Source of the DNA: Escherichia coli
GTDB taxonomy: Bacteria > Pseudomonadota > Gammaproteobacteria > Enterobacterales > Enterobacteriaceae
DNA: 64,000 nt
NCBI RefSeq assembly: GCF_024700885.2
Contig: NZ_CP117016.1
Reading direction: 5' to 3' (one strand)
In this document: piece after piece, positions 1 through 64,000 of the stretch
Layout: every line of letters starts with the position of its first letter
Position numbering within the stretch: position 1 is the first letter of the stretch
The notes under the pieces: model-generated
The model's database searches: none
What the model saw: the letters and a program-made list of their open reading frames with translations, nothing else
Told to the model about the DNA's origin: nothing
Program-made: the position numbers and the translations under genes

Positions 1-376
1 AACTTTACCGACAACTCTGCACATTTCTCGGTACAGTTCATCCTCTTTTGTCCGATTTCCCATTCTTTATACCTATTTATCATGCCAACTATCAGCATAT
101 ATCAATCTAACCAATTAGACAAAAATCAAACAAAATCAGACAAATAACGCGATAAATTATTTTAACTGTAGCAATTGAGCGATGATGTATTTATACACCG
201 GATGAACTTTCACTTATCTTCACAGTGACAACCCCGGCACCAGACGTTGCGCAAACAGCGAAGTTTTTGCGTAACCTTTTCCCTGGAACGTTAAATCTTT
301 GATAACAATTTATTGTCTAACAAGTTGTATATTTTTTGAAACGCTGTTTTTGTTTTCCTTTTGGATTAATTTCAGC

Positions 377-412
377 GTATAATGCGCGCCAATTGACTCT
401 TGAATGGTTTCA
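377..412 (+). promoter_or_regulatory. putative pykF promoter -10 (TATAAT 377-382) and Cra/FruR-like site TGAATGGTTTCA (401-412)
   Basis: TATAAT hexamer and a TGAA-N4-TTCA near-palindrome sit upstream of pykF; pykF is known to be Cra-repressed. Positions read from sequence, site assignment inferred. Confidence 0.3.
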
Positions 413-619
413 GCACTTTGGACTGTAGAACTCAACGACTCAAAAACAGGCACTCACGTTGGGCTGAGACACAAGCACACATTCCTCTGCACGCTTTTTC
501 GATGTCACCTATCCTTAGAGCGAGGCACCACCACTTTCGTAATACCGGATTCGCTTTCCGGCAGTGCGCCCAGAAAGCAAGTTTCTCCCATCCTTCTCAA
601 CTTAAAGACTAAGACTGTC

Positions 620-2032
620 ATGAAAAAGACCAAAATTGTTTGCACCATCGGACCGAAAACCGAATCTGAAGAGATGTTAGCTAAAATGCTGGACGCTGGC
701 ATGAACGTTATGCGTCTGAACTTCTCTCATGGTGACTATGCAGAACACGGTCAGCGCATTCAGAATCTGCGCAACGTGATGAGCAAAACTGGTAAAACCG
801 CCGCTATCCTGCTTGATACCAAAGGTCCGGAAATCCGCACCATGAAACTGGAAGGCGGTAACGACGTTTCTCTGAAAGCGGGTCAGACCTTTACTTTCAC
901 CACTGATAAATCTGTTATCGGCAACAGCGAAATGGTTGCGGTAACGTATGAAGGTTTCACTACTGACCTGTCTGTTGGCAACACCGTACTGGTTGACGAT
1001 GGTCTCATCGGTATGGAAGTTACCGCCATTGAAGGTAACAAAGTTATCTGTAAAGTACTGAACAACGGCGACCTGGGTGAAAACAAAGGTGTGAACCTGC
1101 CTGGCGTTTCCATTGCCCTGCCAGCACTGGCTGAAAAAGACAAACAGGACCTGATCTTTGGTTGCGAACAAGGCGTAGACTTTGTTGCTGCTTCCTTTAT
1201 TCGTAAGCGTTCTGACGTTATCGAAATCCGTGAGCACCTGAAAGCGCACGGCGGCGAAAACATCCACATCATCTCCAAAATCGAAAACCAGGAAGGCCTC
1301 AACAACTTCGACGAAATCCTCGAAGCCTCTGACGGCATCATGGTTGCGCGTGGCGACCTGGGTGTAGAAATCCCAGTAGAAGAAGTTATCTTCGCCCAGA
1401 AGATGATGATCGAAAAATGTATCCGTGCACGTAAAGTCGTTATCACTGCGACCCAGATGCTGGATTCCATGATCAAAAACCCACGCCCGACTCGCGCAGA
1501 AGCCGGTGACGTTGCAAACGCCATTCTCGACGGTACTGACGCAGTGATGCTGTCTGGTGAATCCGCAAAAGGTAAATACCCGCTGGAAGCGGTTTCTATC
1601 ATGGCGACCATCTGCGAACGTACCGACCGCGTGATGAACAGCCGTCTCGAGTTCAACAATGACAACCGTAAACTGCGCATTACCGAAGCGGTATGCCGTG
1701 GTGCCGTTGAAACTGCTGAAAAACTGGATGCTCCGCTGATCGTGGTTGCTACCCAGGGCGGTAAATCTGCTCGCGCAGTACGTAAATACTTCCCGGATGC
1801 CACCATCCTGGCACTGACCACCAACGAAAAAACGGCTCATCAGTTGGTACTGAGCAAAGGCGTTGTGCCGCAGCTGGTTAAAGAGATCACTTCTACTGAT
1901 GATTTCTACCGTCTGGGTAAAGAACTGGCTCTGCAGAGCGGTCTGGCACACAAAGGTGACGTCGTAGTTATGGTTTCTGGTGCACTGGTACCGAGCGGCA
2001 CTACTAACACCGCATCTGTTCACGTCCTGTAA
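620..2032 (+). CDS. pykF: pyruvate kinase I
   Basis: 470-aa ORF starting [38 protein letters not shown]; full-length match by recall to E. coli PykF. Start moved to the internal ATG at 620. Confidence 0.93.
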
Positions 2033-2063
2033 TATTGCTTTTGTGAATTAATTTGTATATCGA

Positions 2064-2088
2064 AGCGCCCTGATGGGCGCTTTTTTTA
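2064..2088 (+). terminator. rho-independent terminator after pykF
   Basis: GC hairpin AGCGCCC-TGAT-GGGCGCT followed by a T7 run. Confidence 0.6.
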
Positions 2089-2330
2089 TTTAATCGATAA
2101 CCAGAAGCAATAAAAAATCAAATCGGATTTCACTATATAATCTCACTTTATCTAAGATGAATCCGATGGAAGCATCCTGTTTTCTCTCAATTTTTTTATC
2201 TAAAACCCAGCGTTCGATGCTTCTTTGAGCGAACGATCAAAAATAAGTGCCTTCCCATCAAAAAAATATTCTCAACATAAAAAACTTTGTGTAATACTTG
2301 TAACGCTACATGGAGATTAACTCAATCTAG

Positions 2331-2579
<249 letters not shown>

Positions 2580-2597
2580 TAGTACCTGTGAAGTGAA

Positions 2598-2627
2598 AAA
2601 TGGCGCACATTGTGCGCCATTTTTTTT
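2598..2627 (+). terminator. rho-independent terminator after lpp
   Basis: Hairpin ATGGCGCACA/TTGTGCGCCAT followed by a T8 run. Confidence 0.7.
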
Positions 2628-2642
2628 GCCTGCCATTTACCG

Positions 2643-3647
2643 CTACTGAGTCGCGCGTAACATATTCCCTTGCACTGGTTCACCATTCTGCGCTGACTCT
2701 ACTGAAGGCGCATTGCTGGCTGCGGGAGTTGCTCCACTGCTCACCGAAACCGGATACCCTGCCCGACGATACAACGCTTTATCGACTAATTTCTGATCTA
2801 CACCCTTATTGTCTTTAAATTGCGTAAAGCCTGCTGGCAGTGTGTATGGCATTGTCTGAACGTTCTGCTGTTCTTCTGCCGATAGTGGTCGATGTACTTC
2901 AACATAACGCATCCCGTTCGGTTCCACGGAATATTTCACCGGTTCGTTGATCACTTTCACCGGCGTTCCCGTCCGCACGCTGGAGAACAAGGCTTTAATA
3001 TCCGGCGCATTCATGCGAATACAGCCCGAACTGACGCGCAAACCGACGCTGTCCGGCGCACTGGTGCCATGAATGAGGTATTCGCCATTACCATGCGCGA
3101 GGCGCAGTGCGTAACGTCCTAGTGGGTTATTTGGCCCGGCAGGAACGACTGGCGGTAATTTAATGCCACGCTCCAGCGAACGCTGACGAATGCCCGCCGT
3201 AGGCGTCCAGGTTGGGTTAGGGATTTTCTGCCCCACACGCGTTTCCATCACTGGCGTTTCCAGCCCCTGCAAACCAATACCTATCGGATAGACCTGCACG
3301 ATATTTTCTCCCGGCGGATAATAATAAAGGCGCAGCTCTGCAAGGTTAACGATAATCCCCTGACGCGGCGCATCAGGTAATAACAGTTGCGAAGGAATAG
3401 TTATCGTCGTACCAGGTTTTGGCACCGGGGCGATAGTGTTATTGGCTTCAAGGATCAACATTGCCGCAGTATCAAAACGACGGGCAATAGCCTGAAGGTT
3501 TTTATCCCCTTCTTGCACCGTATACGTTTGATTTTGCCCAACCAGTCGGCTTCCGGTTGGAGGTAGCGGATAATCAACCGCCCAGGCAGCCTGGATGGCG
3601 CTAAAAGCGCCGATAAGCGTGAGTGTAAGCAAAGACGCGCGTTTCAT
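2643..3647 (-). CDS. ldtE: L,D-transpeptidase (YkuD domain)
   Basis: 334-aa ORF with signal peptide and a C-terminal LD-transpeptidase catalytic region (HGT...SSGCIRM); K-12 synteny (ynhG/ldtE next to the suf operon). Confidence 0.88.
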
Positions 3648-3795
3648 TGTAAACCTCCTGTATTTGCCGGAGACTCACGCTGAAACGTCGGATGGTACTT
3701 ATGTTCACCTGAAACCAAAACACTCCTGTGCAGGTCAGTGTAAACATTGACCATCCGGCAATGTGAGCCAACCGGATGAAAGCTGTCCCTTTAGT

Positions 3796-4212
3796 TTAGC
3801 TAAGTGCAGCGGCTTTGGCGCGAATTGCGCGAATCATCGCTTCCAGACCTTGTGAACGAGATGGGGTGAGATGTTGGGTCAGCGCCATTTTTTCAAACCA
3901 CGGACGCACATCGAAATTGACAATATCCTGCGGCGTCATCTGATCGTAGAGAATAAAGACGACCGCAATAAGCCCTTTCACAATCGCCGCATCGCTGTCG
4001 CCCTGCAATTCAATAATTCCCTGCGCATTCTGGCGCATGACAATCCACACCTGACTCTGGCAGCCCTGAATGCTATTTTGTGAGCTTCTGTCTTCGGCGC
4101 GTAATTCTGGCAGACGCTGGCCCAGCTCAATAATGTAGAGATATTTCTCTTCCCAGTTGGCGCAGCGTAAAAAATTACGCAGCAATTTTTCTTTATCCGG
4201 CAATAAAGCCAT
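3796..4212 (-). CDS. sufE: cysteine desulfuration sulfur acceptor SufE
   Basis: 138-aa ORF; last gene of the suf operon; matches SufE by recall. Confidence 0.9.
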
Positions 4213-4224
4213 AGTGCCTCCCTG

Positions 4225-5445
4225 TTATCCCAGCAGACGGTGAATACGTTGCAGGCCGGTCACCAGACGATCCACTTCTTCATGGGTGTTATACATGGCC
4301 AGCGACGCCCGACACATCGCAGGAACGTTGTAATAGGCCATTAATGGCATAGCGCAGTGATGTCCGGTACGCACAGCAATGCCGTAATTATCGAGAAAAC
4401 TGCCAACATCATAGGCGTGGTGTTTACCAAGATTAAAAGCAATAACGCCAAGTCTGTTCTGGGGACCATAGAGTGTGAGATCCGGTACAGATTCCAGCTG
4501 TGATAGCGCGTAGTGCATCAGATTTTGTTCATACTCGGCTATATTATTAAGCCCCAGCGCCGACACATACTCCAGCGCCGCGCCAAGACCAATGATGCCC
4601 CCGGTATTGGGTGTACCGGCTTCAAACCGCCACGGTGCTTTGGTCCAGGTAGTGCCTTCACTCAGGCTGACGGTGGCGATCATAGAACCGCCCCCTTCCC
4701 ACGGCGGCATCTCCTGCAACAAGGCTTCTTTGACATAAAGAATGCCAATCCCAGTGGGGCCATACAGTTTATGCCCGGAGAACACGTAAAAATCGCAATC
4801 CAGCGCCTGAACGTCCACCGGATGATGCATCACCGCCTGAGCGCCATCCACCAGTACTTTTGCGCCATGCTGGTGCGCAAGCGTGATCATTTCCGCCAGC
4901 GGATTTTCCGTTCCCAGCACGTTGGAGACATGAGTAATTGCCAGCAGGCGAGTTTTCTCATCGAACAGATTAGGTAGCATCTCCAGTTGCAGCGTACCGT
5001 CGGGGTTGAGCGGGATCACACGCAGCTCTGCGCCAACGCGTGCGCAAAGCATCTGCCAGGGGACAATGTTAGCGTGGTGCTCCATCTGACTGATGATGAT
5101 GTTATCGCCCGCCCGCACATTGCTGTTACCCCAGCTATTGGCGACCAGATTGATCCCTTCCGTCGTGCCGCGGACGAACACCAGCTCTTCCGCCGAACGG
5201 GCATTAATAAACAGCGATGCCCGCTTGCGCACGTTCTCCATTTTCTCGGTCGCCTGGGCGCTTAAGGTATGAATACCGCGATGCACCGCGGCGTAGCCGT
5301 GACGATAAAACTCGGCCTCGGCGTCAATTACCTGGCTCGGTTTCTGCGCACTGGCGGCGCTGTCGAGATAAGCCAGCGGCAAACCGTTTACCTCACGAGA
5401 AAGCACCGGAAAGTCGGCCCGCACTTTGTCGACGGAAAAAGTCAT
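4225..5445 (-). CDS. sufS: cysteine desulfurase SufS (PLP-dependent)
   Basis: 406-aa ORF with a class-V aminotransferase signature ([10 protein letters not shown]) and the active-site Cys region (RTGHHCA). Confidence 0.92.
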
Positions 5446-6713
5446 CTTGCACCTCCTGGCAGTCGTTGACCGATTCGGGCCAGCACCTGCTGTTTAAGAC
5501 CCTCATCACGCAGTGCTTCCGTCAGTTCGGCAGCGAAGGCGTAAATGATCATCTGCTGGGCATCCTGCTGATTGATCCCGCGCGAGCGCAGATAGAACAT
5601 CTGTTCATCATCAATACGCCCCACCGTCGCGCCGTGGCTGCATTTCACATCATCTGCATAGATCTCCAGCTGCGGTTTCGTATCCACCTCCGCCAGTTTG
5701 CCCATCAGCAGATTATTGTTGGTCATCTGACCATCCGTTTTGATGGCGTGCTGCGCGACGTTGATCAGACCGTTAAACACCGCACGGCCTTTGTCGCTGA
5801 CGATAGTTTTGTGCAACTGTCGGCTGTTACAAAAACCTTTATTGTGTTCCAGCCATGTACGGGTATCACACACCTCGTTTTTCACCGGCATCGCCAGGCT
5901 ATTGATCCGCAGCGTGCTGTTTTCGCCATTGAGTTGCGTACTGGTGTTGTGTCGTAACACTGCGCCACCCAGCAGGAAACTGTGGCTAAATGCGGTGGCA
6001 TCGTCAGCCAGCAACAAATCGTTATGGGCAAAGTGGTGACTGAGCGGGTTTTCAAACGCCAGCTTGATATGCTGCAAGTGGGCGTTCGCTGCGATATTGA
6101 TAGTGAACCGTGCCCCGGTAAAATGACGAGCATCATTAAGGCTGACAAAATGTTCGATCACCGTTGCTTCGGCACCTTCCGCCAGATCCAGATGATGTCG
6201 GTAATGGGCAGTGTTGACCTCTTCACCTGCCACGCCCTGGGTAATATGCATTAACAGCAATGGCTTTGCCGGCCGTTGACCGCGCTTCACGGCGATATGC
6301 GTCACGCTTTGCGCCAGGCTTTCCGTCAAATGCAGAAACACTTCCGCCTGAATAGCGTCGGGTAACCCCTGGCGGTCATCGTTAATGCTCACTTCATACC
6401 CGCTGCCTTCAGTCGCATCGCTCAGTGCTGACACGTAACGTCCATCGACAAATACCAGCCGCACAGCGTCTAACGTTAACGCTAAGGCATCTCGCTGCTG
6501 TGGGGATATCTCTCCCGCAATGCAGACAAACTGGCTATTGGTCAGCCCTTCCAGCGGCGTATATTTCCAGTTTTCATGTTTACGTGTCGGCAGTCCGGTA
6601 CGCAGCAATTGTTGTAAATGCTGCTGTGCTTGCGGTGAGCGTTTTGTCCCTTCAGCTTCAAACAAGTGATGCCACTGTTGCAGCGCGTTACTGCTGTTCG
6701 GTAAGCCAGCCAT
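5442..6713 (-). CDS. sufD: Fe-S cluster assembly protein SufD
   Basis: 423-aa ORF overlapping sufS by 4 nt; suf operon synteny. Confidence 0.9.
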
Positions 6714-7434
6714 AACCCTGCTCCTCCAGTTGTTTGACCAACGTGAAATCGCCGGATTTCACAATTCGTCCCTGATATAGTACATGGACGTAATCAGGCT
6801 TGATGTAGTCGAGAATGCGTTGGTAGTGCGTAACAATGATGAATGAGCGCTTGCCGTCACGCAGCGAGTTCACGCCATCGGCAACCACTTTTAATGCGTC
6901 AATATCCAGCCCGGAGTCCGACTCATCAAGAATGCATAACTCCGGTTCCAGCACCGCCATTTGCAAAATATCGTTGCGCTTTTTCTCGCCGCCGGAAAAA
7001 CCAACGTTTACCGAACGGGTTAATAAATCCTCCGGCATCTTCAGGAGAGCGATTTTCTCTTCCATCAAATCCTGAAAATCAAAGCGGTCGAGCGTTTCCT
7101 GGCCGCGATAGCTGCGCACCGCATTAAGTGCCGTTTGCAGGAAAAACTGGTTACTGACGCCGGGAATTTCCACCGGATACTGGAAGGCCATAAAGATGCC
7201 TTCACCTGCACGATCTTCCGGCGACAGCGCAAGCAAATCTTTGCCTTTGAACTCAACCGTGCCGCCCGTCACCTCATAATCTTCTCGCCCGGCAAGCGTT
7301 GCCGATAAGGTACTTTTGCCAGAACCGTTTGGCCCCATAATGGCGTGAACTTCGCCGGGACGAACGTCGAGGCTTAATCCACGCAGGATAGCTTTATCTT
7401 CCACGCTGACGTGTAAATCTTTAATACTTAACAT
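6688..7434 (-). CDS. sufC: Fe-S cluster assembly ATPase SufC
   Basis: 248-aa ORF with Walker A GPNGSGKST and ABC signature FSGGEKKR. Confidence 0.92.
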   Translation of the reverse strand: MLSIKDLHVSVEDKAILRGLSLDVRPGEVHAIMGPNGSGKSTLSATLAGREDYEVTGGTVEFKGKDLLALSPEDRAGEGIFMAFQYPVEIPGVSNQFFLQTALNAVRSYRGQETLDRFDFQDLMEEKIALLKMPEDLLTRSVNVGFSGGEKKRNDILQMAVLEPELCILDESDSGLDIDALKVVADGVNSLRDGKRSFIIVTHYQRILDYIKPDYVHVLYQGRIVKSGDFTLVKQLEEQGYGWLTEQQ

Positions 7435-7443
7435 GTTTATTCC

Positions 7444-8931
7444 TTATCCGACGCTGTGTTCAAGACTGATGGCGAGGAGTTTTTGTGCTTCAACGGCAAA
7501 TTCCAGCGGCAGTTCTGAGAACACGTCTTTGCAGAAACCGTTAACAATCATCGAGATGGCGTCTTCTTCGCTGATCCCGCGTTGCAGGCAGTAAAACAGT
7601 TGATCTTCACCAATACGTGATGTCGTTGCCTCGTGCTCCAGTTGTGCGCTGTTATTGCGACATTCGACATACGGGAAGGTATGCGCCCCACAATTAGCGC
7701 CAATCAGCATTGAGTCGCACTGAGTGAAATTGCGCGCATTGGTTGCCGTCGGCATGATTTTCACTAAGCCGCGATAACTGTTCTGACTATGTCCGGCAGA
7801 GATCCCTTTCGAGATAATGGTCGATTTGGTGTTTTTACCGATGTGGATCATCTTGGTGCCGGTATCCGCTTGCTGATGACCGCTGGTCAGTGCCACTGAG
7901 TAAAACTCACCAATGGAGTTATCGCCGCGCAAAATGCAGCTGGGATATTTCCACGTAATCGCTGACCCGGTTTCTGATTGCGTCCATGACATTTTGCTGT
8001 TTTCGCCTTCGCACAAAGCACGCTTGGTGACGAAGTTGAGAATACCGCCGATGTTGTTATCGCCAGGGAACCAGTTTTGTACCGTGGAATATTTCACCTC
8101 GGCGTTTTTATGGATGATGACTTCCACCACCGCCGCGTGTAACTGATAGCTGTCACGCACCGGAGCGGAACAGCCTTCAATGTAGCTAACGTAGCTGTCT
8201 TCGTCGGCCACCAGAATGGTGCGCTCAAACTGCCCGGTTTTTTCCGCGTTAATACGAAAATAGGTGGAAAGTTCCATCGGGCAGCGCACGCCTTTAGGCA
8301 CATAAATAAACGTACCGTCAGAGGCTACCGCCGCATTAAGTGCGGCAAAGAAGTTGTCATTCCCCGGCACCACGGTGCCGAGATATTTACGCACCAGTTC
8401 CGGGTGATCGTGGATCGCCTCGCCAAAGGAACAGAAAATAATTCCCTGCTCCGCCAGTTTTTCGCGATAAGTGGTGGCAACCGAAACAGAGTCGAAAATG
8501 GCATCCACCGCCACCTCTTTGCCTTCCCGCACGGGAACGCCCAACTGCTCAAACGCCGCCTCCACCTCTTTACTTAAAAAGGCGTTCGCGCCAGTTTGCT
8601 GCACCGCGCCGGGTTCAGAGGCGCAGCTGTCGTCACAATTACCGCACGATGGTGCCGAATAGTAGCTGTAATCCTGATAATTCAGCTTGTCGTAGTGCGC
8701 TTTCAACCAGTGCGGTTCTTCCATCTCCAGCCATGCGCGATAGGCGTTGAGACGAAACTCCAGCATCCACTCCGGCTCATTACGCTTCGCCGAAATTGCG
8801 CGCACCACCTCTTCGTTTATCCCCTTTGCCAGCTCATCGGTGGCTAACTGGGTGAAGAATCCTTCTTTATAATTCAGCGGGCCGCCGGTCCAGGTTTTGA
8901 CATCGTCAGTTGCTTCAGTATTACGAGACAT
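7444..8931 (-). CDS. sufB: Fe-S cluster scaffold SufB
   Basis: 495-aa product when started at [10 protein letters not shown] (ORF-track start trimmed by 13 codons); suf operon synteny. Confidence 0.9.
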
Positions 8932-8939
8932 AGTACCGC

Positions 8940-9308
8940 CTATACCCCAAAGCTTTCGCCACAGCCACATTCATTCTGGGCTTTAGGGTTGTGAAATTTG
9001 AATATCTGATTAAGTCCTTCACGAACGAAATCGACTTCCGTGCCATCAATAAACGGCATCGCTTGCAGCGGGACAAACAGCTTCGCGCCATCGTGTTCAA
9101 ACAGCAGATCGTCTTTGTCCGGCTCGCTAACACTGTCGAGCACATAGCCAAAGCCCGCGCAGCCCGTTTGCTTCACGCCTAAGCGCACGCCGACCATACC
9201 CGGCTGCTTTGCCACCAGCTCGCGGATGTGGACAGCGGCTGCGGGTGTCAGCGTTAAGCCCTGCCAGGCGAAATCCTGTGGATTAAAGGTTCCTGAATGC
9301 ATGTCCAT
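8940..9308 (-). CDS. sufA: Fe-S cluster A-type carrier SufA
   Basis: 122-aa ORF with the C-terminal CGCGESF motif of A-type carriers. Confidence 0.9.
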
Positions 9309-9354
9309 CGATTTACCTCACTTTATCGCTTTCAGCGTATAACAGCATGTTAGT

Positions 9355-9367
9355 GATAATGATTATC
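9355..9367. promoter_or_regulatory. Fur-box-like site GATAATGATTATC in the suf promoter region
   Basis: Close to the Fur consensus GATAATGATAATCATTATC, directly upstream of sufA; the suf operon is known to be Fur-repressed. Confidence 0.5.
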
Positions 9368-9487
9368 AGTTCAACCCAGCAAACGCAGGGGCTTTACCGT
9401 AAAACATGCTTTTTTCCTGCTTTTAATAAGCATAGACCCTGATGTGTGGGTTAACAGGCACGCTAAGAATTAGGTATCTCATTGTTA

Positions 9488-9503
9488 GATAATGATTATT
9501 ATC
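9488..9503. promoter_or_regulatory. second Fur-box-like AT-rich palindrome GATAATGATTATTATC
   Basis: Sequence pattern only. Confidence 0.3.
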
Positions 9504-9842
9504 TAAGGAGCATTAAGGCTGTGATGAAAAAGAAAAAGTTGTATTGAAAATGACTATTTAAGAGATAGGTAAAAAAGTGCAGCGTTCAGAAATAAGAAAA
9601 CCCTAAGTCTGTGCGACACAGGCTTAAGGGTTTCTACCCCATCCGGCGCTTATCTCCGGCACTCTCAGTGGCTTAGCTCTTGAAGGGGCGATAAGAATAA
9701 TCTCATAAAGCTAACCCGCCGTTTTAACACAAACTGCGATTAGTATTATTTTTGAACAATATCAGGCGGGTAGATAAGCACATCGAACCTGGACGGAGGT
9801 TAATCCAGGTCGATTTGGCGAAATTACGGCATTAAGTCAGGA

Positions 9843-10031
9843 TCAATGCACGCCCAGACGCCAGGCAAAGTAGATTTCTTCTTTTAATTCAGCAGAAGAG
9901 AGAGTAAGCAGGTCAGCAAATTCAAGTTCTAGTTGTTTCAGACGTTTGAGATATTGGGCAGGTGAAAGATTGCTCTGGTCACGGCGTAAAAATTCAATGG
10001 CCAGCTGGGTGGGATCAAGTTGAGTAGACAT
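9843..10031 (-). CDS. ydiH: small conserved protein YdiH
   Basis: 62-aa product from the internal start MSTQLDPTQ; K-12 synteny. Confidence 0.7.
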   Translation of the reverse strand: MSTQLDPTQLAIEFLRRDQSNLSPAQYLKRLKQLELEFADLLTLSSAELKEEIYFAWRLGVH

Positions 10032-10130
10032 AGCATCCTCGCTTTTAGACAAGACCTGCACAGTATACCACCGTTTACTGTGCAGATAATGACCAAAAGC
10101 AATATGCGTCACACTTTTCTGGTGACAACG

Positions 10131-10541
10131 TCACAAAATGGCGGTCGTTAATCGTGACGAACAGCACAAACGCCCTTTCTCATCGAAGATTTCAATCTGC
10201 CAGACCTGGTGACGCGAACCGAGATGCAACGGTTTGCATACGCCGCGCACCCGCCCTTCTCGTGCCGAGCGGACGTGGTTAGCATTGATTTCCAGACCAA
10301 CCACCTTTTGCTCACCTTCGGTACATAAATAACCGGCAACGGAACCGATACTTTCGGCCAATACCACGGATGCCCCTCCATGCAGCAACCCGAAAGGCTG
10401 CTTTGTCCGCGAGTCTACTGGCATTGTCGCTTCAAGGGTGTCATCACCAATATGTTCAAAGCGAATATCCAGCAACCCCACCATGTTTCCTTCACCCATG
10501 GCATTCAGTGCTTCCAGGGTGATTTTTCGTTTCCATATCAT
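10131..10541 (-). CDS. menI: 1,4-dihydroxy-2-naphthoyl-CoA thioesterase (hotdog fold)
   Basis: 136-aa ORF; PaaI/YdiI hotdog-thioesterase-like; K-12 synteny (ydiI). Confidence 0.85.
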   Translation of the reverse strand: MIWKRKITLEALNAMGEGNMVGLLDIRFEHIGDDTLEATMPVDSRTKQPFGLLHGGASVVLAESIGSVAGYLCTEGEQKVVGLEINANHVRSAREGRVRGVCKPLHLGSRHQVWQIEIFDEKGRLCCSSRLTTAIL

Positions 10542-13500
10542 TTAATAATCTCCAGTAAAGCCTGCACAGGATGGCGTACCCCCGTGCCTTCGACCCGTTT
10601 TACCTGGCTACGGCAGGAATATCCGGTCGCCAGACAGCGATTACGCGGCAGTCGCTGCATCGCCTGATGCCAGGATAACTCATAGATCCCGAGCGAATTT
10701 TTATGGTTTTTCGCTTCATGTCCGTAAGTCCCTGCCATGCCGCAGCAACCCACGCTGACATTTTCCAGTTTCGCGCCAAAACGGGCAAATATCGCGGCCC
10801 ATTGTGCTGGCGCGCCCGGCAAAGCGGTAACTTCGGTACAGTGACCAAAGAAATACCATGGTTCACCGCTGACTGTAGCCACTGGCTGTGACTCAAGTGC
10901 GCTTGCCAGCCATTCATTCGCCAGTAAGACGTTAAACTCGCCGCGTTCCTCGCCCAGCGCCAGTTTATATTCATCGCGATAACAAAGTACCAGCGCCGGA
11001 TCGACGCCCACCATTGGCATCCCCAGCTTCGCCATACGGTTGAGGAAATCCGCCGTCTTTTTCGCCGTCTTCGCAAAACGATTAAGAAAGCCTTTGATAT
11101 GCTGGGCTTTGCCATTTGGCGAAAATGGCAGTAACACAGGCTGGAAACCTAATCTTTCGACCAGACGGACAAAATCCGCCACCACTTGCGCATCGTAATA
11201 GCTGGTAAAGGGGTCCTGCACCACCAACACCGTGCGCGCTTTCTGCTCTGCATTGAGAGCTTCAAGCTGTTCCAGCGTCATGTTTGCCGAGCGATGCCCC
11301 ACCATTTGTTGTTGCAGCGAGGGGACCGACAGCAGTGGCAAATCAACCATGCCGATATGTTTTTCCGAGAGTTTGCGCACCAGCGGCTGGTTAATGAAGA
11401 AGTTAAAGGTTTTCGGCGCGCGTGCCATCAGCGGCGCGTAGCTCTCGACCGTAGCGACGAGGTGGTCGCGCAGCGGGCGTAAATAACGGGTGTGATAGAG
11501 CTGCAGAAAACGAGAGCGAAACTCCGGCACATCAATTTTGATGGGGCACTGGGTCGAACACGCTTTACAGGCCAGACAGCCCGACATTGCCTCTTTGACT
11601 TCGTGTGAGAAGTCGTATTCGCCTTTATTCGCATGCCAGCTATTGCGCGTGCGAGCAATTAACGTCCGTAAACTGACGCCGGATTCAGGCAGTTCTTGTT
11701 CCAGTTTGAGTGGGTCAACGCCGCGATCCGCCAACAAGCGCAGCCATTCACGCACCAGCGTTGCGCGCCCTTTCGGTGAATGAATCCGGTTCTGGGTAAT
11801 CTTCATCGACGGACACATCGGACTACGGGCATCAAAGTTGAAGCATAAACCGTTGCCGTTACATTCCATCGCACCGCGCCACTGCTGGCGTACCGCAATG
11901 GGGATCTGCCGATCGAATGTACCGCGCTTCACCGCGTCCACTTTCATCATCGGCGCATCGAGACCTTCTGGCGGGCAAATCTTCCCTGGGTTGAGTCGGT
12001 TATGCGGGTCAAATGCCGCTTTCACTTTGCGCAGTTCTGCAAAAAGTTCCTCACCGAAAAACGCCGGGCTGTATTCAGCGCGAAAACCTTTGCCGTGCTC
12101 GCCCCACAACAAACCACCGTATTTCGCAGTCAGCGCCACCACGTCATCAGAGATTTGCTTCATCAAAATCTCTTGTTGCGGATCGCACATATCCAGCGCA
12201 GGACGGACGTGCAAGACACCTGCGTCGACGTGACCGAACATACCGTAGCTTAAGCCGTGGCTGTCGAGCAGCGCGCGAAATTCAGCAATATAATCCGCCA
12301 GGTGTTCCGGCGGTACGCAGGTATCCTCAGCAAACGGAATTGGCTTAGCGGCACCTTTGGCATTACCGAGCAGACCAACAGCTTTTTTGCGCATCGCATA
12401 AATACGCTCAACACCTGCCAGCTCACTGCATACCTGCCAGCCGATCACACCTGCTTGCTGACTGGCGATAAGTTCATCCAGCCGCGCACAGAGTGCATTT
12501 ACTCGCTCATCAATCAGCGTCTCATCATCACCAGCAAATTCCACAATGTTCAGCCCGAGCATCTCTTTGTCTGGCACATCGGTAATCAACTCGCTGACGG
12601 AATGCCAGACAATATCTTCCCGCGCCAGATTCAGCACTTTTGAGTCAACCGTCTCTACCGAAAGCGCTCGCGCCTCAACCATAAACGGCGCGTTACGCAG
12701 CGCAGAGTCAAAAGAGTCATATTTGACGTTCACCAGACGGCGCACTTTAGGCAAGGGCGTAATATCCAGCCGCGCTTCGGTAATAAAGGCCAGCGTCCCT
12801 TCTGAACCCGTCAGAATGCGCGTCAGGTCGAACTCGGTCATCTCATCGTTAAAGACATGACGCAGATCGTAACCGGTAAGAAAGCGGTTAAGTTTGGGGA
12901 AGTTGTCGATGATTAACTGGCGTTGCTGACGGCAACGTTGATAAACCGTGTTATAAATTCGCCCGATTGTGGTATTGGATTTACCCAGCGTTTCCGCCAG
13001 CTCGACGGGTAAAGGTTGCGTATCGAGAATATCGCCCCCCAACAACACCGCGCGTACGCCAAGTACGTGATCTGACGTTTTGCCATAGACCAGCGATCCC
13101 TGACCGGATGCATCGGTATTGATCATCCCACCGAGCGTTGCCCGGTTGCTGGTCGAAAGTTCCGGCGCAAAAAAGTAGCCGAACGGTTTCAGGTACTGAT
13201 TGAGTTGGTCTTTTATCACCCCGGCCTCAACGCGCACCCAGCCCTCTTCAGGGTTAATTTCGATGATGCGGTTCATATGGCGGGACATATCAACAATAAT
13301 TCCCTGGTTGAGCGCCTGACCGTTAGTGCCGGTGCCGCCGCCGCGGGGGGTAAAGATCAGCGATGAATAGCGTTCCTGCGCGGCAAGACGGGCGATCAGC
13401 GCCACATCTGCGGTTGAACGCGGAAATACCACCGCATCGGGGAGAAGTTGGTAAATACTGTTGTCGGTCGACATTGTCAGACGATCGGCATAACTTGTCG

Positions 13501-13594
13501 CCGTATCGCCGGTAAAACCTTGTTGCTCCAGCTCTTGCAAAAAATTAAGCACCAGTTGAACGACGCCGGGTGCCTGGGAAATCTGTGGAATCAT
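10538..13594 (-). CDS. ydiJ: FAD-linked oxidoreductase with Fe-S/Cys-rich C-terminal domain (YdiJ)
   Basis: 1018-aa ORF; N-terminal FAD-binding oxidase fold and CxxCxxC motifs; K-12 synteny. Confidence 0.85.
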   Translation of the reverse strand: MIPQISQAPGVVQLVLNFLQELEQQGFTGDTATSYADRLTMSTDNSIYQLLPDAVVFPRSTADVALIARLAAQERYSSLIFTPRGGGTGTNGQALNQGIIVDMSRHMNRIIEINPEEGWVRVEAGVIKDQLNQYLKPFGYFFAPELSTSNRATLGGMINTDASGQGSLVYGKTSDHVLGVRAVLLGGDILDTQPLPVELAETLGKSNTTIGRIYNTVYQRCRQQRQLIIDNFPKLNRFLTGYDLRHVFNDEMTEFDLTRILTGSEGTLAFITEARLDITPLPKVRRLVNVKYDSFDSALRNAPFMVEARALSVETVDSKVLNLAREDIVWHSVSELITDVPDKEMLGLNIVEFAGDDETLIDERVNALCARLDELIASQQAGVIGWQVCSELAGVERIYAMRKKAVGLLGNAKGAAKPIPFAEDTCVPPEHLADYIAEFRALLDSHGLSYGMFGHVDAGVLHVRPALDMCDPQQEILMKQISDDVVALTAKYGGLLWGEHGKGFRAEYSPAFFGEELFAELRKVKAAFDPHNRLNPGKICPPEGLDAPMMKVDAVKRGTFDRQIPIAVRQQWRGAMECNGNGLCFNFDARSPMCPSMKITQNRIHSPKGRATLVREWLRLLADRGVDPLKLEQELPESGVSLRTLIARTRNSWHANKGEYDFSHEVKEAMSGCLACKACSTQCPIKIDVPEFRSRFLQLYHTRYLRPLRDHLVATVESYAPLMARAPKTFNFFINQPLVRKLSEKHIGMVDLPLLSVPSLQQQMVGHRSANMTLEQLEALNAEQKARTVLVVQDPFTSYYDAQVVADFVRLVERLGFQPVLLPFSPNGKAQHIKGFLNRFAKTAKKTADFLNRMAKLGMPMVGVDPALVLCYRDEYKLALGEERGEFNVLLANEWLASALESQPVATVSGEPWYFFGHCTEVTALPGAPAQWAAIFARFGAKLENVSVGCCGMAGTYGHEAKNHKNSLGIYELSWHQAMQRLPRNRCLATGYSCRSQVKRVEGTGVRHPVQALLEIIK

Positions 13595-13982
13595 TATATT
13601 GACCCTTTCCTGCGGTCTGTGATGTAGGTCGATACACTATTCTTTCAGGCGGCTGCAATAGCGCACTGAAAGGTGATGTTTATTTACTCTATGGATTTCG
13701 TGTTGCAGGAAGGCGGCAAGCGAGTGAACTCCAGGAGCTTACAATAGTAAGTGACTGGGGTGAACGAACGTAGCCGCAGCACATGCAACTTGAAATACGA
13801 CGAGTAAATCGTTTGCGTGTTGCCTGAGTTGTTGTACCACATTTTTTTCTAACACGCCCATCAGAATTAAGGGCAGAATCGGCCTGTTAAAAACCGCTGA
13901 AATTGCTCATCATTATGCAGGTGAGTTTCGCGTGTTCACGTCGCGTCGACGATTTGACGCACAAAAAAGGTGAAAAGTAGTT

Positions 13983-15095
13983 ATGGTAAATGTTCGTCAG
14001 CCCAGGGATGTCGCACAAATTCTGCTTTCGGTGCTCTTTTTAGCCATCATGATTGTGGCATGTCTGTGGATTGTACAACCCTTTATTCTCGGCTTTGCAT
14101 GGGCTGGTACGGTGGTTATCGCCACCTGGCCGGTATTGTTACGTTTGCAAAAGATCATGTTTGGTCGCCGCTCTCTCGCCGTTCTGGTGATGACGCTGTT
14201 ATTAGTGATGGTGTTTATCATCCCTATTGCTTTGCTGGTTAACAGTATCGTCGACGGCAGCGGCCCGCTAATTAAAGCCATTTCCAGCGGTGACATGACG
14301 TTACCCGATCTGGCGTGGCTTAATACCATTCCGGTGATTGGCGCGAAGCTATATGCAGGCTGGCACAACTTGCTGGATATGGGGGGGACGGCGATCATGG
14401 CGAAAGTCCGCCCTTATATTGGCACCACCACCACCTGGTTCGTTGGGCAAGCGGCGCATATCGGGCGCTTTATGGTGCATTGTGCGCTGATGCTTCTCTT
14501 CAGTGCCCTGCTGTACTGGCGCGGTGAACAGGTGGCACAAGGCATTCGCCATTTTGCAACCCGTCTGGCAGGCGTTCGCGGTGATGCCGCCGTGCTGCTG
14601 GCGGCACAGGCTATCCGCGCGGTGGCGCTGGGTGTGGTGGTGACGGCGTTAGTACAGGCAGTGCTTGGCGGTATCGGCCTCGCCGTATCCGGCGTACCTT
14701 ATGCAACGTTGCTAACGGTGTTAATGATCCTCTCCTGCCTTGTCCAGCTTGGACCGTTGCCGGTACTGATTCCGGCGATTATCTGGCTCTACTGGACCGG
14801 CGATACCACCTGGGGAACGGTATTATTAGTGTGGAGCGGTGTGGTTGGCACGCTGGATAACGTCATCCGCCCAATGTTAATTCGCATGGGTGCCGATTTA
14901 CCGCTGATCCTGATCCTCTCTGGCGTTATTGGTGGTTTGATTGCTTTCGGGATGATCGGTCTGTTTATTGGTCCGGTTCTGTTAGCCGTTTCCTGGCGTC
15001 TTTTTGCCGCGTGGGTGGAAGAGGTCCCACCGCCGACTGACCAACCGGAAGAAGTTCTCGAAGAACTTGGCGAAATCGAGAAACCGAATAAGTAA
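13983..15095 (+). CDS. ydiK: AI-2E/PerM-family inner membrane transporter
   Basis: 370-aa multi-TM ORF; K-12 synteny. Confidence 0.85.
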   Translation: MVNVRQPRDVAQILLSVLFLAIMIVACLWIVQPFILGFAWAGTVVIATWPVLLRLQKIMFGRRSLAVLVMTLLLVMVFIIPIALLVNSIVDGSGPLIKAISSGDMTLPDLAWLNTIPVIGAKLYAGWHNLLDMGGTAIMAKVRPYIGTTTTWFVGQAAHIGRFMVHCALMLLFSALLYWRGEQVAQGIRHFATRLAGVRGDAAVLLAAQAIRAVALGVVVTALVQAVLGGIGLAVSGVPYATLLTVLMILSCLVQLGPLPVLIPAIIWLYWTGDTTWGTVLLVWSGVVGTLDNVIRPMLIRMGADLPLILILSGVIGGLIAFGMIGLFIGPVLLAVSWRLFAAWVEEVPPPTDQPEEVLEELGEIEKPNK

Positions 15096-15103
15096 TTTCT
15101 CTT

Positions 15104-15128
15104 CAGGCGGCTCTGCCGCCTGATTGTT
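15104..15128 (+). terminator. terminator hairpin after ydiK
   Basis: CAGGCGGC-TCT-GCCGCCTG hairpin followed by a U-rich tract. Confidence 0.5.
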
Positions 15129-15280
15129 AACCCCTGCTAATTGATATTTGCTTGCTCTTCCCCATATTTTCCTGCTTACCGCCATTCAGCTGGTAGTACC
15201 TGTCGCAAATTCTTTACAGTTTTTAAACTAATGAGACGAATCTGATCGACGCAAAAAGTCCGTATGCCTACTATTAGCTC

Positions 15281-15386
15281 ACGGTTATAAATCAACATAT
15301 TGATTTATAAGCATGGAAATCCCCTGAGTGAAACAACGAATTGCTGTGTGTAGTCTTTGCCCATCTCCCACGATGGGCTTTTTTTT
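15281..15386 (+). ncRNA. rprA: RprA small regulatory RNA (activator of rpoS translation)
   Basis: Matches the recalled RprA sequence ACGGUUAUAAAUCAACAUAUUGAUUUAUAAGCAUGGAAAUCCCCUGAGUGAAACAACGAAUUGCUGUGUGUAGUCUUUGCCCAUCUCCCACGAUGGGCUUUUUUU, including its terminator; lies between ydiK and ydiL as in K-12. Confidence 0.9.
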
Positions 15387-15523
15387 AACATTTTTCCGCT
15401 TCGCTACCTCGCCCCTCACGCTTTCCAATAATGTTGCACAAGATACTGTGACTCTCTTCAAGCCGTCAGCAGGCTGATAATGTTATTTATATTTTATTGT
15501 TTATTTCATGCAGCCATTACACG

Positions 15524-15880
15524 ATGAACGCTTATGAACTCCAGGCTCTTCGCCATATTTTTGCCATGACTATTGATGAATGCGCGACCTGGATTGCCCA
15601 GACCGATGACAGTGAAAGCTGGCGTCAATGGGAAAATGGCAAATGCGCCATTCCTGATTATGTAGTCGAGCAACTGTTGGCTATGCGTCAGCAACGAAAA
15701 AAACATCTTCATGCCATCATAGAGAAAATAAATAACCGCATCGGCAACAACACCATGCGTTTTTTCCCCGACTTAACCGCGTTTCAACAAGTCTACCCTG
15801 ATGGCAATTTTATTGACTGGAAGATCTATCAATCGGTAGCCGCTGAATTATATGCACACGATCTGGAGCGCCTTTGTTAA
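15524..15880 (+). CDS. ydiL: uncharacterised protein YdiL
   Basis: 118-aa product from MNAYELQALRH; K-12 synteny. Confidence 0.75.
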   Translation: MNAYELQALRHIFAMTIDECATWIAQTDDSESWRQWENGKCAIPDYVVEQLLAMRQQRKKHLHAIIEKINNRIGNNTMRFFPDLTAFQQVYPDGNFIDWKIYQSVAAELYAHDLERLC

Positions 15881-15978
15881 TTTTCCAAAGAAAGGAATTG
15901 TCGTTGTTACAACAATAATGAACGGATGCTGACACAACATCGCTTCACTTTTTAAAGCACCTTTGCTAAGTAGAACCT

Positions 15979-17193
15979 ATGAAAAATCCCTATTACCCTA
16001 CCGCACTGGGGTTGTATTTTAATTACCTGGTGCATGGTATGGGCGTCATTTTGATGAGCCTGAATATGGCCTCGCTGGAGACGCTTTGGCAGACTAATGC
16101 CGCGGGCGTCTCGATAGTTATCTCATCACTGGGCATTGGTCGATTAAGTGTCTTGCTTTTTGCAGGATTATTATCCGATCGCTTTGGTCGCCGCCCTTTT
16201 ATCATGCTCGGGATGTGCTGCTATATGGCCTTCTTTTTTGGCATCCTGCACACCAATAACATCATTATCGCTTATGTTTTTGGCTTTCTGGCGGGAATGG
16301 CAAACAGTTTTCTCGATGCAGGCACCTATCCCAGTTTGATGGAAGCTTTTCCACGCTCACCGGGTACAGCCAATATTTTAATTAAAGCATTTGTTTCCAG
16401 CGGGCAATTTTTATTACCGCTAATCATTAGCCTGTTAGTGTGGGCTGAACTGTGGTTCGGTTGGTCCTTTATGATTGCCGCAGGCATTATGTTTATTAAC
16501 GCTCTGTTTTTATACCGTTGTACGTTCCCACCCCATCCGGGTCGTCGCTTACCTGTCATAAAGAAAACCACCAGCTCTACGGAACATCGCTGTTCAATTA
16601 TCGATTTAGCCAGTTATACCTTATATGGCTATATCTCAATGGCAACGTTTTATCTGGTTAGCCAGTGGCTGGCACAGTACGGACAATTTGTTGCAGGCAT
16701 GTCATACACTATGTCGATCAAACTACTTAGTATCTACACCGTGGGTTCGCTGCTTTGTGTATTTATTACCGCTCCACTCATTCGTAATACCGTTCGCCCA
16801 ACAACATTACTGATGCTGTACACCTTTATCTCATTTATTGCTCTGTTTACCGTCTGCCTGCATCCCACATTTTATGTGGTGATAATATTTGCTTTTGTCA
16901 TTGGTTTTACCTCTGCTGGAGGTGTTGTGCAAATTGGCCTGACGTTAATGGCTGAACGTTTCCCCTATGCTAAAGGTAAAGCTACAGGGATCTATTACAG
17001 TGCGGGCAGTATTGCAACATTTACCATTCCGTTGATTACGGCTCATCTGTCCCAAAGAAGTATTGCCGATATTATGTGGTTCGATACCGCCATCGCTGCC
17101 ATCGGCTTTTTACTGGCACTGTTTATCGGCTTACGCAGCCGCAAAGAAACGCAGCATCACTCGCTAAAGGAAAATGTCGCTCCGGGTGGGTAA
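15979..17193 (+). CDS. ydiM: MFS transporter YdiM
   Basis: 404-aa 12-TM-type ORF with the GRLSDRFGRR MFS motif. Confidence 0.85.
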   Translation: MKNPYYPTALGLYFNYLVHGMGVILMSLNMASLETLWQTNAAGVSIVISSLGIGRLSVLLFAGLLSDRFGRRPFIMLGMCCYMAFFFGILHTNNIIIAYVFGFLAGMANSFLDAGTYPSLMEAFPRSPGTANILIKAFVSSGQFLLPLIISLLVWAELWFGWSFMIAAGIMFINALFLYRCTFPPHPGRRLPVIKKTTSSTEHRCSIIDLASYTLYGYISMATFYLVSQWLAQYGQFVAGMSYTMSIKLLSIYTVGSLLCVFITAPLIRNTVRPTTLLMLYTFISFIALFTVCLHPTFYVVIIFAFVIGFTSAGGVVQIGLTLMAERFPYAKGKATGIYYSAGSIATFTIPLITAHLSQRSIADIMWFDTAIAAIGFLLALFIGLRSRKETQHHSLKENVAPGG

Positions 17194-17419
17194 TGCAATA
17201 TTATTTTCAGGTCATGCAAGATCTTACGGATAAATAACTCTTTCTGCGCTAACTAAGGAAAATCGCGATCAAAAACAAACTATGACATGCAATATTCCTG
17301 GAAACATAAACTTTATGCCATGTACCCAGGGAAAATCATCTTCAGTATAGTAATTATGTAAACCGTCGGAGAACAATACGTACGGTAACGAAATTATCTT
17401 TCAGCAAGGAGCTGTGAAA

Positions 17420-18685
17420 ATGTCTCAAAATAAGGCTTTCAGCACGCCATTTATCCTGGCTGTTCTTTGTATTTACTTCAGCTATTTCCTGCACGGCATT
17501 AGTGTTATTACGCTTGCCCAAAATATGTCATCTCTGGCAGAAAAGTTTTCCACTGACAACGCGGGCATTGCCTATTTAATTTCCGGTATCGGTTTGGGGC
17601 GATTGATCAGTATTTTATTCTTCGGTGTGATCTCCGATAAGTTTGGTCGTCGGGCGGTAATATTAATGGCAGTAATAATGTATCTGCTATTCTTCTTTGG
17701 TATCCCTGCTTGCCCGAATTTAACTCTCGCCTACTGTCTGGCAGTGTGCGTAGGTATCGCTAACTCAGCGCTGGATACGGGTGGCTACCCCGCGCTCATG
17801 GAATGCTTTCCGAAAGCCTCTGGTTCGGCGGTCATACTGGTTAAAGCGATGGTGTCATTCGGGCAAATGTTCTACCCAATGCTGGTGAGCTATATGTTGC
17901 TCAATAACATCTGGTACGGCTATGGGCTGATTATTCCGGGTATTCTGTTTGTACTGATCACACTGATGCTGTTGAAAAGCAAATTCCCCAGCCAGTTGGT
18001 GGACGCCAGCGTAGCTCATGAATTACCACAAATGAACAGCAAACCATTAGTCTGGCTGGAGGGTGTTTCATCGGTAATGTTCGGTGTAGCTGCATTCTCG
18101 ACCTTTTATGTGATTGTGGTGTGGATGCCCAAATATGCGATGGCTTTTGCTGGTATGTCAGAAGCGGAGGCATTAAAAACCATCTCTTATTACAGTATGG
18201 GCTCATTAGTCTGTGTCTTTATTTTTGCCGCACTACTGAAAAAAATGGTCCGGCCCATCTGGGCTAATGTATTTAACTCTGCACTGGCAACAATAACAAC
18301 TGCCATTATCTACCTGTACCCTTCTCCACTGGTGTGCAATGCCGGAGCCTTTGTTATCGGTTTCTCAGCGGCTGGCGGCATTTTACAGCTCGGCGTTTCG
18401 GTCATGTCAGAGTTTTTTCCCAAAAGCAAAGCCAAAGTCACCAGTATTTATATGATGATGGGTGGACTGGCTAACTTTGTTATTCCGCTGATTACCGGTT
18501 ATCTGTCGAACATCGGCCTGCAATATATCATTGTTCTCGATTTTACTTTCGCGCTGCTGGCCCTGATTACCGCAATTATTGTCTTTATCCGCTATTACCG
18601 CGTTTTCATTATTCCTGAAAATGATGTGCGGTTTGGCGAGCGTAAATTTAGCACCCGGTTAAACACAATTAAGCATAGAGGTTAA
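17420..18685 (+). CDS. ydiN: MFS transporter YdiN
   Basis: About 421-aa ORF, paralogous to ydiM ([10 protein letters not shown]); start chosen at the ATG 9 nt after the AAGGA ribosome-binding site. Confidence 0.82.
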
Positions 18686-18696
18686 AGGAGTTAATT

Positions 18697-19563
18697 ATGG
18701 ATGTTACCGCAAAATACGAATTGATTGGGTTGATGGCCTATCCTATCCGCCACAGTTTATCGCCCGAAATGCAGAATAAAGCCTTAGAAAAAGCGGGATT
18801 GCCATTTACCTATATGGCCTTCGAAGTGGATAACGATAGCTTTCCCGGAGCAATTGAAGGATTAAAAGCCCTCAAAATGCGCGGAACTGGTGTATCGATG
18901 CCGAACAAACAACTGGCGTGTGAATATGTAGATGAATTAACACCAGCTGCCAAACTGGTGGGTGCCATCAACACCATCGTTAATGATGATGGCTATCTGC
19001 GTGGCTATAACACCGACGGCACGGGGCATATTCGCGCCATTAAAGAGAGCGGTTTTGATATCAAAGGCAAAACGATGGTGCTGTTAGGGGCCGGTGGTGC
19101 CTCAACGGCGATTGGCGCGCAGGGGGCAATTGAAGGTTTAAAAGAAATTAAACTCTTTAACCGTCGGGATGAGTTCTTCGATAAAGCCCTCGCCTTCGCG
19201 CAGCGGGTTAACGAAAACACCGATTGCGTCGTCACGGTCACCGATCTCGCCGATCAGCAAGCCTTTGCTGAAGCCCTGGCTTCCGCCGACATTTTAACCA
19301 ATGGCACAAAAGTGGGTATGAAACCCCTTGAGAATGAGTCATTGGTTAATGATATCAGTCTGTTACATCCTGGACTTCTGGTCACTGAATGCGTGTATAA
19401 CCCGCATATGACGAAGTTATTGCAGCAGGCGCAACAAGCTGGTTGCAAAACGATTGATGGATACGGCATGTTGTTGTGGCAAGGGGCTGAACAGTTCACG
19501 TTATGGACTGGCAAAGATTTCCCTCTGGTATATGTTAAACAGGTCATGGGGTTCGGTGCCTGA
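18697..19563 (+). CDS. ydiB: quinate/shikimate dehydrogenase
   Basis: 288-aa ORF; AroE-family fold with NAD-binding GAGGA motif. Confidence 0.88.
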
Positions 19564-19593
19564 CAGGCTGACCGCGTGCAGAAAGGGTAAAAA

Positions 19594-20352
19594 ATGAAAA
19601 CCGTAACTGTAAAAGATCTCGTCATTGGTACGGGCGCACCTAAAATCATCGTCTCGCTGATGGCAAAAGATATCGCCAGCGTAAAATCCGAAGCTCTCGC
19701 CTATCGTGAAGCGGACTTTGATATTCTGGAATGGCGTGTGGACCACTATGCCGACCTCTCCAATGTGGAGTCTGTCATGGCGGCGGCAAAAATTCTCCGT
19801 GAGACCATGCCAGAAAAACCGCTGCTGTTTACCTTCCGCAGTGCCAAAGAAGGCGGCGAGCAGGCGATTTCCACCGAGGCTTATATTGCACTCAATCGTG
19901 CAGCCATCGACAGCGGCCTGGTTGATATGATCGATCTGGAGTTATTTACCGGCGATGATCAGGTTAAAGAAACCGTCGCCTACGCCCACGCGCATGATGT
20001 GAAAGTTGTCATGTCCAACCATGACTTCCATAAAACGCCGGAAGCCGAAGAAATCATTGCCCGTCTGCGCAAAATGCAGTCCTTCGACGCCGATATTCCT
20101 AAGATTGCGCTGATGCCGCAAAGTACCAGCGATGTGCTGACGTTGCTTGCCGCGACCCTGGAGATGCAGGAGCAGTATGCCGATCGTCCAATTATCACGA
20201 TGTCGATGGCAAAAACTGGCGTAATTTCTCGTCTGGCTGGTGAAGTATTTGGCTCGGCGGCAACTTTTGGTGCGGTAAAAAAAGCGTCTGCGCCAGGGCA
20301 AATCTCGGTAAATGATTTGCGCACGGTATTAACTATTTTACACCAGGCATAA
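19594..20352 (+). CDS. aroD: 3-dehydroquinate dehydratase type I
   Basis: 252-aa ORF; matches AroD by recall. Confidence 0.9.
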
Positions 20353-20494
20353 GCAATAATATTTCGGCGGGAACACCCTCCCCGCCGAACTAAAAAATAT
20401 ATTCAACCGTATTTAATAAAAATATTTCGTGAGTCTCTGTGCGCTAATTCTCCATTTGGCGTAGGGAAAATTACATCTGAATCAGGAATTAACA

Positions 20495-22090
20495 ATGAAA
20501 CCTGTAAAACCACCTCGTATTAATGGACGAGTGCCGGTCCTGTCGGCACAGGAAGCGGTGAATTATATTCCCGACGAAGCAACACTTTGTGTGTTAGGCG
20601 CTGGCGGCGGTATTCTGGAAGCCACCACGTTAATTACTGCTCTTGCTGATAAATATAAACAGACTCAAACGCCACGTAATTTATCGATTATTAGTCCAAC
20701 AGGGCTTGGCGATCGCGCCGACCGCGGTATTAGTCCGCTGGCGCAAGAAGGTCTGGTGAAATGGGCATTATGCGGGCACTGGGGACAATCGCCGCGTATT
20801 TCTGATCTCGCAGAACAAAATAAAATTATTGCTTATAACTATCCACAAGGTGTACTTACACAAACCTTACGCGCCGCCGCAGCCCACCAGCCTGGTATTA
20901 TTAGTGATATTGGTATCGGAACATTTGTCGATCCACGCCAGCAAGGCGGCAAACTGAATGAAGTCACTAAAGAAGACCTGATTAAACTGGTCGAGTTTGA
21001 TAACAAAGAATATCTCTATTACAAAGCGATTGCGCCAGATATCGCCTTCATTCGCGCTACCACCTGCGACAGCGAAGGCTACGCCACTTTTGAAGATGAG
21101 GTGATGTATCTCGACGCATTGGTTATTGCCCAGGCGGTGCACAATAACGGCGGTATTGTGATGATGCAGGTGCAGAAAATGGTTAAGAAAGCCACGCTGC
21201 ATCCTAAATCTGTCCGTATTCCGGGTTATCTGGTGGATATTGTGGTAGTCGATCCGGATCAAACCCAACTGTACGGCGGTGCGCCGGTTAACCGCTTTAT
21301 TTCCGGCGACTTTACCCTTGATGACAGCACCAAACTTAGCCTGCCCCTAAACCAACGTAAATTAGTTGCGCGGCGCGCATTATTCGAAATGCGCAAAGGC
21401 GCGGTGGGGAATGTCGGTGTCGGTATTGCTGACGGCATTGGCCTGGTCGCCCGGGAAGAAGGTTGTGCTGATGACTTTATTCTGACGGTAGAAACAGGTC
21501 CGATTGGCGGTATTACTTCACAGGGGATCGCCTTTGGCGCGAACGTGAATACCCGCGCCATTCTGGATATGACGTCCCAGTTTGATTTTTATCACGGTGG
21601 TGGTCTGGATGTTTGTTATTTGAGTTTTGCTGAAGTCGACCAGCACGGTAACGTCGGCGTGCATAAATTCAATGGTAAAATCATGGGCACCGGTGGATTT
21701 ATTGATATCAGTGCCACTTCGAAGAAAATCATTTTCTGCGGCACATTAACCGCGGGCAGTTTAAAAACAGAAATTACCGACGGCAAATTAAATATCGTCC
21801 AGGAAGGACGGGTGAAGAAATTTATTCGGGAACTACCGGAAATAACTTTCAGCGGAAAAATCGCTCTCGAGCGAGGGCTGGATGTTCGTTATATCACTGA
21901 GCGCGCCGTATTCACGCTAAAAGAAGACGGCCTGCATTTAATCGAAATCGCTCCTGGCGTCGATTTACAAAAAGATATTCTCGACAAAATGGATTTCACC
22001 CCAGTGATTTCGCCAGAACTCAAACTGATGGACGAAAGATTATTTATCGATGCGGCGATGGGTTTTGTCCTGCCTGAAGCGGCTCATTAA
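20495..22090 (+). CDS. ydiF: acetate/short-chain acyl-CoA:CoA-transferase (fused alpha/beta)
   Basis: 531-aa ORF; K-12 synteny. Confidence 0.85.
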   Translation: MKPVKPPRINGRVPVLSAQEAVNYIPDEATLCVLGAGGGILEATTLITALADKYKQTQTPRNLSIISPTGLGDRADRGISPLAQEGLVKWALCGHWGQSPRISDLAEQNKIIAYNYPQGVLTQTLRAAAAHQPGIISDIGIGTFVDPRQQGGKLNEVTKEDLIKLVEFDNKEYLYYKAIAPDIAFIRATTCDSEGYATFEDEVMYLDALVIAQAVHNNGGIVMMQVQKMVKKATLHPKSVRIPGYLVDIVVVDPDQTQLYGGAPVNRFISGDFTLDDSTKLSLPLNQRKLVARRALFEMRKGAVGNVGVGIADGIGLVAREEGCADDFILTVETGPIGGITSQGIAFGANVNTRAILDMTSQFDFYHGGGLDVCYLSFAEVDQHGNVGVHKFNGKIMGTGGFIDISATSKKIIFCGTLTAGSLKTEITDGKLNIVQEGRVKKFIRELPEITFSGKIALERGLDVRYITERAVFTLKEDGLHLIEIAPGVDLQKDILDKMDFTPVISPELKLMDERLFIDAAMGFVLPEAAH

Positions 22091-22103
22091 CAGGAGTATA
22101 ATG

Positions 22104-23255
22104 ATGGATTTTTCTTTAACTGAAGAACAAGAACTGCTGCTGGCCAGTATTCGCGAGTTGATTACGACCAACTTCCCGGAAGAGTATTTCCGCACCTGCG
22201 ATCAAAACGGGACATACCCGCGTGAATTTATGCGGGCACTGGCGGATAACGGTATTTCCATGCTTGGCGTGCCGGAAGAATTTGGTGGTATCCCTGCGGA
22301 TTACGTCACCCAAATGCTGGCGCTGATGGAAGTGTCAAAATGCGGTGCCCCGGCATTTTTGATCACCAACGGTCAATGTATTCACAGTATGCGCCGTTTC
22401 GGTTCTGCAGAGCAGCTACGTAAAACGGCGGAAAGCACCCTGGAAACGGGTGATCCCGCCTATGCCCTGGCATTGACGGAACCAGGCGCAGGCTCAGATA
22501 ACAACAGCGCCACCACCACTTACACGCGTAAAAACGGCAAGGTTTACATCAACGGCCAGAAAACCTTTATTACCGGCGCGAAAGAGTACCCGTATATGCT
22601 GGTGCTGGCGCGCGATCCAGAACCGAAAGATCCCAAAAAAGCCTTCACCCTGTGGTGGGTCGACTCCAGTAAGCCCGGCATTAAGATTAACCCGCTGCAT
22701 AAAATCGGCTGGCATATGCTCAGCACCTGCGAAGTCTATCTCGACAACGTAGAGGTTGAAGAGAGCGACATGGTGGGCGAAGAAGGAATGGGTTTCCTCA
22801 ATGTGATGTACAACTTTGAGATGGAGCGCCTGATCAACGCCGCGCGCAGCACCGGCTTTGCCGAATGCGCATTCGAAGATGCCGCCCGCTATGCCAACCA
22901 ACGTATCGCTTTTGGTAAGCCCATTGGTCATAACCAGATGATCCAGGAAAAACTGGCGCTGATGGCGATTAAGATCGACAACATGCGCAACATGGTGTTG
23001 AAAGTGGCATGGCAAGCCGATCAGCATCAGTCACTGCGCACCAGCGCGGCGCTGGCAAAACTGTACTGCGCACGTACCGCAATGGAAGTTATTGATGATG
23101 CGATTCAAATCATGGGCGGTCTGGGCTATACCGATGAGGCGCGCGTCTCTCGCTTCTGGCGTGATGTCCGTTGTGAACGTATCGGCGGCGGTACAGACGA
23201 AATTATGATTTACGTAGCGGGTCGGCAGATCCTGAAAGATTATCAGAACAAATAA
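22104..23255 (+). CDS. ydiO: acyl-CoA dehydrogenase family protein
   Basis: 383-aa product from MDFSLTEEQ; ACAD fold (CaiA-like). Confidence 0.85.
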   Translation: MDFSLTEEQELLLASIRELITTNFPEEYFRTCDQNGTYPREFMRALADNGISMLGVPEEFGGIPADYVTQMLALMEVSKCGAPAFLITNGQCIHSMRRFGSAEQLRKTAESTLETGDPAYALALTEPGAGSDNNSATTTYTRKNGKVYINGQKTFITGAKEYPYMLVLARDPEPKDPKKAFTLWWVDSSKPGIKINPLHKIGWHMLSTCEVYLDNVEVEESDMVGEEGMGFLNVMYNFEMERLINAARSTGFAECAFEDAARYANQRIAFGKPIGHNQMIQEKLALMAIKIDNMRNMVLKVAWQADQHQSLRTSAALAKLYCARTAMEVIDDAIQIMGGLGYTDEARVSRFWRDVRCERIGGGTDEIMIYVAGRQILKDYQNK

Positions 23256-23261
23256 TCTGCA

Positions 23262-23293
23262 GGCGGCGCAGCTTCTTAACAAACTGCGCCGCC
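23262..23293. terminator. bidirectional terminator hairpin between ydiO and ydiP
   Basis: GGCGGCGCAG and CTGCGCCGCC inverted repeat between convergent genes. Confidence 0.5.
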
Positions 23294-23297
23294 AGAT

Positions 23298-24209
23298 TTA
23301 TCCGGCAAGACTTACCGGTTGAGGAAATTCAGATAAGATTTCTTGTTCCGCAAAACAGTTTTTAAATTGCCTGCGGTAATCGCTGGGCGAACAGCCGACA
23401 TGGCGCAAAAACAGTTTGGCAAAGTGATCGACATTTTCATAACCCACACGCCAGGAGATCTCTGCCTGTGATAATTCAGTATTGGTGAGTGACCATTTCG
23501 CTTCCGTCATACGCCGTTGAATAACATAGTTAATAGGGGAAATACGATACTCTTTGGTAAATTCATGGCAAATATAACTGACGCTGGCACGAAACTTTTT
23601 CGATAACTGCTCTAAAGTGATTTTTTCGCGATAGTTATTATTCAGATAGAAAAGAATATCTTTTATCAGAACATCTTTTTTAATATATCCCTGCTCCGAA
23701 CGATAAGCATTTTTAAAGTTTTCATAGTAAAGAATTGCTAACGTATAGGCAAATGCGTCCCATAACGAAGATGTTTGGCTATTTTTACTTTGCGGCAAAA
23801 TCACACTTAGCTCATTAAATAAGGTTTTAATGACTTCTTTTCCCTGCCCTGCGGCAATTACCGGGCAAGAATGCGGTTGCAGTAGCTGATTTTCCTCAGC
23901 CCCCTGAAACTGAAAGCCGTACAGCGCACAGGTACACGTCGTTGCCGGATCGTTAACGTCAGAGGCCACCGCATGCAGCCTGCCGCGTTCTATCACCACA
24001 ATGTCATCGGCATGCGCGACATATAACGAAGAATCGATGGTAAACCTTGCTACCCCTTTCTTGACGTAAATCAACTCGGTTTCATTGTCATGAACGTGAT
24101 GTCCGGACTCCCATTTTGGATCATCGCTAAATGCAAAACGTGAAAGCCGTGGCGTTTTACCAGCGACAAACAGCGTTTCGCTGGCGTTATCAAAACAGCG
24201 TTGATACAT
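23298..24209 (-). CDS. ydiP: AraC-family transcriptional regulator
   Basis: 303-aa ORF with a C-terminal AraC-type HTH region. Confidence 0.85.
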   Translation of the reverse strand: MYQRCFDNASETLFVAGKTPRLSRFAFSDDPKWESGHHVHDNETELIYVKKGVARFTIDSSLYVAHADDIVVIERGRLHAVASDVNDPATTCTCALYGFQFQGAEENQLLQPHSCPVIAAGQGKEVIKTLFNELSVILPQSKNSQTSSLWDAFAYTLAILYYENFKNAYRSEQGYIKKDVLIKDILFYLNNNYREKITLEQLSKKFRASVSYICHEFTKEYRISPINYVIQRRMTEAKWSLTNTELSQAEISWRVGYENVDHFAKLFLRHVGCSPSDYRRQFKNCFAEQEILSEFPQPVSLAG

Positions 24210-24524
24210 GACAACCTCCCTATTCCATGAGCAAGCAAAAACAATATATGCCGGATAAAATACGGCGTGTATTGCGGTTATACAACCGCGTTTAGCGAGA
24301 GCTAAACAAGATTATTTACACTGAATGCAAGATTGTACGGTCATGGAATAACAACATTCCCGCAAATTGCACTTTTGTTTTAGCGATCGCATTTTTTTTG
24401 CAAGATTGTTGGCAAGGAAAACAGCTTGCTCCGTCGAAAACCCCGCACCGCTATCGCACACTATTTTCAGGCCATTTTTACCTTCCATCGGAGATGGTTC
24501 CGTATGCGACTCACAGGAGAAATC

Positions 24525-25289
24525 ATGAAAATAATAACCTGCTTTAAGCTGGTGCCTGAAGAACAGGACATTGTTGTCACTCCAGAATATACCCTGAATT
24601 TCGACAATGCCGACGCCAAAATCAGCCAGTTCGATCTCAATGCCATTGAAGCTGCAAGCCAGATTGCAACAGATGACGATGAGATAGCCGCGCTGACCAT
24701 TGGCGGCTCATTGTTGCAGAACTCGAAAGTGCGTAAAGACGTGCTATCCCGCGGGCCGCATAGCCTGTATTTGGTGCAGGATGCGCAACTTGAACATGCA
24801 CTGCCTCTCGATACCGCAAAGGCGCTGGCGGCAGCAGTTGAAAAGATCGGCTTCGATTTACTGATCTTTGGTGAAGGTTCCGGCGACCTTTATGCCCAGC
24901 AGGTTGGCTTGCTGGTCGGAGAAATTCTGCAACTTCCGGTGATTAATGCAGTGAGTGCTATTCAGCGTCAGGGCAATACACTGGTGATTGAACGCACGCT
25001 TGAAGATGATGTTGAAGTTATTGAGCTCTCTGTTCCAGCCGTGCTCTGCGTCACCTCCGATATTAATATGCCACGCATTCCTTCGATGAAAGCCATTCTC
25101 GGCGCGGGTAAAAAACCGGTAAATCAGTGGCAGGCAAGTGACATTGGCTGGAGCCAGAGCGCGCCGCTTGCTGAACTGACCGGCATTCGCGTACCGCCGC
25201 AAACAGAACGTAAGCACATCATTCTCGATAACGATTCGCCGGAGGCCATTGCCGAGCTGGCGGAACATCTGAAGAAAGCCCTGAACTGA
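24525..25289 (+). CDS. ydiQ: electron transfer flavoprotein beta-subunit-like
   Basis: 254-aa product from MKIITCFKLVPEEQD (FixA-like); ORF-track start trimmed. Confidence 0.85.
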   Translation: MKIITCFKLVPEEQDIVVTPEYTLNFDNADAKISQFDLNAIEAASQIATDDDEIAALTIGGSLLQNSKVRKDVLSRGPHSLYLVQDAQLEHALPLDTAKALAAAVEKIGFDLLIFGEGSGDLYAQQVGLLVGEILQLPVINAVSAIQRQGNTLVIERTLEDDVEVIELSVPAVLCVTSDINMPRIPSMKAILGAGKKPVNQWQASDIGWSQSAPLAELTGIRVPPQTERKHIILDNDSPEAIAELAEHLKKALN

Positions 25290-25308
25290 AGCCTACGGAG
25301 AAGAAACG

Positions 25309-26247
25309 ATGAGTCAATTAAACAGCGTCTGGGTCTTTAGCGATAATCCTGAACGTTATGCTGAACTGTTTGGCGGCGCGCAGCAATGGGGCCAACAGGT
25401 GTATGCCATTGTACAAAATACCGACCAGGCGCAGGCAGTTATGCCTTATGGTCCAAAATGTATTTATGTTCTTGAGCAAAACGACGCGCTGCAACGCACT
25501 GAAAATTACGCCGAAAGCATTGCTGCCCTGCTGAAAGATAAGAACCCCGCTATGTTGCTACTGGCCGCGACGAAACGTGGTAAAGCTCTGGCAGCACGGT
25601 TAAGTGTGCAACTGAATGCGGCGCTGGTGAACGATGCCACGGCGGTGGATATTGTCGATGGTCACATTTGCGCCGAACACCGGATGTATGGCGGGTTAGC
25701 GTTCGCACAGGAAAAGATCAACAGCCCGCTGGCGATCATTACCCTTGCACCCGGTGTTCAGGAACCGTGCACCAGTGATACCGCTCATCAGTGCCCGACA
25801 GAAACGGTACCTTATGTTGCCCCGCGTCATGAAATTCTCTGTCGCGAACGCCGTGCGAAAGCGGCAAGCAGCGTGGACCTGAGCAAAGCAAAACGTGTGG
25901 TTGGCGTCGGTCGTGGTCTGGCAGCGCAGGATGACCTGAAAATGGTCCACGAACTGGCGGCGGTGCTGAATGCTGAAGTCGGCTGTTCACGTCCAATTGC
26001 CGAAGGCGAGAACTGGATGGAGCGTGAACGTTATATCGGTGTCTCCGGCGTGTTGCTGAAATCCGATCTCTACCTGACGCTGGGGATCTCCGGGCAGATC
26101 CAGCATATGGTTGGCGGCAACGGCGCAAAAGTGATTGTCGCCATCAATAAAGATAAAAATGCGCCAATCTTCAACTATGCCGACTACGGTCTGGTGGGCG
26201 ATATCTACAAAGTCGTCCCTGCCCTGATTAGCCAGTTGAGCCGCTAA
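25309..26247 (+). CDS. ydiR: electron transfer flavoprotein alpha-subunit-like
   Basis: 312-aa FixB-like ORF. Confidence 0.85.
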   Translation: MSQLNSVWVFSDNPERYAELFGGAQQWGQQVYAIVQNTDQAQAVMPYGPKCIYVLEQNDALQRTENYAESIAALLKDKNPAMLLLAATKRGKALAARLSVQLNAALVNDATAVDIVDGHICAEHRMYGGLAFAQEKINSPLAIITLAPGVQEPCTSDTAHQCPTETVPYVAPRHEILCRERRAKAASSVDLSKAKRVVGVGRGLAAQDDLKMVHELAAVLNAEVGCSRPIAEGENWMERERYIGVSGVLLKSDLYLTLGISGQIQHMVGGNGAKVIVAINKDKNAPIFNYADYGLVGDIYKVVPALISQLSR

Positions 26248-26302
26248 TTCCCCTTTCAACCACATCTCCCGCTGTAAACGCAGCGGGAAGGGAGCATAAC
26301 GC

Positions 26303-27592
26303 ATGTCGGATGACAAATTTGATGCCATTGTGGTCGGTGCGGGCGTTGCCGGTAGCGTTGCCGCACTGGTCATGGCGCGAGCCGGGCTGGATGTCCTGGT
26401 GATAGAACGCGGCGACAGTGCCGGATGTAAAAACATGACCGGCGGGCGTCTTTATGCCCACACACTTGAAGCGATTATTCCAGGCTTTGCAGCATCAGCG
26501 CCGGTAGAACGCAAGGTCACACGCGAGAAAATCTCCTTCTTAACCGAAGAAAGCGCCGTTACCCTCGACTTTCACCGCGAGCAACCAGATGTTCCGCAAC
26601 ACGCGTCTTATACCGTATTGCGTAATCGTCTGGACCCGTGGTTGATGGAACAAGCCGAGCAGGCGGGCGCGCAGTTTATCCCGGGCGTACGCGTCGATGC
26701 GCTGGTTCGTGAAGGAAACAAGGTCACTGGCGTGCAGGCCGGGGATGATGTTCTTGAAGCGAATGTGGTGATTCTGGCTGATGGCGTTAACTCGATGCTT
26801 GGCCGCTCGCTGGGAATGGTTCCCGCTTCCGATCCGCATCATTACGCTGTTGGTGTTAAAGAGGTTATTGGCCTCACACCAGAACAGATCAACGATCGCT
26901 TTAATATTACGGGCGAGGAAGGTGCCGCCTGGCTGTTTGCCGGTTCCCCTTCTGACGGCCTGATGGGTGGCGGATTCCTCTATACCAACAAGGATTCCGT
27001 ATCGTTGGGGCTGGTTTGTGGATTGGGTGATATCGCCCATGCGCAAAAAAGCGTGCCGCAAATGCTGGAAGATTTTAAACAACACCCCGCCATTCGCCCG
27101 CTGATCAGCGGCGGCAAACTGCTTGAATATTCCGCGCATATGGTGCCGGAAGGCGGTCTGGCAATGGTGCCGCAACTGGTTAACGAGGGCGTGATGATCG
27201 TTGGTGACGCCGCAGGCTTCTGCCTGAATTTGGGTTTTACAGTCCGCGGCATGGATTTAGCCATTGCATCGGCTCAGGCTGCCGCCACAACGGTGATCGC
27301 CGCCAAAGAACGCGCGGATTTCTCCGCCAGCAGTCTGGCGCAATACAAACGTGAGCTGGAACAAAGTTGTGTTATGCGCGATATGCAGCATTTCCGCAAG
27401 ATCCCGGCGCTGATGGAAAACCCGCGTCTGTTTAGCCAATACCCACGAATGGTCGCCGACATCATGAACGAGATGTTCACCATCGACGGCAAACCTAACC
27501 AACCGGTACGCAAAATGATCATGGGACACGCGAAGAAAATTGGACTGATCAACTTGCTGAAAGATGGCATTAAGGGAGCAACCGCGCTATGA
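26303..27592 (+). CDS. ydiS: FAD-dependent oxidoreductase (FixC/ETF-QO-like)
   Basis: 429-aa ORF with N-terminal dinucleotide-binding motif VVGAGVAGS. Confidence 0.85.
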   Translation: MSDDKFDAIVVGAGVAGSVAALVMARAGLDVLVIERGDSAGCKNMTGGRLYAHTLEAIIPGFAASAPVERKVTREKISFLTEESAVTLDFHREQPDVPQHASYTVLRNRLDPWLMEQAEQAGAQFIPGVRVDALVREGNKVTGVQAGDDVLEANVVILADGVNSMLGRSLGMVPASDPHHYAVGVKEVIGLTPEQINDRFNITGEEGAAWLFAGSPSDGLMGGGFLYTNKDSVSLGLVCGLGDIAHAQKSVPQMLEDFKQHPAIRPLISGGKLLEYSAHMVPEGGLAMVPQLVNEGVMIVGDAAGFCLNLGFTVRGMDLAIASAQAAATTVIAAKERADFSASSLAQYKRELEQSCVMRDMQHFRKIPALMENPRLFSQYPRMVADIMNEMFTIDGKPNQPVRKMIMGHAKKIGLINLLKDGIKGATAL

Positions 27593-27882
27593 GCCAGAAC
27601 GCTACGGTTAACGTCGACATCAAATTAGGCGTCAATAAATTCCATGTTGATGAGGGCCACCCGCATATCATTTTGGCGGCAAATCCCGATATCAATGAAT
27701 TCCGTAAATTAATGAAAGCTTGCCCTGCCGGACTTTATAAGCAGGATGACGCAGGAAACATTCATTTCGATTCCGCCGGTTGTCTGGAGTGCGGCACCTG
27801 TCGGGTGCTGTGCGGCAACACTATTCTCGAACAGTGGCAATATCCCGCAGGCACCTTCGGTATTGATTTTCGCTACGGCTAA
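27589..27882 (+). CDS. ydiT: ferredoxin-like protein (FixX-like)
   Basis: 97-aa ORF with Cys cluster CLECGTCRVLC; overlaps ydiS by 4 nt. Confidence 0.85.
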   Translation: MSQNATVNVDIKLGVNKFHVDEGHPHIILAANPDINEFRKLMKACPAGLYKQDDAGNIHFDSAGCLECGTCRVLCGNTILEQWQYPAGTFGIDFRYG

Positions 27883-27938
27883 TCATGCATCCCACAGGCC
27901 CGCATCTCGGGCCTGATGTTCTGTCTCGAGAGTCCAAA

Positions 27939-29585
27939 ATGAAAGTGACATTAACGTTTAACGAACAACGTCGTGCGGCGTATCGTCAGCAAGGGCTATG
28001 GGGCGATGCTTCGCTGGCCGATTACTGGCAGCAGACCGCTCGTGCGATGCCAGACAAAATTGCCGTGGTCGATAATCATGGTGCATCGTACACCTATAGC
28101 GCGCTCGATCACGCCGCGAGCTGTCTGGCAAACTGGATGTTAGCGAAGGGTATTGAATCAGGCGATCGTATCGCATTTCAACTGCCTGGCTGGTGTGAAT
28201 TTACCGTTATCTATCTTGCCTGCCTGAAAATCGGTGCGGTTTCCGTACCGCTGTTGCCTTCCTGGCGGGAAGCAGAACTGGTATGGGTACTCAATAAGTG
28301 TCAGGCAAAAATGTTCTTTGCACCGACGTTGTTTAAACAAACGCGTCCGGTAGATTTAATCCTGCCGCTGCAAAATCAGCTTCTACAACTACAACAAATT
28401 GTCGGCGTGGACAAACTGGCTCCCGCCACCTCTTCCCTCTCATTAAGTCAGATTATCGCCTACAATACTCCTCTGACCACGGCGATAACGGTCCACGGCG
28501 ATGAATTAGCCGCGGTGCTGTTTACCTCCGGAACCGAGGGTCTGCCAAAGGGCGTGATGCTAACGCATAACAATATTCTCGCCAGTGAGCGGGCTTATTG
28601 CGCGCGGTTGAATCTGACCTGGCAGGATGTCTTTATGATGCCTGCGCCACTTGGTCATGCAACGGGCTTTCTGCATGGCGTAACGGCACCATTCTTAATT
28701 GGCGCTCGCAGCGTGTTGTTAGATATTTTCACTCCTGATGCGTGTCTCGCGTTGCTTGAGCAGCAGCGTTGCACCTGTATGCTCGGCGCAACGCCGTTTG
28801 TCTATGATCTTTTGAATTTACTGGAGAAACAACCCGCTGACCTTTCAGCGCTGCGCTTCTTTCTTTGCGGCGGGACCACAATCCCCAAAAAAGTGGCGCG
28901 TGAATGCCAACAGCGCGGCATTAAATTATTAAGTGTTTATGGTTCCACAGAAAGTTCGCCGCACGCAGTGGTGAATCTCGACGATCCTTTGTCGCGCTTT
29001 ATGCACACCGATGGTTACGCTGCCGCAGGAGTTGAGATTAAAGTGGTCGATGACGCACGCAAGACCTTACCGCCAGGTTGCGAAGGTGAAGAAGCCTCGC
29101 GTGGCCCCAATGTGTTTATGGGGTATTTTGATGAACCTGAATTAACCGCCCGTGCGCTGGATGAAGAAGGCTGGTATTACAGCGGCGATCTCTGCCGCAT
29201 GGATGAGGCTGGCTATATAAAAATAACCGGGCGCAAGAAAGATATTATTGTCCGCGGCGGCGAAAATATTAGCAGCCGTGAAGTGGAAGATATTTTATTA
29301 CAGCATCCTAAAATTCACGATGCCTGTGTGATTGCAATGCCCGATGAACGCTTAGGTGAACGATCATGCGCTTATGTCGTGCTGAAAGCGCCGCATCATT
29401 CATTATCGCTGGAAGATGTAGTGGCATTTTTTAGCCGTAAACGGGTCGCGAAATATAAATATCCTGAACATATCGTGGTAATCAAAAAACTACCGCGCAC
29501 AGCCTCAGGTAAAATACAAAAGTTTTTGTTAAGGAAAGATATTATGCGGCGATTAACTCAGGATGTCTGTGAAGAGATTGAATAA
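27939..29585 (+). CDS. fadK: short-chain acyl-CoA synthetase (AMP-forming)
   Basis: 548-aa product from MKVTLTFNEQRR; AMP-binding motif TSGTEGLPKG. Confidence 0.88.
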   Translation: MKVTLTFNEQRRAAYRQQGLWGDASLADYWQQTARAMPDKIAVVDNHGASYTYSALDHAASCLANWMLAKGIESGDRIAFQLPGWCEFTVIYLACLKIGAVSVPLLPSWREAELVWVLNKCQAKMFFAPTLFKQTRPVDLILPLQNQLLQLQQIVGVDKLAPATSSLSLSQIIAYNTPLTTAITVHGDELAAVLFTSGTEGLPKGVMLTHNNILASERAYCARLNLTWQDVFMMPAPLGHATGFLHGVTAPFLIGARSVLLDIFTPDACLALLEQQRCTCMLGATPFVYDLLNLLEKQPADLSALRFFLCGGTTIPKKVARECQQRGIKLLSVYGSTESSPHAVVNLDDPLSRFMHTDGYAAAGVEIKVVDDARKTLPPGCEGEEASRGPNVFMGYFDEPELTARALDEEGWYYSGDLCRMDEAGYIKITGRKKDIIVRGGENISSREVEDILLQHPKIHDACVIAMPDERLGERSCAYVVLKAPHHSLSLEDVVAFFSRKRVAKYKYPEHIVVIKKLPRTASGKIQKFLLRKDIMRRLTQDVCEEIE

Positions 29586-29609
29586 GTTTCATCTTCGGGG
29601 ATCACATAA

Positions 29610-29645
29610 ACCCGGCGACAAAACGCCGCCGGGGATTTATTTTAT
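29610..29645. terminator. bidirectional terminator between fadK and ppsA
   Basis: GC-rich inverted repeat (CCCGGCG...CGCCGGG) followed by a T-rich run, between convergent genes. Confidence 0.5.
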
Positions 29646-32020
29646 TTCTTCAGTTCAGCCAGGCTTAACCAGGTTTGCACCACGGTGTCCGGGTTCAGAG
29701 ACAGGCTATCGATCCCCTCTTCCATCAACCATGCGGCAAAGTCTTCGTGGTCGGACGGACCCTGACCGCAAATCCCGACATATTTGCCCTGTTTCTTCGC
29801 GGCACGAATCGCCATCGACAGCAGTGCTTTCACCGCATCGTTGCGCTCATCGAACAGTTCAGACACCACGCCGGAGTCACGATCCAGACCGAGCGCCAGC
29901 TGTGTCATGTCGTTTGAGCCAATTGAGAAGCCGTCGAAATATTCGAGGAACTGCTCTGCCAGCAAGGCGTTGGACGGAATTTCACACATCATGATGATTT
30001 TCAGCCCGTTCTCACCACGTTTCAGCCCCTGACGCGCCAGTTCGTCAACCACCGCTTTCGCCTGATCTACGGTACGCACGAACGGGATCATGATCTCAAC
30101 GTTGGTCAGCCCCATATCGTTGCGCACACGTTTCACTGCTTCACACTCCAGCGCGAAGCAGTCGCGGAAGCTGTCGGAAACATAGCGGCCCGCGCCACGG
30201 AAGCCGAGCATCGGGTTCTCTTCATCTGGCTCGTAACGCTCACCACCGACCAGGTTGGCATATTCGTTCGATTTAAAATCAGAGAGACGGACAATGACGC
30301 GCTTCGGATAAAACGCGGCACCCAGCGTCGCGATCCCTTCAGTCAAACGCCCAACGTAAAATTCACGCGGAGAATCAAAACCTTTCATCATCTCGCGGAT
30401 TTCGTTTTGCAACTGCGGTTCCTGATCGTCAAACTCAAGCAGTGCGCGTGGGTGGACGCCAATCATACGGTTGATGATAAATTCCAGACGCGCAAGGCCC
30501 ACGCCTTCGTTCGGCAGGCAGGCGAAGTCGAAAGCACGGTCCGGGTTACCGACGTTCATCATCACCTTCAACGGCAGATCCGGCATCGTTTCTACGCTGG
30601 AGCTTTTCACGCTAAATTCCAGCAACTCCGCATAGACATAACCGGTATCACCTTCGGCACAAGAAACAGTGACGTTCTCACCGTCTTTCATCCGTTCTGT
30701 TGCATCACCACAGCCCACTACCGCCGGAATGCCGAGTTCACGAGCGATGATCGCCGCGTGACAGGTACGCCCCCCACGGTTGGTGACGATGGCAGATGCT
30801 TTCTTCATGATCGGTTCCCAGTCCGGGTCGGTCATGTCAGTAACCAGCACGTCGCCAGGTTCGATGCGGTTCATTTCGCTGATGTCATGGATGACTTTCA
30901 CCGGACCCGCGCCGATGCGATGACCGATAGCACGGCCTTCGGCGATAATCTTACCCTGTGAATGCAGCGTATAACGCTCCATGACCTGACCGCGTGAGCG
31001 CACGGTTTCCGGACGCGCCTGCACAATGAACAGTTTGCCGGTGTGGCCATCTTTCGCCCACTCAATATCCATTGGGCGACCGTAGTGTTTCTCAATTTGT
31101 ACGGCCTGTTTTGCCAGTTCCTGCACTTCTTCGTTGGTCAGCGAGAAGATGTCACGCTGTTCCTGCGGTACGTCTTCGATTTTAACCTGCTTGCCGTGCT
31201 CCTGGGTCGGCGCGTAAACCATGCGGATTTTTTTCGACCCCATGGTGCGGCGCACGATAGCCGGGCGATTCGCCGCCAGTGTCGGTTTGTGCACGTAAAA
31301 CTCATCCGGGTTAACCGCACCCTGCACGACCATTTCACCAAGGCCCCATGCGGAAGTGATAAACACCACCTGGTCAAAGCCGGATTCGGTATCAATGGAG
31401 AACATCACGCCAGAAGATGCGAGGTCGGAGCGCACCATCCGCTGAACACCGGCGGAGAGCGCCACGCCACGGTGATCGTAACCCTGGTGCACACGATAAG
31501 AGATGGCGCGATCGTTAAACAGAGAAGCAAATACATGTTTCACTGCCACGAGAACGGCGTCAAAACCCTGAACGTTGAGGAAAGTTTCCTGCTGACCGGC
31601 AAAAGAAGCGTCCGGCATATCTTCTGCAGTAGCGGAGGAACGCACCGCAAACGAGGCGTTTTCGTCATCGGCGGAAAGCTGTGCATAGGCTTCGCGGATG
31701 GCGTTTTCCAGCTCAGGCTGGAAGGGAGTGTCGATAATCCACTGGCGGATTTGCGCGCCCGCTTTCGCAAGCTGGGTAACATCGTCAATATCCGTTTTAT
31801 CCAGCAGTTCATAAATGCGCTGGTTTACGCCGCTTTGGTCCAGAAACTGGTTAAACGCGTCGGCGGTTGTGGCGAAACCATTCGGAACGGAAACACCCAT
31901 TCCGGAAAGGTTAGTAATCATTTCACCCAGGGAGGCATTTTTGCCCCCAACCCTGTCTACATCATTCATGCCGAGTTGGTTATACCAAAGCACCAGCGGT
32001 GACGAGCCATTGTTGGACAT
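29642..32020 (-). CDS. ppsA: phosphoenolpyruvate synthase
   Basis: 792-aa ORF; PEP-utilising enzyme with the phospho-His region ([13 protein letters not shown]). Confidence 0.93.
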
Positions 32021-32352
32021 CGAACAATCCTTTTGTGATAAATGAACGGTTTGAGAAACACATTTCTGCGCATTTATCTTTGCATATTTAACCGGATGAA
32101 AAAAACGGTGAATCGTTCAAGCAAATATATTTTTTTACTTTTTAAGACTGATCCCAGTGTTGCGCAAATCTGCTCTCTTCGACAATTTCCACATAAACCA
32201 TCGGTATAAACGAAACCGTAAAAATGAAATGCTGTTTTCATAAAAAATAAAATTGAAGGTTCATTTTATAAACCAGACATAACGTTCTACGCTTCTGTGC
32301 GTTTTTAATTTATGCTTTCATAGAATTATGTCTGCATCACGGGAAGAACAAA

Positions 32353-33186
32353 ATGGATAATGCTGTTGATCGCCACGTTTTTTATATTTCTGATGGTACG
32401 GCAATAACTGCGGAGGTATTAGGACACGCAGTAATGTCACAATTTCCCGTCACTATCAGCAGCATTACGCTGCCGTTTGTCGAAAATGAGAGCCGTGCAC
32501 GGGCAGTGAAGGATCAGATTGACGCAATTTATCACCAGACAGGTGTGCGCCCGCTGGTCTTCTACTCCATCGTGTTGCCGGAGATTCGCGCCATCATCTT
32601 GCAAAGTGAGGGCTTTTGCCAGGATATCGTTCAGGCGCTGGTTGCCCCGCTACAACAAGAGATGAAACTGGATCCCACGCCGATTGCTCATCGTACCCAT
32701 GGCCTTAACCCTAATAATCTCAATAAATATGATGCGCGCATTGCTGCGATTGATTACACCCTCGCCCACGATGATGGCATTTCGTTACGCAATCTGGACC
32801 AGGCTCAGGTGATCCTGCTCGGCGTTTCTCGCTGTGGTAAAACCCCCACCAGTCTGTATCTGGCAATGCAATTTGGTATCCGCGCGGCAAACTACCCCTT
32901 TATTGCCGACGATATGGATAATCTTGTGCTACCCGCGTCGCTCAAACCGCTTCAGCATAAATTGTTCGGCCTGACTATCGACCCGGAACGTCTGGCGGCG
33001 ATTCGCGAGGAACGTCGGGAGAACAGTCGCTATGCCTCGCTTCGTCAGTGCAGGATGGAAGTCGCGGAAGTGGAAGCGTTGTACCGTAAAAATCAGATCC
33101 CGTGGATTAACAGTACCAATTATTCGGTAGAAGAGATTGCCACCAAGATCCTCGATATCATGGGCCTTAGCCGCCGAATGTACTAG
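32353..33186 (+). CDS. ppsR: PEP synthase regulatory protein (bifunctional kinase/phosphotransferase)
   Basis: 277-aa ORF with P-loop GVSRCGKT; divergent from ppsA as in K-12. Confidence 0.9.
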
Positions 33187-33342
33187 AGAACTAGTGCATT
33201 AGCTTATTTTTTTGTTATCATGCTAACCACCCGGCGAGGTGTGACACACCTCGCACTTGAAATCAGCTGCGATTGGTTTATCGTGATGCGCATCACTTCC
33301 CGGTAGTCCTGCCGTAGAAGCAACAAATTTCTGAGACTTGTA

Positions 33343-34389
33343 ATGAACAGAACTGACGAACTCCGTACTGCGCGTATTGAGAGCCTGGTAACGCCCGCCG
33401 AACTCGCGCTACGGTATCCCGTAACGCCTGGCGTCGCCACCCATGTCACCGACTCCCGCCGCAGAATTGAAAAAATACTGAATGGTGAAGATAAGCGACT
33501 GTTGGTCATTATTGGCCCCTGCTCGATCCACGATCTCACCGCTGCAATGGAGTACGCCACCCGTCTGCAGTCGCTGCGCAACCAGTACCAGTCACGGCTG
33601 GAAATCGTAATGCGCACCTATTTTGAAAAACCACGAACTGTTGTCGGCTGGAAAGGGCTAATCTCCGATCCGGATTTAAACGGCAGCTATCGGGTAAATC
33701 ACGGTCTGGAGCTGGCGCGCAAATTACTTTTACAGGTAAATGAGCTGGGCGTCCCCACCGCGACTGAGTTCCTCGATATGGTGACCGGTCAGTTTATTGC
33801 TGATTTAATCAGTTGGGGCGCGATTGGCGCACGTACTACCGAAAGTCAGATCCACCGTGAAATGGCTTCGGCACTCTCCTGTCCGGTAGGTTTTAAAAAT
33901 GGTACCGATGGCAACACGCGGATTGCTGTGGATGCTATCCGCGCAGCCCGCGCCAGCCATATGTTCCTCTCGCCAGACAAAAATGGTCAGATGACCATCT
34001 ATCAGACCAGCGGCAACCCGTATGGCCACATTATTATGCGTGGCGGCAAAAAACCGAATTATCATGCCGATGATATCGCCGCAGCCTGCGATACGCTGCA
34101 CGAGTTTGATTTACCTGAACATCTGGTGGTGGATTTCAGCCACGGTAACTGCCAGAAGCAGCACCGTCGCCAGTTAGAAGTTTGTGAGGATATTTGTCAG
34201 CAAATCCGCAATGGCTCTACGGCGATTGCTGGAATTATGGCGGAAAGTTTCCTGCGCGAAGGAACGCAAAAAATCGTCGGCGGTCAGCCGCTCACTTACG
34301 GTCAATCGATTACCGACCCGTGTCTGGGCTGGGAAGATACCGAACGCCTGGTCGAAAAACTCGCCTCTGCGGTTGATACCCGCTTCTGA
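33343..34389 (+). CDS. aroH: DAHP synthase, Trp-sensitive
   Basis: 348-aa class-I DAHP synthase; K-12 synteny. Confidence 0.9.
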   Translation: MNRTDELRTARIESLVTPAELALRYPVTPGVATHVTDSRRRIEKILNGEDKRLLVIIGPCSIHDLTAAMEYATRLQSLRNQYQSRLEIVMRTYFEKPRTVVGWKGLISDPDLNGSYRVNHGLELARKLLLQVNELGVPTATEFLDMVTGQFIADLISWGAIGARTTESQIHREMASALSCPVGFKNGTDGNTRIAVDAIRAARASHMFLSPDKNGQMTIYQTSGNPYGHIIMRGGKKPNYHADDIAAACDTLHEFDLPEHLVVDFSHGNCQKQHRRQLEVCEDICQQIRNGSTAIAGIMAESFLREGTQKIVGGQPLTYGQSITDPCLGWEDTERLVEKLASAVDTRF

Positions 34390-34394
34390 ATGCG

Positions 34395-34424
34395 TGCCCA
34401 TTCCTGACGGAATGGGCATTTCTG
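34395..34424 (+). terminator. terminator hairpin after aroH
   Basis: TGCCCATTCC-TGAC-GGAATGGGCA hairpin followed by a T-rich run. Confidence 0.55.
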
Positions 34425-34519
34425 CGCAACTTGTTGTCTTCTCAACAAATTACTGCTTGCTCTGGCCGCCATAATATTGATAATAAGAATCATTGTTATA
34501 TCAATTATTATTAATTTTT

Positions 34520-34711
34520 ATGCGTTATACGGATAGCAGAAAACTCACGCCTGAAACGGATGCCAATCACAAGACCGCTTCCCCGCAGCCCATCCGGCGA
34601 ATTACCAGCCAGACACTGTTAGGTCCGGATGGCAAACTGATTATCGATCATGACGGGCAAGAATATCTGCTCCGTAAAACTCAGGCTGGCAAGCTGCTGT
34701 TGACCAAGTAG
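34520..34711 (+). CDS. ydiE: HemP/HmuP-like small protein YdiE
   Basis: 63-aa product from [12 protein letters not shown]; K-12 synteny. Confidence 0.7.
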
Positions 34712-34714
34712 CCT

Positions 34715-36190
<1,476 letters not shown>

Positions 36191-36213
36191 TTAAACACCA
36201 GCAAACAGGAGGG

Positions 36214-36927
36214 TTATCGCTGAACCAACGTCGTTATCTGATTTACAGGAACGGCAGGCCACAGACATCCCTGGAGAGCATGGAAATCAAAGGGGGTAAT
36301 CTGTGCCATTATTTCTGGCGTATCAATGCCCCCCGCGATGATGCAATTGCAACATGGGGAAATTTGCGCCTGGATCGCACGAATAAACGGTTCGAAGGAG
36401 CGATGCGTAATTTGTTGCTGAATAAAACTTTTATCCAGCATGACGCGGGTGAAAAGACCATCAAAAACCGCTTTCATTGTGCTATTGCCTGCGCCCAAAT
36501 TACCTAACACAAGGGGATACATTTGCGATAAGGACAAAAGATCGCGATTATCTTTTCCTTCATCGAGATGCGGGTAATTCTCATTAATCAACAGTTCAAT
36601 AAACGGATATTTTAATAGTTCGCCTGCGTAATTATCCCTGTCTAATAATAATGTAGCCACTTGTGGGGTTAAATTAAGCCAGGCAAAGAGTTTATGTTGA
36701 ATAAAAAAGTGTTGGCATGATTTTAGTAATTCCAACTGCTCTGAAAATAATTGCCAATGTTGCTCCTCGGTAAGTTGCGCTATAACCCGACTCGTCGGGA
36801 TACGAACCGTACCATCTTCACTGGAGAAATGGGTAATTAACTCAACGCCGACAAGGTCTTGCTGGTTATCTCTTATCGGCAGGAAATAGCAATCAGAATG
36901 ATAAAGATTCTCCAAAAAAATCTTCAT
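36214..36927 (-). CDS. ydiV: anti-FlhD4C2 factor YdiV (degenerate EAL domain)
   Basis: 237-aa ORF; K-12 synteny; AT-rich gene as in K-12. Confidence 0.85.
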   Translation of the reverse strand: MKIFLENLYHSDCYFLPIRDNQQDLVGVELITHFSSEDGTVRIPTSRVIAQLTEEQHWQLFSEQLELLKSCQHFFIQHKLFAWLNLTPQVATLLLDRDNYAGELLKYPFIELLINENYPHLDEGKDNRDLLSLSQMYPLVLGNLGAGNSTMKAVFDGLFTRVMLDKSFIQQQITHRSFEPFIRAIQAQISPCCNCIIAGGIDTPEIMAQITPFDFHALQGCLWPAVPVNQITTLVQR

Positions 36928-37173
36928 GGTAACCGTCCCTCTCGAAGGATGTTTTTCAGTATCCGGCTAAAAGGGATGAGGCCATAAGACATAACAATTA
37001 CAGAAGGAGTAACTTTCATTTGTTCCATGTTAACCACTTTTTCAGGGGTCCTTTTATTAGATTATCCTGATTATAAACGAATAATCCATTTACGGAATTT
37101 TTGTCTGTAAAATACTACTGTATTCAGGAGTAAATGGACGGAGATGTATCATCGCCGTCAATTTTTCGACATA

Positions 37174-37638
37174 CTAGATTCGTCTCGCCTGCCAGAAATT
37201 TTTCTGCCAATAGACATTATCAAGTGAGGAACGCATCACTCCCTTGCTGGTAGAGGCGTGGATAAATTGGTTGTTGGTATCGTAAATACCTACATGCAAA
37301 CCATTTTGTCCGGAGCCCGTTTTGAAAAAGACCAGGTCACCAGGCAGCAACTCGTCTTTATCAATTTGCGTGCCGATAGAGGCTTGTTGTTTGGTTTCAC
37401 GGGGCAGCTGCAAATCGAAACGATCGCGCATCGTCACAACCACAAACCCCGAACAGTCCACACCGCGCCGCGTCATGCCACCATAACGATACGGCGTGCC
37501 ATGCCAGCTCTGTAGCTGGTCGTTCAAACCGGCAATAACGGTAATCGAATCAGAAAGTCTGGCATTTGGCGGCGGTGCTTTATGGTGGCTACACCCGGCC
37601 AGAAACAGTGCTGTGATCAAAATAAGGCAGAAACGCAT
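37174..37638 (-). CDS. nlpC: NlpC/P60-family lipoprotein
   Basis: 154-aa ORF with lipobox LAGC and NlpC/P60 Cys...His catalytic region (DCSGFV...H). Confidence 0.88.
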   Translation of the reverse strand: MRFCLILITALFLAGCSHHKAPPPNARLSDSITVIAGLNDQLQSWHGTPYRYGGMTRRGVDCSGFVVVTMRDRFDLQLPRETKQQASIGTQIDKDELLPGDLVFFKTGSGQNGLHVGIYDTNNQFIHASTSKGVMRSSLDNVYWQKNFWQARRI

Positions 37639-37715
37639 TCCGTACGGTTCCTCTGTTTTTTATTCTTGCATTAATTTAGCGTCGTAATTACCCGATTTTC
37701 AAGATACTAATGAAA

Positions 37716-38465
37716 TCAGATGGTCGAAATCAGCATTCTGTGACCTTCGATATCCAGACGGCGAAAATTCATCCCATAGGCCTGCGCCAGATTTGGCGGC
37801 GTGAGCACCTCTTCCCTGCGTCCACTGGCCAGCATTTTTCCACCTTTTAGCAACCACGCCCGATGCGCATGACGCAATGTATGGTTGAGATCGTGACTGC
37901 TCATCACAATCGCCAGTCCTTGCTGACACAGCGCGCTCAGAATTTTGTCTAATGCACTTTGTTGCGCAACATCAAGACTGTTCATCGGCTCATCAAGAAG
38001 CAGCAATTGGCCTGCGGGATTGGCTTGTGGTGTGATTTGCAGCACCACCGCAGCAAGACGTACGCGTTGCCATTCGCCGCCGGAAAGTTGATTGGTGCTA
38101 CGTCCGAGTTTGTCATCAAGAGCCAGCGCCCCTGCGACATCATTCAGTAGTTCGGTACGCGTTTTATCGTGCTGATGCAGTGTCAGGTAGTGCCAGACCA
38201 GCATTGCAAACGGCGGCGTCTGCTGTTGTGAAAGATAGGCGCGATGCAGCGCGAGTTTTGTTGCGGACCATGCTTCCAGTGGTTGCCCCGCGAACTGAAT
38301 GCTTCCCTTACCGCTGGTCATTCCGGCCATTCGCGCCAGTAAGGTACTCTTACCCGCGCCATTCGGCCCCACCAGATGCAGGATCTCCCCAGCCCGAACC
38401 TCGCCAGAAAGCGGCCCAAGGCGGGTAGATTCCGCAACATCCTGTAACTGCATCACAATAGACAT
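37716..38465 (-). CDS. btuD: vitamin B12 ABC transporter ATP-binding protein
   Basis: 249-aa ORF with Walker [10 protein letters not shown] and signature LSGGEWQR. Confidence 0.9.
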
Positions 38466-39016
38466 TATTTCGCCAACGCCAGTTTAATGCTTTCCATCAC
38501 AATGGGATCTTCCGGCGTCATATCCGGGGAAAAACGCTGGATGACCAATCCGTCCCTGCCAACTAAAAATTTCTCAAAATTCCATAAAATATCATCAGGG
38601 TACAGCGGTGCACGACCTTTGCTGACCATACGGGCATAGAATCCGCTCTCTTCCGGCGCGACTGCGGTCGGCGCTGCGGCAATCAATTTTTGATACAGCG
38701 GATGGCGTCCTTCGCCATTAACTTCAATCTTACTGAACATCGGGAACGTCACCCCCCATGTAGTGGTGCAGTAAGTTTTAATCTCTTCATCGCTGCCCGG
38801 TTCTTGCTCCAGAAACTGGTTGCACGGGAATCCCAGCACCACAAAACCTCGATCGGCCCAGGCTTTCTGAATATTCTCCAACTGCTCATATTGCGGCGTT
38901 AAGCCACACTTTGAGGCGACATTGACAATCAACAGCACATTACCGGCGTACTTCTCCAGCGTGGTCACTTCACCGTCGATATCTTTCACTACGGTCGTCA
39001 GAATGGAATCTTGCAT
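38465..39016 (-). CDS. btuE: glutathione peroxidase-family protein
   Basis: 183-aa ORF; GPx-family motifs; overlaps btuD by 1 nt. Confidence 0.9.
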
Positions 39017-39078
39017 CGTTTCTCCTGGGTGTGGTCAGTAAAAATCTTAGCTTTTAATCATAGACCGTCTTTTTGCGG

Positions 39079-40059
39079 CTAACGTCCTGCTTTTAACAAT
39101 AACCAGATAAACACCGGCGCACCCAACGTTGCGGTGACCACGCCAATAGGCAGCTCTGCGGCAGCTAATGCCAGGCGCGCTACAACATCAGCCAGCAGCA
39201 ATGCGCTCGCCCCTGCCAGCGCGCAGCCGGGAAGTAATACGCGATGATCGGTTAAACCACATAACCGGAGAATATGGGGGATCACCAGACCAATAAAGCC
39301 GATAGCACCCGCCAGCGCCACACTGACGCCAACCATCCAGCCGGTCGCTGCCACCAGCACATTGCGCCAGAACCACAGGGGTAAACCCAGTTGCCGCGCC
39401 GAGATCTCGCCAAGTGCTAACATATTCATCGATCTGGACTGACAACAGATCCACAACAACACGGGGATCAATGCCAGCATCAGCCAGCTTTGCCGCCAGT
39501 CTACGCCGCCAAAACCGCCCATCATCCAGTACATCAGCTGACGTAAATCAACAGAGGTGGAAAAGTAGATAGCCCACGTCATTAGTGCGCTACAGATAAT
39601 CCCTAATGCAACGCCAGCCAGCAATAACCGACTGGTCGAAAGATGACGACGGGCGAAACGTAAGAGTATTAAAGTGATGATAAGCGCGCCAGCAATCGCA
39701 CACAGCCCCAGCGCCCAGTTGGGGAGTTGCCCTTGCCCAAGCAATACCGCGGCGATAAGCCCCACGCCTGCGCCATTAGAGACGCCAAGTAGTCCAGGTT
39801 CTGCCAGAGGATTTTCAAATAACGCCTGCATTACAGCGCCGGATATAGCCAACGCCGCACCAACCAGCAATACAGCCAGCGTACGTGGCAGGCGAATTTG
39901 CCAGACGAACAGTTCGCCACGAGGAGTAAACCAGTCACCTGGCGAGATCCATTGTTCACCGGCGCAAAGGCTTAAGAGAAGCGCCAGCAGCATCAAAACT
40001 GACAGACATAATAACCAGCGAATATTTTGTCGCTGTTGTTGGCGGGCAAGTGTCAGCAT
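39079..40059 (-). CDS. btuC: vitamin B12 ABC transporter permease
   Basis: 326-aa multi-TM ORF, FecCD-family permease. Confidence 0.9.
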
Positions 40060-40116
40060 GGTATCCGTTCTGCTGAAGTGTCATGGCGTTGATTTTACGG
40101 TGACTCTTCGACAGTG

Positions 40117-40142
40117 AAAAGAAAAAAGGCCGCAGAGCGGCC
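40117..40142 (-). terminator. rho-independent terminator on minus strand, upstream of btuC
   Basis: Minus strand reads GGCCGC-TCT-GCGGCC then a T6CT4 run. It would stop leftward transcription from the prophage int operon, or is the relic ihfA terminator. Confidence 0.55.
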
Positions 40143-40267
40143 ATAAACACAAGTAAAAATCAATAAGTTAGATAATTATCAAAGACTTACAGACACACAA
40201 AAACACAGCCAACCACAACAAATAACAGGGATGTGGTCACTTTGTGGATCATATCGCCGCCATAAAT

Positions 40268-40708
40268 TTACTTAATAACAGTAACCACAGCCACAAGCAC
40301 GGCCATCGCAGACAGGACAATACCTGTGAGTAACCAAGTCTGATTTGCAAATGATTTCTGAAGTTCAGTACGATGCTCAGCCATCTCAACTTTCAGAGAC
40401 TGGCGTAAATCAGCCATCTCAGACTTCAGGGATTGGCGAGATTCTGCCATCTCAAGCCTCAACCCTTCGCGAATCTCCAGTACATCAGATTTGGTAGCAA
40501 AGGATTCGCTTCTTGTGGTGAGAGTAATCAGGTTGTTTTTGATTTCAGTCACATCACTTTCCAGGCAACTGACCCGCCGTTCAAGGTCGTCATTCATGCC
40601 ATCACCTCCATCATTACCACTTCCTGTTACTTGGTTGTTGGATACATTATAGGCATTCTCTTTCTTTTTTCTGAACCGCGAAATATGTGCAACATTCTCT
40701 GCCATCAC
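40268..40708 (-). CDS. hypothetical tail-anchored coiled-coil membrane protein (prophage cargo)
   Basis: 146 aa; three 11-residue repeats (EMAESRQSLKS / EMADLRQSLKV / EMAEHRTELQK) and a single C-terminal TM helix (WLLTGIVLSAMAVLVAVVTVIK); start overlaps the stop of the upstream gene (ATGA). No family recognised. Confidence 0.55.
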   Translation of the reverse strand: MMAENVAHISRFRKKKENAYNVSNNQVTGSGNDGGDGMNDDLERRVSCLESDVTEIKNNLITLTTRSESFATKSDVLEIREGLRLEMAESRQSLKSEMADLRQSLKVEMAEHRTELQKSFANQTWLLTGIVLSAMAVLVAVVTVIK

Positions 40709-41067
40709 TTCTCATCACCCTGCTTGCCTACCCAGTTCATAAAGGCCCGGGCCGAGTAACGATGAACAAACCCACATCTGTTACAGGTAAGTCGGAATTC
40801 ATAGTTATGGATATTTTCCCGATCATGTCCCTCATATCCCGGATACCCAGTAAATGGACCGATGTAATCAAGCATAACAAAAGTGCCTAAATCACACTCC
40901 TCAGCAGTTTTCGGCTCAGGCCCCACCTCAACAATATTCGTCAAATACATGTACATATCCGTATCGCCACACGACAAACATTTTTCATTCGTAGACGACT
41001 CATTGAGAAAACGCGCAAAATTATCGAGCGTTGCCATTCTTTTAAGCTCATCTAAATGAAACTTCAC
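40705..41067 (-). CDS. hypothetical Cys-motif protein (possible zinc ribbon), prophage cargo
   Basis: 120 aa with CLSC and CNRC pairs; begins 3 nt after the integrase stop. No family recognised. Confidence 0.55.
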   Translation of the reverse strand: MKFHLDELKRMATLDNFARFLNESSTNEKCLSCGDTDMYMYLTNIVEVGPEPKTAEECDLGTFVMLDYIGPFTGYPGYEGHDRENIHNYEFRLTCNRCGFVHRYSARAFMNWVGKQGDEK

Positions 41068-41069
41068 TC

Positions 41070-42047
41070 TTAAGCACCTCCTAGTGGATTAAACCTCACC
41101 GCATCCTGCAGGTAATCCGGCGCAAGATGGGCATAAATCATCGTTGTCTGAATCTTTGCGTGCCCCAGAATTTTCTGGAGCGTGAGAATATTGCCACCGT
41201 TCATCATGAAATGACTGGCGAAGGTGTGGCGCAGCGCATGAACAGCCTGGCCGTCAGGAACATCAGGTGCGACCGTTTTGATGACATCGCGAACCAATGA
41301 ATAATCCAGCGTCGGAAACACCAGTTTCCCGCCCCGTTTTTTGATCTTTTCAAACAGGCTTTCAGAAATAGGAACGGTACGGTTTTTGCTGTTCTTCGTT
41401 TTTGAAAAAGTGATTCGACAATGAAGAACACGGCGCTGCTCCAGTACCGCTACCTCGCCCCATCGCGCCCCGGTCGACAGAAGGATTTCGACAGCCAGCC
41501 GTTCATCGGGATTTTCAGCCAGTGCATCCAGCAACTGAACACATTCAGACTTACTCAGATATCCCATTTCGCGCTCGTTAACCTTCATTCCTTTAAGGCC
41601 TTGAACGGGGTTATCGTTAAGAAAATGGCCGGATGAGATGAGTGCGGTAAACATCGCGCTTAACGCCCCAATCTCTCGATTTATGGTGCTGGGCTGTATC
41701 CCCTGCTCTATCCTGGACACACGTAGCTCGGTGAGCATCGTTGTATTAAGTCTATGCACGCACGGGTCATCCATTGCCTCACTCAAGCGCAGCAATTTAA
41801 GGCGCGTGTTATGCCCTGACTTCATTAGCTGGCCGTGGTATTTCCACCACAAGTCAATAAGCACTGACAGAGGACGGCGATCAATAGAGTTTCCTTTCCA
41901 CTCATTGTTATGCTGTTGCGCCAGCACCCACCGCTCATATAAAACTGCATCCGATTTCGTTTTAAATTTTTTGCGAATGCGTTTGCCTTTACGCCCCTCA
42001 GGGCGCATGTCAAGAAGATACCCTCCCGGAATTGATTTTATGCTCAT
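41070..42047 (-). CDS. int: P2-type tyrosine integrase
   Basis: From MSIKSIPGGY, about 45-50% identical by eye to recalled P2 Int (RPTGRNGKRIRRKF..., LSTGARWGEA, HALRH.F, LGH...TM.YAH). ORF-track start trimmed by 50 codons. Confidence 0.85.
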   Translation of the reverse strand: MSIKSIPGGYLLDMRPEGRKGKRIRKKFKTKSDAVLYERWVLAQQHNNEWKGNSIDRRPLSVLIDLWWKYHGQLMKSGHNTRLKLLRLSEAMDDPCVHRLNTTMLTELRVSRIEQGIQPSTINREIGALSAMFTALISSGHFLNDNPVQGLKGMKVNEREMGYLSKSECVQLLDALAENPDERLAVEILLSTGARWGEVAVLEQRRVLHCRITFSKTKNSKNRTVPISESLFEKIKKRGGKLVFPTLDYSLVRDVIKTVAPDVPDGQAVHALRHTFASHFMMNGGNILTLQKILGHAKIQTTMIYAHLAPDYLQDAVRFNPLGGA

Positions 42048-42096
42048 TCGTGAAACCCCAGCGTTACAAGACCACCATGCCCCCAGCGTTCCATGA

Positions 42097-42405
42097 TTAG
42101 CCGGGCTGTGTACCAGTCTTGCGGGGCTTTTGAGAAGACGATGTGTTTTCTGGCCCATCAGGGGAGAGAGAGGGACTGATCTGCCCAGCAGCCTCATTCG
42201 TTTTTCCTGTCATAAGCCAATTCATGTACTTAAAAAAGCGAGGGTGATTAACAATCTTGATAAGCACTTCGCCCCCTATGTTTTCAATCCGCCCCGTTTC
42301 ATAACGACGCAAAGTGCCGATAGGCACATCAATCAGGCCGCAAAATTCTTCGCGCGTTAAATCCTCTGATTCACGAATCACTCTAATTTTTTCACCGATA
42401 AGCAT
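42097..42405 (-). CDS. P2 C-type immunity repressor
   Basis: 102 aa from MLIGEKIRVIRESEDLTREEF; resembles recalled P2 C (…SEKIVLMRKSEYLSRQQL…QTPQFTKYTLWFMT…) in sequence and position upstream of int. Confidence 0.75.
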   Translation of the reverse strand: MLIGEKIRVIRESEDLTREEFCGLIDVPIGTLRRYETGRIENIGGEVLIKIVNHPRFFKYMNWLMTGKTNEAAGQISPSLSPDGPENTSSSQKPRKTGTQPG

Positions 42406-42444
42406 TGACAGTGTTCCTATAAGTACACTAAGCTTGCGCACAAG

Positions 42445-42462
42445 GTGTACTTATAAGTACAC
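42445..42462. promoter_or_regulatory. operator-like perfect palindrome GTGTACTTATAAGTACAC in the C/cox switch region
   Basis: 18-bp perfect palindrome between divergent repressor and early operon; TATAAGTACAC recurs as a direct repeat at 42418-42428. Confidence 0.55.
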
Positions 42463-42501
42463 CAAGTCACAAACAACCACAGATAGCGCAGGTTATCACA
42501 C

Positions 42502-42780
42502 ATGGCAAAAGTCCTGAACACACACGAACAGGCAGACTTTGAGCGTTTAGCAGCGTTCTATCCCTACCGCGATGAGCATGGGTTACCAGTACTTGAAGAA
42601 AGCCTGAAAGATTACGCAAAGCGTACCAACCAAGCTGTTAACACAGTGAAAAGACAGGCTGACAGAGGTTCAATTCCCATCAACCAAGATGAAAAGAACT
42701 CAAGACGCACAGTAAATCTTTTCGCTCTTTTCCTGAAAACAATCAGGAGCGCAGAGAAATACGTGCAGATGACAAAATAA
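42502..42780 (+). CDS. first early-operon gene (Cox/Apl position; putative excisionase/regulator)
   Basis: 92 aa in the position of P2 cox; sequence similarity to P2 Cox not evident, so function is by position only. Confidence 0.45.
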   Translation: MAKVLNTHEQADFERLAAFYPYRDEHGLPVLEESLKDYAKRTNQAVNTVKRQADRGSIPINQDEKNSRRTVNLFALFLKTIRSAEKYVQMTK

Positions 42781-42794
42781 CGAGGTGTCATTTT

Positions 42795-43133
42795 ATGCTG
42801 AAGCAACGCCGTAATTTTCGTACCGGAACAGAACGCCACGCTAACCATTTCGCTACCAACGCATCACGCAGCAACATCCGCTACAGCCTGAGCGAGACGC
42901 ACGCAACACCTGATGGCCACACAGTAAAACAAATTGGCGAACACACCTGGCTAATTGAAAAAGCTGGAATCGTGGTTCACAGATGCCCACGCAATCCGTT
43001 TACCGGAAACCGCATTTTTGCACTAAGCAGCGGCGACAATCAGTTCGGACAGGATTTCACATTGTACGAAGCACTTCGCACGGTTGATCGTCTGCTTCGC
43101 GGGCAAAGTTTTATTAAACAGACTGATTTATAA
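42795..43133 (+). CDS. hypothetical phage early protein
   Basis: 112-aa ORF in the early operon. Confidence 0.5.
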   Translation: MLKQRRNFRTGTERHANHFATNASRSNIRYSLSETHATPDGHTVKQIGEHTWLIEKAGIVVHRCPRNPFTGNRIFALSSGDNQFGQDFTLYEALRTVDRLLRGQSFIKQTDL

Positions 43134-43143
43134 CAGGTGCGTT

Positions 43144-43422
43144 ATGACCAAAGAGCATGCACAAGGTGTATTTATCCGTTTTATTGATTTTCGCGGTGAA
43201 CTGTTATTGCGCGCATCAGCTATTGATGGAGTTGTCCCATCAGAAAAAAATGCAGCTACTTACGTTTATCTGAACGGCACGCGCCTGACCGTAGAACTTC
43301 CGTACCAGACTGTACACGGAATCATTAGCGAAGCTGAAAAAGCGCGCCAGGCTAATGGCAATGAACCCTATATCGAAATTATTTGCATGGATTCAGAAGC
43401 TGAAATCCAGAAAGCAGATTAA
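43144..43422 (+). CDS. hypothetical phage early protein
   Basis: 92-aa ORF from MTKEHAQGVF, tightly spaced in the operon. Confidence 0.5.
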   Translation: MTKEHAQGVFIRFIDFRGELLLRASAIDGVVPSEKNAATYVYLNGTRLTVELPYQTVHGIISEAEKARQANGNEPYIEIICMDSEAEIQKAD

Positions 43423-43433
43423 AGGGTGTTGCA

Positions 43434-43676
43434 ATGGACAAAGAATATAAAACACTCATCAACAAAGCACTTGAGCGTTTTTATTTTCGCTTAAGTGCAT
43501 CAGGCGCTCATGCTGAACGTGCAGCCCGTGACTCATTGACTAGGGCAATCCGGAGTCTGTATGACGTGGCTTTTTACGCTGATGATCTGGATGCACTTAA
43601 CGAACTTTCCGAGCTGATCTGTGCCGCAGAATGCGGGGAGCATATTGAACCGTATAAGCTGGGGAATATTGCATGA
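43434..43676 (+). CDS. hypothetical phage early protein
   Basis: 80-aa ORF. Confidence 0.5.
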   Translation: MDKEYKTLINKALERFYFRLSASGAHAERAARDSLTRAIRSLYDVAFYADDLDALNELSELICAAECGEHIEPYKLGNIA

Positions 43677-43786
43677 GTATATTTATCTCATGGCTTGTCC
43701 TGATTATTTCGGTGGTCTGCGCCATTGGGATTATGCAAATTATTCATTCAGTAAAAAAGATTGAACGCATTTTCACTGGCGAATAA
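43673..43786 (+). CDS. small hydrophobic peptide (37 aa), translationally coupled
   Basis: MSIFISWLVLIISVVCAIGIMQIIHSVKKIERIFTGE; ATGA overlap with the upstream stop; single TM helix. Below the ORF-track size cut-off. Confidence 0.35.
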   Translation: MSIFISWLVLIISVVCAIGIMQIIHSVKKIERIFTGE

Positions 43787-43873
43787 CAGCGCAAATAAAA
43801 ACCCTAGGTTAAATAAGAAAATGTAAAAACAATCCGCATTCGCGGAGGTATTCGCACACGCCCAGGAGGCGTA

Positions 43874-44077
43874 ATGGCAATTAAGCATTTTCCTGTCGTT
43901 CGTTTCACTTCCAGAGGACGTGAATACGAAGTCGACGAACGCCTGATTACCACAATCGACAAACACCGCTCAGAAAAGGATGCACACCACATCTATCTCA
44001 CTGACGGTACTTACTTCTGCGCCACTAATGTGGCGCGGGTGAATCTTATCCGACAGGTACAGGATCCACGCAAATGA
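43874..44077 (+). CDS. hypothetical phage early protein
   Basis: 67-aa ORF. Confidence 0.45.
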   Translation: MAIKHFPVVRFTSRGREYEVDERLITTIDKHRSEKDAHHIYLTDGTYFCATNVARVNLIRQVQDPRK

Positions 44078-44292
44078 GCAGGAGAAGAATCACTCGCAGA
44101 CATCACCGCACACACCTGAATTCCTCAGCAACGCTAAAGGCACTTATTCAAAGCGAGATCGGTGATTTCTTCGCGGGAGTTGGCTCACCAGGTGAACCAG
44201 AAACACCAGAAGCGATGCAGCGTGAGCTCATGATACGCATAGATAACACTTTTGATTTCTTCTACAGCATGCACGGAATTAAACAGAAATGA
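44074..44292 (+). CDS. hypothetical phage early protein
   Basis: 72-aa ORF overlapping the previous stop by 4 nt. Confidence 0.45.
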   Translation: MSRRRITRRHHRTHLNSSATLKALIQSEIGDFFAGVGSPGEPETPEAMQRELMIRIDNTFDFFYSMHGIKQK

Positions 44293-44400
44293 ACCTCAAG
44301 CCAGCAATAACTATTCGTAGAACGCCAATTTCTGTAACCGACCGCTTCTGAGTTTTTTGGCAGGAAGCCTTCGCACATCCTTAGTAGAGAGAATTGCAGC

Positions 44401-44790
44401 ATGATTGACGCTCATGACTTCACAAGATGGGTGCGCACACAGGACACCCGTCTGGCTCCCATTCTTCGGGGATTATTTGATCTCTACATTCGTGGTCGTG
44501 ACAACAGAGCACGCACCACAAAACCGGAGAATGTGGATACCCTTTATTTCACAGTAGACGACTGCTACCGCGTGGACTTCACACCACACGGACTGGCGTT
44601 GCACTGCCTGACACCGCACGGCGAATCACTGCTGGCGTATTACGACTCCCCGGCCTCCGTATTTGCGGCAATGCTGGCGCATCGCACTGCTGGCGGGTGT
44701 GCCTCGCTGAGTGAATACACCGCTGAGTTTAACCGCCTTTCCGCCCTCTTCTCGCAGGAGTGGCAGCGCGTGACGGGATACCAGCCATGA
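44401..44790 (+). CDS. hypothetical phage early protein (P2 B-gene position)
   Basis: 129-aa ORF immediately upstream of and overlapping the A gene start. Confidence 0.5.
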   Translation: MIDAHDFTRWVRTQDTRLAPILRGLFDLYIRGRDNRARTTKPENVDTLYFTVDDCYRVDFTPHGLALHCLTPHGESLLAYYDSPASVFAAMLAHRTAGGCASLSEYTAEFNRLSALFSQEWQRVTGYQP

Positions 44791-47627
44791 GTGAGTTTGC
44801 ATGGAGCTGGAATGAACCACGGCCAGCCATTGATCCGGCCAGATTTACGGAGCGCAGGCAGGAAACTGAAACCGACCTGCAACGCGCCATCCGTTACTAC
44901 CTTGAGGCAGACAAAAAGGCCCAAGAAGAACAGGAAGCGAAAGAGGAAGCCTTTTTCGCACAATCCGCCATGGGTAAAAAACTCATGGCATCCCTTGAGG
45001 AAGCCGGACAGCGTGAAAAGCTGGCACAAAGCATCATCAGTAAGCGCCGGGCAACAGAACAAGACCCGGTGGCCCGTGCCTTTGCCACACTGAAGGTGCT
45101 TCCCGTTTATCTGCGAGAACCCCTGAGCCGCCACCTCTCTTTCCTGCGCAAAAAACAGGAAGCCGATCGCCGGAAAGGCAAAAAGAGCTGGCAGGCGGAA
45201 CGCTATGCACGCGGAACCCTGCGCAAAATATTCGAACGTCTGGATCGCACTGACGGACGCTGGCTGACACAGGGTTATCGCTCCATTGCCGGACGCGAAC
45301 GCCTGGACGATTTGCTTTACCTGCCGCAGCTCAACAAACACCAGGTACAGACACTGGCCACCATGACGGCAGCAATGTTCAGTAGCACATTCGAAAAACT
45401 CTGCGATGGCTTTGGCGCGACCGATGGTGAGCTGACCATGGATGTAACGCTGAAGGCGTATCAGATGCTGGCCCGCATGGCGTTACATCTGCACGCCATG
45501 CCTCCACATTATGACGCACTGACAACAGATAGAGATCGGAGGAACGAACCGGACACAGAGCTGCTGCCAGGCGCAATCCTTCGCCTGACCTGTGCTGAAT
45601 GGTGGAAACGCAAACTGTGGCTATTACGTTGCGAGTGGAGAGAAGAACAACTCCGCGCCGCCTGTCTGGTTTCCAGAAAAACATCGCCCTATCTGAGCCA
45701 GGACGCGTTAAGCGAGTTTCGCGCACAGCGCGAGAAAACACGCGATTTCCTGAAAGGTTTCATGCTGGAAAACGAAGACGGGTTCACGATTGATCTCGAG
45801 ACAGTGTATTACGCGGGAGTAAGTAACCCGGTTCACCGTAAGGCAGAAATGATGGCCACCATGAAGGGGCTGGAACTTCTGGCCGAGGCCCGTGGTGACA
45901 AAGCGGTGTTTCTGACTGTCACCTGCCCGTCAAAATACCACGCCACAACAGAGAACGGTCATCCGAATCCCAAATGGAACGGGGCCACCATGCGCGACTC
46001 CAGCGATTACCTGGTTAACACGTTTTTTGCGGCGGTCCGCAAAAAACTGAACCGCGACGGTCTGCGCTGGTATGGCATCCGCACGGTGGAGCCTCACCAT
46101 GACGGCACCGTGCACTGGCATATGATGGTCTTTGCTCATCCGGAAGAAATCGACAGCATCGTGGCCATCACCCGCGATATTGCCATTCAGGAAGACCGCC
46201 ACGAGCTGGGCAATGATATTACTCCGCGCTTTAAGGTGGAGTATGTCGACGGCTCAAAAGGCACACCAACCAGCTATATCGCGACCTACATCGGAAAAAA
46301 CCTGGACAGCCGCGCCGTGGATGGCATCGACCCGAAAACGGGCAAACCACGCGTTGACCACGAAACAGGTAAATCAATGGCCGAGAGCGTGGAGCGCGCC
46401 ATCGGCTGGGCGCGCCTTCACCGGGTCCGCCAGTTCCAGTTCTTTGGCATCCCCTCCCGTCAGGTGTGGCGTGAACTGCGCCGCCTTGCCAGCCAGATGG
46501 CACGCAACCCGGAAGGCCCGCAACGGCTGAAGGATGACGCAATGGATGCGGTACTCGCTGCCGCTGATGCCGGGTGTTTTGCCTCCTACATTGAAAAACA
46601 GGGTGGCGTACTTGTTCCACGCAAGGACTACCTGATTCGCACCGCCTACGACCTCGCAGATGAGCTGAACGATTACGGCGAACAGAGCGTACAGATTTAC
46701 GGGATCTGGTCACCACTCATCGGGGAATCCTCCCGTGTGTGCACGCACCCGGATAACTGGAAGCTGGTAAGACGTAAACCGGAAGCGGAAGACAGCACCC
46801 GCGAAAATGATTTTGACCTTCAGGGCGGCCCTGCCGCCCCTTGGACTCGTGGCAATAACTGTCCCCGTGTACAGGAAACAGACAACAACGGGACAGAACA
46901 GCCGGAAGAACGGCCAGCACCGTGGCCGCAGCTCCCTGACGGCGTTGAAGTGAACGAATGGATGCATTCACTGAAACGGCACGAACGCCGGGCGCTGATG
47001 CGTTCGCTTCGTGACAAACAGGCAAAAAACAGCAGCGATGAAATGCAGAACTGGACACAGAGCCGCAAACAGCCACAGCCTTTACCTGATAACCACGAGT
47101 TACTCGCTAAAGAATGGCGGGAGTCTGCTGAATCTCTCGGCCTGCATATTGGTGAACAGCAGATGCAGCACCTGTTACGGGGCGGCAGTCTGTACGTTGA
47201 CGGCAGCATCATTGCACCGCAGGGATTTGAAATTGTACGCAAACCGGATACCCGCCCGGACAGCCGAATCACGCAGCTCTGGCAACGCCTGAGCCGTAAT
47301 CACGGCGTAAGCAGCACGGAGATCCGCCATAACCCGGTCGCCAGCTATCTGGAACAGCTGGGGGCATCAGACCCTGAAGCCGCCGCACGCCTGGCATCCA
47401 CACTTCAGCAAGACCAGAACACCATGAAAACCCCCGTTACCGTGCTTTCTGACATGCTGCGCGCCATCCGTGACGCAGAGCACGCACAGAGAATCAGTGA
47501 AACCACTGAACGCGCCCACCGCAAAGCAGACCTGCTGCGGGGTAGCCTGACCAGTGGAAACAAAAAACAGACAGAAACGGGACTCACAAATCCCGTAAAT
47601 GAGCAAAAAACGTGCCGCGATATATGA
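44787..47627 (+). CDS. P2 gpA-type rolling-circle replication initiator with long C-terminal extension
   Basis: 946 aa from MSEFAWSWNEP; HUH-type motif VHWHMMVFAH and downstream Tyr-containing region (YIATYIGKN) typical of P2/186 A proteins; last 200 aa or so is low-complexity. Confidence 0.8.
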   Translation: MSEFAWSWNEPRPAIDPARFTERRQETETDLQRAIRYYLEADKKAQEEQEAKEEAFFAQSAMGKKLMASLEEAGQREKLAQSIISKRRATEQDPVARAFATLKVLPVYLREPLSRHLSFLRKKQEADRRKGKKSWQAERYARGTLRKIFERLDRTDGRWLTQGYRSIAGRERLDDLLYLPQLNKHQVQTLATMTAAMFSSTFEKLCDGFGATDGELTMDVTLKAYQMLARMALHLHAMPPHYDALTTDRDRRNEPDTELLPGAILRLTCAEWWKRKLWLLRCEWREEQLRAACLVSRKTSPYLSQDALSEFRAQREKTRDFLKGFMLENEDGFTIDLETVYYAGVSNPVHRKAEMMATMKGLELLAEARGDKAVFLTVTCPSKYHATTENGHPNPKWNGATMRDSSDYLVNTFFAAVRKKLNRDGLRWYGIRTVEPHHDGTVHWHMMVFAHPEEIDSIVAITRDIAIQEDRHELGNDITPRFKVEYVDGSKGTPTSYIATYIGKNLDSRAVDGIDPKTGKPRVDHETGKSMAESVERAIGWARLHRVRQFQFFGIPSRQVWRELRRLASQMARNPEGPQRLKDDAMDAVLAAADAGCFASYIEKQGGVLVPRKDYLIRTAYDLADELNDYGEQSVQIYGIWSPLIGESSRVCTHPDNWKLVRRKPEAEDSTRENDFDLQGGPAAPWTRGNNCPRVQETDNNGTEQPEERPAPWPQLPDGVEVNEWMHSLKRHERRALMRSLRDKQAKNSSDEMQNWTQSRKQPQPLPDNHELLAKEWRESAESLGLHIGEQQMQHLLRGGSLYVDGSIIAPQGFEIVRKPDTRPDSRITQLWQRLSRNHGVSSTEIRHNPVASYLEQLGASDPEAAARLASTLQQDQNTMKTPVTVLSDMLRAIRDAEHAQRISETTERAHRKADLLRGSLTSGNKKQTETGLTNPVNEQKTCRDI

Positions 47628-47703
47628 AGCACGCACAAAACAGGCAAAAGAGGGATTTCAGAATCCCGTAAACGGTTAATTAATCAACATAAGGAAAATC
47701 GAC

Positions 47704-48663
47704 ATGAAAATTTGTATCGACGACGGCTCCACCAACATCAAGCTGGCATGGACTGAGAACGGCGAACGCCGCAACGCCATCAGCCCGAACAGCTTCAAGT
47801 CGGAATGGTCTGCGCCGTTCGGTGGCACGCAGCCCGCGAACTACATGCTTGATGGCGTGCGCTATGGTTTTGATCCGGTCAGCGATCGCTTTATCCAGAC
47901 GACCGACACACAATACCAGTACAGCGATGTGAATGTCATTGCCATTCATCACGCGCTGGTCAAATCAGGCATCACGCCACAGGAGGTGGATGTGGTTGTC
48001 ACCCTGCCACTGAGCGAGTATTTCGACACAAACGCACAGCCGGACATGGCCAACATCAACCGCAAAAAAGCAAACGTTATGCGCCCGGTGGAATACCAGA
48101 ACGGCGAAGCATTCACTATCCGTAATGTACGGGTTATGCCTGAATCCATTCCGGCTGGCTTTAAAGCACTGGCTGACATGAGTCCGTTTGAATCCCTGCT
48201 GATTGTGGATTTAGGTGGAACCACGCTGGATGTGGCAAAGGTTCAGGGACAACTGGCAGGTATCAGCCAGGTGTTTTGCGATCCACACGTAGGCGTTTCC
48301 CTGATGGCCGATGCAGTACTGTCGGTGATGGCCACTAACGGTATGCGTACCAGTCACCACATCGCCAATACCATTATCGAACATCGCCATGATGAAGCCT
48401 GGCTGCGCCAGCACATCCACAATGACGCGCATTACGCCAGCCTGATGGCGGTTATTCGTGAAAAGGAAGAAACACTGAAACAACGCGTGATCCGCGCGCT
48501 GGCGGGTTTTTCGGGTTACGGGCGGGTGATGGTTGTCGGTGGCGGGGCGGAGATTGTGGCACCCGCTATCCGCGAAGCCTGCGGAGTTAATGCGACTTTC
48601 ATCGCGGACGGGGTGCCACAGTTTGCTCTGGTTAATGGGCTGTACGCAATGGACAAGGAGTAA
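47704..48663 (+). CDS. ParM/StbA-like actin-type ATPase
   Basis: 319 aa; actin-fold motifs IDDGSTNIKL (phosphate 1), DLGGTTLDV (phosphate 2), VVGGGAE (adenosine); collinear over full length with recalled plasmid R1 ParM (MLVFIDDGSTNIKLQW…YSDVNVVAVHHALL…VMPESIPAGY…DLGGTTLD…GGGAEL). Confidence 0.8.
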   Translation: MKICIDDGSTNIKLAWTENGERRNAISPNSFKSEWSAPFGGTQPANYMLDGVRYGFDPVSDRFIQTTDTQYQYSDVNVIAIHHALVKSGITPQEVDVVVTLPLSEYFDTNAQPDMANINRKKANVMRPVEYQNGEAFTIRNVRVMPESIPAGFKALADMSPFESLLIVDLGGTTLDVAKVQGQLAGISQVFCDPHVGVSLMADAVLSVMATNGMRTSHHIANTIIEHRHDEAWLRQHIHNDAHYASLMAVIREKEETLKQRVIRALAGFSGYGRVMVVGGGAEIVAPAIREACGVNATFIADGVPQFALVNGLYAMDKE

Positions 48664-48667
48664 ACCA

Positions 48668-48979
48668 ATGACGACACCAACCAGGCGGATAAGTTTCTAT
48701 CTGAAGCCTGCGGCCGTCAAGAACGAAAGCGAAGCATGCGCCTGGCTGGACAGCCTTACACCGGAAGCCCGCAAAAGCGGCCAACGCGTGGCTTTTCTGG
48801 CCGGGCTGGCACTTCTGAAAATGAATCCGGCAGAGGCTTACCGACTGGCTGCATGGGCTGACGATGAGGCGTTATCAGTGACACAAACCAGGACAGAACG
48901 CCCCCTGTCACAGCCAGTACCAACCGCACAGATAACCAGTCAGATGGCCGGAAATATCAGGGCGTTATTTCCTGAATAA
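48668..48979 (+). CDS. ParR-like DNA-binding adaptor
   Basis: 103 aa from MTTPTRRISFYLKPAA...; N-terminus resembles recalled R1 ParR (RRTIAFKLNPDV…LDSIP.GERS…AALTAGLALY); starts 5 nt after the parM-like stop. Confidence 0.65.
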   Translation: MTTPTRRISFYLKPAAVKNESEACAWLDSLTPEARKSGQRVAFLAGLALLKMNPAEAYRLAAWADDEALSVTQTRTERPLSQPVPTAQITSQMAGNIRALFPE

Positions 48980-48986
48980 CACAACG

Positions 48987-49006
48987 TCAGGGCGAGTTCG
49001 CCCTGA
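48987..49006 (+). terminator. hairpin TCAGGGCGA-GT-TCGCCCTGA after the parR-like gene
   Basis: Perfect 9-bp inverted repeat; no strong T-run, so terminator function is tentative. Confidence 0.35.
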
Positions 49007-49042
49007 TCTCCATCTCAGAACATAAACAAGAAGAGCGACTTA

Positions 49043-49426
49043 ATGAGCAAAATCAACTATCAGGCATTACGTGAACGTTATTCACCTGCACCAGTACCAA
49101 AATGCCCTATTTGCTGCGAAGAAATGTCAATTCAGCGAATATCTGGAGCACAGGTTGTTTATGGCTGCTCCGGTTATGGTGATGATGGAGATTTCAAAAT
49201 TGGTCGAACTCTTGCCGACGAACATTATGAAAAATCACGCGTAACAGTGTTGGATGTCGGGGATCCTGAAGTATTGGCGCTACTTGATTGGCTGGAAACC
49301 AAAGACAACCGAATCGCTGAACTGGAAAAAATCGCCACTGACTATGCACTTAAATTCCAGAAAGCACAGGACGCATTAAAGTACGCCGCTTTGCTGCATA
49401 GCAGGTCAGCGCAGCTACAAGACTAA
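49043..49426 (+). CDS. hypothetical protein with N-terminal Cys motif (CPICC...GCSGYG) and C-terminal coiled coil
   Basis: 127-aa ORF; lower GC than the phage backbone by eye; no family recognised. Confidence 0.5.
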   Translation: MSKINYQALRERYSPAPVPKCPICCEEMSIQRISGAQVVYGCSGYGDDGDFKIGRTLADEHYEKSRVTVLDVGDPEVLALLDWLETKDNRIAELEKIATDYALKFQKAQDALKYAALLHSRSAQLQD

Positions 49427-49454
49427 CTTAAAGCGGAAGATTAATACATGGTGA

Positions 49455-49481
49455 GTCGGGGTAATTTGTTTTTATCCCGAC
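49455..49481. terminator. bidirectional terminator hairpin between convergent island genes
   Basis: GTCGGG...CCCGAC stem with a T-rich loop and flank, between the plus-strand 127-aa gene and the minus-strand membrane gene. Confidence 0.45.
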
Positions 49482-49516
49482 AAATAAACAAAAAAGTGGA
49501 CTATCTCTGTAGTATC

Positions 49517-50047
49517 TTATTCAGCATCGTCTCGTGCAGTCTGTGCATACGTCACAACAACGCCCAATGCATTAGTTTTCTTTTCAACATAGATAATATT
49601 GTCATATTCATAGTTACCATACGGATAGCAAATAAGAATATTTTTATGCAGATCGGGATCATCAACAAACGCTCCGGAACAGCTTCTTGAACTACCGGAT
49701 GTATACTCATACGGTGCAACATATGATGATGTTACTCCTGGTAAAAAATAAGTCACCATCATAAGAGGGATAATCAGGAATATCCCTGTAAGAATGCAAG
49801 AGCCAGCATAAACCTTCAGGTATTCCGACAGTCCTTTCCAGCCACTTTGCTTCACTACCCCCCTCTTCACCAGAAACAAGGAGAAGAAAAAGGACATACC
49901 CATACTACATAAGATGTAATAATTGGATATACGCGAATTAAGATATGTAATCCTGTAGATATCTGCCCTCCACCAGTAAAAGAGGAAAATAATCCCTAGC
50001 ACTGAAACAGTCATGCAAATCAAATAAGGATATGAATCTTTCTTCAT
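49517..50047 (-). CDS. hypothetical low-GC integral membrane protein (moron-like)
   Basis: 176 aa; three predicted TM segments (YLICMTVSVLGIIFLFYWW, YYILCSMGMSFFFSLFLV, CILTGIFLIIPLMMVTYFL) then a roughly 70-aa soluble C-terminal domain; markedly AT-rich compared with flanking phage DNA (by eye). Confidence 0.6.
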   Translation of the reverse strand: MKKDSYPYLICMTVSVLGIIFLFYWWRADIYRITYLNSRISNYYILCSMGMSFFFSLFLVKRGVVKQSGWKGLSEYLKVYAGSCILTGIFLIIPLMMVTYFLPGVTSSYVAPYEYTSGSSRSCSGAFVDDPDLHKNILICYPYGNYEYDNIIYVEKKTNALGVVVTYAQTARDDAE

Positions 50048-50095
50048 GTCTTGCGCTCATTAAAATTTCCCTGCTACGAACAAATTTACCATCCG

Positions 50096-50250
50096 TTTTT
50101 TGCGCAGAAAACAGCACGATGCACACTGCACGATAGTGCACAAATTTGCACAATTTTTTTGAACGACTTTTTACCCTTCCGGCCCGCATGGCGGCTGGAT
50201 CCGTCAAGGATCCGTGCGTGCACAAAAAAACGCGTTTTTTCTGCGCGCAG
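50096..50250. repeat. structured non-coding region: inverted repeats GCGCAGAAAA/TTTTCTGCGC, TGCACA iterons, GGATCCGT x2 at 11-bp spacing
   Basis: Seen directly; lies where the cos/packaging site of P2-like phages maps (between the accessory island and the portal gene). Confidence 0.5.
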
Positions 50251-50526
50251 GTGACGGGGGAACAGCCCGCGTTTCAGGGGGTAAATAGTATTCCCTGAGC
50301 GATGTCGCAGCGACATAACAGAATGGCCATATTTCTCACGCTGAGCGTGAAAAAGATGTGAGGGCTTTTGATTTGATGGGGTGAAAGGTAAGGCCGTCAA
50401 AATCGAACTGAGGCGGTGAGAACATGCAGTCAGCGCGGTGGGATTGCGTAAGAGTCTGACCGTCGATGATGGTAATAAACAGGAAAGCGTCGTGAAATTA
50501 TCTGATTGATACAGGAGCTGGAGAGT

Positions 50527-50551
50527 CGGGGCATAAATTTTTTATGCCCCG
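50527..50551. terminator. strong hairpin CGGGGCATAAA-TTT-TTTATGCCCCG downstream of the portal gene
   Basis: Perfect 11-bp inverted repeat immediately past the minus-strand Q stop; probable terminator of the Q-P transcript. Confidence 0.55.
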
Positions 50552-50577
50552 GCGAAGCAGCGGACAAGCGAAGCGCG

Positions 50578-51624
50578 TCAGGATGTGGGCTGGGTGTCTA
50601 ACAGTGCGTAAGGGTTAAAGCGAATCACCTCTTCGCCAAGCCAGTCATTGATGTGCTTCATGGCCTCCATGACGGGCATCAGCTCGTTAATTGCGTAAAC
50701 CCGCGCGGCCTTCTCCACATCACCAAACGCACTTTTTTCGCCTGGCATCGCCCCCATCAGTTGCGGCGGAACGCGGTGCGCAGCCAGCACATCATCACGG
50801 GATGCCACCTTAACATTCATGAACTCATCCTTTGCGGTGATCTGCTGGAACGGCAAAATTTGCACCCCCTCTTTGCCACCGTTGGGCGCATGAATGAGCA
50901 CGTTTTTAAACGCACCACCACCACGTGCACCCTGTAGCGTTTCTTTCAGGGAGTCCATGCTTTCGCGGTTTACCTGCGCTGCACCGATGTAGATGATGCA
51001 CCCGGCGTGGGATCCGTTGTCGTAATACAGTTTTCTGAACATGTCCGCCGAATGAGACAGGCTGGCCGAGAGTAATGCGCCGAGATATTCCGGCATGCCG
51101 TAGATTTCCTGGTTAATGTCAGGATTCATCAGGTGGCACACTTTGCCAGGGCGAAACTGAAACGCGTCCTTGCCATCCTGCACATACCACCATGATTCAA
51201 GATCGCTTCCGCGTCGCATGTATTTCGCCAGGGCGTGCCGTAATTTAAGCGGTTCGCCGAGCATATTGCTTCGAAGCTCAAGGAATGCGTTACCGAACAC
51301 AAACCAGTCCAGCGCCAGCGCCGAGAAATCCTGCCGGGAAAGCAACGGGTGCGGGATGTAGCAACCGAGTAATACATTGCGCTTAAAGTAAAGCGCAGAC
51401 TGATGCCAGGACGTTTGCCGGGCAGCTCTTGCCAGACCGTACCAGTCCACCGGGGTTTCATACCACCGCCCGTTATCAGCACAGTACATATTGTCCAGCA
51501 GGTCATGCCCGGTCAGGCGATAAGGACCATCAAATGTGAATGCACTGAGCGATGATTCTTTCCTGAGCGCATCAGCGAGATCAATGCGTGAACTCATGCG
51601 CACTTTTTTATTTTTTCTACTCAT
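50578..51624 (-). CDS. portal protein (P2 gpQ-like)
   Basis: 348 aa; position and orientation as P2 Q; stop overlaps the terminase start. Confidence 0.8.
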   Translation of the reverse strand: MSRKNKKVRMSSRIDLADALRKESSLSAFTFDGPYRLTGHDLLDNMYCADNGRWYETPVDWYGLARAARQTSWHQSALYFKRNVLLGCYIPHPLLSRQDFSALALDWFVFGNAFLELRSNMLGEPLKLRHALAKYMRRGSDLESWWYVQDGKDAFQFRPGKVCHLMNPDINQEIYGMPEYLGALLSASLSHSADMFRKLYYDNGSHAGCIIYIGAAQVNRESMDSLKETLQGARGGGAFKNVLIHAPNGGKEGVQILPFQQITAKDEFMNVKVASRDDVLAAHRVPPQLMGAMPGEKSAFGDVEKAARVYAINELMPVMEAMKHINDWLGEEVIRFNPYALLDTQPTS

Positions 51625-53375
51625 CAGAACTCCATAACCGTGAAACGCTCGTTTTCTCCTTCGCCGCCAATTGGTTCGTTAATGACAGCAAGCATGGTTG
51701 CCCACGCAAGGTCGCCGTGGCTGATCCCCCTCGCGCGGTCCGTTTCGTAAGTGATAAAGCCGCCCGGTGTTTTCACCTTACGCACGGCGTTAAAGGCCGC
51801 GACCAGCTCGCGTTCGGCGCGATCGTATTCCCACCGCCCGGCACGCATTATTTGCAGCATTTTCAGTACCAGCGACCGTTTTGATGACAGCGTGAAGGTG
51901 TACGGAATAGCGGCAGGGAAAAACCGTTTCACTATCTGATAAACAGCCTCCCCGTTCCCGCCCGTCACATCAATGCCGATGTGTTCCACGTTGTAGCGAC
52001 ACGTGAACTCTTCAATGACTCTGGCCTGTTCTTCAAACTCCAGCCCCTGAACGCGTCGCGTCTCCACCGTTCGAAAACGGCCACCAGGAACAGACGGAGG
52101 AACCACCACGGACACAGCGCCGCTGTCGCCGTTGCCACTGCTGCCGTTTGCGTCATACCCAATCCATACCGGACGATTCCCCATCGGGCGGGGAGCAAAA
52201 GGTTTCCAGTCTTTCCAGTCGTCGTATCCGTCAACACCGCAGCCAATCAGGATATTCAGGTTAAATGCCGATTCCCCTTCGCGGACAAACTCACACATAT
52301 AGAGATTGAGGAACTCGTCTTCGGTGTTTTCATCACGAATTTCGTCGATATCGGTGTGTTCCCAGCCGTGATTAACCACATCTTCCAGCGTGACAATTTG
52401 CCGCCACGTCCGGTCAGGGCAGATAAGCCCGTTATGCAGCGTTTTCCAGTCCACAGAAAAACGCTGGCGTTTATGCGTGGCCTTTTTCTCGTTCCAGCGG
52501 TCGCCGTTCCAGTAGGCGTATGCCTCGTGCGTTTCGGTGGATGGCGTGGAGAAGTAGGTGCGCCGCAGTCCGCTGAGGGTTGCCATAGCGCCAGCCACCT
52601 TGCGCAGTTCAGCAAAGCGACTGACCCAGAAAAATTCATCAAAATAAAAATTGCCCGTATAGGACTGTGCCGACGCAGCAGAAGTGCCGAGAAAATGCAG
52701 CTCTGCGCCGTTGGAGAGGATGATTTTATCGCCCCCTTTCAGCTCCACATCAACTTCAGCCGCGGCCTTCTGAATAATGCTTTTAAACTGGAACGCCTGA
52801 CGACGCGACGCAGACAAAAAAATCTGGTTACGCTGGTAAGGTTGCGCCACATCGTCACGCAGCGCCATCAGCAGCGCTTCCTGTGCAAAATACCAGGTCG
52901 CCCCAATCTGTCGGGATTTCAGGATCATCCTGTTACGTATCCCTGCTTCCCTGCAAAGGGTCAGGGAGTCAAACCAGCCCCGCTGATGCCACTCCAGCCT
53001 GCTGATGATTTTTTCCCGCAGTGCGGCAATCTGTTCCGGCGTGAAATGATTTTTAAGCTTTTTCGCCCGGCCTTTCTTTCCTGTGGCCGTCGCATCCGGC
53101 TGGCCATCATGCAGTTTTTTAAGCTGCCGGGTCAGCAGGTCTATTTCCTTGAAGTCACCACCTGTTTTATTCTGTTTTTCAGTGAGCTGGATGAGGCGCG
53201 CATCGATGGACTGCGTGACACGCTGCACGGGTGGCGTTTCATCCCACTGGTCGCGTTTTTTCCACGCATAAATCGTGTTCGGGTTTATTCCCATCAGACG
53301 TGATATTTCTGCGGGCGGATAACCCTGCCAGTAAAGTTGCCGCGCACGCTGGCGCACAAAAGCGTCCTGAATCAT
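51624..53375 (-). CDS. terminase large (ATPase) subunit (P2 gpP-like)
   Basis: 583 aa; P2 late-operon synteny, divergent from O-N-M-L. Confidence 0.8.
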   Translation of the reverse strand: MIQDAFVRQRARQLYWQGYPPAEISRLMGINPNTIYAWKKRDQWDETPPVQRVTQSIDARLIQLTEKQNKTGGDFKEIDLLTRQLKKLHDGQPDATATGKKGRAKKLKNHFTPEQIAALREKIISRLEWHQRGWFDSLTLCREAGIRNRMILKSRQIGATWYFAQEALLMALRDDVAQPYQRNQIFLSASRRQAFQFKSIIQKAAAEVDVELKGGDKIILSNGAELHFLGTSAASAQSYTGNFYFDEFFWVSRFAELRKVAGAMATLSGLRRTYFSTPSTETHEAYAYWNGDRWNEKKATHKRQRFSVDWKTLHNGLICPDRTWRQIVTLEDVVNHGWEHTDIDEIRDENTEDEFLNLYMCEFVREGESAFNLNILIGCGVDGYDDWKDWKPFAPRPMGNRPVWIGYDANGSSGNGDSGAVSVVVPPSVPGGRFRTVETRRVQGLEFEEQARVIEEFTCRYNVEHIGIDVTGGNGEAVYQIVKRFFPAAIPYTFTLSSKRSLVLKMLQIMRAGRWEYDRAERELVAAFNAVRKVKTPGGFITYETDRARGISHGDLAWATMLAVINEPIGGEGENERFTVMEF

Positions 53376-53529
53376 TGCTCCCCCTGAGTAATTACAGGAA
53401 GATTACCCGCGCGCGAAACTGTTCTCCTTAACCCCCTGTTCTGGCCGTTTTCTTACAACAAAAGCCCTTTGTATCAGCCTGTTACGCTTTGCCATCATGA
53501 CTGAAGAACCAGTCAGAGGGGCAAAAACT

Positions 53530-54366
53530 ATGGCTAATGAAAAAAAGACATCCCGCAAAAAGTTTCGCGTGGCTGTCTCCGGTGTAACGGCAGACGGGCG
53601 CGAAATCAACGGCGACATGCTGAAAGCTGCCGCCACCAGTTATAACCCGTCCGTTTATGGTGCACGTGTGAATATTGAGCACATCCTGTCACCACTCCCC
53701 GGTAGCGAGTTTTCCGCTATGGGCGATGTTGTGGGGTTGAGCACCGAAGACATAACCGATGGCCCGCTGGCAGGCCGCACGGCACTGTATGCCGAAATTG
53801 AGCCGACCGCTCGCATGATGTCCCTGCTTAACGATGGTAAAAAAATTTACTCCAGTATTGAGCTGGAACCACAGTCAACCATCACGGGAGGCCCTTACCT
53901 GCGCGGGCTGGCAATGACCGACACCCCTGCCAGCCTGGGCACGGAACGTCTGGCCTTTGCGGCACAACAACGTATGCAACTGATGACATTCAACTGTCAG
54001 CAGGGAGACGTGGCGATGTTTACCGCCGCTATGGAGTCAGAACTTATCGAACTCACCGAACAACGTCAGGAAGAAGGCACCCAGTGGTTTAACCGCGTTA
54101 TGGGGATTATTGGCCGTGGCCGCAAAGCGGATGACGCCAGTTTCTCCCGTATTCAGGAAGCGGTGGAAGGTGTCGCAACGTCACAGGCCGACATTATCGA
54201 CCGTTTTAATGCGCTGGAAACCCGCCATCAGCAGGACAGCCAGAAAATCACTTTACTGACCACAGAGCTGACAGCACTGAAGGAAAAACTGCGCACGCAG
54301 GACGGCGATCCGCAGAACCGGTTCACCGCAACGGGCGCAGCCTCCGATCAACTGGCTGACTTCTGA
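53530..54366 (+). CDS. capsid scaffolding protein (P2 gpO-like)
   Basis: From MANEKKTSRKKFRVAVSGVTADGREI; resembles recalled P2 gpO (FRIGVEGDTCDGRVI…LAVTDDPASLGTE…). Confidence 0.8.
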   Translation: MANEKKTSRKKFRVAVSGVTADGREINGDMLKAAATSYNPSVYGARVNIEHILSPLPGSEFSAMGDVVGLSTEDITDGPLAGRTALYAEIEPTARMMSLLNDGKKIYSSIELEPQSTITGGPYLRGLAMTDTPASLGTERLAFAAQQRMQLMTFNCQQGDVAMFTAAMESELIELTEQRQEEGTQWFNRVMGIIGRGRKADDASFSRIQEAVEGVATSQADIIDRFNALETRHQQDSQKITLLTTELTALKEKLRTQDGDPQNRFTATGAASDQLADF

Positions 54367-54389
54367 TAAGACAAAGGAGCAAATTTTTT

Positions 54390-55442
54390 ATGAATCTGGT
54401 GATGTCAGATATTACCCGCAACAAGCTGGGTTGCTATATGGCGCAGCAGGCGTCGCTTAACAACATCCCGGTATCTGCACTGGTATCGCGATTTACCGTG
54501 GAACCCTCGGTGCAGCAGCGTTTTGAAAACGCAGTAAAGGAGAGCACTGAATTTACAAAAAAAATTAACGTGTTCGGTGTGACCGACCAGAAAGGCGAAA
54601 AAATCCTCCTGGACACCACCGGGCCGATTGCGCGCACGAATACCAGTTATGACGGCACAAAACGCCGTAACCCGAATAACGTGGTTGATCTGAAAAACCG
54701 CAAATATCAGTGCGAACAGGTGAACTACGACACGTTTATTTCGTATCCGCAGCTTGATGCCTGGGCGGCACACCCTGATTTTCAGTCACGCGTCAGCACA
54801 CAGATTGCCCGGCAGGTGGCGCTTGACCGCATCATGATCGGTTTCAACGGCACGTCTCACGCAGATGAGTCCAACTTCAGCACCAACAAGCTGCTTCAGG
54901 ACGTTAACGTGGGATGGCTGGAGCACATCAGAACCGACGCCAGCGAGCGCGTAATGAATGACGTGACGCTGACCTCCCGCAACATGGACAACACCGTGGC
55001 GCACGCGGGTAAGTATGCGAACGCTGATGCACTGGTACAGGACGCGCGCTCATCCCTGCTGGATGAATGGCACAAGGAAGCTGACGACCTCGTGGTGATT
55101 ATGGGGCGCAACCTGTTTAACTCGCTGCGTCTGCCCGTGCTGAACAGCATCAGCGGCCAGAATCCCAATGCGGAATTACTTGCCGGACAGCTCATCCTGT
55201 CATCGCGCGCCATTGGCGGACTGGATGTATTCCTTGCGCCGTTCTTCCCGGATTCAACGATGCTGATCACCTCGTTCAACAACCTGTCGATTTACTGGCA
55301 GAAAGGAACAATGCGTCGCCTGATGAAAGACGAGCCGGAATACAACCGCATCGCCACCTACCAGTCCATCAATGACGCTTATGTCGTTGAAGACTATGGC
55401 AAGTGCGCGATGGTCACTGGCCTGAAGTTCGCCGACAGCTAA
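54390..55442 (+). CDS. major capsid protein (P2 gpN-like)
   Basis: 350 aa; collinear motifs with recalled P2 gpN (FTVEPSV, MIGFNG, GWL, YVVEDY). Confidence 0.85.
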   Translation: MNLVMSDITRNKLGCYMAQQASLNNIPVSALVSRFTVEPSVQQRFENAVKESTEFTKKINVFGVTDQKGEKILLDTTGPIARTNTSYDGTKRRNPNNVVDLKNRKYQCEQVNYDTFISYPQLDAWAAHPDFQSRVSTQIARQVALDRIMIGFNGTSHADESNFSTNKLLQDVNVGWLEHIRTDASERVMNDVTLTSRNMDNTVAHAGKYANADALVQDARSSLLDEWHKEADDLVVIMGRNLFNSLRLPVLNSISGQNPNAELLAGQLILSSRAIGGLDVFLAPFFPDSTMLITSFNNLSIYWQKGTMRRLMKDEPEYNRIATYQSINDAYVVEDYGKCAMVTGLKFADS

Positions 55443-55487
55443 TCAACTCACGGCGGGCATCATGCCCGCCTGTAACGGAGAGAAAAA

Positions 55488-56288
55488 ATGATTACTCCTG
55501 CACAGCAACACTGGCAGAACGTGATGGCACAGCGCGCAGGCCGGGCGAATGAAGGCGTGGACCACGCCGCGCGTACCGCGCATGAAGAGGTGCTGTATCG
55601 TCTGCGTCTGGCACAGGCCCGACTTAAGGGCGTACAGGCCAGAAGCGCGAAAGCCGCCATCAAAAAAGAGTTGTTGCCGGACTTTTCCGGCTGGATTGAG
55701 GGAACGCTGGAGGCTGACGGCGGGCAGCAGGATGAAGTGATTGCCACGCTGATGGTGTGGGCAATTGACTGCGGCGATCTTCCGCTGGCGCTGCGTATTG
55801 GTGCGTATGTGGTCCGTCACAACCTCATCATGCCGGATAACTTTGGCCGTACTGCTGCCACGGTACTGACCGAAGAAATCTGCAACCCGGTACTGACGCA
55901 GGCCGGGACGGATGCCGACGCGGATTTGTCCGCCTTTATCGAACCACTGGACACACTTTGGGAAATTGTCGCCAACCAGGATATGCCGGACGAAGTGCGC
56001 GCCAAATTATGCAAGGCGTGCGCCTTTGCCCGCCGTAGCCTGAGCGATGCGGACAGCATGGCCTCATCACTGAAGCTGCTGCGCGAAGCGATGCACCTGA
56101 ACCCGAACGCAGGTGTGAAACGCGAGATTGCAACCCTTTCCCGCGCTCTGAAAAAAGCCGATTCCGCAGCCGCACCAGAAGATGCCAGCACACCGCAGGC
56201 GCAGAACGAAAGCAGCAAAAGTAAAAAGACAACGCGGAAGCCTGCAACACGAAAAACCACCGCGACGCAGAAGGCGAAGCGCGGTTAA
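55488..56288 (+). CDS. terminase small subunit (P2 gpM-like)
   Basis: 266 aa; shares KKELLP and MPDEVRAKL with recalled P2 gpM; basic C-terminal tail. Confidence 0.8.
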   Translation: MITPAQQHWQNVMAQRAGRANEGVDHAARTAHEEVLYRLRLAQARLKGVQARSAKAAIKKELLPDFSGWIEGTLEADGGQQDEVIATLMVWAIDCGDLPLALRIGAYVVRHNLIMPDNFGRTAATVLTEEICNPVLTQAGTDADADLSAFIEPLDTLWEIVANQDMPDEVRAKLCKACAFARRSLSDADSMASSLKLLREAMHLNPNAGVKREIATLSRALKKADSAAAPEDASTPQAQNESSKSKKTTRKPATRKTTATQKAKRG

Positions 56289-56380
56289 CGACTGACCCCG
56301 TCAGCGGGCGGCGTGCGCGGTGTTCCGGTTTGACTCCGTGACCGTTTACACCGCGCACCCACCGCCCGATTTTTTCAGGA

Positions 56381-56884
56381 GTGAACCCCATGAGTATGGT
56401 TGCCAGAACCAACCCCGGCCCCGCAGAGGACGACATCACCGATACCGATGATGGTGATACCCGTATTTCAGCGGGTGCATTCTGGCCGGATATTGTGCTG
56501 CGTGAGCTGCGTCTGGCGGTACGACTGCCGGGGCGCGTGACCACCTCCCGCCTGCTGCATACCGCCACCGGGGCCGTGGCACACGTTACCCGCGAGCTGG
56601 AAGCGTGGCAGCAGGAACAGCAGGCGGCTGGCCATCAGACGCTGGCCGATGTTCCGGCACCCGTAATTAACGGAGAAAGCGTCAATCTCTGGCGCTGGCG
56701 CAATGCTGTTTATACCGCCACACGCGCCCTGATTCTGGAGCGTTACCGCGATGCGGACACAACGGACAAGGGCGACCGCCGGGCGGACGCACTGGATATA
56801 CAGACATCGGATTTGTGGCGCGATGTGAGCTGGGCCATCTCTGACATTCTGTGCCGCCCGCGAATCTTTGCGGAGTTGTGCTGA
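56381..56884 (+). CDS. head completion/stabilisation protein (P2 gpL-like)
   Basis: About 165 aa; resembles recalled P2 gpL (LADVPA...GES...LWRDMRWA). Confidence 0.75.
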   Translation: MNPMSMVARTNPGPAEDDITDTDDGDTRISAGAFWPDIVLRELRLAVRLPGRVTTSRLLHTATGAVAHVTRELEAWQQEQQAAGHQTLADVPAPVINGESVNLWRWRNAVYTATRALILERYRDADTTDKGDRRADALDIQTSDLWRDVSWAISDILCRPRIFAELC

Positions 56885-57084
56885 TGAAAGTGAAGGCACT
56901 GGAAGGCGACACCGTGGATTCGCTCTGTTTCCGGTACTACGGCACGACGCAGGGCGTCACCGAAAAGGTGCTGGATGCCAACCCCGGACTCTGTCAGCAG
57001 GTATTTCTGGACGCCGGGCAGGAAGTGGAGATGCCGGAGCCGGAGAAGAAGAAACGAGAAATGATTCAGTTGTGGGGGGAGTAG
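56884..57084 (+). CDS. tail protein X (P2 gpX-like, LysM-like)
   Basis: 66 aa from MKVKALEGDTVDSLCFRYYGTTQGVTEKVLDANPGL; resembles recalled P2 gpX (MKTFALQGDTLDAICVRYYGRTEGVVETVLAANPGL). Confidence 0.8.
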   Translation: MKVKALEGDTVDSLCFRYYGTTQGVTEKVLDANPGLCQQVFLDAGQEVEMPEPEKKKREMIQLWGE

Positions 57085-57086
57085 CA

Positions 57087-57410
57087 GTGAGCACCATTCA
57101 AACAGGGATCACAGAGCAGGTTATTGCATGGCTCTTTGACCACCTGCCAACGGTGTATGCAGTAGGCGCGGCGGTCAGCATTTCCGCGCTGATGAGTCTT
57201 TATGACGGACGAACACTGGTTCAGACCGTAACGGGATCGCTGGCGTGCGGCGTTCTTGCCATGGCCGTGGCCGGGTCGTTGCGCTTCTTCGGTTTTCCTG
57301 AAGATGCCGTGACGTTTATCGGCGCATCAATCGGTTTTATGGGGGCAGAGAAAGCACGCGACAAGGTTATTGCGGCCTTTAATCGCAGGGTGAAGGAGAA
57401 GGACGAATGA
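57087..57410 (+). CDS. putative holin
   Basis: About 107 aa from a GTG start; two hydrophobic helices and a charged C-terminus (RRVKEKDE); sits immediately upstream of the endolysin. Confidence 0.5.
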   Translation: MSTIQTGITEQVIAWLFDHLPTVYAVGAAVSISALMSLYDGRTLVQTVTGSLACGVLAMAVAGSLRFFGFPEDAVTFIGASIGFMGAEKARDKVIAAFNRRVKEKDE

Positions 57411-57799
57411 GCAACACATTTAAATTCAGCAGCCGGAGCGAAAAGAATTTGCAGGGCGTAAATCCTGATCTGGTGAAAGTGACCCGACGGGCACTGGAAA
57501 TTTCGGAAGTGGATTTTGGTATCACCGAAGGGTTGCGCAGCCGTTACCGCCAGAAGCAACTTGTGGCCACAGGTAAGAGCCAGACCATGAACAGCCGCCA
57601 CCTTACGGGACATGCCGTGGATGTTGTGGCTTATATCGGCAGCCAGGTGTCATGGGAATGGCCGCTGTACGAAAAAATCGCAGCCGCATTCAGACAGGCC
57701 AGCCGGGAACTGAATATTCCGGTGGAATGGGGCGGCGACTGGAAGACCCTGAAAGACGGACCGCATTTTCAGTTACCACACGGAGCCTATCCGGCATGA
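57407..57799 (+). CDS. endolysin, peptidase-M15-like zinc peptidase
   Basis: 130 aa; His/Asp zinc-site pattern (HLTGHAVD...DGPHFQ) typical of L-Ala-D-Glu peptidase endolysins; P2 K is a lysozyme, so this is a module replacement. Confidence 0.7.
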   Translation: MSNTFKFSSRSEKNLQGVNPDLVKVTRRALEISEVDFGITEGLRSRYRQKQLVATGKSQTMNSRHLTGHAVDVVAYIGSQVSWEWPLYEKIAAAFRQASRELNIPVEWGGDWKTLKDGPHFQLPHGAYPA

Positions 57800-58203
57800 A
57801 GCTCTGGCCAACGCTTGGCGTCGCTTTCCTTCTGATTGTCGGATGGGGAACATCCATGCGTCTGTCATGGTCGCTGGGCCGGGAGAACGCCAGAAACGAA
57901 GCGCAGGCCAGCACCCTGAAACGTACCGCCGACACCCTGAATATCATCAGCGCCGGGGTACAGGATATGCAGCAGGTGCTGGCGCAACTCCGCGTGGAAA
58001 ATCAGCAACGCAATCAGGACGGAGAGGCAAGACGTGAACAGCTACGCAACGATATTGCAAAAGATGAATGCGCCCACGCTTTGCCTGACGCTCGTTTTAC
58101 TGACAGGCTGCGCAGGCACGCAGAACGCGCTACGGCCAGCGCCGTCAGTCCGGCTTATACCGCAGACGCTGACCATACCGGTAACGCCTCCCCCCTTCCC
58201 TGA
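57796..58203 (+). CDS. i-spanin (Rz/LysB-like)
   Basis: From MKLWPTLGVAFLLIVGW; N-terminal TM then coiled coil; ATGA-coupled to the endolysin. Confidence 0.65.
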   Translation: MKLWPTLGVAFLLIVGWGTSMRLSWSLGRENARNEAQASTLKRTADTLNIISAGVQDMQQVLAQLRVENQQRNQDGEARREQLRNDIAKDECAHALPDARFTDRLRRHAERATASAVSPAYTADADHTGNASPLP

Positions 58204-58354
58204 CACTCCCACATGGGGAAATCTCGGTATATGGGGCGACCGCCTTCTGGATGCACTGGAAACCTGTAACGCGGATAAACGGGCCATTGAATTACTGGAA
58301 CAGCGCAGGCTGCAACGACTGAACAACGAGGACAACAACCATGCTGAAAACTGA
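58064..58354 (+). CDS. o-spanin lipoprotein (Rz1/LysC-like), overlapping the i-spanin in the +1 frame
   Basis: From MNAPTLCLTLVLLTGC (lipobox LTGC), Pro-rich; overlapping architecture like P2 lysB/lysC. Confidence 0.6.
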   Translation: MNAPTLCLTLVLLTGCAGTQNALRPAPSVRLIPQTLTIPVTPPPFPDTPTWGNLGIWGDRLLDALETCNADKRAIELLEQRRLQRLNNEDNNHAEN

Positions 58355-58808
58355 TTCCCTGCGTGAAGCCATGACCCGTTCATGCCGATGGTGTCAGGCC
58401 AACCCGGAAAAATTCACCATTTTCGTGGAGAGCGGCAACATTGAAACGACCGGAGAAACGCCCTCGTTTGTTTACCGCTATCAGATGGTGATGTTTGTCA
58501 TGGATTACGCCGGGGAGCTGGACGACCTCACGTTGCCGCTACTGGCGTGGTTATCCGAAAATCAGCCACAGTTGTTGCTCAATCCGGAGCGTAATCAGGA
58601 CATCAAATTTTCCGCCGTTATCAATGACGATGACAGCGCCGATCTCCTGTTTACGCTCCCCCTGCGGGAACGCGTTCGCATTACGCGCAACAGTCAGGGC
58701 ACACCGCAGGCAGAACACCTGCCGGAGCCAAAACCCCGTCTGCCCTCTTCCGAAGGCGACTGGTCACATGTATTCCAGGATGTGACGTGGGGTGAAAGCG
58801 ATGGATAA
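58341..58808 (+). CDS. tail completion protein (P2 gpR-like)
   Basis: 155 aa; position after the lysis genes as in P2. Confidence 0.7.
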   Translation: MLKTDSLREAMTRSCRWCQANPEKFTIFVESGNIETTGETPSFVYRYQMVMFVMDYAGELDDLTLPLLAWLSENQPQLLLNPERNQDIKFSAVINDDDSADLLFTLPLRERVRITRNSQGTPQAEHLPEPKPRLPSSEGDWSHVFQDVTWGESDG

Positions 58809-59436
58809 GGCATTCACCCGTGTGGATGAAACCTTTGAGGCCATCCGCGACAGCCTGAATCAGCAGGCCATCAATAACATCGCCAGAAAGCTGGCACAGG
58901 ATTTACGCCGCGCCCAGCAGGCACGTATCCGGTCACAGAAAGCGCCGGACGGGACCGCGTGGACACCTCGCAGACGCCGCGTAACCCGGATACAGGAGCG
59001 CATTCGCTTTATCTGGAATAACGAAGCACGCACGCTGAAAAACTGGCATCACGACACGGGGAAATACGGGCGAACCATTACCGGGTGGGATGAGGATAAA
59101 AACAATATCCGCACGTTTTACCGGGATGACATCGACCGTTTTCTGGAAATACGCACCCGGCGCATCAACCAGGACAGCACAAAGCGCGTCCCCATGTTCG
59201 TAAAACTGCGCACCGCCCGCTACCTGAAAGCCCGTGCAGATGCTTCCGGTGTGACGGTGGGTTACAGCGGCGTGGCCGCACGTATTGCACGCGTTCATCA
59301 GTTCGGTGAGCGCGATCAGGTTGCGCCGGGCATTTTCACCGATTACTCGGTACGTGAGCTGCTGGGTATCAGCCTGGCAGATGAACGCCTGATTTATAAC
59401 ACGGTGCTGGGCCGGATTGCGGAGGCTGTACGGTGA
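58801..59436 (+). CDS. tail completion protein (P2 gpS position)
   Basis: About 211 aa; late-operon synteny. Confidence 0.6.
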   Translation: MDKAFTRVDETFEAIRDSLNQQAINNIARKLAQDLRRAQQARIRSQKAPDGTAWTPRRRRVTRIQERIRFIWNNEARTLKNWHHDTGKYGRTITGWDEDKNNIRTFYRDDIDRFLEIRTRRINQDSTKRVPMFVKLRTARYLKARADASGVTVGYSGVAARIARVHQFGERDQVAPGIFTDYSVRELLGISLADERLIYNTVLGRIAEAVR

Positions 59437-60014
59437 GCGCAGAACTCATGCGACTGCTGAGCAACATCATCCGCACCGGGATCATCTCTGAAGTTGATGA
59501 GGAATCCTGGTGCGTGCGCGTTCGCAGCGGCGAACTGGAAACAGGCTGGTTGCGCTGGAACACCACGCGCGCGGGAGCCTTCAATGTGTGGCTGCCGCCA
59601 TCACCAGGCGAACAGGTGGTAATTGCCTGCATTGGCGGCAACCCGGAAACCGCCATGATAATTGGCAGCCTGTGGAGTGATGCCATTCCGGCCCCCGGCA
59701 AAAGCCTGAAAGAAATCGTGGTCAGCGCGCCGGATGGCGCGGTGTTCCGCTACGACGCGGCCGCAGGCGCACTGAGCGCCAGCGGCATGAAAACAGCCAC
59801 CCTGCAGGCATCCGTCAGCGTGACACTGGATACGCCCGTCGTGGAATGCACAGACCTTCTGAGAACGGCGACGCTTGACGTCACAAAAGGGGGAAAGATG
59901 AGCGGCAATATCACGCACAGCGGCGGCAATTTCACCTCAAACGGCATCACAGTGCATACGCATAAACACGGTGGCGTTAAAGGTGGCAGCGATTCGACAG
60001 GAGGCCCGCAGTGA
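59433..60014 (+). CDS. baseplate spike/assembly protein (P2 gpV-like)
   Basis: 193 aa; synteny V-W-J-I. Confidence 0.7.
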   Translation: MSAELMRLLSNIIRTGIISEVDEESWCVRVRSGELETGWLRWNTTRAGAFNVWLPPSPGEQVVIACIGGNPETAMIIGSLWSDAIPAPGKSLKEIVVSAPDGAVFRYDAAAGALSASGMKTATLQASVSVTLDTPVVECTDLLRTATLDVTKGGKMSGNITHSGGNFTSNGITVHTHKHGGVKGGSDSTGGPQ

Positions 60015-60361
60015 CAACCCGCTATACAGGAATGAACCCGGACGGAACGGGAAACCTGAACGATATGGAGCACCTGAAACAGTCAGTCAAGGACATCCTG
60101 ACCACCCCGCTGGCAAGCCGGGTTATGCGACGGGAATATGGCAGCCTTGTGCCTGATTTGATAGACGAACCCATGAATAACACCACGCGTCTGCAATGCA
60201 TGAGTGCTGCCGTGATTGCGCTGACACGATGGGAACCCCGCATTGCCCTGGATGCCATCGACGTTGTCTGGAAGGCAGGAGGCCGCGCCGGGGTGACGCT
60301 GTCGGGCACTGTCATGCAGACCATGCAGAATGTTGAATTAACCATCACGCTGAGGGAGTAA
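60011..60361 (+). CDS. baseplate wedge protein (P2 gpW-like)
   Basis: 116 aa, same size class as P2 W; synteny. Confidence 0.75.
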   Translation: MTTRYTGMNPDGTGNLNDMEHLKQSVKDILTTPLASRVMRREYGSLVPDLIDEPMNNTTRLQCMSAAVIALTRWEPRIALDAIDVVWKAGGRAGVTLSGTVMQTMQNVELTITLRE

Positions 60362-60364
60362 ATC

Positions 60365-61261
60365 ATGCCTGCCGTTGACCTTTCACAGTTACCGGAACCC
60401 GCCATCATCGCGGAGCCTGACTTTGAGGCAATTCTGGCTGACACAAAGGCCATGATGATTGCGTCCTATCCCGCCGAACAGCGTGAAGCCGTTTCCGCCG
60501 CGCTGGAGCTGGAATCGGAACCCCTTAACGTTATCGCTCAAACCATGTCGTTTCGTGAAATGCTGTTACGCCAGCGGGTCAATGAGGGTGCACGCGCCTG
60601 CATGCTAAGCCACAGCGCCGGGACAGACCTGGACAACCTCGCGGGCAATATGAACACAAAGCGCCTGGTTATCACTCCGGCAACGGATACCACCGACGCA
60701 GTGATGGAAAGTGACACCTCGCTGAGACTACGGGCGCAACGGGCATATGACGGTCTGAGTGTTGCTGGCCCGTCAGGTGCATACGAGTATTTTGCACGCA
60801 GCGCCAGCGGTCTGGTACGCGATGCGCGGGCCATCAGCCCGTCTCCGGCCAACGTGACGGTTTCCATCCTGTCCACTGAGGGCGACGGCACAGCAACGGA
60901 GGCGTTGCTTAATACCGTTCGCGCCGTTCTGAATGCAGAGCATACCCGCCCGGTGGCCGACCGCCTGACCGTACAGAGTGCCAGAATCGTGACATGGCGG
61001 CTGAATGCAAAACTGTACTTTTACCCCGGCCCGGAATCCGAACCTATTCTGGCCGCGGCGGAATCGTCATTCAGGAAGTGGCTGGCTGAACAGGGGCTTA
61101 TCGGTCAGGACGTGGCGTTGTCCGCCATTGCTGCCGCACTTCATGTACACGGCGTGCAACGCGTGGAGATAATCGAACCCACACAGAATATGGCCATCAG
61201 CGACATACAGGCGGCGCGCTGTGAGTCATTCACCATCAGCGAAGGTGGGCGTAATGAGTAA
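60365..61261 (+). CDS. baseplate protein (P2 gpJ-like)
   Basis: 298 aa; synteny. Confidence 0.75.
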   Translation: MPAVDLSQLPEPAIIAEPDFEAILADTKAMMIASYPAEQREAVSAALELESEPLNVIAQTMSFREMLLRQRVNEGARACMLSHSAGTDLDNLAGNMNTKRLVITPATDTTDAVMESDTSLRLRAQRAYDGLSVAGPSGAYEYFARSASGLVRDARAISPSPANVTVSILSTEGDGTATEALLNTVRAVLNAEHTRPVADRLTVQSARIVTWRLNAKLYFYPGPESEPILAAAESSFRKWLAEQGLIGQDVALSAIAAALHVHGVQRVEIIEPTQNMAISDIQAARCESFTISEGGRNE

Positions 61262-61784
61262 TTCACTGTTACCGCCATCAGCCAGCAGTTTCATGCGTCG
61301 TGCCGAAGCTGTCGGAACGCGCATTACAGACATCCCGGTAGACCTCAACACGCTGTGGTCGCCGGACACCTGCCCGGTGCACCTGCTGCCTTATCTCGCC
61401 TGGGCATTTTCCGTTGACCGCTGGGATCGCAACTGGCCGGAAGAGACAAAGCGACAGGTGATTCGTGATGCATGGCTGATACACCGACACAAGGGAACCA
61501 TCAGCGCACTGCGCCGGGCCATTGAGCCGCTGGGATACCTCATTCGTGTGTCTGAGTGGTGGGAGTTCGGCGGAGAACCGGGAACATTTACCGTTGAAGT
61601 GGGCACGCTGGACAGTGGCGTGACGGAGGAAATGTATCTGGAAATGGAGCGGTTGATTGCTGATGCCCGCCCGGTCAGCCGCCACATGACAGGGCTGAAT
61701 ATCATTCAGGAGATCCCGGGAGATATTTTCGCGGCGGCAGCAACTTACGACGGTGAAGTCATTACCATTTATCCGGACGATTAA
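61254..61784 (+). CDS. baseplate/tail protein (P2 gpI-like)
   Basis: 176 aa from [13 protein letters not shown]; overlaps the J stop. Confidence 0.75.
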
Positions 61785-61786
61785 GC

Positions 61787-63976
61787 ATGAGTACCACAAC
61801 ACGTAAATTTAAAACCGTTATCACCGATACGGGTGCCAAAAAATTAGCTCAGGCAGCCGCGCCAGATGGTAAGCTTGTCCGCCTGACTCATATGGCCGTG
61901 GGCGACGGTGGCGGTACATTGCCCACACCAGACAGTAAGCAGACCCGTCTGGTGCATGAGGTGTGGCGACATACTGTTAATCGCGTCTTCCTGGACGCAA
62001 CACATCAGAACCGCATTATTGCGGAGCTGGTTATTCCTCCTGAAACGGGCGGATTCTGGATCCGGGAAATTGGTGTATTTGATGAGCACGGCGATTTGAT
62101 CGCGGTTGGCAATACAGCCGAAAGTTACAAGCCAACCGTTGCCGAAGGGTCAGGACGTGCACAAACATTTCGCACCATTCTGACCGTCTCCAGCACTGCC
62201 ACTGTGGCGCTTACCGTGGATAACACCATGGTTATGGCCACAGTGGATTACGTGAATGACAAACTGAAAGAACATGAACAGTCACGACGTCACCCGGACG
62301 CCTCGCTGACCGCAAAAGGCTTTGTTCAACTCAGTAGCGCCACCAACAGCACGTCTGAAGCACTGGCCGCAACGCCGAAAGCGGTCAAGGCAGCCTATGA
62401 CCTTGCTAACGGGAAATATACCGCACAGGACGCCACTATAGCGCGAAAAGGCCTTGTTCAGCTCAGTAGCGCCACCAACAGCGATTCTGAAACGCTGGCG
62501 GCAACACCAAAGGCGGTAAAGGCAGCATATGACCTTGCTAACGGGAAATATACCGCACAGGACGCTACCACAGCGCGAAAAGGTCTTGTCCAGCTCAGTA
62601 GTGCGACCAACAGCACATCCGAAATGCTGGCGGCAACACCAAAGGCGGTAAAGGCAGCATATGACCTTGCTAACGGGAAATATACCGCACAGGACGCTAC
62701 GACAGCACAAAAAGGAATTGTCCAGCTCAGTAGTGCAACCAACAGCGCATCTGAAACGCTTGCTGCGACATCGAAAGCAGTGAAAGCAGCTAATGACAAT
62801 GCGAATGGTCGGGTACCTTCTGCCCGTAAGGTGAATGGTAAGGCGCTTTCAGCGGATATAACACTGACACCGAAAGATATTGGTACGCTTAACTCAACAA
62901 CTATGTCATTCAGCGGTGGTGCTGGTTGGTTCAAATTAGCAACGGTAACCATGCCGCAGGCGAGTTCTGTTGTTTCAATTACGTTGATTGGTGGGGCTGG
63001 ATATAACGTCGGTTCACCTCAACAGGCAGGTATATCTGAACTTGTTTTGCGTGCAGGTAATGGTAATCCGAAGGGGATTACTGGTGCTTTATGGCAGCGC
63101 ACATCGGCAGGGTTTACAAATTTTGCCTGGGTCAATACATCTGGTGATACTTACGATATTTACGTTGCAATCGGAAATTATGCGACTGGTGTAAATATTC
63201 AATGGGATTATACCAGTAATGCCAGCGTAACGATTCATACGTCACCTGCATATTCTGCTAATAAGCCGGAAGGGTTAACGGACGGTACAGTTTATTCACT
63301 CTATACGCCATCAGAGCAGTTTTATCCGCCTGGCGCACCAATCCCGTGGCCATCGGATACCGTTCCGTCTGGTTATGCCCTGATGCAGGGGCAGACTTTT
63401 GACAAATCTGCCTACCCGAAACTTGCAGTCGCTTATCCGTCAGGCGTGATCCCTGATATGCGTGGCTGGACGATTAAGGGCAAGCCCGCCAGTGGTCGTG
63501 CCGTATTGTCTCAGGAACAGGACGGCATTAAATCGCACACCCACAGCGCCAGCGCATCCAGTACGGATTTGGGTACGAAAACCACATCTTCGTTTGATTA
63601 CGGCACTAAATCAACGAATAACACGGGTGCACATACCCACAATGTATCTGGTACTGCAAATAGTGCTGGCGCACATACTCATACCGTTCCATTAAGGAGA
63701 CCAAACAGTGGAGGTATGAATTTCGACTGGCTTGATGGTGCATCAAGTGGCACGGTGGTGGGGAATGGAACTGTGCCTTCTTCTGGCGCACATACCCACT
63801 CAGTATCAGGTACCGCTACAAGTGCTGGGGCACATGCACACACTGTTGGTATTGGCGCTCATACGCACTCTGTTGCGATTGGTTCACATGGACACACCAT
63901 CACCGTTAACGCTGCTGGTAACGCGGAAAACACCGTTAAAAACATCGCATTTAATTATATTGTGAGGCTTGCATAA
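61787..63976 (+). CDS. tail fibre protein (P2 gpH-like) with internal tandem repeats and C-terminal His-x-His repeats
   Basis: 729 aa; conserved N-terminal baseplate-attachment region, four 44-aa repeats, and a C-terminal array of GAHTH/HTHSV motifs. Confidence 0.8.
62313..62840 (+). repeat. 4 x 132-bp in-frame tandem repeat inside the tail-fibre gene
   Basis: Repeat unit encodes KG(F/L)[37 protein letters not shown].; the fourth copy is degenerate. This is coding repeat, not CRISPR. Confidence 0.8.
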
Positions 63977-64000
63977 TGGCATTCAGAATGAGTGAACAAT
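63976..64000 (+). CDS. start of next tail gene (tail-fibre assembly position), truncated by window end
   Basis: ATG overlapping the H stop (MAFRMSEQ...); only 8 codons visible. Confidence 0.3.

What the first reader, a model, noticed from the sequence alone, without database searches (positions are those of the whole stretch)
47704..48979. Plasmid-type ParM/ParR actin partition pair inside an integrated P2-like prophage
The 319-aa protein has the actin-fold ATPase motifs and reads as a full-length homologue of plasmid R1 ParM. The next gene resembles ParR at its N-terminus. P2-like phages lysogenise by integration and do not need a segrosome, and the integrase here looks intact. Either the element can also persist as an episome, or the actin-like filament system has been co-opted for another role such as exclusion or phage DNA positioning.
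Basis: partly seen in the sequence, partly recalled or inferred. Interest (0 to 1): 0.8.

Follow-up and report, generated by a model that had tools for sequence, protein, structure and literature searches.

The report
ParMRC partition cassette in P2-like prophage
An integrated P2-like (P88-type) prophage of E. coli carries a real, selectively maintained copy of the actin-like ParM/ParR plasmid-segregation system next to its replication gene; this is common, already annotated and already noted in the literature, but nobody has tested what it does for a phage that integrates.

Summary
Window 47704-48663 encodes a full-length ParM: both Pfam ParM domains match, it is 46% identical to plasmid R1 ParM, and all catalytic residues are kept. 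Window 48668-48979 encodes a 103-aa ParR/StbB-family adaptor with a ribbon-helix-helix N-domain and a conserved C-terminal tail motif.

The host element is a P88-type (Xuanwuvirus) P2-like prophage inserted between btuC and ihfA, with an intact integrase.

The feature is not new:
- Identical genes are annotated in RefSeq and in phage P88.
- The cassette occurs in 1307 of 5426 complete E. coli genomes.
- Rousset et al. 2022 noted that about a quarter of P2-like phages carry a putative partitioning system.

What I add:
- parMR is fixed directly behind replication gene A in several deeply diverged P2-like lineages.
- It is under strong purifying selection (parM dN/dS 0.02-0.12).
- Two unique 16-bp palindromes, 72-73 bp apart, precede it in three of four diverged lineages. 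I read these as a minimal parC.
- 1453 of 1455 copies are chromosomal, so plasmid-type lysogeny is at most rare.

Most likely the cassette moves or separates free circular phage genomes after infection or induction, as AlpAC does for prophage CGP3. That function is inferred, not shown.

The parts
47561..47599 (+). Candidate parC arm 1: a 39-nt direct-repeat unit holding the 16-bp palindrome GGGACTCACAAATCCC (47579-47594). It lies inside the 3' end of gene A.
   Evidence: Direct repeat D1 and inverted repeat I1. Conserved in all P88-type loci and in Hafnia. An equivalent site sits at -131 in Plesiomonas and at -128 in a second Hafnia lineage. ParR binding is inferred, not shown.
47634..47672 (+). 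Candidate parC arm 2: the second 39-nt repeat unit with the perfect palindrome GGGATTTCAGAATCCC (47652-47667), 73 bp from arm 1 and 52 bp before the parM ATG.
   Evidence: In two whole phage genomes these are the only two matches to the GGGWHH-N4-DDWCCC pattern.
47704..48663 (+). parM: 319-aa actin-fold ATPase of the R1 ParM/StbA family.
   Evidence: Pfam StbA_N 3.3e-82 and ParM C-terminal domain 2e-68. PDB 1mwk E 1.2e-92. Residues equivalent to R1 D6-T10, K13, E148, D170-T175 and D177 are all conserved. dN/dS is 0.02-0.12.
48668..48979 (+). parR: 103-aa adaptor with three segments: a ribbon-helix-helix N-domain (about residues 1-62), a hypervariable linker (about 63-88), and a conserved C-terminal motif ..NIRALFPE.
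48987..49006 (.). G+C-rich 8-bp-stem hairpin just after the parR stop. It marks the end of the conserved A-parM-parR block and the start of the variable cargo region. It is terminator-like on the minus strand.
   Evidence: Inverted repeat I15 and terminator-like scan hit. Similarity to most related phages ends at about 48980-49030.
44787..47627 (+). Context: gene A, the rolling-circle replication endonuclease, immediately upstream in the same orientation. Only 76 nt separate it from parM, with no plus-strand terminator-like site in between.
   Evidence: RefSeq annotation. PHROG 91 'nicking at origin of replication'. tblastn gives 31% identity to P2 A. Terminator scan.

Best explanation
This is a genuine type II (ParMRC) DNA-segregation cassette that has become a fixed module of a group of P2-like phages, here a P88-type Xuanwuvirus prophage.

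Shown by sequence:
- ParM is an intact actin-like ATPase.
- ParR is a ribbon-helix-helix adaptor with a conserved C-terminal tail motif.
- Two unique 16-bp palindromes (GGGAYT-N4-AAWCCC), 73 bp apart, sit at -125 and -52 from the parM start.
- Both genes are under purifying selection.
- The cassette always directly follows replication gene A or its neighbours.

Inferred mechanism:
1. ParR dimers bind the two palindromes, which act as a minimal split parC and probably also as an operator.
2. The ParR tail captures growing ParM filaments.
3. The genes are read through from the early replication operon, so they are made when the phage genome is a free, replicating circle. That is after infection, or after derepression and excision.
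4. ParM filaments then push ParR-marked phage circles apart or position them. This could improve replication and packaging, as AlpAC does for prophage CGP3. It could also ensure that both daughter cells keep a copy until integration or lysis.

The cassette is not needed for inheritance of the integrated prophage, and plasmid-type lysogeny is at most a rare side state.
For: Identity of the parts.

Selection:
- parM dN/dS is 0.02-0.12, including 0.04 against a Hafnia copy with dS 0.66.
- parR dN/dS is 0.18-0.37.

Fixed module rather than shuffled cargo:
- All 14 phage records whose A protein is at least 80% identical also hold parM at 96-100% identity.
- Similarity to relatives breaks only after parR.
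- The same order (A ... parM, parR, variable cargo, portal) occurs in P2-like prophages of Plesiomonas, Serratia, Enterobacter and Hafnia. Their A proteins are only 32-61% identical and their portals 29-98% identical, yet ParM stays 54-94% identical.
- These prophage ParMs group together apart from the plasmid-type ParMs in a neighbour-joining tree. More than 4990 plasmid records hold ParMs below 60% identity (at most 52% among those listed).

Cis element:
- Two palindromes 72-73 bp apart lie at -125/-52, -131/-59 and -128/-55 in three lineages whose flanks do not align.
- They are the only such sites in whole phage genomes.
- In Hafnia the repeat units are more conserved (77-82%) than the flanks (50-59%).
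- The AAWCCC half-site resembles the AAACCC core of the R1-type parC iterons printed.

Timing:
- 76 nt separate A and parM, with no plus-strand terminator-like site and no sigma-70 or Ogr-type promoter motif.

Lifestyle:
- 1453 of 1455 copies in complete E. coli genomes are chromosomal.
- The integrase is intact and the element is integrated between btuC and ihfA.

Precedent:
- Integrated prophage CGP3 encodes the actin-like AlpC and the adaptor AlpA. AlpA binds upstream of its own operon. Both are induced early and are needed for efficient replication of the excised circle (PMC4446434).
Against: - No experiment on this cassette was found.
- Expression timing rests only on gene order and simple motif scans. 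A weak ParR-controlled promoter between the palindromes cannot be excluded.
- Two binding sites are far fewer than the 10 iterons of R1 parC.
- The Xuanwuvirus ParR lacks the helical cap present in pB171/R1 ParR. A classical ParR ring may therefore not form.
- The Serratia and Enterobacter lineages have a different upstream repeat layout.
- ParR-DNA binding, ParR-ParM binding and filament formation are all untested.
- P2-type phages without parMR replicate well, so the benefit may be small or conditional.
Confidence: 0.5

Rival explanations
1. Facultative plasmid prophage. The cassette lets the phage persist as a low-copy extrachromosomal element when integration fails or the attachment site is occupied. 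This is the suggestion made in passing by Rousset et al. 2022.
For: - The cassette has all the parts of a plasmid stabiliser.
- One PLSDB record, NZ_CP148288.1, is a 34,461-bp circular 'plasmid' that is an entire P88-like phage including its integrase.
- Two copies in complete E. coli genomes lie on non-chromosomal replicons.
- Phage-plasmid D6 uses a ParM at 48% identity.
Against: - 1453 of 1455 copies are chromosomal.
- The integrase is intact.
- The only replication gene found is the A-type rolling-circle endonuclease, with no extra Pfam domain or plasmid-type replicon seen. By analogy with P2 it should be repressed in lysogens (inference), so a repressed episome would not replicate.
- A circular contig can also come from spontaneous excision in the sequenced culture.
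Confidence: 0.2
2. Lysogen-expressed accessory function. The ParMR pair is a moron of the gpA-gpQ hotspot. It would act against other elements, for example by excluding or destabilising plasmids or phages that share its centromere, or as an unrecognised defence system.
For: - The cassette lies between gpA and gpQ, the interval Rousset et al. define as a hotspot rich in defence systems.
- Neighbouring cargo in other loci includes HicAB and a KAP NTPase.
- parR alleles are strongly diverged while parM is nearly invariant.
Against: - No PADLOC family matches ParM, ParR or the neighbouring ORFs.
- The cassette does not shuffle like cargo. It is fixed next to A, and variation starts only after parR.
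- The ParR DNA-reading strand and the palindromes are conserved across ParR alleles, so the alleles do not look like incompatibility groups.
- No own promoter was detected.
Confidence: 0.1
3. Helper of the rolling-circle initiator. ParM and ParR act mainly through protein contacts with the neighbouring A endonuclease, stimulating nicking or organising the replication complex, rather than by moving DNA.
For: - Physical linkage to gene A is tight and conserved across lineages; in the Enterobacter and second Hafnia loci one or two small ORFs lie between A and parM.
- In plasmid R1, ParM and ParR bind and stimulate the HUH relaxase TraI, and TraI stimulates the ParM ATPase (PMC4949242).
Against: - The associated A proteins are very diverse (32-61% identical) while ParM stays conserved. 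That is not what tight co-evolution of partners predicts.
- In the Enterobacter and Hafnia L018 loci other genes separate A from parM, and the palindromes stay with parM.
- No interaction data exist.
Confidence: 0.1
4. Decaying relic of a past phage-plasmid recombination, with no current function.
For: The cassette is of plasmid type and sits in an element that integrates.
Against: - parM dN/dS is 0.02-0.12 with dS up to 0.66.
- 1277 of 1307 genomes keep at least 80% of the cassette.
- Catalytic residues are invariant.
- The position is conserved across genera.
Confidence: 0.02

Closest known systems
ParMRC (parA/stb) type II partition locus of plasmids R1/NR1
   Same: - ParM is 46% identical and full length, with all nucleotide-binding and catalytic residues.
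- ParR belongs to the same Pfam family with a homologous N-domain and C-terminal motif.
- Gene order is cis site, parM, parR.
- The cis site is split into two arms upstream of parM, with an AAWCCC core like the R1-type iterons.
   Different: - It sits in an integrating phage, not a plasmid.
- It has only two palindromic sites instead of 2 x 5 direct 11-bp iterons.
- No recognisable promoter lies between the arms.
- ParR is shorter (103 vs 117 aa) and lacks the helix that aligns with R1 residues about 70-84.
- It follows a rolling-circle replication gene in an early phage operon.
ParR of plasmid pB171 (PDB 2JD3)
   Different: About 21% identity. The phage protein goes from helix 3 into a variable, probably disordered linker instead of the further cap helices described for ParR (PMC5016525).
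AlpA/AlpC/alpS of Corynebacterium glutamicum prophage CGP3
   Same: - An integrated prophage encodes an actin-like ATPase plus a co-transcribed DNA-binding adaptor.
- The adaptor's sites lie upstream of the operon.
- The genes are induced early and act on the excised circular phage DNA to give efficient replication (PMC4446434; PMC5539076).
- This is the working model adopted here.
   Different: - Different host phylum and phage type.
- I did not test sequence homology between AlpC/AlpA and these proteins.
- Gene order is adaptor-motor in CGP3 as the operon name suggests, and motor-adaptor here.
- The role of the E. coli cassette is untested.
Partition cassettes of phage-plasmids (for example the StbA-type ParM of Escherichia phage D6)
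   Same: A phage carrying an R1-family ParM, 48% identical.
   Different: D6 is a 91-kb P1-like element annotated with a plasmid stability protein and, from general knowledge, maintained as a plasmid. The element here is a 34-kb P2-like phage with an integrase, and it is found integrated in 1453 of 1455 cases.

Membership tests
Type II (ParMRC) partition system | Actin-fold ATPase of the ParM/StbA family | tested here: met
   Pfam StbA_N 3.3e-82 and ParM C-terminal domain 2e-68. R1 ParM 1mwk E 1.2e-92, end to end.
Type II (ParMRC) partition system | Intact nucleotide-binding and hydrolysis residues (R1 D6-T10, K13, E148, D170-T175, D177) | tested here: met
   All are identical in the window protein and in all 17 prophage-clade sequences.
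Type II (ParMRC) partition system | ParM polymerises into dynamic filaments | not testable with these tools
   Only indirect evidence. R1 K33, W36 and F40 are conserved and R34 is not. That these residues lie in the filament interface is my recollection of Gayathri et al. 2012, which I did not check.
Type II (ParMRC) partition system | Adaptor ParR encoded directly downstream, with an N-terminal ribbon-helix-helix DNA-binding domain | tested here: met
Type II (ParMRC) partition system | Conserved C-terminal ParR tail that binds ParM | tested here: inconclusive
   The motif N-[IA]-x-x-[LFM]-F-P is conserved at the extreme C-terminus across prophage ParR alleles that otherwise differ by about 45-70%. 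It aligns with the R1 ParR C-terminus ..KKNAMKLIN through intermediates. Binding itself was not tested. The role of the tail in R1 is taken from the review PMC5016525.
Type II (ParMRC) partition system | Centromere parC: an array of ParR-binding repeats upstream of parM | tested here: inconclusive
   Two conserved, unique palindromes lie 72-73 bp apart upstream of parM in three lineages. There are only two sites, a different layout in Serratia and Enterobacter, and no binding data.
Type II (ParMRC) partition system | Carried by, and stabilising, a low-copy plasmid | tested here: not met
   The cassette is integrated between btuC and ihfA. 1453 of 1455 copies in complete E. coli genomes are chromosomal. 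So it is a homologous cassette in a different kind of replicon.
Phage-plasmid (extrachromosomal prophage) | Prophage maintained as an autonomous replicon with a plasmid-type replication module | tested here: not met
   Chromosomal location. Integrase present. The only replication gene is the A-type endonuclease. One circular 34.4-kb record exists.
CGP3 AlpAC-type prophage actin system | Prophage-encoded actin-like protein plus adaptor, acting on excised phage DNA and required for efficient replication | not tested
   The architecture is analogous. Homology to AlpC/AlpA and the functional requirement were not examined.
Known anti-phage defence systems (PADLOC) | Match to a defence-system protein model | tested here: not met
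   No PADLOC hit for ParM, ParR or the two downstream ORFs at E up to 0.1.

The most novel reading that the evidence does not exclude
The cassette is a phage cytoskeleton that works only while the P2-like genome is a free circle. ParR on a minimal two-site centromere, together with ParM filaments, separates or positions the rolling-circle replication products. It might do this in concert with the neighbouring A endonuclease, as R1 ParMR does with the relaxase TraI. The outcome would be a larger burst or a higher lysogenisation frequency. Because the cassette sits in about a quarter of complete E. coli genomes, it would be the most widespread phage-encoded actin system in enterobacteria, and an E. 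coli counterpart of CGP3 AlpAC.
Probability: 0.45. Interest if true: 0.6.

Novelty: already known. Interest (0 to 1): 0.38.

Why it matters
ParMRC is the textbook actin-like plasmid spindle. Here it sits, under strong selection, in an integrating phage family present in roughly a quarter of complete E. coli genomes, including EPEC E2348/69, O157:H7, O104:H4 and ST131 strains.

The only published comment found is a guess that it permits plasmid maintenance. The census argues against that as the main role.

If the cassette instead organises free phage DNA during replication or before integration, it would extend the one studied case of a prophage actin system (CGP3) to the best genetic model organism, where P88 and PhiSM are inducible and tractable.

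It would also offer a natural minimal centromere (two sites) and a truncated ParR for mechanistic work.

For annotation, these genes should not be read as evidence of a plasmid or of misassembly.

Tried and rejected
- NCBIfam gave only sub-threshold hits (PRTRC_D 5.5e-5, ParM PRK13917 5.8e-4, both far below cut-off), so Pfam and PDB were used instead.
- PADLOC found nothing.
- phmmer of ParR alone against PDB found nothing useful. The family profile was needed.
- The first ParR alignment (A1) placed the C-terminal motif against an internal R1 helix. Adding intermediate prophage ParRs (A3) moved it to the R1 C-terminus, and I adopt that placement.
- The genome-contig scan with ParM returned only three near-identical loci. 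Diversity came from look-ups of individual proteins.
- I considered the palindromes as minus-strand terminators, because they were flagged. I rejected this because arm complementarity is not conserved (3-4 of 6 in Plesiomonas), while GGG-N10-CCC and the 72-73 bp spacing are.
- I looked for a sigma-70 promoter between the palindromes and for an Ogr-type TGT-N12-ACA motif. Neither was found.
- The Shigella boydii 26.7-kb 'plasmid' hit is a linear, IS1-ridden prophage fragment and is not evidence of an episome.
- Literature searches for experimental work on P88-type ParMR found none. A supplement search of an EHEC transcriptome paper found nothing. The paper on genome-encoded ParMs does not mention phages.
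- Rfam and tRNA scans of 40-52 kb and 38-52 kb respectively found nothing.
Full report

Yes, and the coordinates are exact.
- The plus-strand ATG ORF 47704-48663 encodes 319 aa.
- It matches both Pfam ParM domains over its whole length: StbA_N on residues 1-157 (E 3.3e-82) and PF21523 on residues 159-316 (E 2e-68).
- It aligns end to end with the crystal-structure sequence of plasmid R1 ParM (1mwk, E 1.2e-92). Global identity is 46% (147 of 318).
- Residues equivalent to R1 D6-T10, K13, E148, D170-T175 and D177 are all identical.
- The next-best PDB hit is DnaK at E 0.48. The protein is therefore not some other ASKHA member.
- Four nucleotides after its stop, an ATG at 48668 opens a 103-aa ORF ending at 48979. 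This ORF matches Pfam PF10784 (Plasmid_stab_B, the StbB/ParR family) over residues 6-76 (E 2.2e-24).
- PHROGs files both proteins under 'partition protein' families (phrog_691 at 3.2e-90 and phrog_2515 at 4e-58).

**2. Is ParR a ribbon-helix-helix adaptor?**

The evidence supports this.
- A profile of 19 ParR relatives hits the solved pB171 ParR (2JD3) at E 2.7e-7 over residues 4-75.
- A monomer AlphaFold model was poor (pLDDT 58), as expected for an obligate dimer.
- Two N-domains joined by a flexible linker gave a confident model (pLDDT 82.6, pTM 0.77). Each half has strand 6-12 and helices 18-29, 32-52 and 54-61.

Across prophage ParR alleles the protein has three parts:
- a conserved N-domain;
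- a hypervariable linker of about 25 residues;
- an invariant-type C-terminal motif, N-I-(R/Q)-x-(L/F)-F-P.

When longer ParRs from other P2-like prophages are added, this motif aligns with the extreme C-terminus of R1 ParR (..KKNAMKLIN). According to the review PMC5016525, that tail binds a hydrophobic pocket of ParM.

**3. What is the host element?**

The gene order and sequence are those of Escherichia phage P88 (Peduoviridae, Xuanwuvirus), gp16-gp18: replication endonuclease, ParM, partition protein.

The window matches the chromosome of E. coli E-1246 over the whole region:
- the 1420-bp cassette query is 100% identical;
- the annotated gene coordinates in the fetched locus coincide with the window ORFs at a constant offset.

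In that chromosome the prophage lies between btuC (window 39079-40059) and ihfA. It has a 325-aa integrase (41070-42047, minus strand) that is not flagged as defective. 'Integrated P2-like prophage with intact integrase' is therefore correct.

**4. How common and how known is it?**

- The cassette is present at 90-100% identity in 1307 of 5426 complete E. coli genomes. These include E2348/69, O157:H7, O104:H4, 55989 and ST131 strains.
- It is annotated there as 'plasmid segregation protein ParM' and 'plasmid partitioning/stability family protein'.
- Rousset et al. 2022 analysed the gpA-gpQ interval of P2-like phages. [quoted passage not shown]
- A study of Citrobacter rodentium prophages merely lists the PhiSM gene as a 'fitness' factor.
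- I found no experimental work on the cassette.

The presence is therefore known. The function is open.

**5. Cargo or core?**

The cassette behaves as a core module, not as shuffled cargo.
- All 14 phage records whose A protein is at least 80% identical to the one here also carry parM at 96-100% identity. No other phage record does, except the phage-plasmid D6 at 48%.
- Similarity between relatives ends just after parR, at a G+C-rich hairpin (48987-49006). Variable genes begin beyond it.
- The order 'A ... parM, parR, variable genes, portal, terminase' recurs in P2-like prophages of Hafnia, Plesiomonas, Serratia and Enterobacter.
- Against the window, those loci have A proteins only 32-61% identical and portals 29-98% identical, yet ParM remains 54-94% identical.
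- In a neighbour-joining tree of 108 ParMs, the prophage-context proteins and the window form one group of 17, apart from the plasmid-type ParMs (no support values).
- More than 4990 plasmid records hold ParMs below 60% identity (at most 52% among those listed). The six records at 95% or more include three oversized 'plasmid' records of 0.23-0.54 Mb and one of 1.4 Mb, a 272-kb Salmonella plasmid, and one whole-phage circle.

**6. Selection**

- parM has dN/dS of 0.02-0.12. Against the Hafnia copy the value is 0.04, with dS 0.66.
- parR has dN/dS of 0.18-0.37.
- ParM is 95-100% identical among copies whose ParR is only 53-100% identical.
- In many genomes nucleotide similarity breaks inside parR.
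- The parR alleles are old: dS is 1.4-1.5, against 0.07-0.14 for the adjacent parM.
- Those alleles keep the DNA-reading strand and the tail motif.

This is a working gene pair, not a relic.

**7. A candidate centromere**

Upstream of parM lie two 39-nt direct repeats (47561-47599 and 47634-47672, 73 bp apart). Each contains a 16-bp palindrome: GGGACTCACAAATCCC and GGGATTTCAGAATCCC. The first overlaps the 3' end of gene A.

Conservation:
- Both are conserved in every P88-type locus and in Hafnia. In Hafnia the repeat units are 77-82% identical, against 50-59% for the flanks.
- The same layout occurs in lineages whose flanks cannot be aligned: two GGGWHH-N4-DDWCCC sites at -131/-59 in Plesiomonas and at -128/-55 in a second Hafnia lineage. 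The window has them at -125/-52, and the spacing is always 72-73 bp.
- In the second Hafnia lineage another ORF, not gene A, lies upstream. The sites therefore travel with parM.
- In two whole phage genomes they are the only matches to the pattern.

Why they are not terminators:
- Arm complementarity is not conserved (3-4 of 6 in Plesiomonas).
- The GGG-N10-CCC frame is conserved.
- That pattern fits a dimeric protein site rather than an RNA hairpin.

Comparison with R1:
- The half-site AAWCCC resembles the AAACCC core repeated in the R1-type parC printed.
- The split, two-arm layout recalls R1 parC.

Differences from the plasmid paradigm:
- There are only two sites.
- The Serratia and Enterobacter loci instead have a long inverted repeat.
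- ParR binding is an inference.

**8. When is it expressed?**

- 76 nt separate the A stop from the parM start.
- There is no plus-strand terminator-like site there, no sigma-70-like promoter and no Ogr-type TGT-N12-ACA motif. The same holds in the other lineages.
- parR is translationally close-coupled to parM.
- The simplest reading is read-through from the early replication operon. That means expression when the genome is derepressed and extrachromosomal.
- This reading is inferred. By analogy with P2, that operon is repressed in lysogens (general knowledge of P2).

**9. Episome or not?**

- 1453 of 1455 copies in complete E. coli genomes are on chromosomes.
- One PLSDB record (NZ_CP148288.1, 34,461 bp, circular) is an entire P88-like phage with its integrase. 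Free circles therefore do get assembled, but this could reflect spontaneous excision.
- A Shigella 'plasmid' hit is a linear IS-ridden prophage fragment.
- The only replication gene is the A-type rolling-circle endonuclease.

Stable plasmid lysogeny is therefore at most rare.

**10. Most likely mechanism**

ParR dimers mark the free circular phage genome at the two-site parC. ParM filaments captured by the ParR tails then separate or position these circles. This would happen during early replication or before integration.

The closest functional precedent is prophage CGP3 of Corynebacterium glutamicum. Its actin-like AlpC and adaptor AlpA have these properties:
- AlpA binds upstream of its own operon.
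- Both are induced early.
- They link circular phage DNA to filaments.
- They are needed for efficient replication.

A variant idea is cooperation with the neighbouring A endonuclease, since R1 ParM and ParR stimulate the relaxase TraI. The diversity of the associated A proteins speaks against tight partnership.

No known defence family matches.

**11. Verdict**

Its sense of novelty is not: the cassette is common, annotated, and already remarked on in print. What remains interesting is an untested function. The conserved position, strong selection, minimal two-site cis element and overwhelmingly chromosomal location make that function a well-posed experimental question.

Noticed in passing
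window 40268-41067 (-): Two ORFs of unknown function (145 aa, PHROG 9415; 119 aa, PHROG 4293) lie between the prophage left end (next to btuC) and the integrase. This is a second cargo position. There was no significant PADLOC hit (LmuB-like at E 0.0075 only).
   Followed up: partly
window 49043-50047: The variable cargo between parR and the portal gene holds a 127-aa Ead/Ea22-like fragment (49043-49426, +) and a 176-aa membrane ORF (49517-50047, -; PHROG 1416). RefSeq marks the latter as frameshifted. Other loci carry HicAB, a KAP NTPase, DUF4760 or an HTH-M78 pair at this position.
   Followed up: partly
window 48722-48979 (inside parR): In many E. coli genomes, nucleotide similarity to this cassette stops inside parR at about 48722 or 48813. 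ParR alleles are 53-56% identical, next to ParM at 98-99%. parR dS is 1.4-1.5, against 0.07-0.14 for parM. The left edge of the variable region therefore seems to lie within the ParR linker.
   Followed up: partly
window 50279-50295: GGGTAAATAGTATTCCC recurs at the equivalent place upstream of the portal gene in L001, L006, L010 and L014. It may be part of the conserved cos-proximal region. It is not one of the parM-linked sites, because its spacer is different.
   Followed up: no
L002 (NZ_CP148288.1, whole record): A 34,461-bp circular 'plasmid' of a cat E. coli isolate is a complete P88-like phage genome with integrase, Cox, A, parMR and all structural genes. I could not check whether the same strain also has an integrated copy.
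   Followed up: partly
L007 (JAIJJM010000298.1): A 3.7-kb contig with this E. coli-type parM (98% identical) is binned in a Collinsella MAG. This is most likely a binning error.
   Followed up: no
window 44787-47627: The A protein is 946 aa, and tblastn aligns P2 A only to its residues ~100-759. The last ~190 residues are an extra, Q/E/R-rich tail with no additional Pfam domain on record in related loci. The first parC palindrome lies in the coding sequence of this tail, while in Hafnia the A gene stops inside that palindrome.
   Followed up: partly
L020 3272-5398 (E-1246 chromosome, beyond the window): Near the right end of the same prophage, the gpD-like gene is short (262 aa, annotated as VgrG/Pvc8 family) and is followed by a 384-aa hypothetical gene on the other strand and a pseudogene fragment. 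This particular prophage may not be fully intact.
   Followed up: no

Follow-up and report, generated by a model that had tools for sequence, protein, structure and literature searches.

The closest described relatives of the gene analysed here are the ea22 genes of lambdoid phages. In the available text of PMC7093339, the Ea22 proteins of lambda and of Stx phages are reported to bias phage development to lysogeny over lysis. The available part of a structural report on lambda Ea22 (PMC10834534) describes the full-length protein as a tetramer and its C-terminal domain as a dimer for which an NMR structure has been solved; this domain is inactive by itself, it is exchanged among phages, and a conserved loop within it has been proposed to contact a host partner. 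In phage 933W the ea22 gene is described as split by an insertion (PMC8614690, available portion). For P2-like phages, the interval between gpA and gpQ has been recognised as a cargo hotspot by Rousset et al. (PMC9122126), and the gene arrangement described below is already contained in that published survey.

The window, by which we mean the whole 64-kb stretch of Escherichia coli DNA that was analysed, carries a P88-like prophage (Xuanwuvirus, Peduoviridae, P2-family), as judged from its replication endonuclease, ParM, ParR-like, portal, terminase and GPO scaffold genes. The gene of interest is a 127-aa ORF (49043-49426, + strand) with an ATG start, an open frame and a match to the Ead/Ea22-like Pfam family, and we describe it as a 3'-truncated ead/Ea22-like gene. 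It occupies the cos-proximal gpA-gpQ cargo hotspot, which is flanked on the gpA side by the replication endonuclease gene (44787-47627) and on the other side by the portal gene (50578-51624). Upstream of ead and in the same orientation lie parM (47704-48663, + strand; PHROG 691 at 3e-90) and a parR-like gene (48668-48979, + strand; PHROG 2515 at 1e-57), both of which carry these names in the PGAP annotation, and downstream lies a convergent gene for a 176-aa predicted membrane protein. Between the cargo and the portal gene is a conserved region (50126-50577), at the start of which homology with other P88-like prophages restarts and which is found at ~95% identity in >1200 E. coli genomes. Searches around the locus detected no P2 cos sequence and no Rfam family.

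A preliminary description of the ORF, made from the letters of the DNA, had placed it between a partition-like pair and a membrane gene with hairpins on both sides, and had remarked that it resembled no P2 core protein. All of this was borne out, as the ORF is hotspot cargo of a P2-family prophage (PMC9122126). The hairpin in the parR-ead spacer (48986-49007, + strand; 9-bp stem, -16.4 kcal/mol, z -4.06) lies within the segment common to loci with intact ead, and in the terminator scan it was terminator-like on the - strand only. The hairpin that separates the convergent ORFs of ead and the membrane protein (49455-49481, + strand; -15.4 kcal/mol, z -2.35) is part of an inserted cassette (see below) and not of the ead gene. 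Neither hairpin qualifies as a canonical intrinsic terminator, since the + strand has no U-tract after either of them; the second hairpin has none after it on the - strand either. A scan of the parR-ead spacer for sigma-70-like promoters found none. Since the spacer contains neither a promoter-like site nor a canonical terminator, intact ead is probably co-transcribed with parM/parR.

The ORF had been called an orphan, a label that could not be kept. Its product matched Pfam PF13935 (Ead/Ea22-like; InterPro IPR025153) with E=1.1e-27 over residues 2-117 (model positions 1-111 of 139) and PHROG 368 with 6e-26, and an intact 196-aa allele (P0001) matched PF13935 with E=4.8e-31. A search of 5.8 billion proteins returned 283 homologues at E<=1e-3, of which the named ones were nearly all ead/Ea22-like, with Escherichia, Shigella and Salmonella as hosts, and the exact sequence is present on 168 public contigs. 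The structure search led to the same family as the HMM search, with only Ead/Ea22-type phage proteins among the 50 matches listed by Foldseek against AFDB50. A PDB sequence search with the family profile gave coiled-coil noise only (E>0.5), no significant structural neighbour of the ORF product was found, and an NCBIfam scan of the ORF gave only a weak topoisomerase I zinc-finger match (PRK14973; E=0.0032). The ORF start agrees with the start in all homologues (MS[KE]I[ND]YQALRE), and both the family leader MSxI(N/D)xQALRE (residues 1-11) and the P..VLxLLDE motif that precedes the putative coiled coil (residues 75-85) are present. The strong family HMM matches and the hundreds of homologues with near-invariant residues leave practically no chance that the ORF is a fortuitous open frame lacking a coding history. 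The variable C-terminal domain, which usually ends in a motif of the AAGI(K/R)xxGE type, is absent from the ORF product, and the ORF is therefore filed as a truncated rather than a complete Ead/Ea22 member. As to its identity, the ORF belongs to a known family, has lost its C-terminus and lies in a known cargo hotspot, which is ordinary and already in public annotation; the mildly new points are limited to two, the exact breakpoint and a near-invariant CCCH tetrad of an Ead/Ea22 subfamily.

Lambda Ea22 (NP_040612.1) resembles the window protein in belonging to the same Pfam family, in its MSxINxQALRE leader and P..VLxLLDE motif followed by a coiled-coil region (putative in the window protein), and in being encoded in the early gene string of a temperate phage. 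Unlike the window protein, it has ~21 residues in the place of a 63-residue Cys/His module and a C-terminal domain to which nothing in the window protein corresponds. The sites also differ, as lambda ea22 lies in the lambdoid exo-xis region (PMC10834534, available part), whereas ead of the window lies in the P2-family gpA-gpQ hotspot. Ea22 of 933W (NP_049469.1) shares the leader, the P..VLxLLDE motif, the putative coiled-coil region and the mosaic build of N-terminal insert, coiled coil and swappable C-terminus, but its own 63-residue insert (KATKGSYIVGHTSVNQHG...) is unrelated to the Cys/His module, and BLASTP aligns residues 1-16 only. The N-terminal sequence that the window protein has in common with lambda Ea22 is confined to the first ~10 residues (~16 for 933W). 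Since lambda has ~21 residues, 933W an unrelated 63 and the window protein its 63-residue Cys/His module at this position, the family is a mosaic in which three or more different inserts replace one another in the N-terminal part. Because these inserts differ, the case for transferring the pro-lysogenic function of lambda and 933W Ea22 to the window protein is weak, and the role of regulator that had been proposed for it is only an analogy to the lambda and Stx-phage proteins.

The idea that the 63-residue insert of Stx-phage Ea22 is the Cys/His module itself was dropped, as the translated 933W Ea22 proved to be a different sequence. The same module is found in ES18 gp41 ("similar to P22 eaD"), which is encoded in the early-left ea region, in the ST64B Sb32/33 region and in the phage-plasmid D6, at 59-72% identity over 85 aa. 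These relatives differ from the window protein in being longer, in having other C-terminal domains and in belonging to other phage types.

The nearest relatives of all are P88-like alleles of 196 aa (WP_001289969.1; VUD40217.1 of Xuanwuvirus P884B11), which share 94-96% identity with the window protein over residues 1-124, lie at the same site after parM/parR and have the same upstream spacer and hairpin. Among the closest homologues, all 196 aa in length, identity is 94% over this part and is followed by ~70 residues that are missing from the ORF product. Compared with the P88-like allele, the window allele is without the C-terminal ~72 residues (QTNNFAVSLPDISEYFINDVFQPLRYERDVERAIIKAGGKALWQEKH...), its final three codons are foreign, and it has the substitution G25C. 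For the DNA comparison we used a locus of strain OkiPb01679 (L003), which has the intact gene and is free of the membrane gene, together with blastn and junction alignments. Positions 48908-49413 of the window aligned with L003 positions 2929-3434 at 96.4% identity, after which homology breaks and restarts at window position 50126. The ORF remains collinear with the intact 196-aa alleles over 49043-49413 (+ strand), through codons 1-123 and up to the second base of codon 124. By these breakpoints, a 712-bp AT-rich replacement cassette (49414-50125) stands in place of 258 bp that in the intact locus contained the 3' end of ead. The cassette DNA supplies the final 13 nt of the reading frame, in which the codons CTA CAA GAC TAA encode L-Q-D-stop, giving the protein end ...AQ-LQD*. 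Besides this tail, the cassette holds the 49455-49481 hairpin and the convergent membrane gene, and its GC content is 35-42% against 52-58% in the phage backbone. At its ends a search for direct or inverted repeats, as a sign of transposition, gave only short matches of a kind that often arises by chance, and the missing C-terminal coding sequence of ead was not found elsewhere in the 64-kb window.

The ead remnant was therefore truncated by replacement with the membrane cassette. Since phage P88_4B11 carries the intact 591-bp ead, as the last annotated gene and 84 bp from the end of its linear record, the intact form is most simply read as the ancestral state. RefSeq/PGAP has reached the same view: in the chromosome of E. 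coli E-1246 (NZ_CP025573.1), to which the window is 100% identical, the gene is labelled an ead/Ea22-like pseudogene, "incomplete; missing C-terminus". The breakpoint illustrates how cargo turns over at a cos-proximal hotspot, with a replacement cassette cutting into a resident gene; the window ORF itself is of little weight, being a fragment already labelled by RefSeq as a C-terminally truncated ead/Ea22-like pseudogene.

We hold with considerable confidence that the ORF represents the first 124 codons of an ead/Ea22-like gene that was cut by cassette replacement, and that the remnant is likely to be drifting. The ancestral gene would have been 591 bp long (196 aa) and would have stood at the end of the gpA-parM-parR string as the last gene before the portal gene. 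The 712-bp AT-rich cassette with its convergent 176-aa membrane gene then replaced 258 bp including the 3' third of ead, so that the ORF continues for 13 nt into foreign DNA. The intact protein is probably an oligomeric accessory protein in which a putative zinc module is linked by a coiled coil to a variable C-terminal domain, and by analogy with Ea22 it would be expressed early or in the lysogen and act through a host partner on host physiology or on the balance between lysis and lysogeny. What is left in the window would at most be a putative zinc module with a damaged knuckle glycine and a shortened helix, the ~50 retained residues of which may, by analogy with tetrameric lambda Ea22, represent part of the oligomerising coiled coil of the family.

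The state of the truncated allele was followed in 5426 complete E. coli genomes, in which an ead allele of the window type (counted at >=80% of the 371 shared nt) was present in 209, the truncated ead junction in 76 and the membrane cassette at >=99% identity likewise in 76. Roughly 130 complete genomes thus have the ead allele and lack the truncated junction, and most of these apparently keep the intact arrangement. The exact 127-aa sequence is found on 168 public contigs and a sister 127-aa allele (P0122) on 128, which means that most truncated copies are still open. A further 127-aa variant (P0008) has a recombinant N-terminal sequence joined to the same truncated end, and the truncated architecture therefore persists. 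Other copies have changed further. At a second locus (L002) the truncated allele has lost one nucleotide, at ORF nt 217, and PGAP labels it frameshifted as well as incomplete. Among 13 truncated alleles sampled at even spacing, four were shorter by 1 nt and one was longer by 1 nt; the frameshifted truncated copies may stem from one shared event. The substitution G25C occurs only in the P0121 sub-lineage, to which the window allele belongs, while P0122 and all intact alleles have Gly. Between the window allele and the intact allele there are five synonymous and five non-synonymous differences, too few to test for selection. The frameshifts in the other truncated alleles suggest decay, and since G25C affects the conserved knuckle glycine and other sub-lineages have frameshifts, the sequences point to a remnant that has most likely lost its function in whole or in part and is drifting.

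The 127-aa protein could instead be a functional short isoform, in which the zinc module and coiled coil suffice or which acts as a dominant-negative or decoy by assembling, through related coiled-coil sequences, with Ea22-family proteins of co-resident prophages. It would then be understandable that about 300 contigs carry the ORF, in one of two allelic forms, with its frame open, that the truncated end has been joined to a recombinant N-terminus in P0008 and that residues 9-85, where the family is most conserved, have been kept intact. [quoted passage not shown] However, some truncated alleles carry additional frameshifts, G25C hits a glycine that is 93% conserved, and the lost C-terminal domain is the variable part of the family and, in the available text on lambda Ea22 (PMC10834534), the part proposed to contact a host partner. 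No second Ea22-like gene, moreover, is present within the 64-kb window. We regard a short isoform as unlikely; that selection maintains such an isoform seems to us less probable than that the remnant works only in part or not at all.

The architecture of the remnant was predicted with AlphaFold2 on a 55-sequence alignment (mean pLDDT 75.6), which gave a helix at residues 6-13, a beta-hairpin at 29-34/37-41, a helix at 57-65, a strand at 67-70 and a long helix at 75-126 (49265-49420, + strand). Block means of pLDDT in the long helix were 82-93 over residues 81-120. The coiled-coil tail of the preliminary description thus holds as one long predicted helix, but the heptad signal within it is weak: in a crude test over residues 76-124 the a/d positions were 79% hydrophobic against 40% elsewhere, a result matched by 187 of 2000 shuffles and hence weakly significant. 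The ORF product consists of the N-terminal module and ~50 residues of predicted helix, the variable C-terminal domain being gone.

The N-terminal Cys/His module (residues 12-75; 49076-49267, + strand) is delimited by conservation, by the predicted fold and by sub-threshold zinc-ribbon matches. Conservation was measured in 135 aligned representatives of 50%-identity clusters. The putative zinc ligands C21 (49103-49105), C24 (49112-49114) and C42 (49166-49168) are each conserved in 99% of them and the putative ligand H61 (49223-49225) in 100%, all on the + strand; P19, G44, G54, R55, D59, Y62, S65, D74 and V77 are likewise 98-100% conserved. The preliminary description had drawn attention to a CPICC...GCSGYG motif, which is present as described, CPICC at residues 21-25 and GCSGYG at residues 41-46, but which is partly specific to the allele. 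The second Cys of the CC pair, C25 (49115-49117, + strand), is the lineage-specific G25C substitution at a position where 93% of the 135 representatives have Gly, and in GCSGYG the only near-invariant positions are C42 and G44 (both 99%), G41 reaching 76%. The suggestion that the protein binds zinc is therefore plausible for a putative site of 99-100% conserved CCCH residues, although these residues differ from those of the quoted motif.

A profile of residues 1-85 searched against 1.84 billion cluster representatives matched 424 clusters (50% identity) at E<=1e-3 and 197 at E<=1e-10. In nearly all of the best 150 of the 424 matches the module starts no more than ~30 residues from the N-terminus, and the proteins that bear it are ~94-363 aa long, a few shorter fragments aside. 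The common pattern begins with a CxxC(G) knuckle, in which G25 directly follows the CxxC, and continues with a beta-hairpin and a third Cys; a His lies on the helix that comes after these. Zinc-ribbon models gave weak matches to residues 18-54, all sub-threshold, the best being Zn_ribbon_recom (PF13408) with E=1.5e-3 and with 19 of 63 members at E<=0.1; further weak matches were to Zn_ribbon_Top1 (PF01396), DUF2089, PADR1 ribbons and YdjO. None of the known zinc-ribbon families matched the module significantly, whether by HMM or by structure. The module resembles zinc-ribbon domains in having a CxxCG knuckle, then a beta-hairpin and then a third Cys, and it differs from them in that the fourth ligand would be a His on a helix, 19 residues after C42, and not part of a second CxxC knuckle. 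With C21, C24, C42 and H61, it has the four conserved candidate metal ligands expected of a zinc ribbon or treble clef. We propose that the module probably forms one structural zinc site of the CCCH type from Cys21, Cys24, Cys42 and His61.

The C-terminal parts of this subfamily are highly diverse. When 63 long members were scanned, DUF551 was found in 7 and a dATP/dGTP pyrophosphohydrolase domain in 1, and most of the 63 had no Pfam domain in the C-terminal part. In the available text of the Ea22 papers PMC7093339, PMC10834534 and PMC8614690, zinc and cysteine terms did not lead to any mention of the Cys/His module. The subfamily with the CCCH tetrad is large and wholly uncharacterised, and it may offer an entry to the long-neglected "ea" genes of phages. 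A bolder reading would make the CCCH module the mark of an unrecognised zinc-binding Ead/Ea22 subfamily that works as a modular sensor-effector, with the 127-aa form persisting as a still active protein, and to this we give only a slim chance. If it were true, temperate phages could use a sensor-effector of zinc module, coiled coil and variable C-terminus in lysogeny control or inter-phage conflict, and the 127-aa form could be, for example, a decoy or dominant-negative that co-assembles with the Ea22 proteins of other resident prophages.

The location and build of the gene also bear on whether intact ead, and possibly the remnant too, is an anti-phage defence or counter-defence gene. Its site is exactly the gpA-gpQ hotspot of P2-like phages (PMC9122126), its GC content is below that of the phage backbone, and the family is modular, with a conserved N-terminal domain and a coiled coil followed by very variable C-terminal domains (94-363 aa in total; DUF551 in 7/63). 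This hotspot, however, also holds cargo that is not defensive, such as partition systems and toxins (PMC9122126), and neither ead nor the membrane protein, ParM or ParR had a match in PADLOC-DB at E<=0.1. Lambdoid and P22-like phages, moreover, keep the family in the early-left "ea" region and not in defence islands, and the phenotype reported for Ea22 in the available text of PMC7093339 is lysogeny. A role in defence is accordingly quite improbable in our view.

The membrane gene within the cassette (49517-50047, - strand) encodes a 176-aa predicted membrane protein with three hydrophobic segments and a C-terminal domain, which matched PHROG 1416 (E=1.6e-45), a group with no assigned function, and no Pfam family. 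In E-1246 this gene is flagged "frameshifted" by PGAP. Since the window ORF is full length in comparison with two homologues that are also of 176 aa, WP_000711113.1 from L002 and a paralogue that is 80% identical at the protein level from another locus (L004), this flag appears doubtful.

The preliminary description had suggested that the ORF product might be a partner of this membrane protein. In favour of a two-gene functional module, the genes are adjacent and the same junction is found in 76 genomes. The two are, however, transcribed convergently, the corresponding site in L003 and P88_4B11 holds ead but no membrane gene, and the junction lies inside the ead reading frame, the arrival of the cassette having cut ead. 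Co-occurrence across the complete genomes also spoke against a partnership, with the ead allele in 209 genomes against 76 for the cassette junction and with a 78%-identical paralogue of the membrane gene at another locus in 83 of the 5426. In the one copy of that paralogous locus that was inspected, the L004 stretch, no ead gene is annotated near the membrane gene. Since ead and the membrane gene occur independently of each other, the idea of a partnership fails and the two genes are independent; a functional module of the pair is thus extremely improbable. The L004 paralogue adjoins YqaJ recombinase and IS4 transposase pseudogenes and lies a few kilobases from torI and dsdC.

The Cys/His module in the N-terminal part of the ead product is found in several kinds of mobile element. 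Ead/Ea22-like genes carrying this module at approximately 84% DNA identity occur at about 41 plasmid places, the records being E. coli plasmids of approximately 100-125 kb (for example NZ_CP019027.1, at 57663-57864), and the module is present too in the 91 kb E. coli phage D6. Since these plasmids and phage D6 bear it, the sequence matches indicate that the module is in circulation among lambdoid and P2-like elements as well as plasmid-borne ones. The Ea22 protein of phage 933W (L006, 4103-4876) has an N-terminal insert of 63 residues that is unrelated to the Cys/His module of the window ead. Cysteine and histidine residues are also found within this insert, at C40, C54, H55 and C58.

The neighbouring membrane-protein gene (49517-50047, minus strand) encodes 176 residues matching PHROG 1416, with three hydrophobic segments and a C-terminal domain of about 75 residues predicted, and had no match among Pfam, NCBIfam or PADLOC models. 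It is borne by an AT-rich cassette of 712 bp (49414-50125), copies of which with at least 99% identity are present at the gpA-gpQ hotspot in 76 E. coli genomes. A 78%-identical version is found at a different locus in 83 genomes, with torI and dsdC nearby in L004, the locus with the membrane paralogue. As candidate roles, the gene may be a moron or a superinfection-exclusion-type gene. In the PGAP annotation of E-1246 it is labelled 'frameshifted' (window 49517-50092, corresponding to L001 6538-7113). Since the 531 bp ORF has no length shortfall relative to WP_000711113.1 (L002) and is also full length relative to the 80%-identical, 176-residue paralogue of L004, this label looks, from the sequence comparison, like an annotation artefact.

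Upstream, the gpA-like replication endonuclease ORF (44760-47627) encodes 946-955 residues, P2 gpA being far shorter; its C-terminal third contains many charged residues and low-complexity sequence. Between this gene and the cargo, within the P2-family prophage, lies a ParM/ParR-like partition pair (47704-48979). Partition systems of this kind are found in about one quarter of P2-like phages, and the phages that have them may persist as plasmids (Rousset et al., PMC9122126).

The 450 bp stretch that separates the cargo from the portal gene (50126-50577) is non-coding, with approximately 95% conservation across over 1200 E. coli genomes. A search around the locus for the P2 cos sequence gave no match, and therefore the cos of the P88-like phage type either differs or is located elsewhere. 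Within the stretch lie a terminator-like hairpin that has a T-run (50136-50151, plus strand) and, directly past the portal stop codon, a perfect inverted repeat of 11 nt (50527-50551).

Follow-up and report, generated by a model that had tools for sequence, protein, structure and literature searches.

The window analysed here is a 64,000-nucleotide stretch of an Escherichia coli genome (GCF_024700885.2, NZ_CP117016.1). Core genes, from pykF to btuC, occupy positions 1 to ~40,060. Just after btuC, at ~40.06-40.27 kb, starts a P2-like prophage of the P88/Xuanwuvirus type, which extends past the end of the window. Within this prophage, positions 49517-50047 carry, on the minus strand, an open reading frame (ORF) that runs from ATG to stop and encodes a protein of 176 aa. 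The ORF is found in the gpA-gpQ locus, beside cos, at ~200 bp from a cos-like 19-mer. The features of the region are the following:

44760-47627, plus strand: replication endonuclease gpA, long (955 aa)
47704-48663, plus strand: ParM
ending at 48979, plus strand: ParR-like gene
49043-49426, plus strand: Ea22-like gene fragment, whose 3' part is replaced by the cassette
49414-50125, no strand assigned: moron cassette of 712 bp, made up of a putative promoter region, the ORF and a 3' hairpin, in place of 258 bp of a related prophage
49455-49481, minus strand: hairpin, possible weak terminator, 36 nt 3' of the stop codon
49517-50047, minus strand: the 176-aa ORF
50083-50091, minus strand: candidate extended -10 element TGGTAAATT, from manual reading
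50106-50111, minus strand: weak -35-like TTTTCT, 17 nt upstream of the candidate -10
50126-50165, minus strand: GTGCA-repeat motif TTGTGCAAATTTGTGCACTATCGTGCAG, on the backbone side of the right cassette junction
50250-50268, plus strand: cos-like 19-mer GGTGACGGGGGAACAGCCC, aligned in register with P2 cosR and identical to the P2 cohesive end GGCGAGGCGGGGAAAGCAC at 13 of 19 positions
50578-51624, minus strand: portal gene, gpQ
51624-53375, minus strand: terminase gene
beyond the terminase gene, plus strand: scaffold gene

The ORF is convergent with the early operon (gpA, ParM, ParR and the Ea22-like fragment), as the initial annotation had stated. It is not on the opposite strand to all its neighbours, as was also stated, since the portal (50578-51624) and terminase (51624-53375) genes share its minus strand. 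Nor does it lie at the island edge: attL is ~9 kb to the left, after btuC, so that the ORF is internal to the prophage. A 530-bp non-coding stretch separates it from the portal gene, and a hairpin is present 3' of the portal stop codon, at the position of P2's annotated tQ terminator. If cos is cut at the 50250-50268 19-mer, the ORF would be the last gene at one end of the packaged linear genome.

Two other regions of the prophage deserve mention. The true edge-of-island cargo site is at 40268-41067, between attL and the integrase gene, where two ORFs of 145 and 120 aa run in the same direction within DNA of lowered GC content (0.44). They match PHROG 9415 and PHROG 4293, both families without assigned function, and the sole PADLOC match at this site is a marginal one to LmuB (E = 0.0075). 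Directly 3' of gpA, positions 47704-48979 carry a plasmid partition module of the ParM/ParR type (PHROG 691, E = 3.2e-90; PHROG 2515, E = 1.3e-57), also found in the prophages of strains EC958 and 2013C-3513. This module suggests an actively segregated, possibly episomal, stage of the phage lineage.

Borders and expression signals of the cassette

The initial annotation had described the ORF as the most compositionally foreign stretch of the prophage, and its composition bears this out. The GC content of the ORF is 0.386 vs. 0.511 window-wide, which corresponds to the 0.7th percentile of all 531-bp windows and to the 0.4th percentile within 40-64 kb. No other 500-bp bin inside the prophage is as low as the one at 49501-50000 (GC 0.394); the next is at 0.430. 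Flanking phage genes have GC contents of 0.53-0.56, and GC3 is 0.395 in the ORF vs. 0.55-0.63 in the gpA, ParM, ParR, portal, terminase and scaffold genes. Both GC and GC3 of the ORF are thus well below those of the surrounding phage genes.

Comparison with related prophages defines the borders of the foreign DNA. In the 2013C-3513 prophage, 95-96% identical, homology detected by BLAST is limited to 48908-49413 and 50126-50700. Backbone homology therefore ends at 49413 and resumes at 50126, and the 712 bp in between (49414-50125) replace 258 bp of 2013C-3513. At the same site, the latter prophage has a full-length, 196-aa Ea22-like gene, directly followed by cos and the portal gene. In the window, the corresponding gene at 49043-49426 is labelled “ead/Ea22-like, missing C-terminus” by PGAP and matches PHROG 368 over profile positions 1-136 of 239. 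Judging from these alignments, it is truncated by the insertion of the cassette. Ea22-like genes form a family of the lambdoid exo-xis region; here, the gene is part of the early operon of a P2-like lineage. The P88-like prophage of EC958 carries other cargo, namely a DUF4760 gene and a hypothetical gene, and its sequence diverges at the identical right junction. Hence, the gene is missing between the same flanking genes in close relatives and has a distinct composition. Such a gene is typical of morons and hotspot cargo, and the initial reading of it as a moron is well supported by the 712-bp foreign insert and its absence from a 95-96% identical prophage, as well as by the conserved upstream region and 3' hairpin, the place in the cos-proximal gpA-gpQ hotspot and the presence of this cassette in phage 434 and O157 prophage Sp3.

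The right junction is bordered by the GTGCA-repeat motif, which is kept in P2-like prophages whatever their cargo (~1,000 E. coli genomes at 92-97% identity, with ~9% query coverage). It is also found in Salmonella P2-like prophages and 5' of the homologue in phage 434; its sites elsewhere in our set of loci are L001 ~4890-4930, L007/L008 ~7880-7930 and L018 4001-4065. Possible roles of the motif are a regulatory site common to these phages or an anchor at which cargo is exchanged by recombination. That it might contain a P2 Ogr-type late promoter (TGT-N12-ACA) was considered and rejected, because the centre of the dyad would be ~68 nt, and not ~55 nt, from the putative start.

Inside the cassette, the candidate extended -10 element would start a transcript near 50076. 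The pattern TGnTAA(A/T)(T/C)(T/A) is kept in the five alleles aligned there (5/5), that is, those of the window, L007 and L008, which have P2-like E. coli or Salmonella neighbours, of the E. coli MSB1_4I prophage, and of lambdoid phage 434. A generic promoter scan found no sigma-70 site in 48900-50700, so that the candidate promoter rests on manual reading. The mRNA start of the P2 old-tin region is at a comparable distance from cosR. On the 3' side of the ORF, the hairpin at 49455-49481 is part of a fold with a minimum free energy of -14.9 kcal/mol, whose z-score of -1.76 is non-significant when taken alone, and it is not followed by a T-run. It is retained in phages 434 and mEp332, with one G-C pair changed to A-T on both sides of the stem.

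Integrity of the reading frame and predicted structure of the protein

PGAP labels 49517-50092 as a frameshifted pseudogene. Together with the genuine truncation of the neighbouring Ea22-like gene, this label would fit a pseudogene in decay or an ORF that arose by chance in AT-rich junk. However, the flag derives from reference proteins of 200-223 aa whose starts are annotated at least 36-72 nt upstream. Immediately 5' of the ATG of the ORF are in-frame TAA and TGA codons, and this ATG, which opens the sequence MKKDSYPYL..., is the conserved one. Indeed, homologues of 166-180 aa from Salmonella, Enterobacter and more distant bacteria (173-176 aa for the Salmonella and Enterobacter ones) share the initial methionine within the motif MK(K/N)xSYPYL. 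The part said to be missing, an N-terminal extension of the 200-223-aa entries, does not occur in the Salmonella and Enterobacter proteins, and its coding region runs over the conserved promoter-like element. All 176 residues are collinear with homologues down to 28% identity. In particular, the alignment with the phage 434 homologue is gapless over residues 1-176 (79.5% aa and 78% nt identity), with a dN/dS of 0.10 at a dS of 1.2 (0.107 for the transmembrane part and 0.079 for the C-terminal domain), and the AlphaFold model described below has a mean pLDDT of 92.6. The pseudogene reading is thus already largely refuted, and we give it hardly any weight. Sequence comparison shows M1 to be the true start, and the ORF to be intact and under purifying selection. 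The “frameshifted” label and the 200-223-aa entries look like the propagated misannotation of an over-extended start codon; the over-long start touches the database proteins P0002-P0036 of our collection.

The initial annotation had proposed three transmembrane (TM) helices and a soluble domain of ~70 aa, and hydropathy and AlphaFold agree on this architecture. Three hydrophobic segments are seen, with Kyte-Doolittle 17-mer peaks of 2.31, 1.82 and 2.25, and the ~70 aa that come after them are polar. The AlphaFold model, obtained with a 34-sequence alignment, contains the following elements:

49961-50032, minus strand: TM helix 1, aa 6-29 (hydropathy 2.31), predicted to run from cytoplasm to periplasm, with the near-invariant W26 at its outer end
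49865-49936, minus strand: TM helix 2, aa 38-61 (hydropathy 1.82)
49745-49840, minus strand: TM helix 3, aa 70-101, preceded by a K/R-rich loop (aa 61-79) predicted to be cytoplasmic
49535-49735, minus strand: five-stranded OB-like beta domain, aa 105-171, with the invariant C123 and C140, predicted to be periplasmic

In addition, a short strand in loop 1 (aa 34-36) pairs with the C-terminal domain in the model. Among 29 homologues, the mean number of K and R residues is 1.8 in the N-terminus, 2.3 in loop 1 and 4.3 in loop 2, that is, 6.1 inside vs. 2.3 outside in the predicted orientation. The C-terminal domain has exactly two cysteines in 27 of the 29. Because of this K+R distribution, of the two invariant cysteines and of the pairing of the loop-1 strand with the C-terminal domain, we favor an N-in topology in which the N-terminus and loop 2 would be cytoplasmic, and loop 1 and the C-terminal domain periplasmic. 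A predicted disulfide between C123 and C140 probably staples the OB-like domain. A lipoprotein signal was considered and discarded: C11 is not conserved, and “YLIC” does not qualify as a lipobox.

The protein family and its genomic contexts

HMMER, run exhaustively over 1.84 billion representative proteins, returned 48 of them at E <= 1e-3, and a word-indexed search of 5.8 billion proteins gave 61 matches, all of them unnamed Enterobacteriaceae proteins. AFDB50 neighbours widen the family to Pantoea, Mixta, Hafnia, Proteus and Pseudomonas. The family is small, proteobacterial, solitary and unnamed. Its whole architecture is retained down to ~28% identity; C123, C140 and G162 are invariant, and W26, G125, L133, I137 and K156 are near-invariant. 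Among the library families, only PHROG 1416, which is without functional annotation, includes the protein (E = 1.6e-45, aa 90-175 aligned to profile positions 2-87 of 90). Truncated gene calls were probably used to build its 90-position profile, which would explain why this spans only TM3 and the C-terminal domain.

The remote homology searches matched no characterised exclusion or defence protein. Pfam gave nothing significant for the query or for 34 family members, NCBIfam gave no match for the query, and PADLOC gave none for the query and eight distant members. With the C-terminal domain, a sequence-profile search of the PDB returned nothing below E = 0.1, and the domain profile, run against a database, matched nothing but fragments of family members. 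Hence, this domain is not seen in other architectures. In the literature, no paper was found on the gene or on any family member.

A full-length copy is present in 958 of 5,426 complete E. coli genomes (~18%), and about 60-76 of these 958 have the exact P2-type allele or arrangement. IMG/VR contains 60 viral loci, and a tblastn search against 50,697 phage records detected homologues only in phages 434, 2B8 and mEp332. Salmonella P2-like prophages (66% aa identity) and the P2-like prophage of E. coli MSB1_4I (~69% nt identity over a partial match) carry diverged alleles at this slot, with their orientation unchanged. A lambdoid allele, 77-80% identical, is found between xis and exo, antisense to the pL operon, in phages 434, mEp332 and 2B8, in O157:H7 86-24 and in Sakai Sp3 (ECs_0804). 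By its sequence, the cassette is thus one that recurs in unrelated temperate phages. Its placement antisense to pL, along with its upstream region, in 434, mEp332 and Sp3 suggests selection for independent expression in the prophage state. In phages 434 (record 27086-27256; L001 4755-4925) and mEp332 (L002 1632-1802), a 56-aa ORF annotated as “putative membrane protein” is found immediately 5' of the homologue, on the same strand. Because the P2-like cassette has no counterpart of it, this ORF is not an obligatory partner.

These contexts bear on a possible role in the carrier phage's own lytic cycle, such as lysis timing or genome delivery or exit, with expression by read-through of the late P-Q operon. 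The P2-like copies are indeed co-directional with, and downstream of, the terminase and portal genes. However, the hairpin after the portal stop codon stands at the position of the P2 tQ terminator, and the copies in phage 434 and O157 Sp3 lie far from the late genes, on the strand opposite to the early operon. Moreover, closely related P88-like phages do not have the gene, which is therefore dispensable for the lytic cycle. We regard such a role as quite unlikely.

Distant members of the family (28-45% identity) are chromosomal and lie outside recognisable prophages; therefore, the ancestral role may not concern phages. No conserved partner gene was found in any genomic context examined. One of these members, P0076 (33% identical; L081 6001-6975, metagenome contig SRR27027739_793, present on many contigs), has as its neighbour, 64 nt downstream and on the same strand, a gene for an orphan TolA C-terminal-domain protein of 134 aa, followed by an outer-membrane beta-barrel gene and then by phoPQ. 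This adjacency may hint at a link with the Tol system. Another member, 43-45% identical (L004-L006 1-9539), has two very large DUF4062/TPR (STAND-like) proteins encoded next to it; in the L005 variant, a gene for an anti-Pycsar Apyc1-like metallo-beta-lactamase also adjoins it. These surroundings resemble a defence island.

Proteins that confer immunity to periplasmic toxins typically have a small, disulfide-containing domain that faces the periplasm on an inner-membrane tether, an example being the colicin M immunity protein. The protein could thus come from a lysogenic-conversion or envelope-protection gene unrelated to phage entry, with an OB-like domain that would bind a toxin or a host factor, an idea we hold possible though doubtful. 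Its variants, namely orphan immunity to a periplasm-acting toxin (colicin M-type, another bacteriocin or a T6SS effector) or a modulator of, for example, Tol, share jointly in that same low likelihood. The small domain of the disulfide type predicted in the periplasm matches the design of immunity proteins, and the distant members occur in ordinary chromosomal neighbourhoods without phage genes, including P0076 with its orphan TolA C-domain gene on the same strand. A dN/dS of 0.08 in the C-terminal domain fits a conserved target better than a fast-evolving phage one. In contrast, no toxin gene is adjacent in any context examined, the TolA adjacency is limited to one lineage, and the E. coli and Salmonella copies are all in accessory slots of temperate phages, including a hotspot enriched in anti-phage genes.

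Possible function in phage exclusion and comparison with known systems

Experiments support the gpA-gpQ locus beside cos as a hotspot of anti-phage genes (Rousset et al., 2022, PMC9122126). Among P2-like elements, 19% have only unknown genes at gpA-gpQ, many of which are predicted to be antiviral (2026 preprint, 10.64898/2026.02.27.708500). The ORF, between gpA and gpQ and adjacent to cos, has the location of such hotspot genes. The reading that we prefer, while holding it as tentative and somewhat short of an even chance, is that of a prophage-expressed exclusion protein acting at the inner membrane, by analogy with known exclusion proteins. In this mechanism, a promoter belonging to the gene itself would drive its transcription in the lysogen. 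The periplasmic domain would bind a component needed by incoming phages for inner-membrane crossing, either a host factor of the inner membrane or periplasm or else the ejection or tape-measure apparatus of the phage itself. Superinfecting phages would then be excluded at genome entry, without killing of the cell. The initial annotation had pointed to superinfection exclusion or abortive infection, and what speaks for such a function comes from context and architecture. Recurrent capture by two unrelated temperate lineages, in orientations uncoupled from phage operons, suggests exclusion, and the conserved, binding-type domain that the model places on the periplasmic face of a solitary inner-membrane protein is consistent with it. 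Exclusion is favored over a toxin because the protein is single, solitary and constitutively tolerated.

In P2 itself, old and tin occupy the same slot in the same orientation as the cassette gene (minus, co-directional with Q and P, convergent with gene A). In both cases, the start region is ~150-175 nt from cos and the GC content is below that of the backbone. However, the annotation of P2 Old is that of an AAA family ATPase and exonuclease, and nothing in that of Tin points to a membrane, whereas the cassette protein has three predicted TM helices; it has no similarity to either.

P22 SieA, a protein of 162-164 aa with three TM helices, is located in the inner membrane and by itself blocks DNA injection (PMC10461980). 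By analogy, it appears to be the closest functional analogue of the cassette protein, which is likewise the product of a single, partnerless prophage gene, of similar size (176 vs. 162-164 aa) and with three helices by prediction. Homology with SieA was rejected (BLASTP E = 3.1; hhalign probability 0.2%). The conserved motif of SieA, FnRYPnEAnnFNK, is C-terminal and predicted to be cytoplasmic (PMC10461980). This motif is missing from the consensus of our family alignment. Thus, the conserved part is a predicted cytoplasmic motif in SieA but a Cys-paired beta domain, predicted to be periplasmic, in the cassette protein. T4 Sp and HK97 gp15 are small exclusion proteins, anchored in the inner membrane, that work against incoming phage from the periplasmic side. 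They differ from the three-TM cassette protein by their single-pass anchors, and no sequence relation to them exists, since the tblastn search of the phage records returned 434, 2B8 and mEp332 only. More generally, BLASTP, hhalign, tblastn, PADLOC and Foldseek detected no sequence or specific fold similarity to characterised exclusion proteins.

The initial annotation had also named abortive infection. In that case, an effector inert until infection would perturb the inner membrane and kill or arrest the cell, in the manner of Cap15 or RexB. The cassette protein resembles Cap15 and the S-2TMbeta effectors in having N-terminal TM helices followed by a compact beta domain. Foldseek places it in a looser AFDB50 group of proteins with helices and a beta domain (query-normalised TM-score ~0.6, E ~1e-7), one of which is annotated as “SMODS-associating 2TM beta-strand rich effector” (E = 3.8e-7, query-normalised TM-score 0.58). 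Furthermore, the hotspot carries many abortive-infection systems (PMC9122126). However, HMMs, topology and context oppose an S-2TMbeta effector. Membership was rejected, with no Pfam S_2TMBeta match for the query and 34 members and no PADLOC CBASS match for nine members. No CD-NTase or nucleotidyltransferase gene was found beside any member examined. Finally, these effectors have two TM helices, vs. three in the cassette protein, whose five-stranded OB-like domain with its Cys pair is predicted to be periplasmic. Abortive infection is therefore an unlikely reading, less so than a lytic-cycle role, and inner-membrane exclusion remains the one that we favor.

A wider proposal, which we consider rather speculative, is that the family is an unrecognised single-gene exclusion class, with three TM helices and a Cys-stapled periplasmic OB-like domain, present in ~18% of complete E. 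coli genomes. It would act by a new mechanism at the periplasmic face, for example by occluding a host factor for genome translocation, and, in the form of a 0.7-kb cassette with a promoter, would move back and forth between P2-like and lambdoid phages.

The analysis already yields an annotation correction, for the database starts of the 200-223-aa entries and for the PGAP flag. The bounded cassette and the upstream motif shared by P2-like and lambdoid phages also make a clean case of cargo exchange between unrelated lineages. These points apart, the gene is one among many uncharacterised hotspot genes and would not surprise a specialist, although it makes a good and inexpensive candidate for experiments. 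If the exclusion reading is true, a family overlooked by PADLOC, Pfam and NCBIfam would be a compact and widespread single-gene addition to the defence catalogue of E. coli and Salmonella. Being present in about one-sixth of complete E. coli genomes, including EHEC O157:H7, such an exclusion gene could affect the host range of phages used in therapy.

Follow-up and report, generated by a model that had tools for sequence, protein, structure and literature searches.

The window analysed here, 64,000 nucleotides of Escherichia coli DNA, carries a P88-like prophage (Xuanwuvirus, P2 family) in which replication gene A, a cargo region, a 530-bp gap, the portal gene and the large-terminase gene follow one another in that order; the gene order given in Table 1 is that of the RefSeq annotation of an identical locus. 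The gap is bordered by a variable cargo island on one side and by the portal gene on the other. It is found at 100% identity in E. coli E-1246 and is present in 1132 of 5426 complete E. coli genomes, and its part from 50124 to 50577 is 92–96% identical to phage P88, Citrobacter phage phiSM and other Xuanwuvirus members. PGAP annotates a frameshifted pseudogene alone in the gap, extending into it as far as 50092, and the 530-bp region is, as far as can be told, non-coding.

Table 1. Genes and sequence features around the cargo–portal gap of the window prophage
Feature	Position	Strand	Remark
Replication endonuclease (A)	44760-47627
ParM	47704-48663
ParR	48668-48979
ead/Ea22-like pseudogene	between ParR and the membrane-protein pseudogene
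Frameshifted membrane-protein pseudogene	49517-50092	-	cargo (moron)
5′ flank of the moron membrane-protein pseudogene	50048..50125	-	outside cos
Predicted cos module, 161 bp	50126..50286	+	unit common to the window and the satellite-like island
Three helically phased TGCAC boxes, unit TGCACAAnnn	50127..50151	+	starts 50127, 50137 and 50147, 10-bp spacing
Conserved T-tract AATTTTTTTGAA	50152..50165	+	at least 90% conserved, ungapped consensus of 188 distinct segments
Dyad CCGGCC...GGCTGG	50179-50198		within 50179..50213
Dyad GGATCC-GTCAA-GGATCC	50197-50213		formed by two copies of GGATCCGT
Proximal TGCAC box	50219..50223	+	-31 from the predicted cut
Predicted cohesive-end core GGTGACGGGGGAACAGCCC	50250..50268	+	13/19 match to the P2 end
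CAGGGGGTAAAT, right edge of the predicted cos module	50275..50286	+	homology with the satellite stops here
G-rich arm from cos to portal	50287..50526	+	conserved in close P88-like relatives only
Perfect 11-bp-stem hairpin	50527-50537 / 50541-50551		3-nt loop
Portal	50578-51624	-
Large terminase gpP	51624-53375	-
Small terminase gpM	55488-56288	+	scaffold and capsid genes also on +

P2 and 186 have their annotated cohesive ends in the equivalent interval, 186–195 bp from the portal stop and with a terminator between the two, and the gpA-gpQ interval is a described hotspot next to cos (PMC9122126). The gap in the window is placed likewise, with the A-proximal cargo hotspot on one side and the portal gene's 3′ end on the other. 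The initial annotation had put a putative cos site here, and the proposal is supported by the position itself, by the core found in relatives, by the geometry of short sequence boxes and by the sharing of the site with a satellite. When the region was aligned locally with the cos junctions of P2 and 186, as that annotation recommended, only the portal 3′ end matched and nothing was found in the non-coding part, and we therefore used relatives to place the core; the proposed link between the window and the P2/186 cos rests on these intermediates and on geometry.

A compact unit within the gap is delimited by its alignments to other loci. Local alignments of the window with two of these (L062 and L036) start at 50126 and end at 50286, and in both, as in L122 and L218, sharing with the window is limited to that interval; the three IMG/VR loci that contain the core and no portal align with 50126–50286 and nowhere else. 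The four named loci represent one integrated, satellite-like island of 12.6 kb, which has this block, and nothing more, in common with the window. The island adjoins hpt in E. coli 600468 (L218, NZ_CP025849, ~553800–566400) and was found in 53 of the 5426 complete E. coli genomes. It encodes two integrases, an AlpA-type regulator, an Icd-like protein and an 889-aa toprim primase, and further contains the cos module, an Ogr/Delta-like zinc-finger protein, MazEF and a P2-family major capsid protein that is 35% identical to that of the window phage. The island has no portal, terminase or tail genes, BLAST detected no P4 sid, psu, delta or alpha in it, and it looks like a satellite of P88-like phages. 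A signal carried by satellites without packaging genes is what is seen with P4 and P2, and because this packaging-defective island shares the 161-bp block alone with the phage, the block would be the packaging signal, which is our strongest argument. On the combined sequence evidence, we consider it very likely that 50126–50286 is the cos site, for both packaging recognition and cleavage, of this P88-like, P2-family prophage.

The module architecture recurs in Enterobacter phage phiT5282H and in Klebsiella phages. PhiT5282H belongs to a different phage genus, has a portal that is 69% identical and shares only 50127–50271 with the window; GCGCAGGTGACGGGGGAACAGCCC is identical in the two, and its flanks diverge. 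Klebsiella relatives have GGCGAGGCGGGGGAGCAAG at the place homologous to the window core, and the first 12 bases of this sequence are those of the P2 cohesive end, GGCGAGGCGGGGAAAGCAC, so that the Klebsiella core forms a putative bridge between the window core and the P2 end. Two of the Klebsiella phages, with portals as distant as that of phiT5282H and with the same layout, read GCGCGCA-GGCGAGGCGGGGGAGCAAG-CGCGCGC, and the right edge in the Klebsiella relatives is GGGGGTAGGG. The window core is related to GGCGAGGCGGGGAAAGCAC and stands between GC-rich nick contexts, as is found in P2-family cos sites. The cohesive ends of two other P2-family phages, RSA1 (GGTGAGGCGGGG; PMC5694545) and Smp131 (GGCGTGGCGGGG; PMC3931495), which were either deduced or measured, begin in like manner, and the same two papers cite Ziermann and Calendar (1990) for a '55-bp core' and 19-nt 5′ cohesive ends of the P2-family cos.

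We predict a top-strand cut between 50249 and 50250, in the context GCGCGCA^G, which is the bottom-strand context of P2. The position of the bottom-strand cut is uncertain, and we place it 14–19 nt downstream of the top-strand cut (50263–50268): symmetry of the nick contexts, with the best match to the P2 context at CGCGGGCT^G, suggests a 14-nt overhang, and homology with the Klebsiella core suggests one of 17–19 nt.

The core is invariant in 80 of 80 relatives selected by their portal, a set made up of very close relatives, the portal search having returned matches of at least 99% identity only. In IMG/VR, 120 loci were found to contain the core, and in ~110 of these it lies 211–960 bp upstream of the stop codon of a portal gene whose product is 65–99% identical; in the 120 + 120 loci fetched with the core as search pattern, its invariance is by construction. 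We found no phage record that starts at the core, and no metagenome contig that ends at it among the matches listed. Ends near the core in IMG/VR loci proved to be storage cuts or isolate contig breaks. The literature searched yielded no description of the cos of P88 or phiSM.

The record of phage P884B11 (L007, NC_049391) starts 78 nt upstream of the core, at an apparently arbitrary point. Its positions 78–100 read GGTGACGGGGGGACAGG-TTTCAGG, with the six nucleotides CCCGCG absent at the 3′ edge of the predicted cohesive end. This deletion occurs in 0 of 5426 E. coli genomes; it may be genuine, or it may reflect faulty assembly of the genome ends.

Short boxes are the second conserved element of the module. 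Measured from the predicted top-strand cut (end at 50250), the window boxes stand at −123/−113/−103/−31, and we find the TGCAT boxes in P2, 186 and P4 at −123(4)/−111/−101/−29 from the annotated ends, so that no window box is displaced by more than 2 nt from its counterpart; the window thereby has the box architecture, at ~−123/−111/−101/−29, that we derive here as a mark of P2-family cos sites. Among 188 distinct segments, which were fetched via the core, 73–76% have boxes exactly at −123/−113/−103/−31, with the proximal box at −31 in 76%. A triplet of TGCAY boxes in 9–12-bp phase is found at a single place in the 64 kb, position 50127, compared with a mean of 0.01 such triplets in shuffled sequences, 3 of 300 of which reach one. 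Between P2 and P4, the boxes keep an ungapped register (17/31) across a dissimilar spacer (10/59), and the core beside that spacer is conserved (29/36 and 19/19). We take the boxes to be putative terminase recognition sites. By eye, they contain no Ogr-type TGT-N12-ACA site, and we found no description of phased TGCAY boxes in the searchable literature, a search that did not extend to Ziermann and Calendar (1990).

The initial annotation had listed four TGCACA iterons in the region. TGCAC does occur on the + strand at 50120, 50127, 50137 and 50147, and three of these copies fall in the cos module; the second reads TGCACG, and a fifth TGCAC, at 50219, was missing from the list. Relatives are mutually unrelated left of the first box, with complete divergence left of 50126, and therefore cargo abuts the first box and the TGCACA at 50120 lies outside the unit.

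Short direct repeats in helical phase near a parMR pair are also characteristic of the parC of ParMRC (type II) systems, and with ParM and ParR 1.1 kb upstream of the site, the repeats could be the centromere of that pair, a role that the initial annotation had entertained. The parC of ParMRC systems lies upstream of parM, however, whereas the window repeats lie downstream of the pair, with two pseudogenes between them and parR, and they do not co-occur with it: among the 89 relatives in which the replication gene and the core are both in view, 41 are without ParM and keep the boxes. Equivalent boxes are carried by the satellite, P2, 186 and P4, none of which has ParMR, and a better parC candidate is found directly upstream of parM. 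A centromere at the boxes is thus very improbable.

That candidate is a 39-nt imperfect direct repeat (47561–47599 and 47634–47672; 74% identical, 73 bp apart) immediately upstream of parM. Both copies include a small palindrome and have AATCCCGTAAA as their last bases; the first copy lies inside the 3′ end of the replication gene. The pair is a candidate parC or operator. The ParM/ParR genes themselves (47704–48979), situated in an integrating P2-family prophage, are found in 48 of the 89 relatives and are absent from the other 41.

Between the phased boxes and the core, the module contains a T-tract, which is possibly an intrinsic bend or a host-factor site, and two dyads. The second dyad arises from the two GGATCCGT repeats that had been listed as lying one helical turn apart; these are present, at 50197–50204 and 50208–50215 and with 11-nt spacing, but they form a palindrome and are at chance level, the window containing 24 exact 8-mer direct repeats with a close second copy. 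At the position of the dyad, other lineages read CCGCC-CTGT-GGCGG and the satellite CGCCC-GGA-GGGCG. A few G:C to A:T double changes keep the dyad pairing across lineages, but the lineages have no fold in common for this region according to RNAalifold. After the proximal box comes the palindrome AAAAAACG/CGTTTTTT at 50225–50240; in P2, 186 and P4, the TGCAT at −29 is followed by TAAAACCG. The perfect 16-bp palindrome AAAAAACGCGTTTTTT (50225–50240), which separates the proximal box from the predicted cut, occurs in the P88 lineage only, and with its flanks it makes up a 15-nt imperfect inverted repeat (50215–50229 / 50235–50249) that abuts the nick.

Boxes and dyads of this kind could instead be transcription signals, be it an operator, promoter or terminator, that serve the cargo genes or the end of the portal operon. 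A T-run comes after GTGCACAAATTTGCAC, and this was called terminator-like, the only such call of the scan and one that falls inside the boxes; in P4, two boxes are the arms of a hairpin after psu, and the P2 boxes are found just upstream of the old promoter. Against this, the neighbouring genes differ from lineage to lineage and the box-core distance is constant, the boxes of the satellite adjoin genes unrelated to those of the phage, and the promoter and terminator scan found no sigma-70-like promoter in the region. We consider a transcriptional function improbable, and retain terminase recognition as the preferred reading of the boxes.

On the cargo side of the module, the flank 50048–50125 is ~76% identical to the sequence upstream of the membrane-protein gene in phages 434, mEp332 and 2B8. 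It holds GCGCAGAAAA (50102–50111) and the non-conserved TGCACA (50120–50125), and GCGCAGAAAA is complementary at 10 of 10 positions to TTTTCTGCGC (50237–50246), 125 nt away. From this perfect inverted repeat the initial annotation had drawn a 135-bp element, which we find to be a chance juxtaposition. About nine perfect 10-nt inverted repeats within 150 nt are expected per 64 kb (estimated as 64000 × 150 / 4^10). The left arm is part of the moron flank and is absent from P884B11, other P88-like phages and most relatives, and the right arm is part of the flank of the cos core; the two do not move together as the arms of a MITE-like element would. Open frames also exist in the region (50051–50254 and 50086–50400), which had been named as possible conserved genes, and P88 annotates two tiny ORFs here. 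Both frames cross the two homology breakpoints (50126 and 50286) and contain 1-nt changes in G-, A- and T-runs among relatives, however, and the P88 ORFs are closed in the window (ATG GGG TGA at 50381); long frames on the − strand follow from composition, that strand being C-rich and having few stop codons. It is extremely unlikely that the region is a 135-bp non-autonomous mobile element with 10-bp inverted repeats or a set of conserved small genes.

On the portal side, the arm contains GAGGCGG (50410–50416) and small hairpins (50302–50316; 50328–50358). Its G>C skew, 0.34–0.38 at 50269–50526, is the strongest of the 64-kb window, and that of the equivalent arm of P2 and 186 is 0.40. The satellite lacks the arm, and so do the Enterobacter and Klebsiella relatives in which the cos module is retained; as judged from these comparisons the G-rich arm and hairpin (50287–50577) lie outside the recognition unit.

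GAGGCGG had been likened to the P2/186 cohesive-end sequence. The motif is present and the 7-mer is indeed part of the P2 end, and a cohesive end at or around it would lie ~170 bp from the portal stop, which resembles the 186 bp of P2. Beyond the 7-mer, however, 5 of 9 bases match P2 (by eye), and the 7-mer is at chance frequency, with 2 occurrences in the window (both strands) against ~8 expected. It also lies ~160 bases from the predicted cut, in the arm that is missing where the module is kept, and among relatives 211 to 960 bp separate cos from the portal stop, so that distance is no criterion. A cohesive end at GAGGCGG is highly unlikely, and the predicted end remains at the core.

The perfect 11-bp-stem hairpin described at the end of the region is confirmed at 50527–50551 and is more than chance (−27.5 kcal/mol for the fold, z = −3.5); together with the phased TGCAC boxes, it is the only one of the motifs listed earlier to exceed chance. 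It has the stem of an intrinsic terminator and lacks the T-run, which is missing after the hairpin on either strand; the terminator scan did not call it, and a search of the region against Rfam gave a sub-threshold gyrA match to the hairpin alone. Where relatives have an additional 174-aa gene, the hairpin remains next to the cos arm, away from the portal stop. RNA in the portal sense would be C-rich and G-poor downstream of the hairpin, which lacks a U-run, and our guess is that this would suit Rho-dependent termination before cos. The 174-aa gene occurs in L024 and ~20 other loci, in which 960 bp separate the core from the portal stop; it lies on the + strand between the hairpin and the portal stop and has its own terminator, and it marks a second small site for cargo, this one on the side of cos that faces the portal.

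The large terminase gpP starts with a gpP-type helix-turn-helix (Terminase_5 / HTH_23) at its N terminus and also has an ATPase domain and an RNaseH-like nuclease domain, and gpM is a PF05944 small terminase; the divergence of gpM and gpP from the P2 proteins (37% and 44% identity) fits the diverged cos and the replacement of TGCAT by TGCAC. Presumably it is gpM or gpP that reads the boxes. In the mechanism that we propose, a terminase composed of gpM as the small subunit and gpP as the large subunit would recognize the three TGCAC boxes on one face of the helix (50127–50151) and the proximal box (50219), and the T-tract and dyads would let the DNA bend so that the nuclease is placed on the core. 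The nuclease would then nick the top strand at GCGCGCA^GGTGAC (between 50249 and 50250) and the bottom strand 14–19 nt downstream, leaving 5′ cohesive ends.

The site resembles the cos of P2, 186 and P4 in its place between the cargo hotspot and the portal stop, in a G-rich core that starts GG(C/T)GA and is preceded by GCG(C/G)GC(A/G), in a proximal TGCAY ~30 nt and three phased TGCAY ~100–125 nt upstream, in a G-rich arm towards the portal and in the sharing of the module with a satellite. It differs from them in having TGCAC rather than TGCAT boxes, in a core that is identical to GGCGAGGCGGGGAAAGCAC at only 13 of 19 positions and an overhang that may be shorter, in a dyad that lies between the phased boxes and the proximal box and not against the cut, in the absence of a T-run terminator after the portal gene, and in terminase proteins that are 37–44% identical; it also lies ~330 bp from the portal stop, compared with 186 bp in P2. 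The cos of lambda (cosN, the R-sites of cosB and the I1 IHF site) likewise combines a nick site with small repeated boxes and a bend on one side, and serves us as a working analogy for the way the module may function; the two have no sequence relationship, and the lambda boxes lie on the terminase-gene side of the nick, whereas those of the window lie on the far (cargo) side.

A cos of this kind is an ordinary and expected feature of a P2-family prophage, and yet none is annotated in any P88-like prophage record that we examined, although such prophages occur in about one fifth of complete E. coli genomes. Its correct placement fixes the ends of the virion genome and the boundary of the cargo/defence hotspot, and the 161-bp unit should be enough for transduction by P88-like phages. 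The box geometry held in common with P2, 186 and P4 offers a model, open to testing, for DNA recognition by the terminases of the P2 family, and the module's presence in a satellite suggests that P2 and P4 are not the only helper-satellite pair of this sort. More speculatively, the terminases of the entire P2 family could use phased TGCAY boxes (three at ~−100 to −125, one at ~−30) as their recognition code, with the TGCAC or TGCAT type setting which satellite a given helper can package, and with the type found in the window exploited by a distinct satellite family that has its own P2-family capsid gene and Ogr/Delta-like activator; we put this forward as a tentative proposal, somewhat short of an even chance.

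A complete P88-type cos module with its arm is found at ~7261 of L075 (IMGVR_UViG_3300014970_000032), with no portal within 7 kb and with tail-tube-like ORFs nearby; this locus is probably what is left of a rearranged prophage. The moron and its flank in phages 434, mEp332 and 2B8 are followed by decayed boxes and a GGGGTAAATAG cos edge. The example from phage 434 (L137, OL657226, ~27195–27321, corresponding to window 50053–50184) has the moron gene and flank, then boxes decayed to TGCAC, TACAC and TGCGT, and then TTTAAGGGGTAAATAGCATTTCC. By its sequence, this type of remnant is the relic of a P88-type cos from which the core has been deleted, left by exchange between P2-family and lambdoid phages.

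Follow-up and report, generated by a model that had tools for sequence, protein, structure and literature searches.

The segment from position 57087 to 58354 of the window, that is, the whole 64,000-nucleotide stretch of Escherichia coli DNA analyzed here, is very likely the lysis cassette of a P88-like prophage and is predicted to encode a holin, an M15 family endolysin, an i-spanin and an o-spanin. The identities of these genes are computed ones, based on family assignments, conserved catalytic residues, gene architecture and the near-identity of the cassette to that of an inducible phage; the E-values of the cassette families are far beyond chance. A sequence-only reading of the same segment had proposed that a holin, an endolysin and an overlapping pair of spanins are all present, and the open reading frames with their Pfam and phrog matches confirm this. 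The interpretation offered in that reading, a module exchange through which an M15-type peptidase replaced the lysozyme in an otherwise P2-collinear late region, is, taken as a whole, partly supported. The cassette itself is an ordinary, already catalogued lysis set of a common E. coli prophage and, as such, is already known because it is covered by RefSeq phage and PGAP annotation and has close homologs with solved structures and measured activity. The names 'phage holin family protein' and 'M15 family metallopeptidase' have already been given by PGAP, and the P88 record already annotates a holin, an 'endolysin; Peptidase M15' and a DUF2570 protein. The sole annotation gap is the o-spanin, which several public annotations omit or start at a doubtful codon.

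The prophage and its lysis genes

Positions 1-40059 of the window are E. coli core chromosome (pykF, lpp, the suf operon, ydi genes, aroD, ppsA, aroH and btuCED), with 98% identity to strain 98208 over this part. A P2-like prophage occupies the window from approximately 40.1 kb to its end; in the closest genomes, the insertion site is the interval between btuC and ihfA. Three complete E. coli chromosomes match positions 50000-64000 at 100%, and at least 80% of this region is present in 849 of the 5426 complete E. coli genomes. Among phage records, Escherichia phage P88 and related phages match most of the prophage at 95-96% identity. For P88 itself, identity is 95.7% over 74% of positions 40000-64000 and rises to 98.2% at the DNA level over the 1958 bp of the X-to-R region. 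Judging by sequence similarity, the prophage belongs to the genus Xuanwuvirus (P88-like) of the family Peduoviridae. Phage P88 has been induced from its lysogen, its host range has been measured, and P88 mutants lyse new hosts (PMC5285337). In the window, integrase and replication genes are located upstream of the cassette, and the P2-type set of head, tail and baseplate genes is complete. The late genes appear in the order Q, P (minus strand), O, N, M, L, X, the lysis genes, R, S, V, W and J, so that the late region is indeed collinear with that of P2. All late genes within the window are full-length, and the window stops at position 64000 inside the tail fiber region. In the closest complete genome, PGAP flags several prophage genes as frameshifted or partial; beyond the window, that genome has a short gpD-like gene (VgrG/Pvc8). 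Searches of the small open reading frames near int and near the portal gene with Pfam and PADLOC returned nothing significant.

The four lysis genes are intact, all on the plus strand and translationally linked, and are placed between two tail genes. The upstream border is the gene for tail protein X (56884-57084, plus strand; PF05489 Phage_tail_X, E=1.3e-20; 48% identity to P2 X), and the downstream border is the tail completion gene R (58341-58808, plus strand; PF06891 P2_Phage_GpR, E=3e-40; 40% identity to P2 R). The holin/endolysin and endolysin/i-spanin junctions are both 4-nt ATGA overlaps. The GC content of the four genes (0.54-0.59) is close to the prophage average (0.535) and thus carries no compositional mark of recent import. 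There is a peak of GC skew over the holin gene that could reflect the amino acid composition of the holin alone. A consensus scan of positions 53200-59600 for promoters and terminators detected no more sites than were found in shuffled sequence and none that were meaningful within the cassette. Similarly, reading the intergenic DNA upstream of gene O beside the P2 PO region revealed no convincing TGT-N12-ACA dyad of an Ogr-type late promoter.

The predicted holin (57087-57410, plus strand; 107 aa) matches PF05106 (Phage_holin_3_1) with E=1.1e-19 and 71 bits in a profile search with a cut-off of 23.8, as well as the holin/anti-holin family phrog_126 (1.7e-35), and scores just under the cut-off of the NCBIfam holin_lambda equivalog TIGR01594 (54.5 versus 55.05 bits). 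By these matches, it is a single-start holin of the lambda S family (class I type). Translation would begin at the GTG at 57087, before which stands GGGGGGAG with a Shine-Dalgarno sequence. Hydropathy shows three hydrophobic, uncharged stretches (residues 19-39, 43-65 and 74-87), the putative transmembrane segments, and in the C-terminal tail charged residues make up 12 of the last 20 positions. The holin is 99.1% identical to that of P88, and its homologs, found in 95 phage records, are far rarer than those of the endolysin. No dual-start motif was detected: no other in-frame start lies near 57087, and the N-terminus is free of positive charge. This motif belongs to lambda S itself and not to the PF05106 family as a whole. 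Among the open reading frames of the cassette, neither a lysA-like gene nor a second holin start was found. The missing dual start and the missing lysA-like antiholin count against a full explanation of the cassette, as the control of lysis timing is unaccounted for.

The endolysin gene (57407-57799, plus strand) encodes a predicted single-domain M15 zinc peptidase of 130 aa that is 100% identical to the P88 endolysin. The sequence-only reading had taken the protein for an M15-type zinc peptidase distinct from the P2 K type and had named a profile search for the M15 domain as a check. The search was positive (PF13539 Peptidase_M15_4, 46 bits with a cut-off of 25, E=8e-12), the protein also matches the endolysin family phrog_465 (5e-77), and BLAST detects no similarity between it and P2 K. 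The refuting outcome named there, assignment to a non-lytic family, was not observed, with the qualification that ChiX, the best studied of the near relatives, has been co-opted for secretion. The PDB sequence matches include the Peptidase M15C domain protein 23RI (2e-48; 63% identity), ChiX of Serratia marcescens (5OPZ; 2.5e-48; 62% identity over 126 residues), LysECD7 (8Q2G; 2.7e-46), the T5 endolysin (2MXZ; 9e-23), Ply500 (2VO9; 3.6e-07) and LysB4 (6AKV; 1.5e-05). ChiX is a LAS family zinc enzyme in which H68, D75 and H123 are the zinc ligands, D120 is essential, as demonstrated with the D120A mutant, and the L-Ala-D-Glu bond is cleaved according to HPLC-MS of muropeptides (PMC5778951). In the alignment, R47, H68, D75, D120 and H123 of ChiX correspond to R44, H65, D72, D117 and H120 of the endolysin, all five being retained. 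The four residues other than R44 fall in the motif SRHLTGHAVD ... DGPH, in which H-x6-D ... H provides the Zn2+ ligands and the catalytic Asp precedes the last His by three residues. Taken together with LysECD7, which is also a phage endolysin of this family (PMC11267749), these matches point to a predicted L-alanyl-D-glutamate endopeptidase (LAS/VanY-type M15); the specificity for the L-Ala-D-Glu bond would follow from the 62% identity to ChiX. No signal peptide or SAR segment is present in the endolysin (maximum 15-residue Kyte-Doolittle hydropathy of 0.74). The protein, lacking a hydrophobic segment, would thus be cytoplasmic and require a hole-forming holin. Homologs of the endolysin are present in 1249 phage records at E<=1e-10, including T5-like and T4-like phages, and the M15 endolysin gene is found in 1068 of the 5426 complete E. 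coli genomes.

The predicted spanins are a two-component pair with the overlapped architecture of P2 LysB/LysC, not an embedded one. The i-spanin (57796-58203, plus strand; 135 aa) was identified as an Rz-like spanin of phrog_214 (1.1e-41) and shares 97% identity with its P88 counterpart, which is annotated as a DUF2570 protein; its own match to the Pfam DUF2570 family is below threshold (20.6 bits versus a cut-off of 26.6). The protein has an N-terminal transmembrane segment, with a hydrophobic peak at residues 8-16, followed by a charged periplasmic domain with a single cysteine at position 92. The o-spanin gene (58034 or 58064 to 58354, plus strand) starts within the i-spanin gene in a different frame, continues beyond the i-spanin stop and reaches into the start of R. 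The product, an Rz1/LysC-like lipoprotein, belongs to PF23793 (LysC; 7.5e-13, 48.6 bits with a cut-off of 27) and matches phrog_3001 and phrog_456. It contains the lipobox LLTG/C, and the mature protein of 81 aa includes nine prolines and a second cysteine. The candidate starts are the GTG at 58034, where the Shine-Dalgarno sequence GGAGAGG is followed by 6 nt and which has the best ribosome-binding site among the possible starts, and the ATG at 58064. The o-spanin and P88 Rz1 are identical in 105 of 107 aligned positions. This gene is unannotated in several public records, the P88 RefSeq record among them, and in a newer PGAP record the chosen start lies just seven residues ahead of the lipobox cysteine.

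Proposed lysis pathway and related systems

The cassette is presumably co-transcribed inside the late morphogenetic operon (O-S), by analogy with the P2 O operon and in keeping with the 4-nt overlaps. The holin of the lambda S family would build up in the inner membrane and then trigger, forming large holes, the timing of triggering and the hole size being extrapolated. The soluble, cytoplasmic M15 endolysin could then exit through these holes to the murein. There, it would probably cut the L-Ala-D-Glu bond of the stem peptides, with Zn2+ bound by H65, D72 and H120 and with D117 as the putative acid/base. Finally, the i-spanin anchored in the inner membrane and the o-spanin, a lipoprotein of the outer membrane, are expected to assemble into an outer membrane-disrupting complex.

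The closest systems are the cassettes of other Xuanwuvirus phages (P88, P884B11, 500465-2, 503458, 520873, Chuche and PhiR44_2), with 98.2-98.7% DNA identity from X to R. The P88 cassette has the same gene order and overlaps and differs by a few substitutions only. Among more distant systems, the lambda S/R/Rz/Rz1 set shares with the cassette the holin-endolysin-spanin logic and a cytoplasmic endolysin. However, lambda R is a transglycosylase whereas the window enzyme is a peptidase, and the lambda o-spanin gene is embedded whereas that of the window is overlapped. Lambda S belongs to the same Pfam family as the window holin, yet the two share 23% identity over 60 residues, and the window holin has no dual start. 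The T5 endolysin EndoT5 (2MXZ), LysECD7 (8Q2G) and the endolysins of RB49-like and T5-like phages, all from virulent phages of Gram-negative hosts, are likewise single-domain proteins of this fold family, about 130-140 aa in length. Their identity to the window endolysin is lower (approximately 38% for T5-like phages), and the holins and spanins paired with them are unrelated. As a close relative of LysECD7, the endolysin appears to be akin to the anti-Gram-negative enzybiotic candidates in development.

Alternative interpretations and comparison with P2

The similarity to ChiX, which at 62% identity is the closest functionally characterized relative of the endolysin, raises the question whether the cassette could be a domesticated, non-lytic type 10 secretion system that exports host proteins instead of releasing phage. 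The composition of the chiWXYZ operon of S. marcescens, namely a single-start protein of the holin-3 family, an M15 endopeptidase and two spanins (PMC4259817), matches that of the cassette. The likeness is at the level of the ChiX sequence and operon composition, but the ChiX locus is a chromosomal chitin-utilization locus for chitinase secretion and the window genes are part of a prophage late operon. They lie between X and R inside the complete P2-type morphogenesis gene set, with the integrase and replication genes upstream, share 98% identity with the cassette of the inducible phage P88, and have no adjoining cargo gene for a chitinase or a toxin; a secretion function is therefore exceedingly improbable. 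Hardly more credible is the possibility that the peptidase is a VanY-like D-Ala-D-Ala carboxypeptidase instead of an L-Ala-D-Glu endopeptidase, as the description of PF13539 ('D-alanyl-D-alanine carboxypeptidase') would have it. The nearest relatives with a measured or assigned specificity, that is, ChiX (on muropeptides), the T5 endolysin, Ply500 and LysECD7, are all L-Ala-D-Glu enzymes, and a carboxypeptidase could not break the sacculus and hence would have no endolysin role. It is also unlikely, although less so, that the lysis genes are intact in sequence yet silent, the prophage being defective or cryptic in this strain. The partial and frameshifted genes and the short VgrG/Pvc8 gene in the closest complete genome, along with the end of the window inside the tail fiber region, are compatible with such decay. 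Against it stand the full-length late genes in the window and the 97-100% identity of the lysis proteins to those of an inducible phage; even if the prophage were cryptic, the identity of the cassette would be unchanged.

A different origin for the lysis cassette of this P88-like prophage is implied by the idea that only the K lysozyme of a P2 backbone was recently replaced by the M15 peptidase. The late gene order of P2 and the absence of similarity between the endolysin and P2 K speak for such a replacement, and the likeness to P2 further includes the location of the lysis block in the late operon between X and R and the overlapped spanins with the o-spanin overlapping R. However, the structural proteins are just 25-54% identical to those of P2, the backbone being that of a P88-like Xuanwuvirus, so that the sequence-only view of P2 with only the endolysin swapped does not hold. 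The other lysis genes differ as well. P2 holin Y is a PF04550 protein with no BLAST match to the PF05106 holin of the window; P2 K, with 55% identity to lambda R, is unlike the M15 endolysin; P2 lysA has no counterpart, with no BLAST match to LysA and neither room nor a resembling open reading frame between Rz and R; and P2 LysB has no BLAST match to the i-spanin. LysC is the sole P2 lysis protein that shares a Pfam family (PF23793) with the window, at 31% identity (E=1e-3). The M15 gene is, moreover, the usual state in Xuanwuvirus phage records, and the cassette shows no compositional anomaly. Calling the element 'P2 with the lysozyme replaced' is too narrow because the genus is different and nearly the whole lysis block belongs to other families. 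The BLAST comparison with P2 proteins refutes this narrow reading, and the probability left to it is very small.

Exchange at the endolysin position

The module exchange proposed in the sequence-only reading is real at the endolysin slot, where M15 and GH108 enzymes alternate within the genus, but it is not a replacement of the P2 lysozyme. Citrobacter phage Shae_phiSM (Xuanwuvirus) and E. coli S1-CHI-01-A carry in this slot a GH108 muramidase of 181 aa that consists of PF05838 and PF09374 (PG_binding_3) domains. The exchangeable segment corresponds to positions 57388-57816 (plus strand), in place of which a GH108/PG_binding_3 endolysin is found in Shae_phiSM and in some E. coli prophages. Homology of the window to both sequences ends at 57387, seven codons ahead of the holin stop, and restarts among the first Rz codons, at 57817 in the case of Shae_phiSM and at 57794 in the case of S1-CHI-01-A. 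The exchange junctions are within about 25 bp of the ends of the endolysin gene, and the flanks of the GH108 variant in these two sequences are 97.4-97.5% identical to the window at the DNA level. The holin and Rz of the GH108 variant are both 91% identical to those of the window, and a 54-nt spacer follows the holin gene in contrast to the 4-nt overlap in the window cassette. The GH108 alternative is present in 66 of the 5426 complete E. coli genomes.

Other phages share different parts of the cassette. Phage Bas82 carries an endolysin with 74.6% identity to that of the window, but its holin and spanins are unrelated. A holin of 55% identity occurs in the P2-like Salmonella phage SEN4, together with a lysozyme of PF00959 and a spanin of the DUF2514 type. 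Transfer of the cassette as a whole was considered and rejected, given that Bas82 shares just the endolysin and SEN4 just the holin; this partial sharing indicates that the cassette is not a fixed unit. P2-like Burkholderia phages have been described whose holins, endolysins and antiholins do not resemble their P2 counterparts (PMC3091744), and the P88 lysin is phylogenetically distinct from the lysins of other P2-like coliphages (PMC5285337). In view of these reports, together with Bas82, SEN4 and the GH108 variants, the mosaicism of lysis blocks in P2-like phages is established knowledge. A more specific proposal, that the endolysin position of P88-like phages is a defined single-gene exchange site bounded by the last seven or so holin codons and the first seven or so i-spanin codons, at which two enzymes that differ in bond specificity, an M15 L-Ala-D-Glu peptidase and a GH108 muramidase, are kept polymorphic in E. 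coli, appears rather improbable. If it were true, host peptidoglycan modifications or superinfection pressures could favor one or the other enzyme.

Within the genus, P88-like prophages present a clean natural case of a single-gene endolysin swap, M15 versus GH108, with junctions defined at the base-pair level, and the o-spanin can be added to public annotations. The GH108 enzymes also have a secretion-associated relative, TtsA of Salmonella, which would parallel ChiX among the M15 enzymes.

Endolysin slot and the adjacent o-spanin gene

The content of the endolysin slot varies within the genus Xuanwuvirus: the slot is occupied by an M15 peptidase gene in some members, as in the prophage described here, whereas others carry a muramidase with GH108 and PG_binding_3 domains. 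The exchangeable segment corresponds to positions 57388-57816 of the window and, in the two loci compared for this slot, to positions 3538-4177 (L002) and 2478-3094 (L008), with the exchange junctions located at most about 25 bp from the gene ends. Among 5426 complete E. coli genomes, the M15 peptidase gene is present in 1068 and the GH108-PG_binding_3 muramidase gene in 66.

The o-spanin (Rz1/LysC) gene of the same cassette (58034-58354) is missing from the RefSeq annotation of P88 and from that of Shae_phiSM, and PGAP likewise leaves it unannotated in E. coli 98208. A more recent PGAP record includes this gene under the name lysC, with a start that leaves just 7 residues ahead of the lipobox cysteine. 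The GTG codon at 58034, which is preceded by the Shine-Dalgarno sequence GGAGAGG, looks like a better start than the one chosen in that record.

Tail genes and the right end in strain 98208

The homologue of gene S (58792-59436) encodes a protein of 214 aa, compared to 150 aa for P2 S; two stretches of this protein match the Phage_tail_S profile. The prophage lacks a counterpart of orf30, the ORF that separates S from V in P2. The tail-fibre gene contains an internal tandem repeat (62314-62760) with a unit of 132 bp (44 codons), 3.4 copies and an 89% match.

Past the end of the window, the gpD-like (VgrG/Pvc8) region can be followed in strain 98208, the closest genome (positions 33290-35416 of its locus, L004). 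There, a partial ORF is followed by a short, 789-nt gpD-like gene and then by a 1155-nt hypothetical gene; in that strain, the prophage may therefore be damaged close to its right end.

Genes between btuC and the portal gene

Two small genes on the minus strand (40268-41067; GC 0.44) separate btuC from the prophage integrase gene and may be prophage cargo. One encodes a 146-aa protein that has heptad-like repeats and, at its C-terminus, a hydrophobic segment, and the other a Cys-rich protein of 120 aa; Pfam and PADLOC searches yielded no significant match for either. Downstream of the replication endonuclease gene, ParM-like and plasmid-partition-family genes (47704-48979) are identified from the annotation of a near-identical genome; P2 itself is not known to carry such genes.

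An AT-rich stretch (49450-50450; GC 0.43), flanked by an Ead/Ea22-like gene on one side and by the portal gene on the other, is found at the position where P2 has its tin/old moron site. It contains a minus-strand ORF for a hydrophobic protein of 176 aa (49517-50047) that has no significant match in family searches (Pfam, PADLOC) and whose equivalent gene in strain 98208 is flagged by PGAP as frameshifted.
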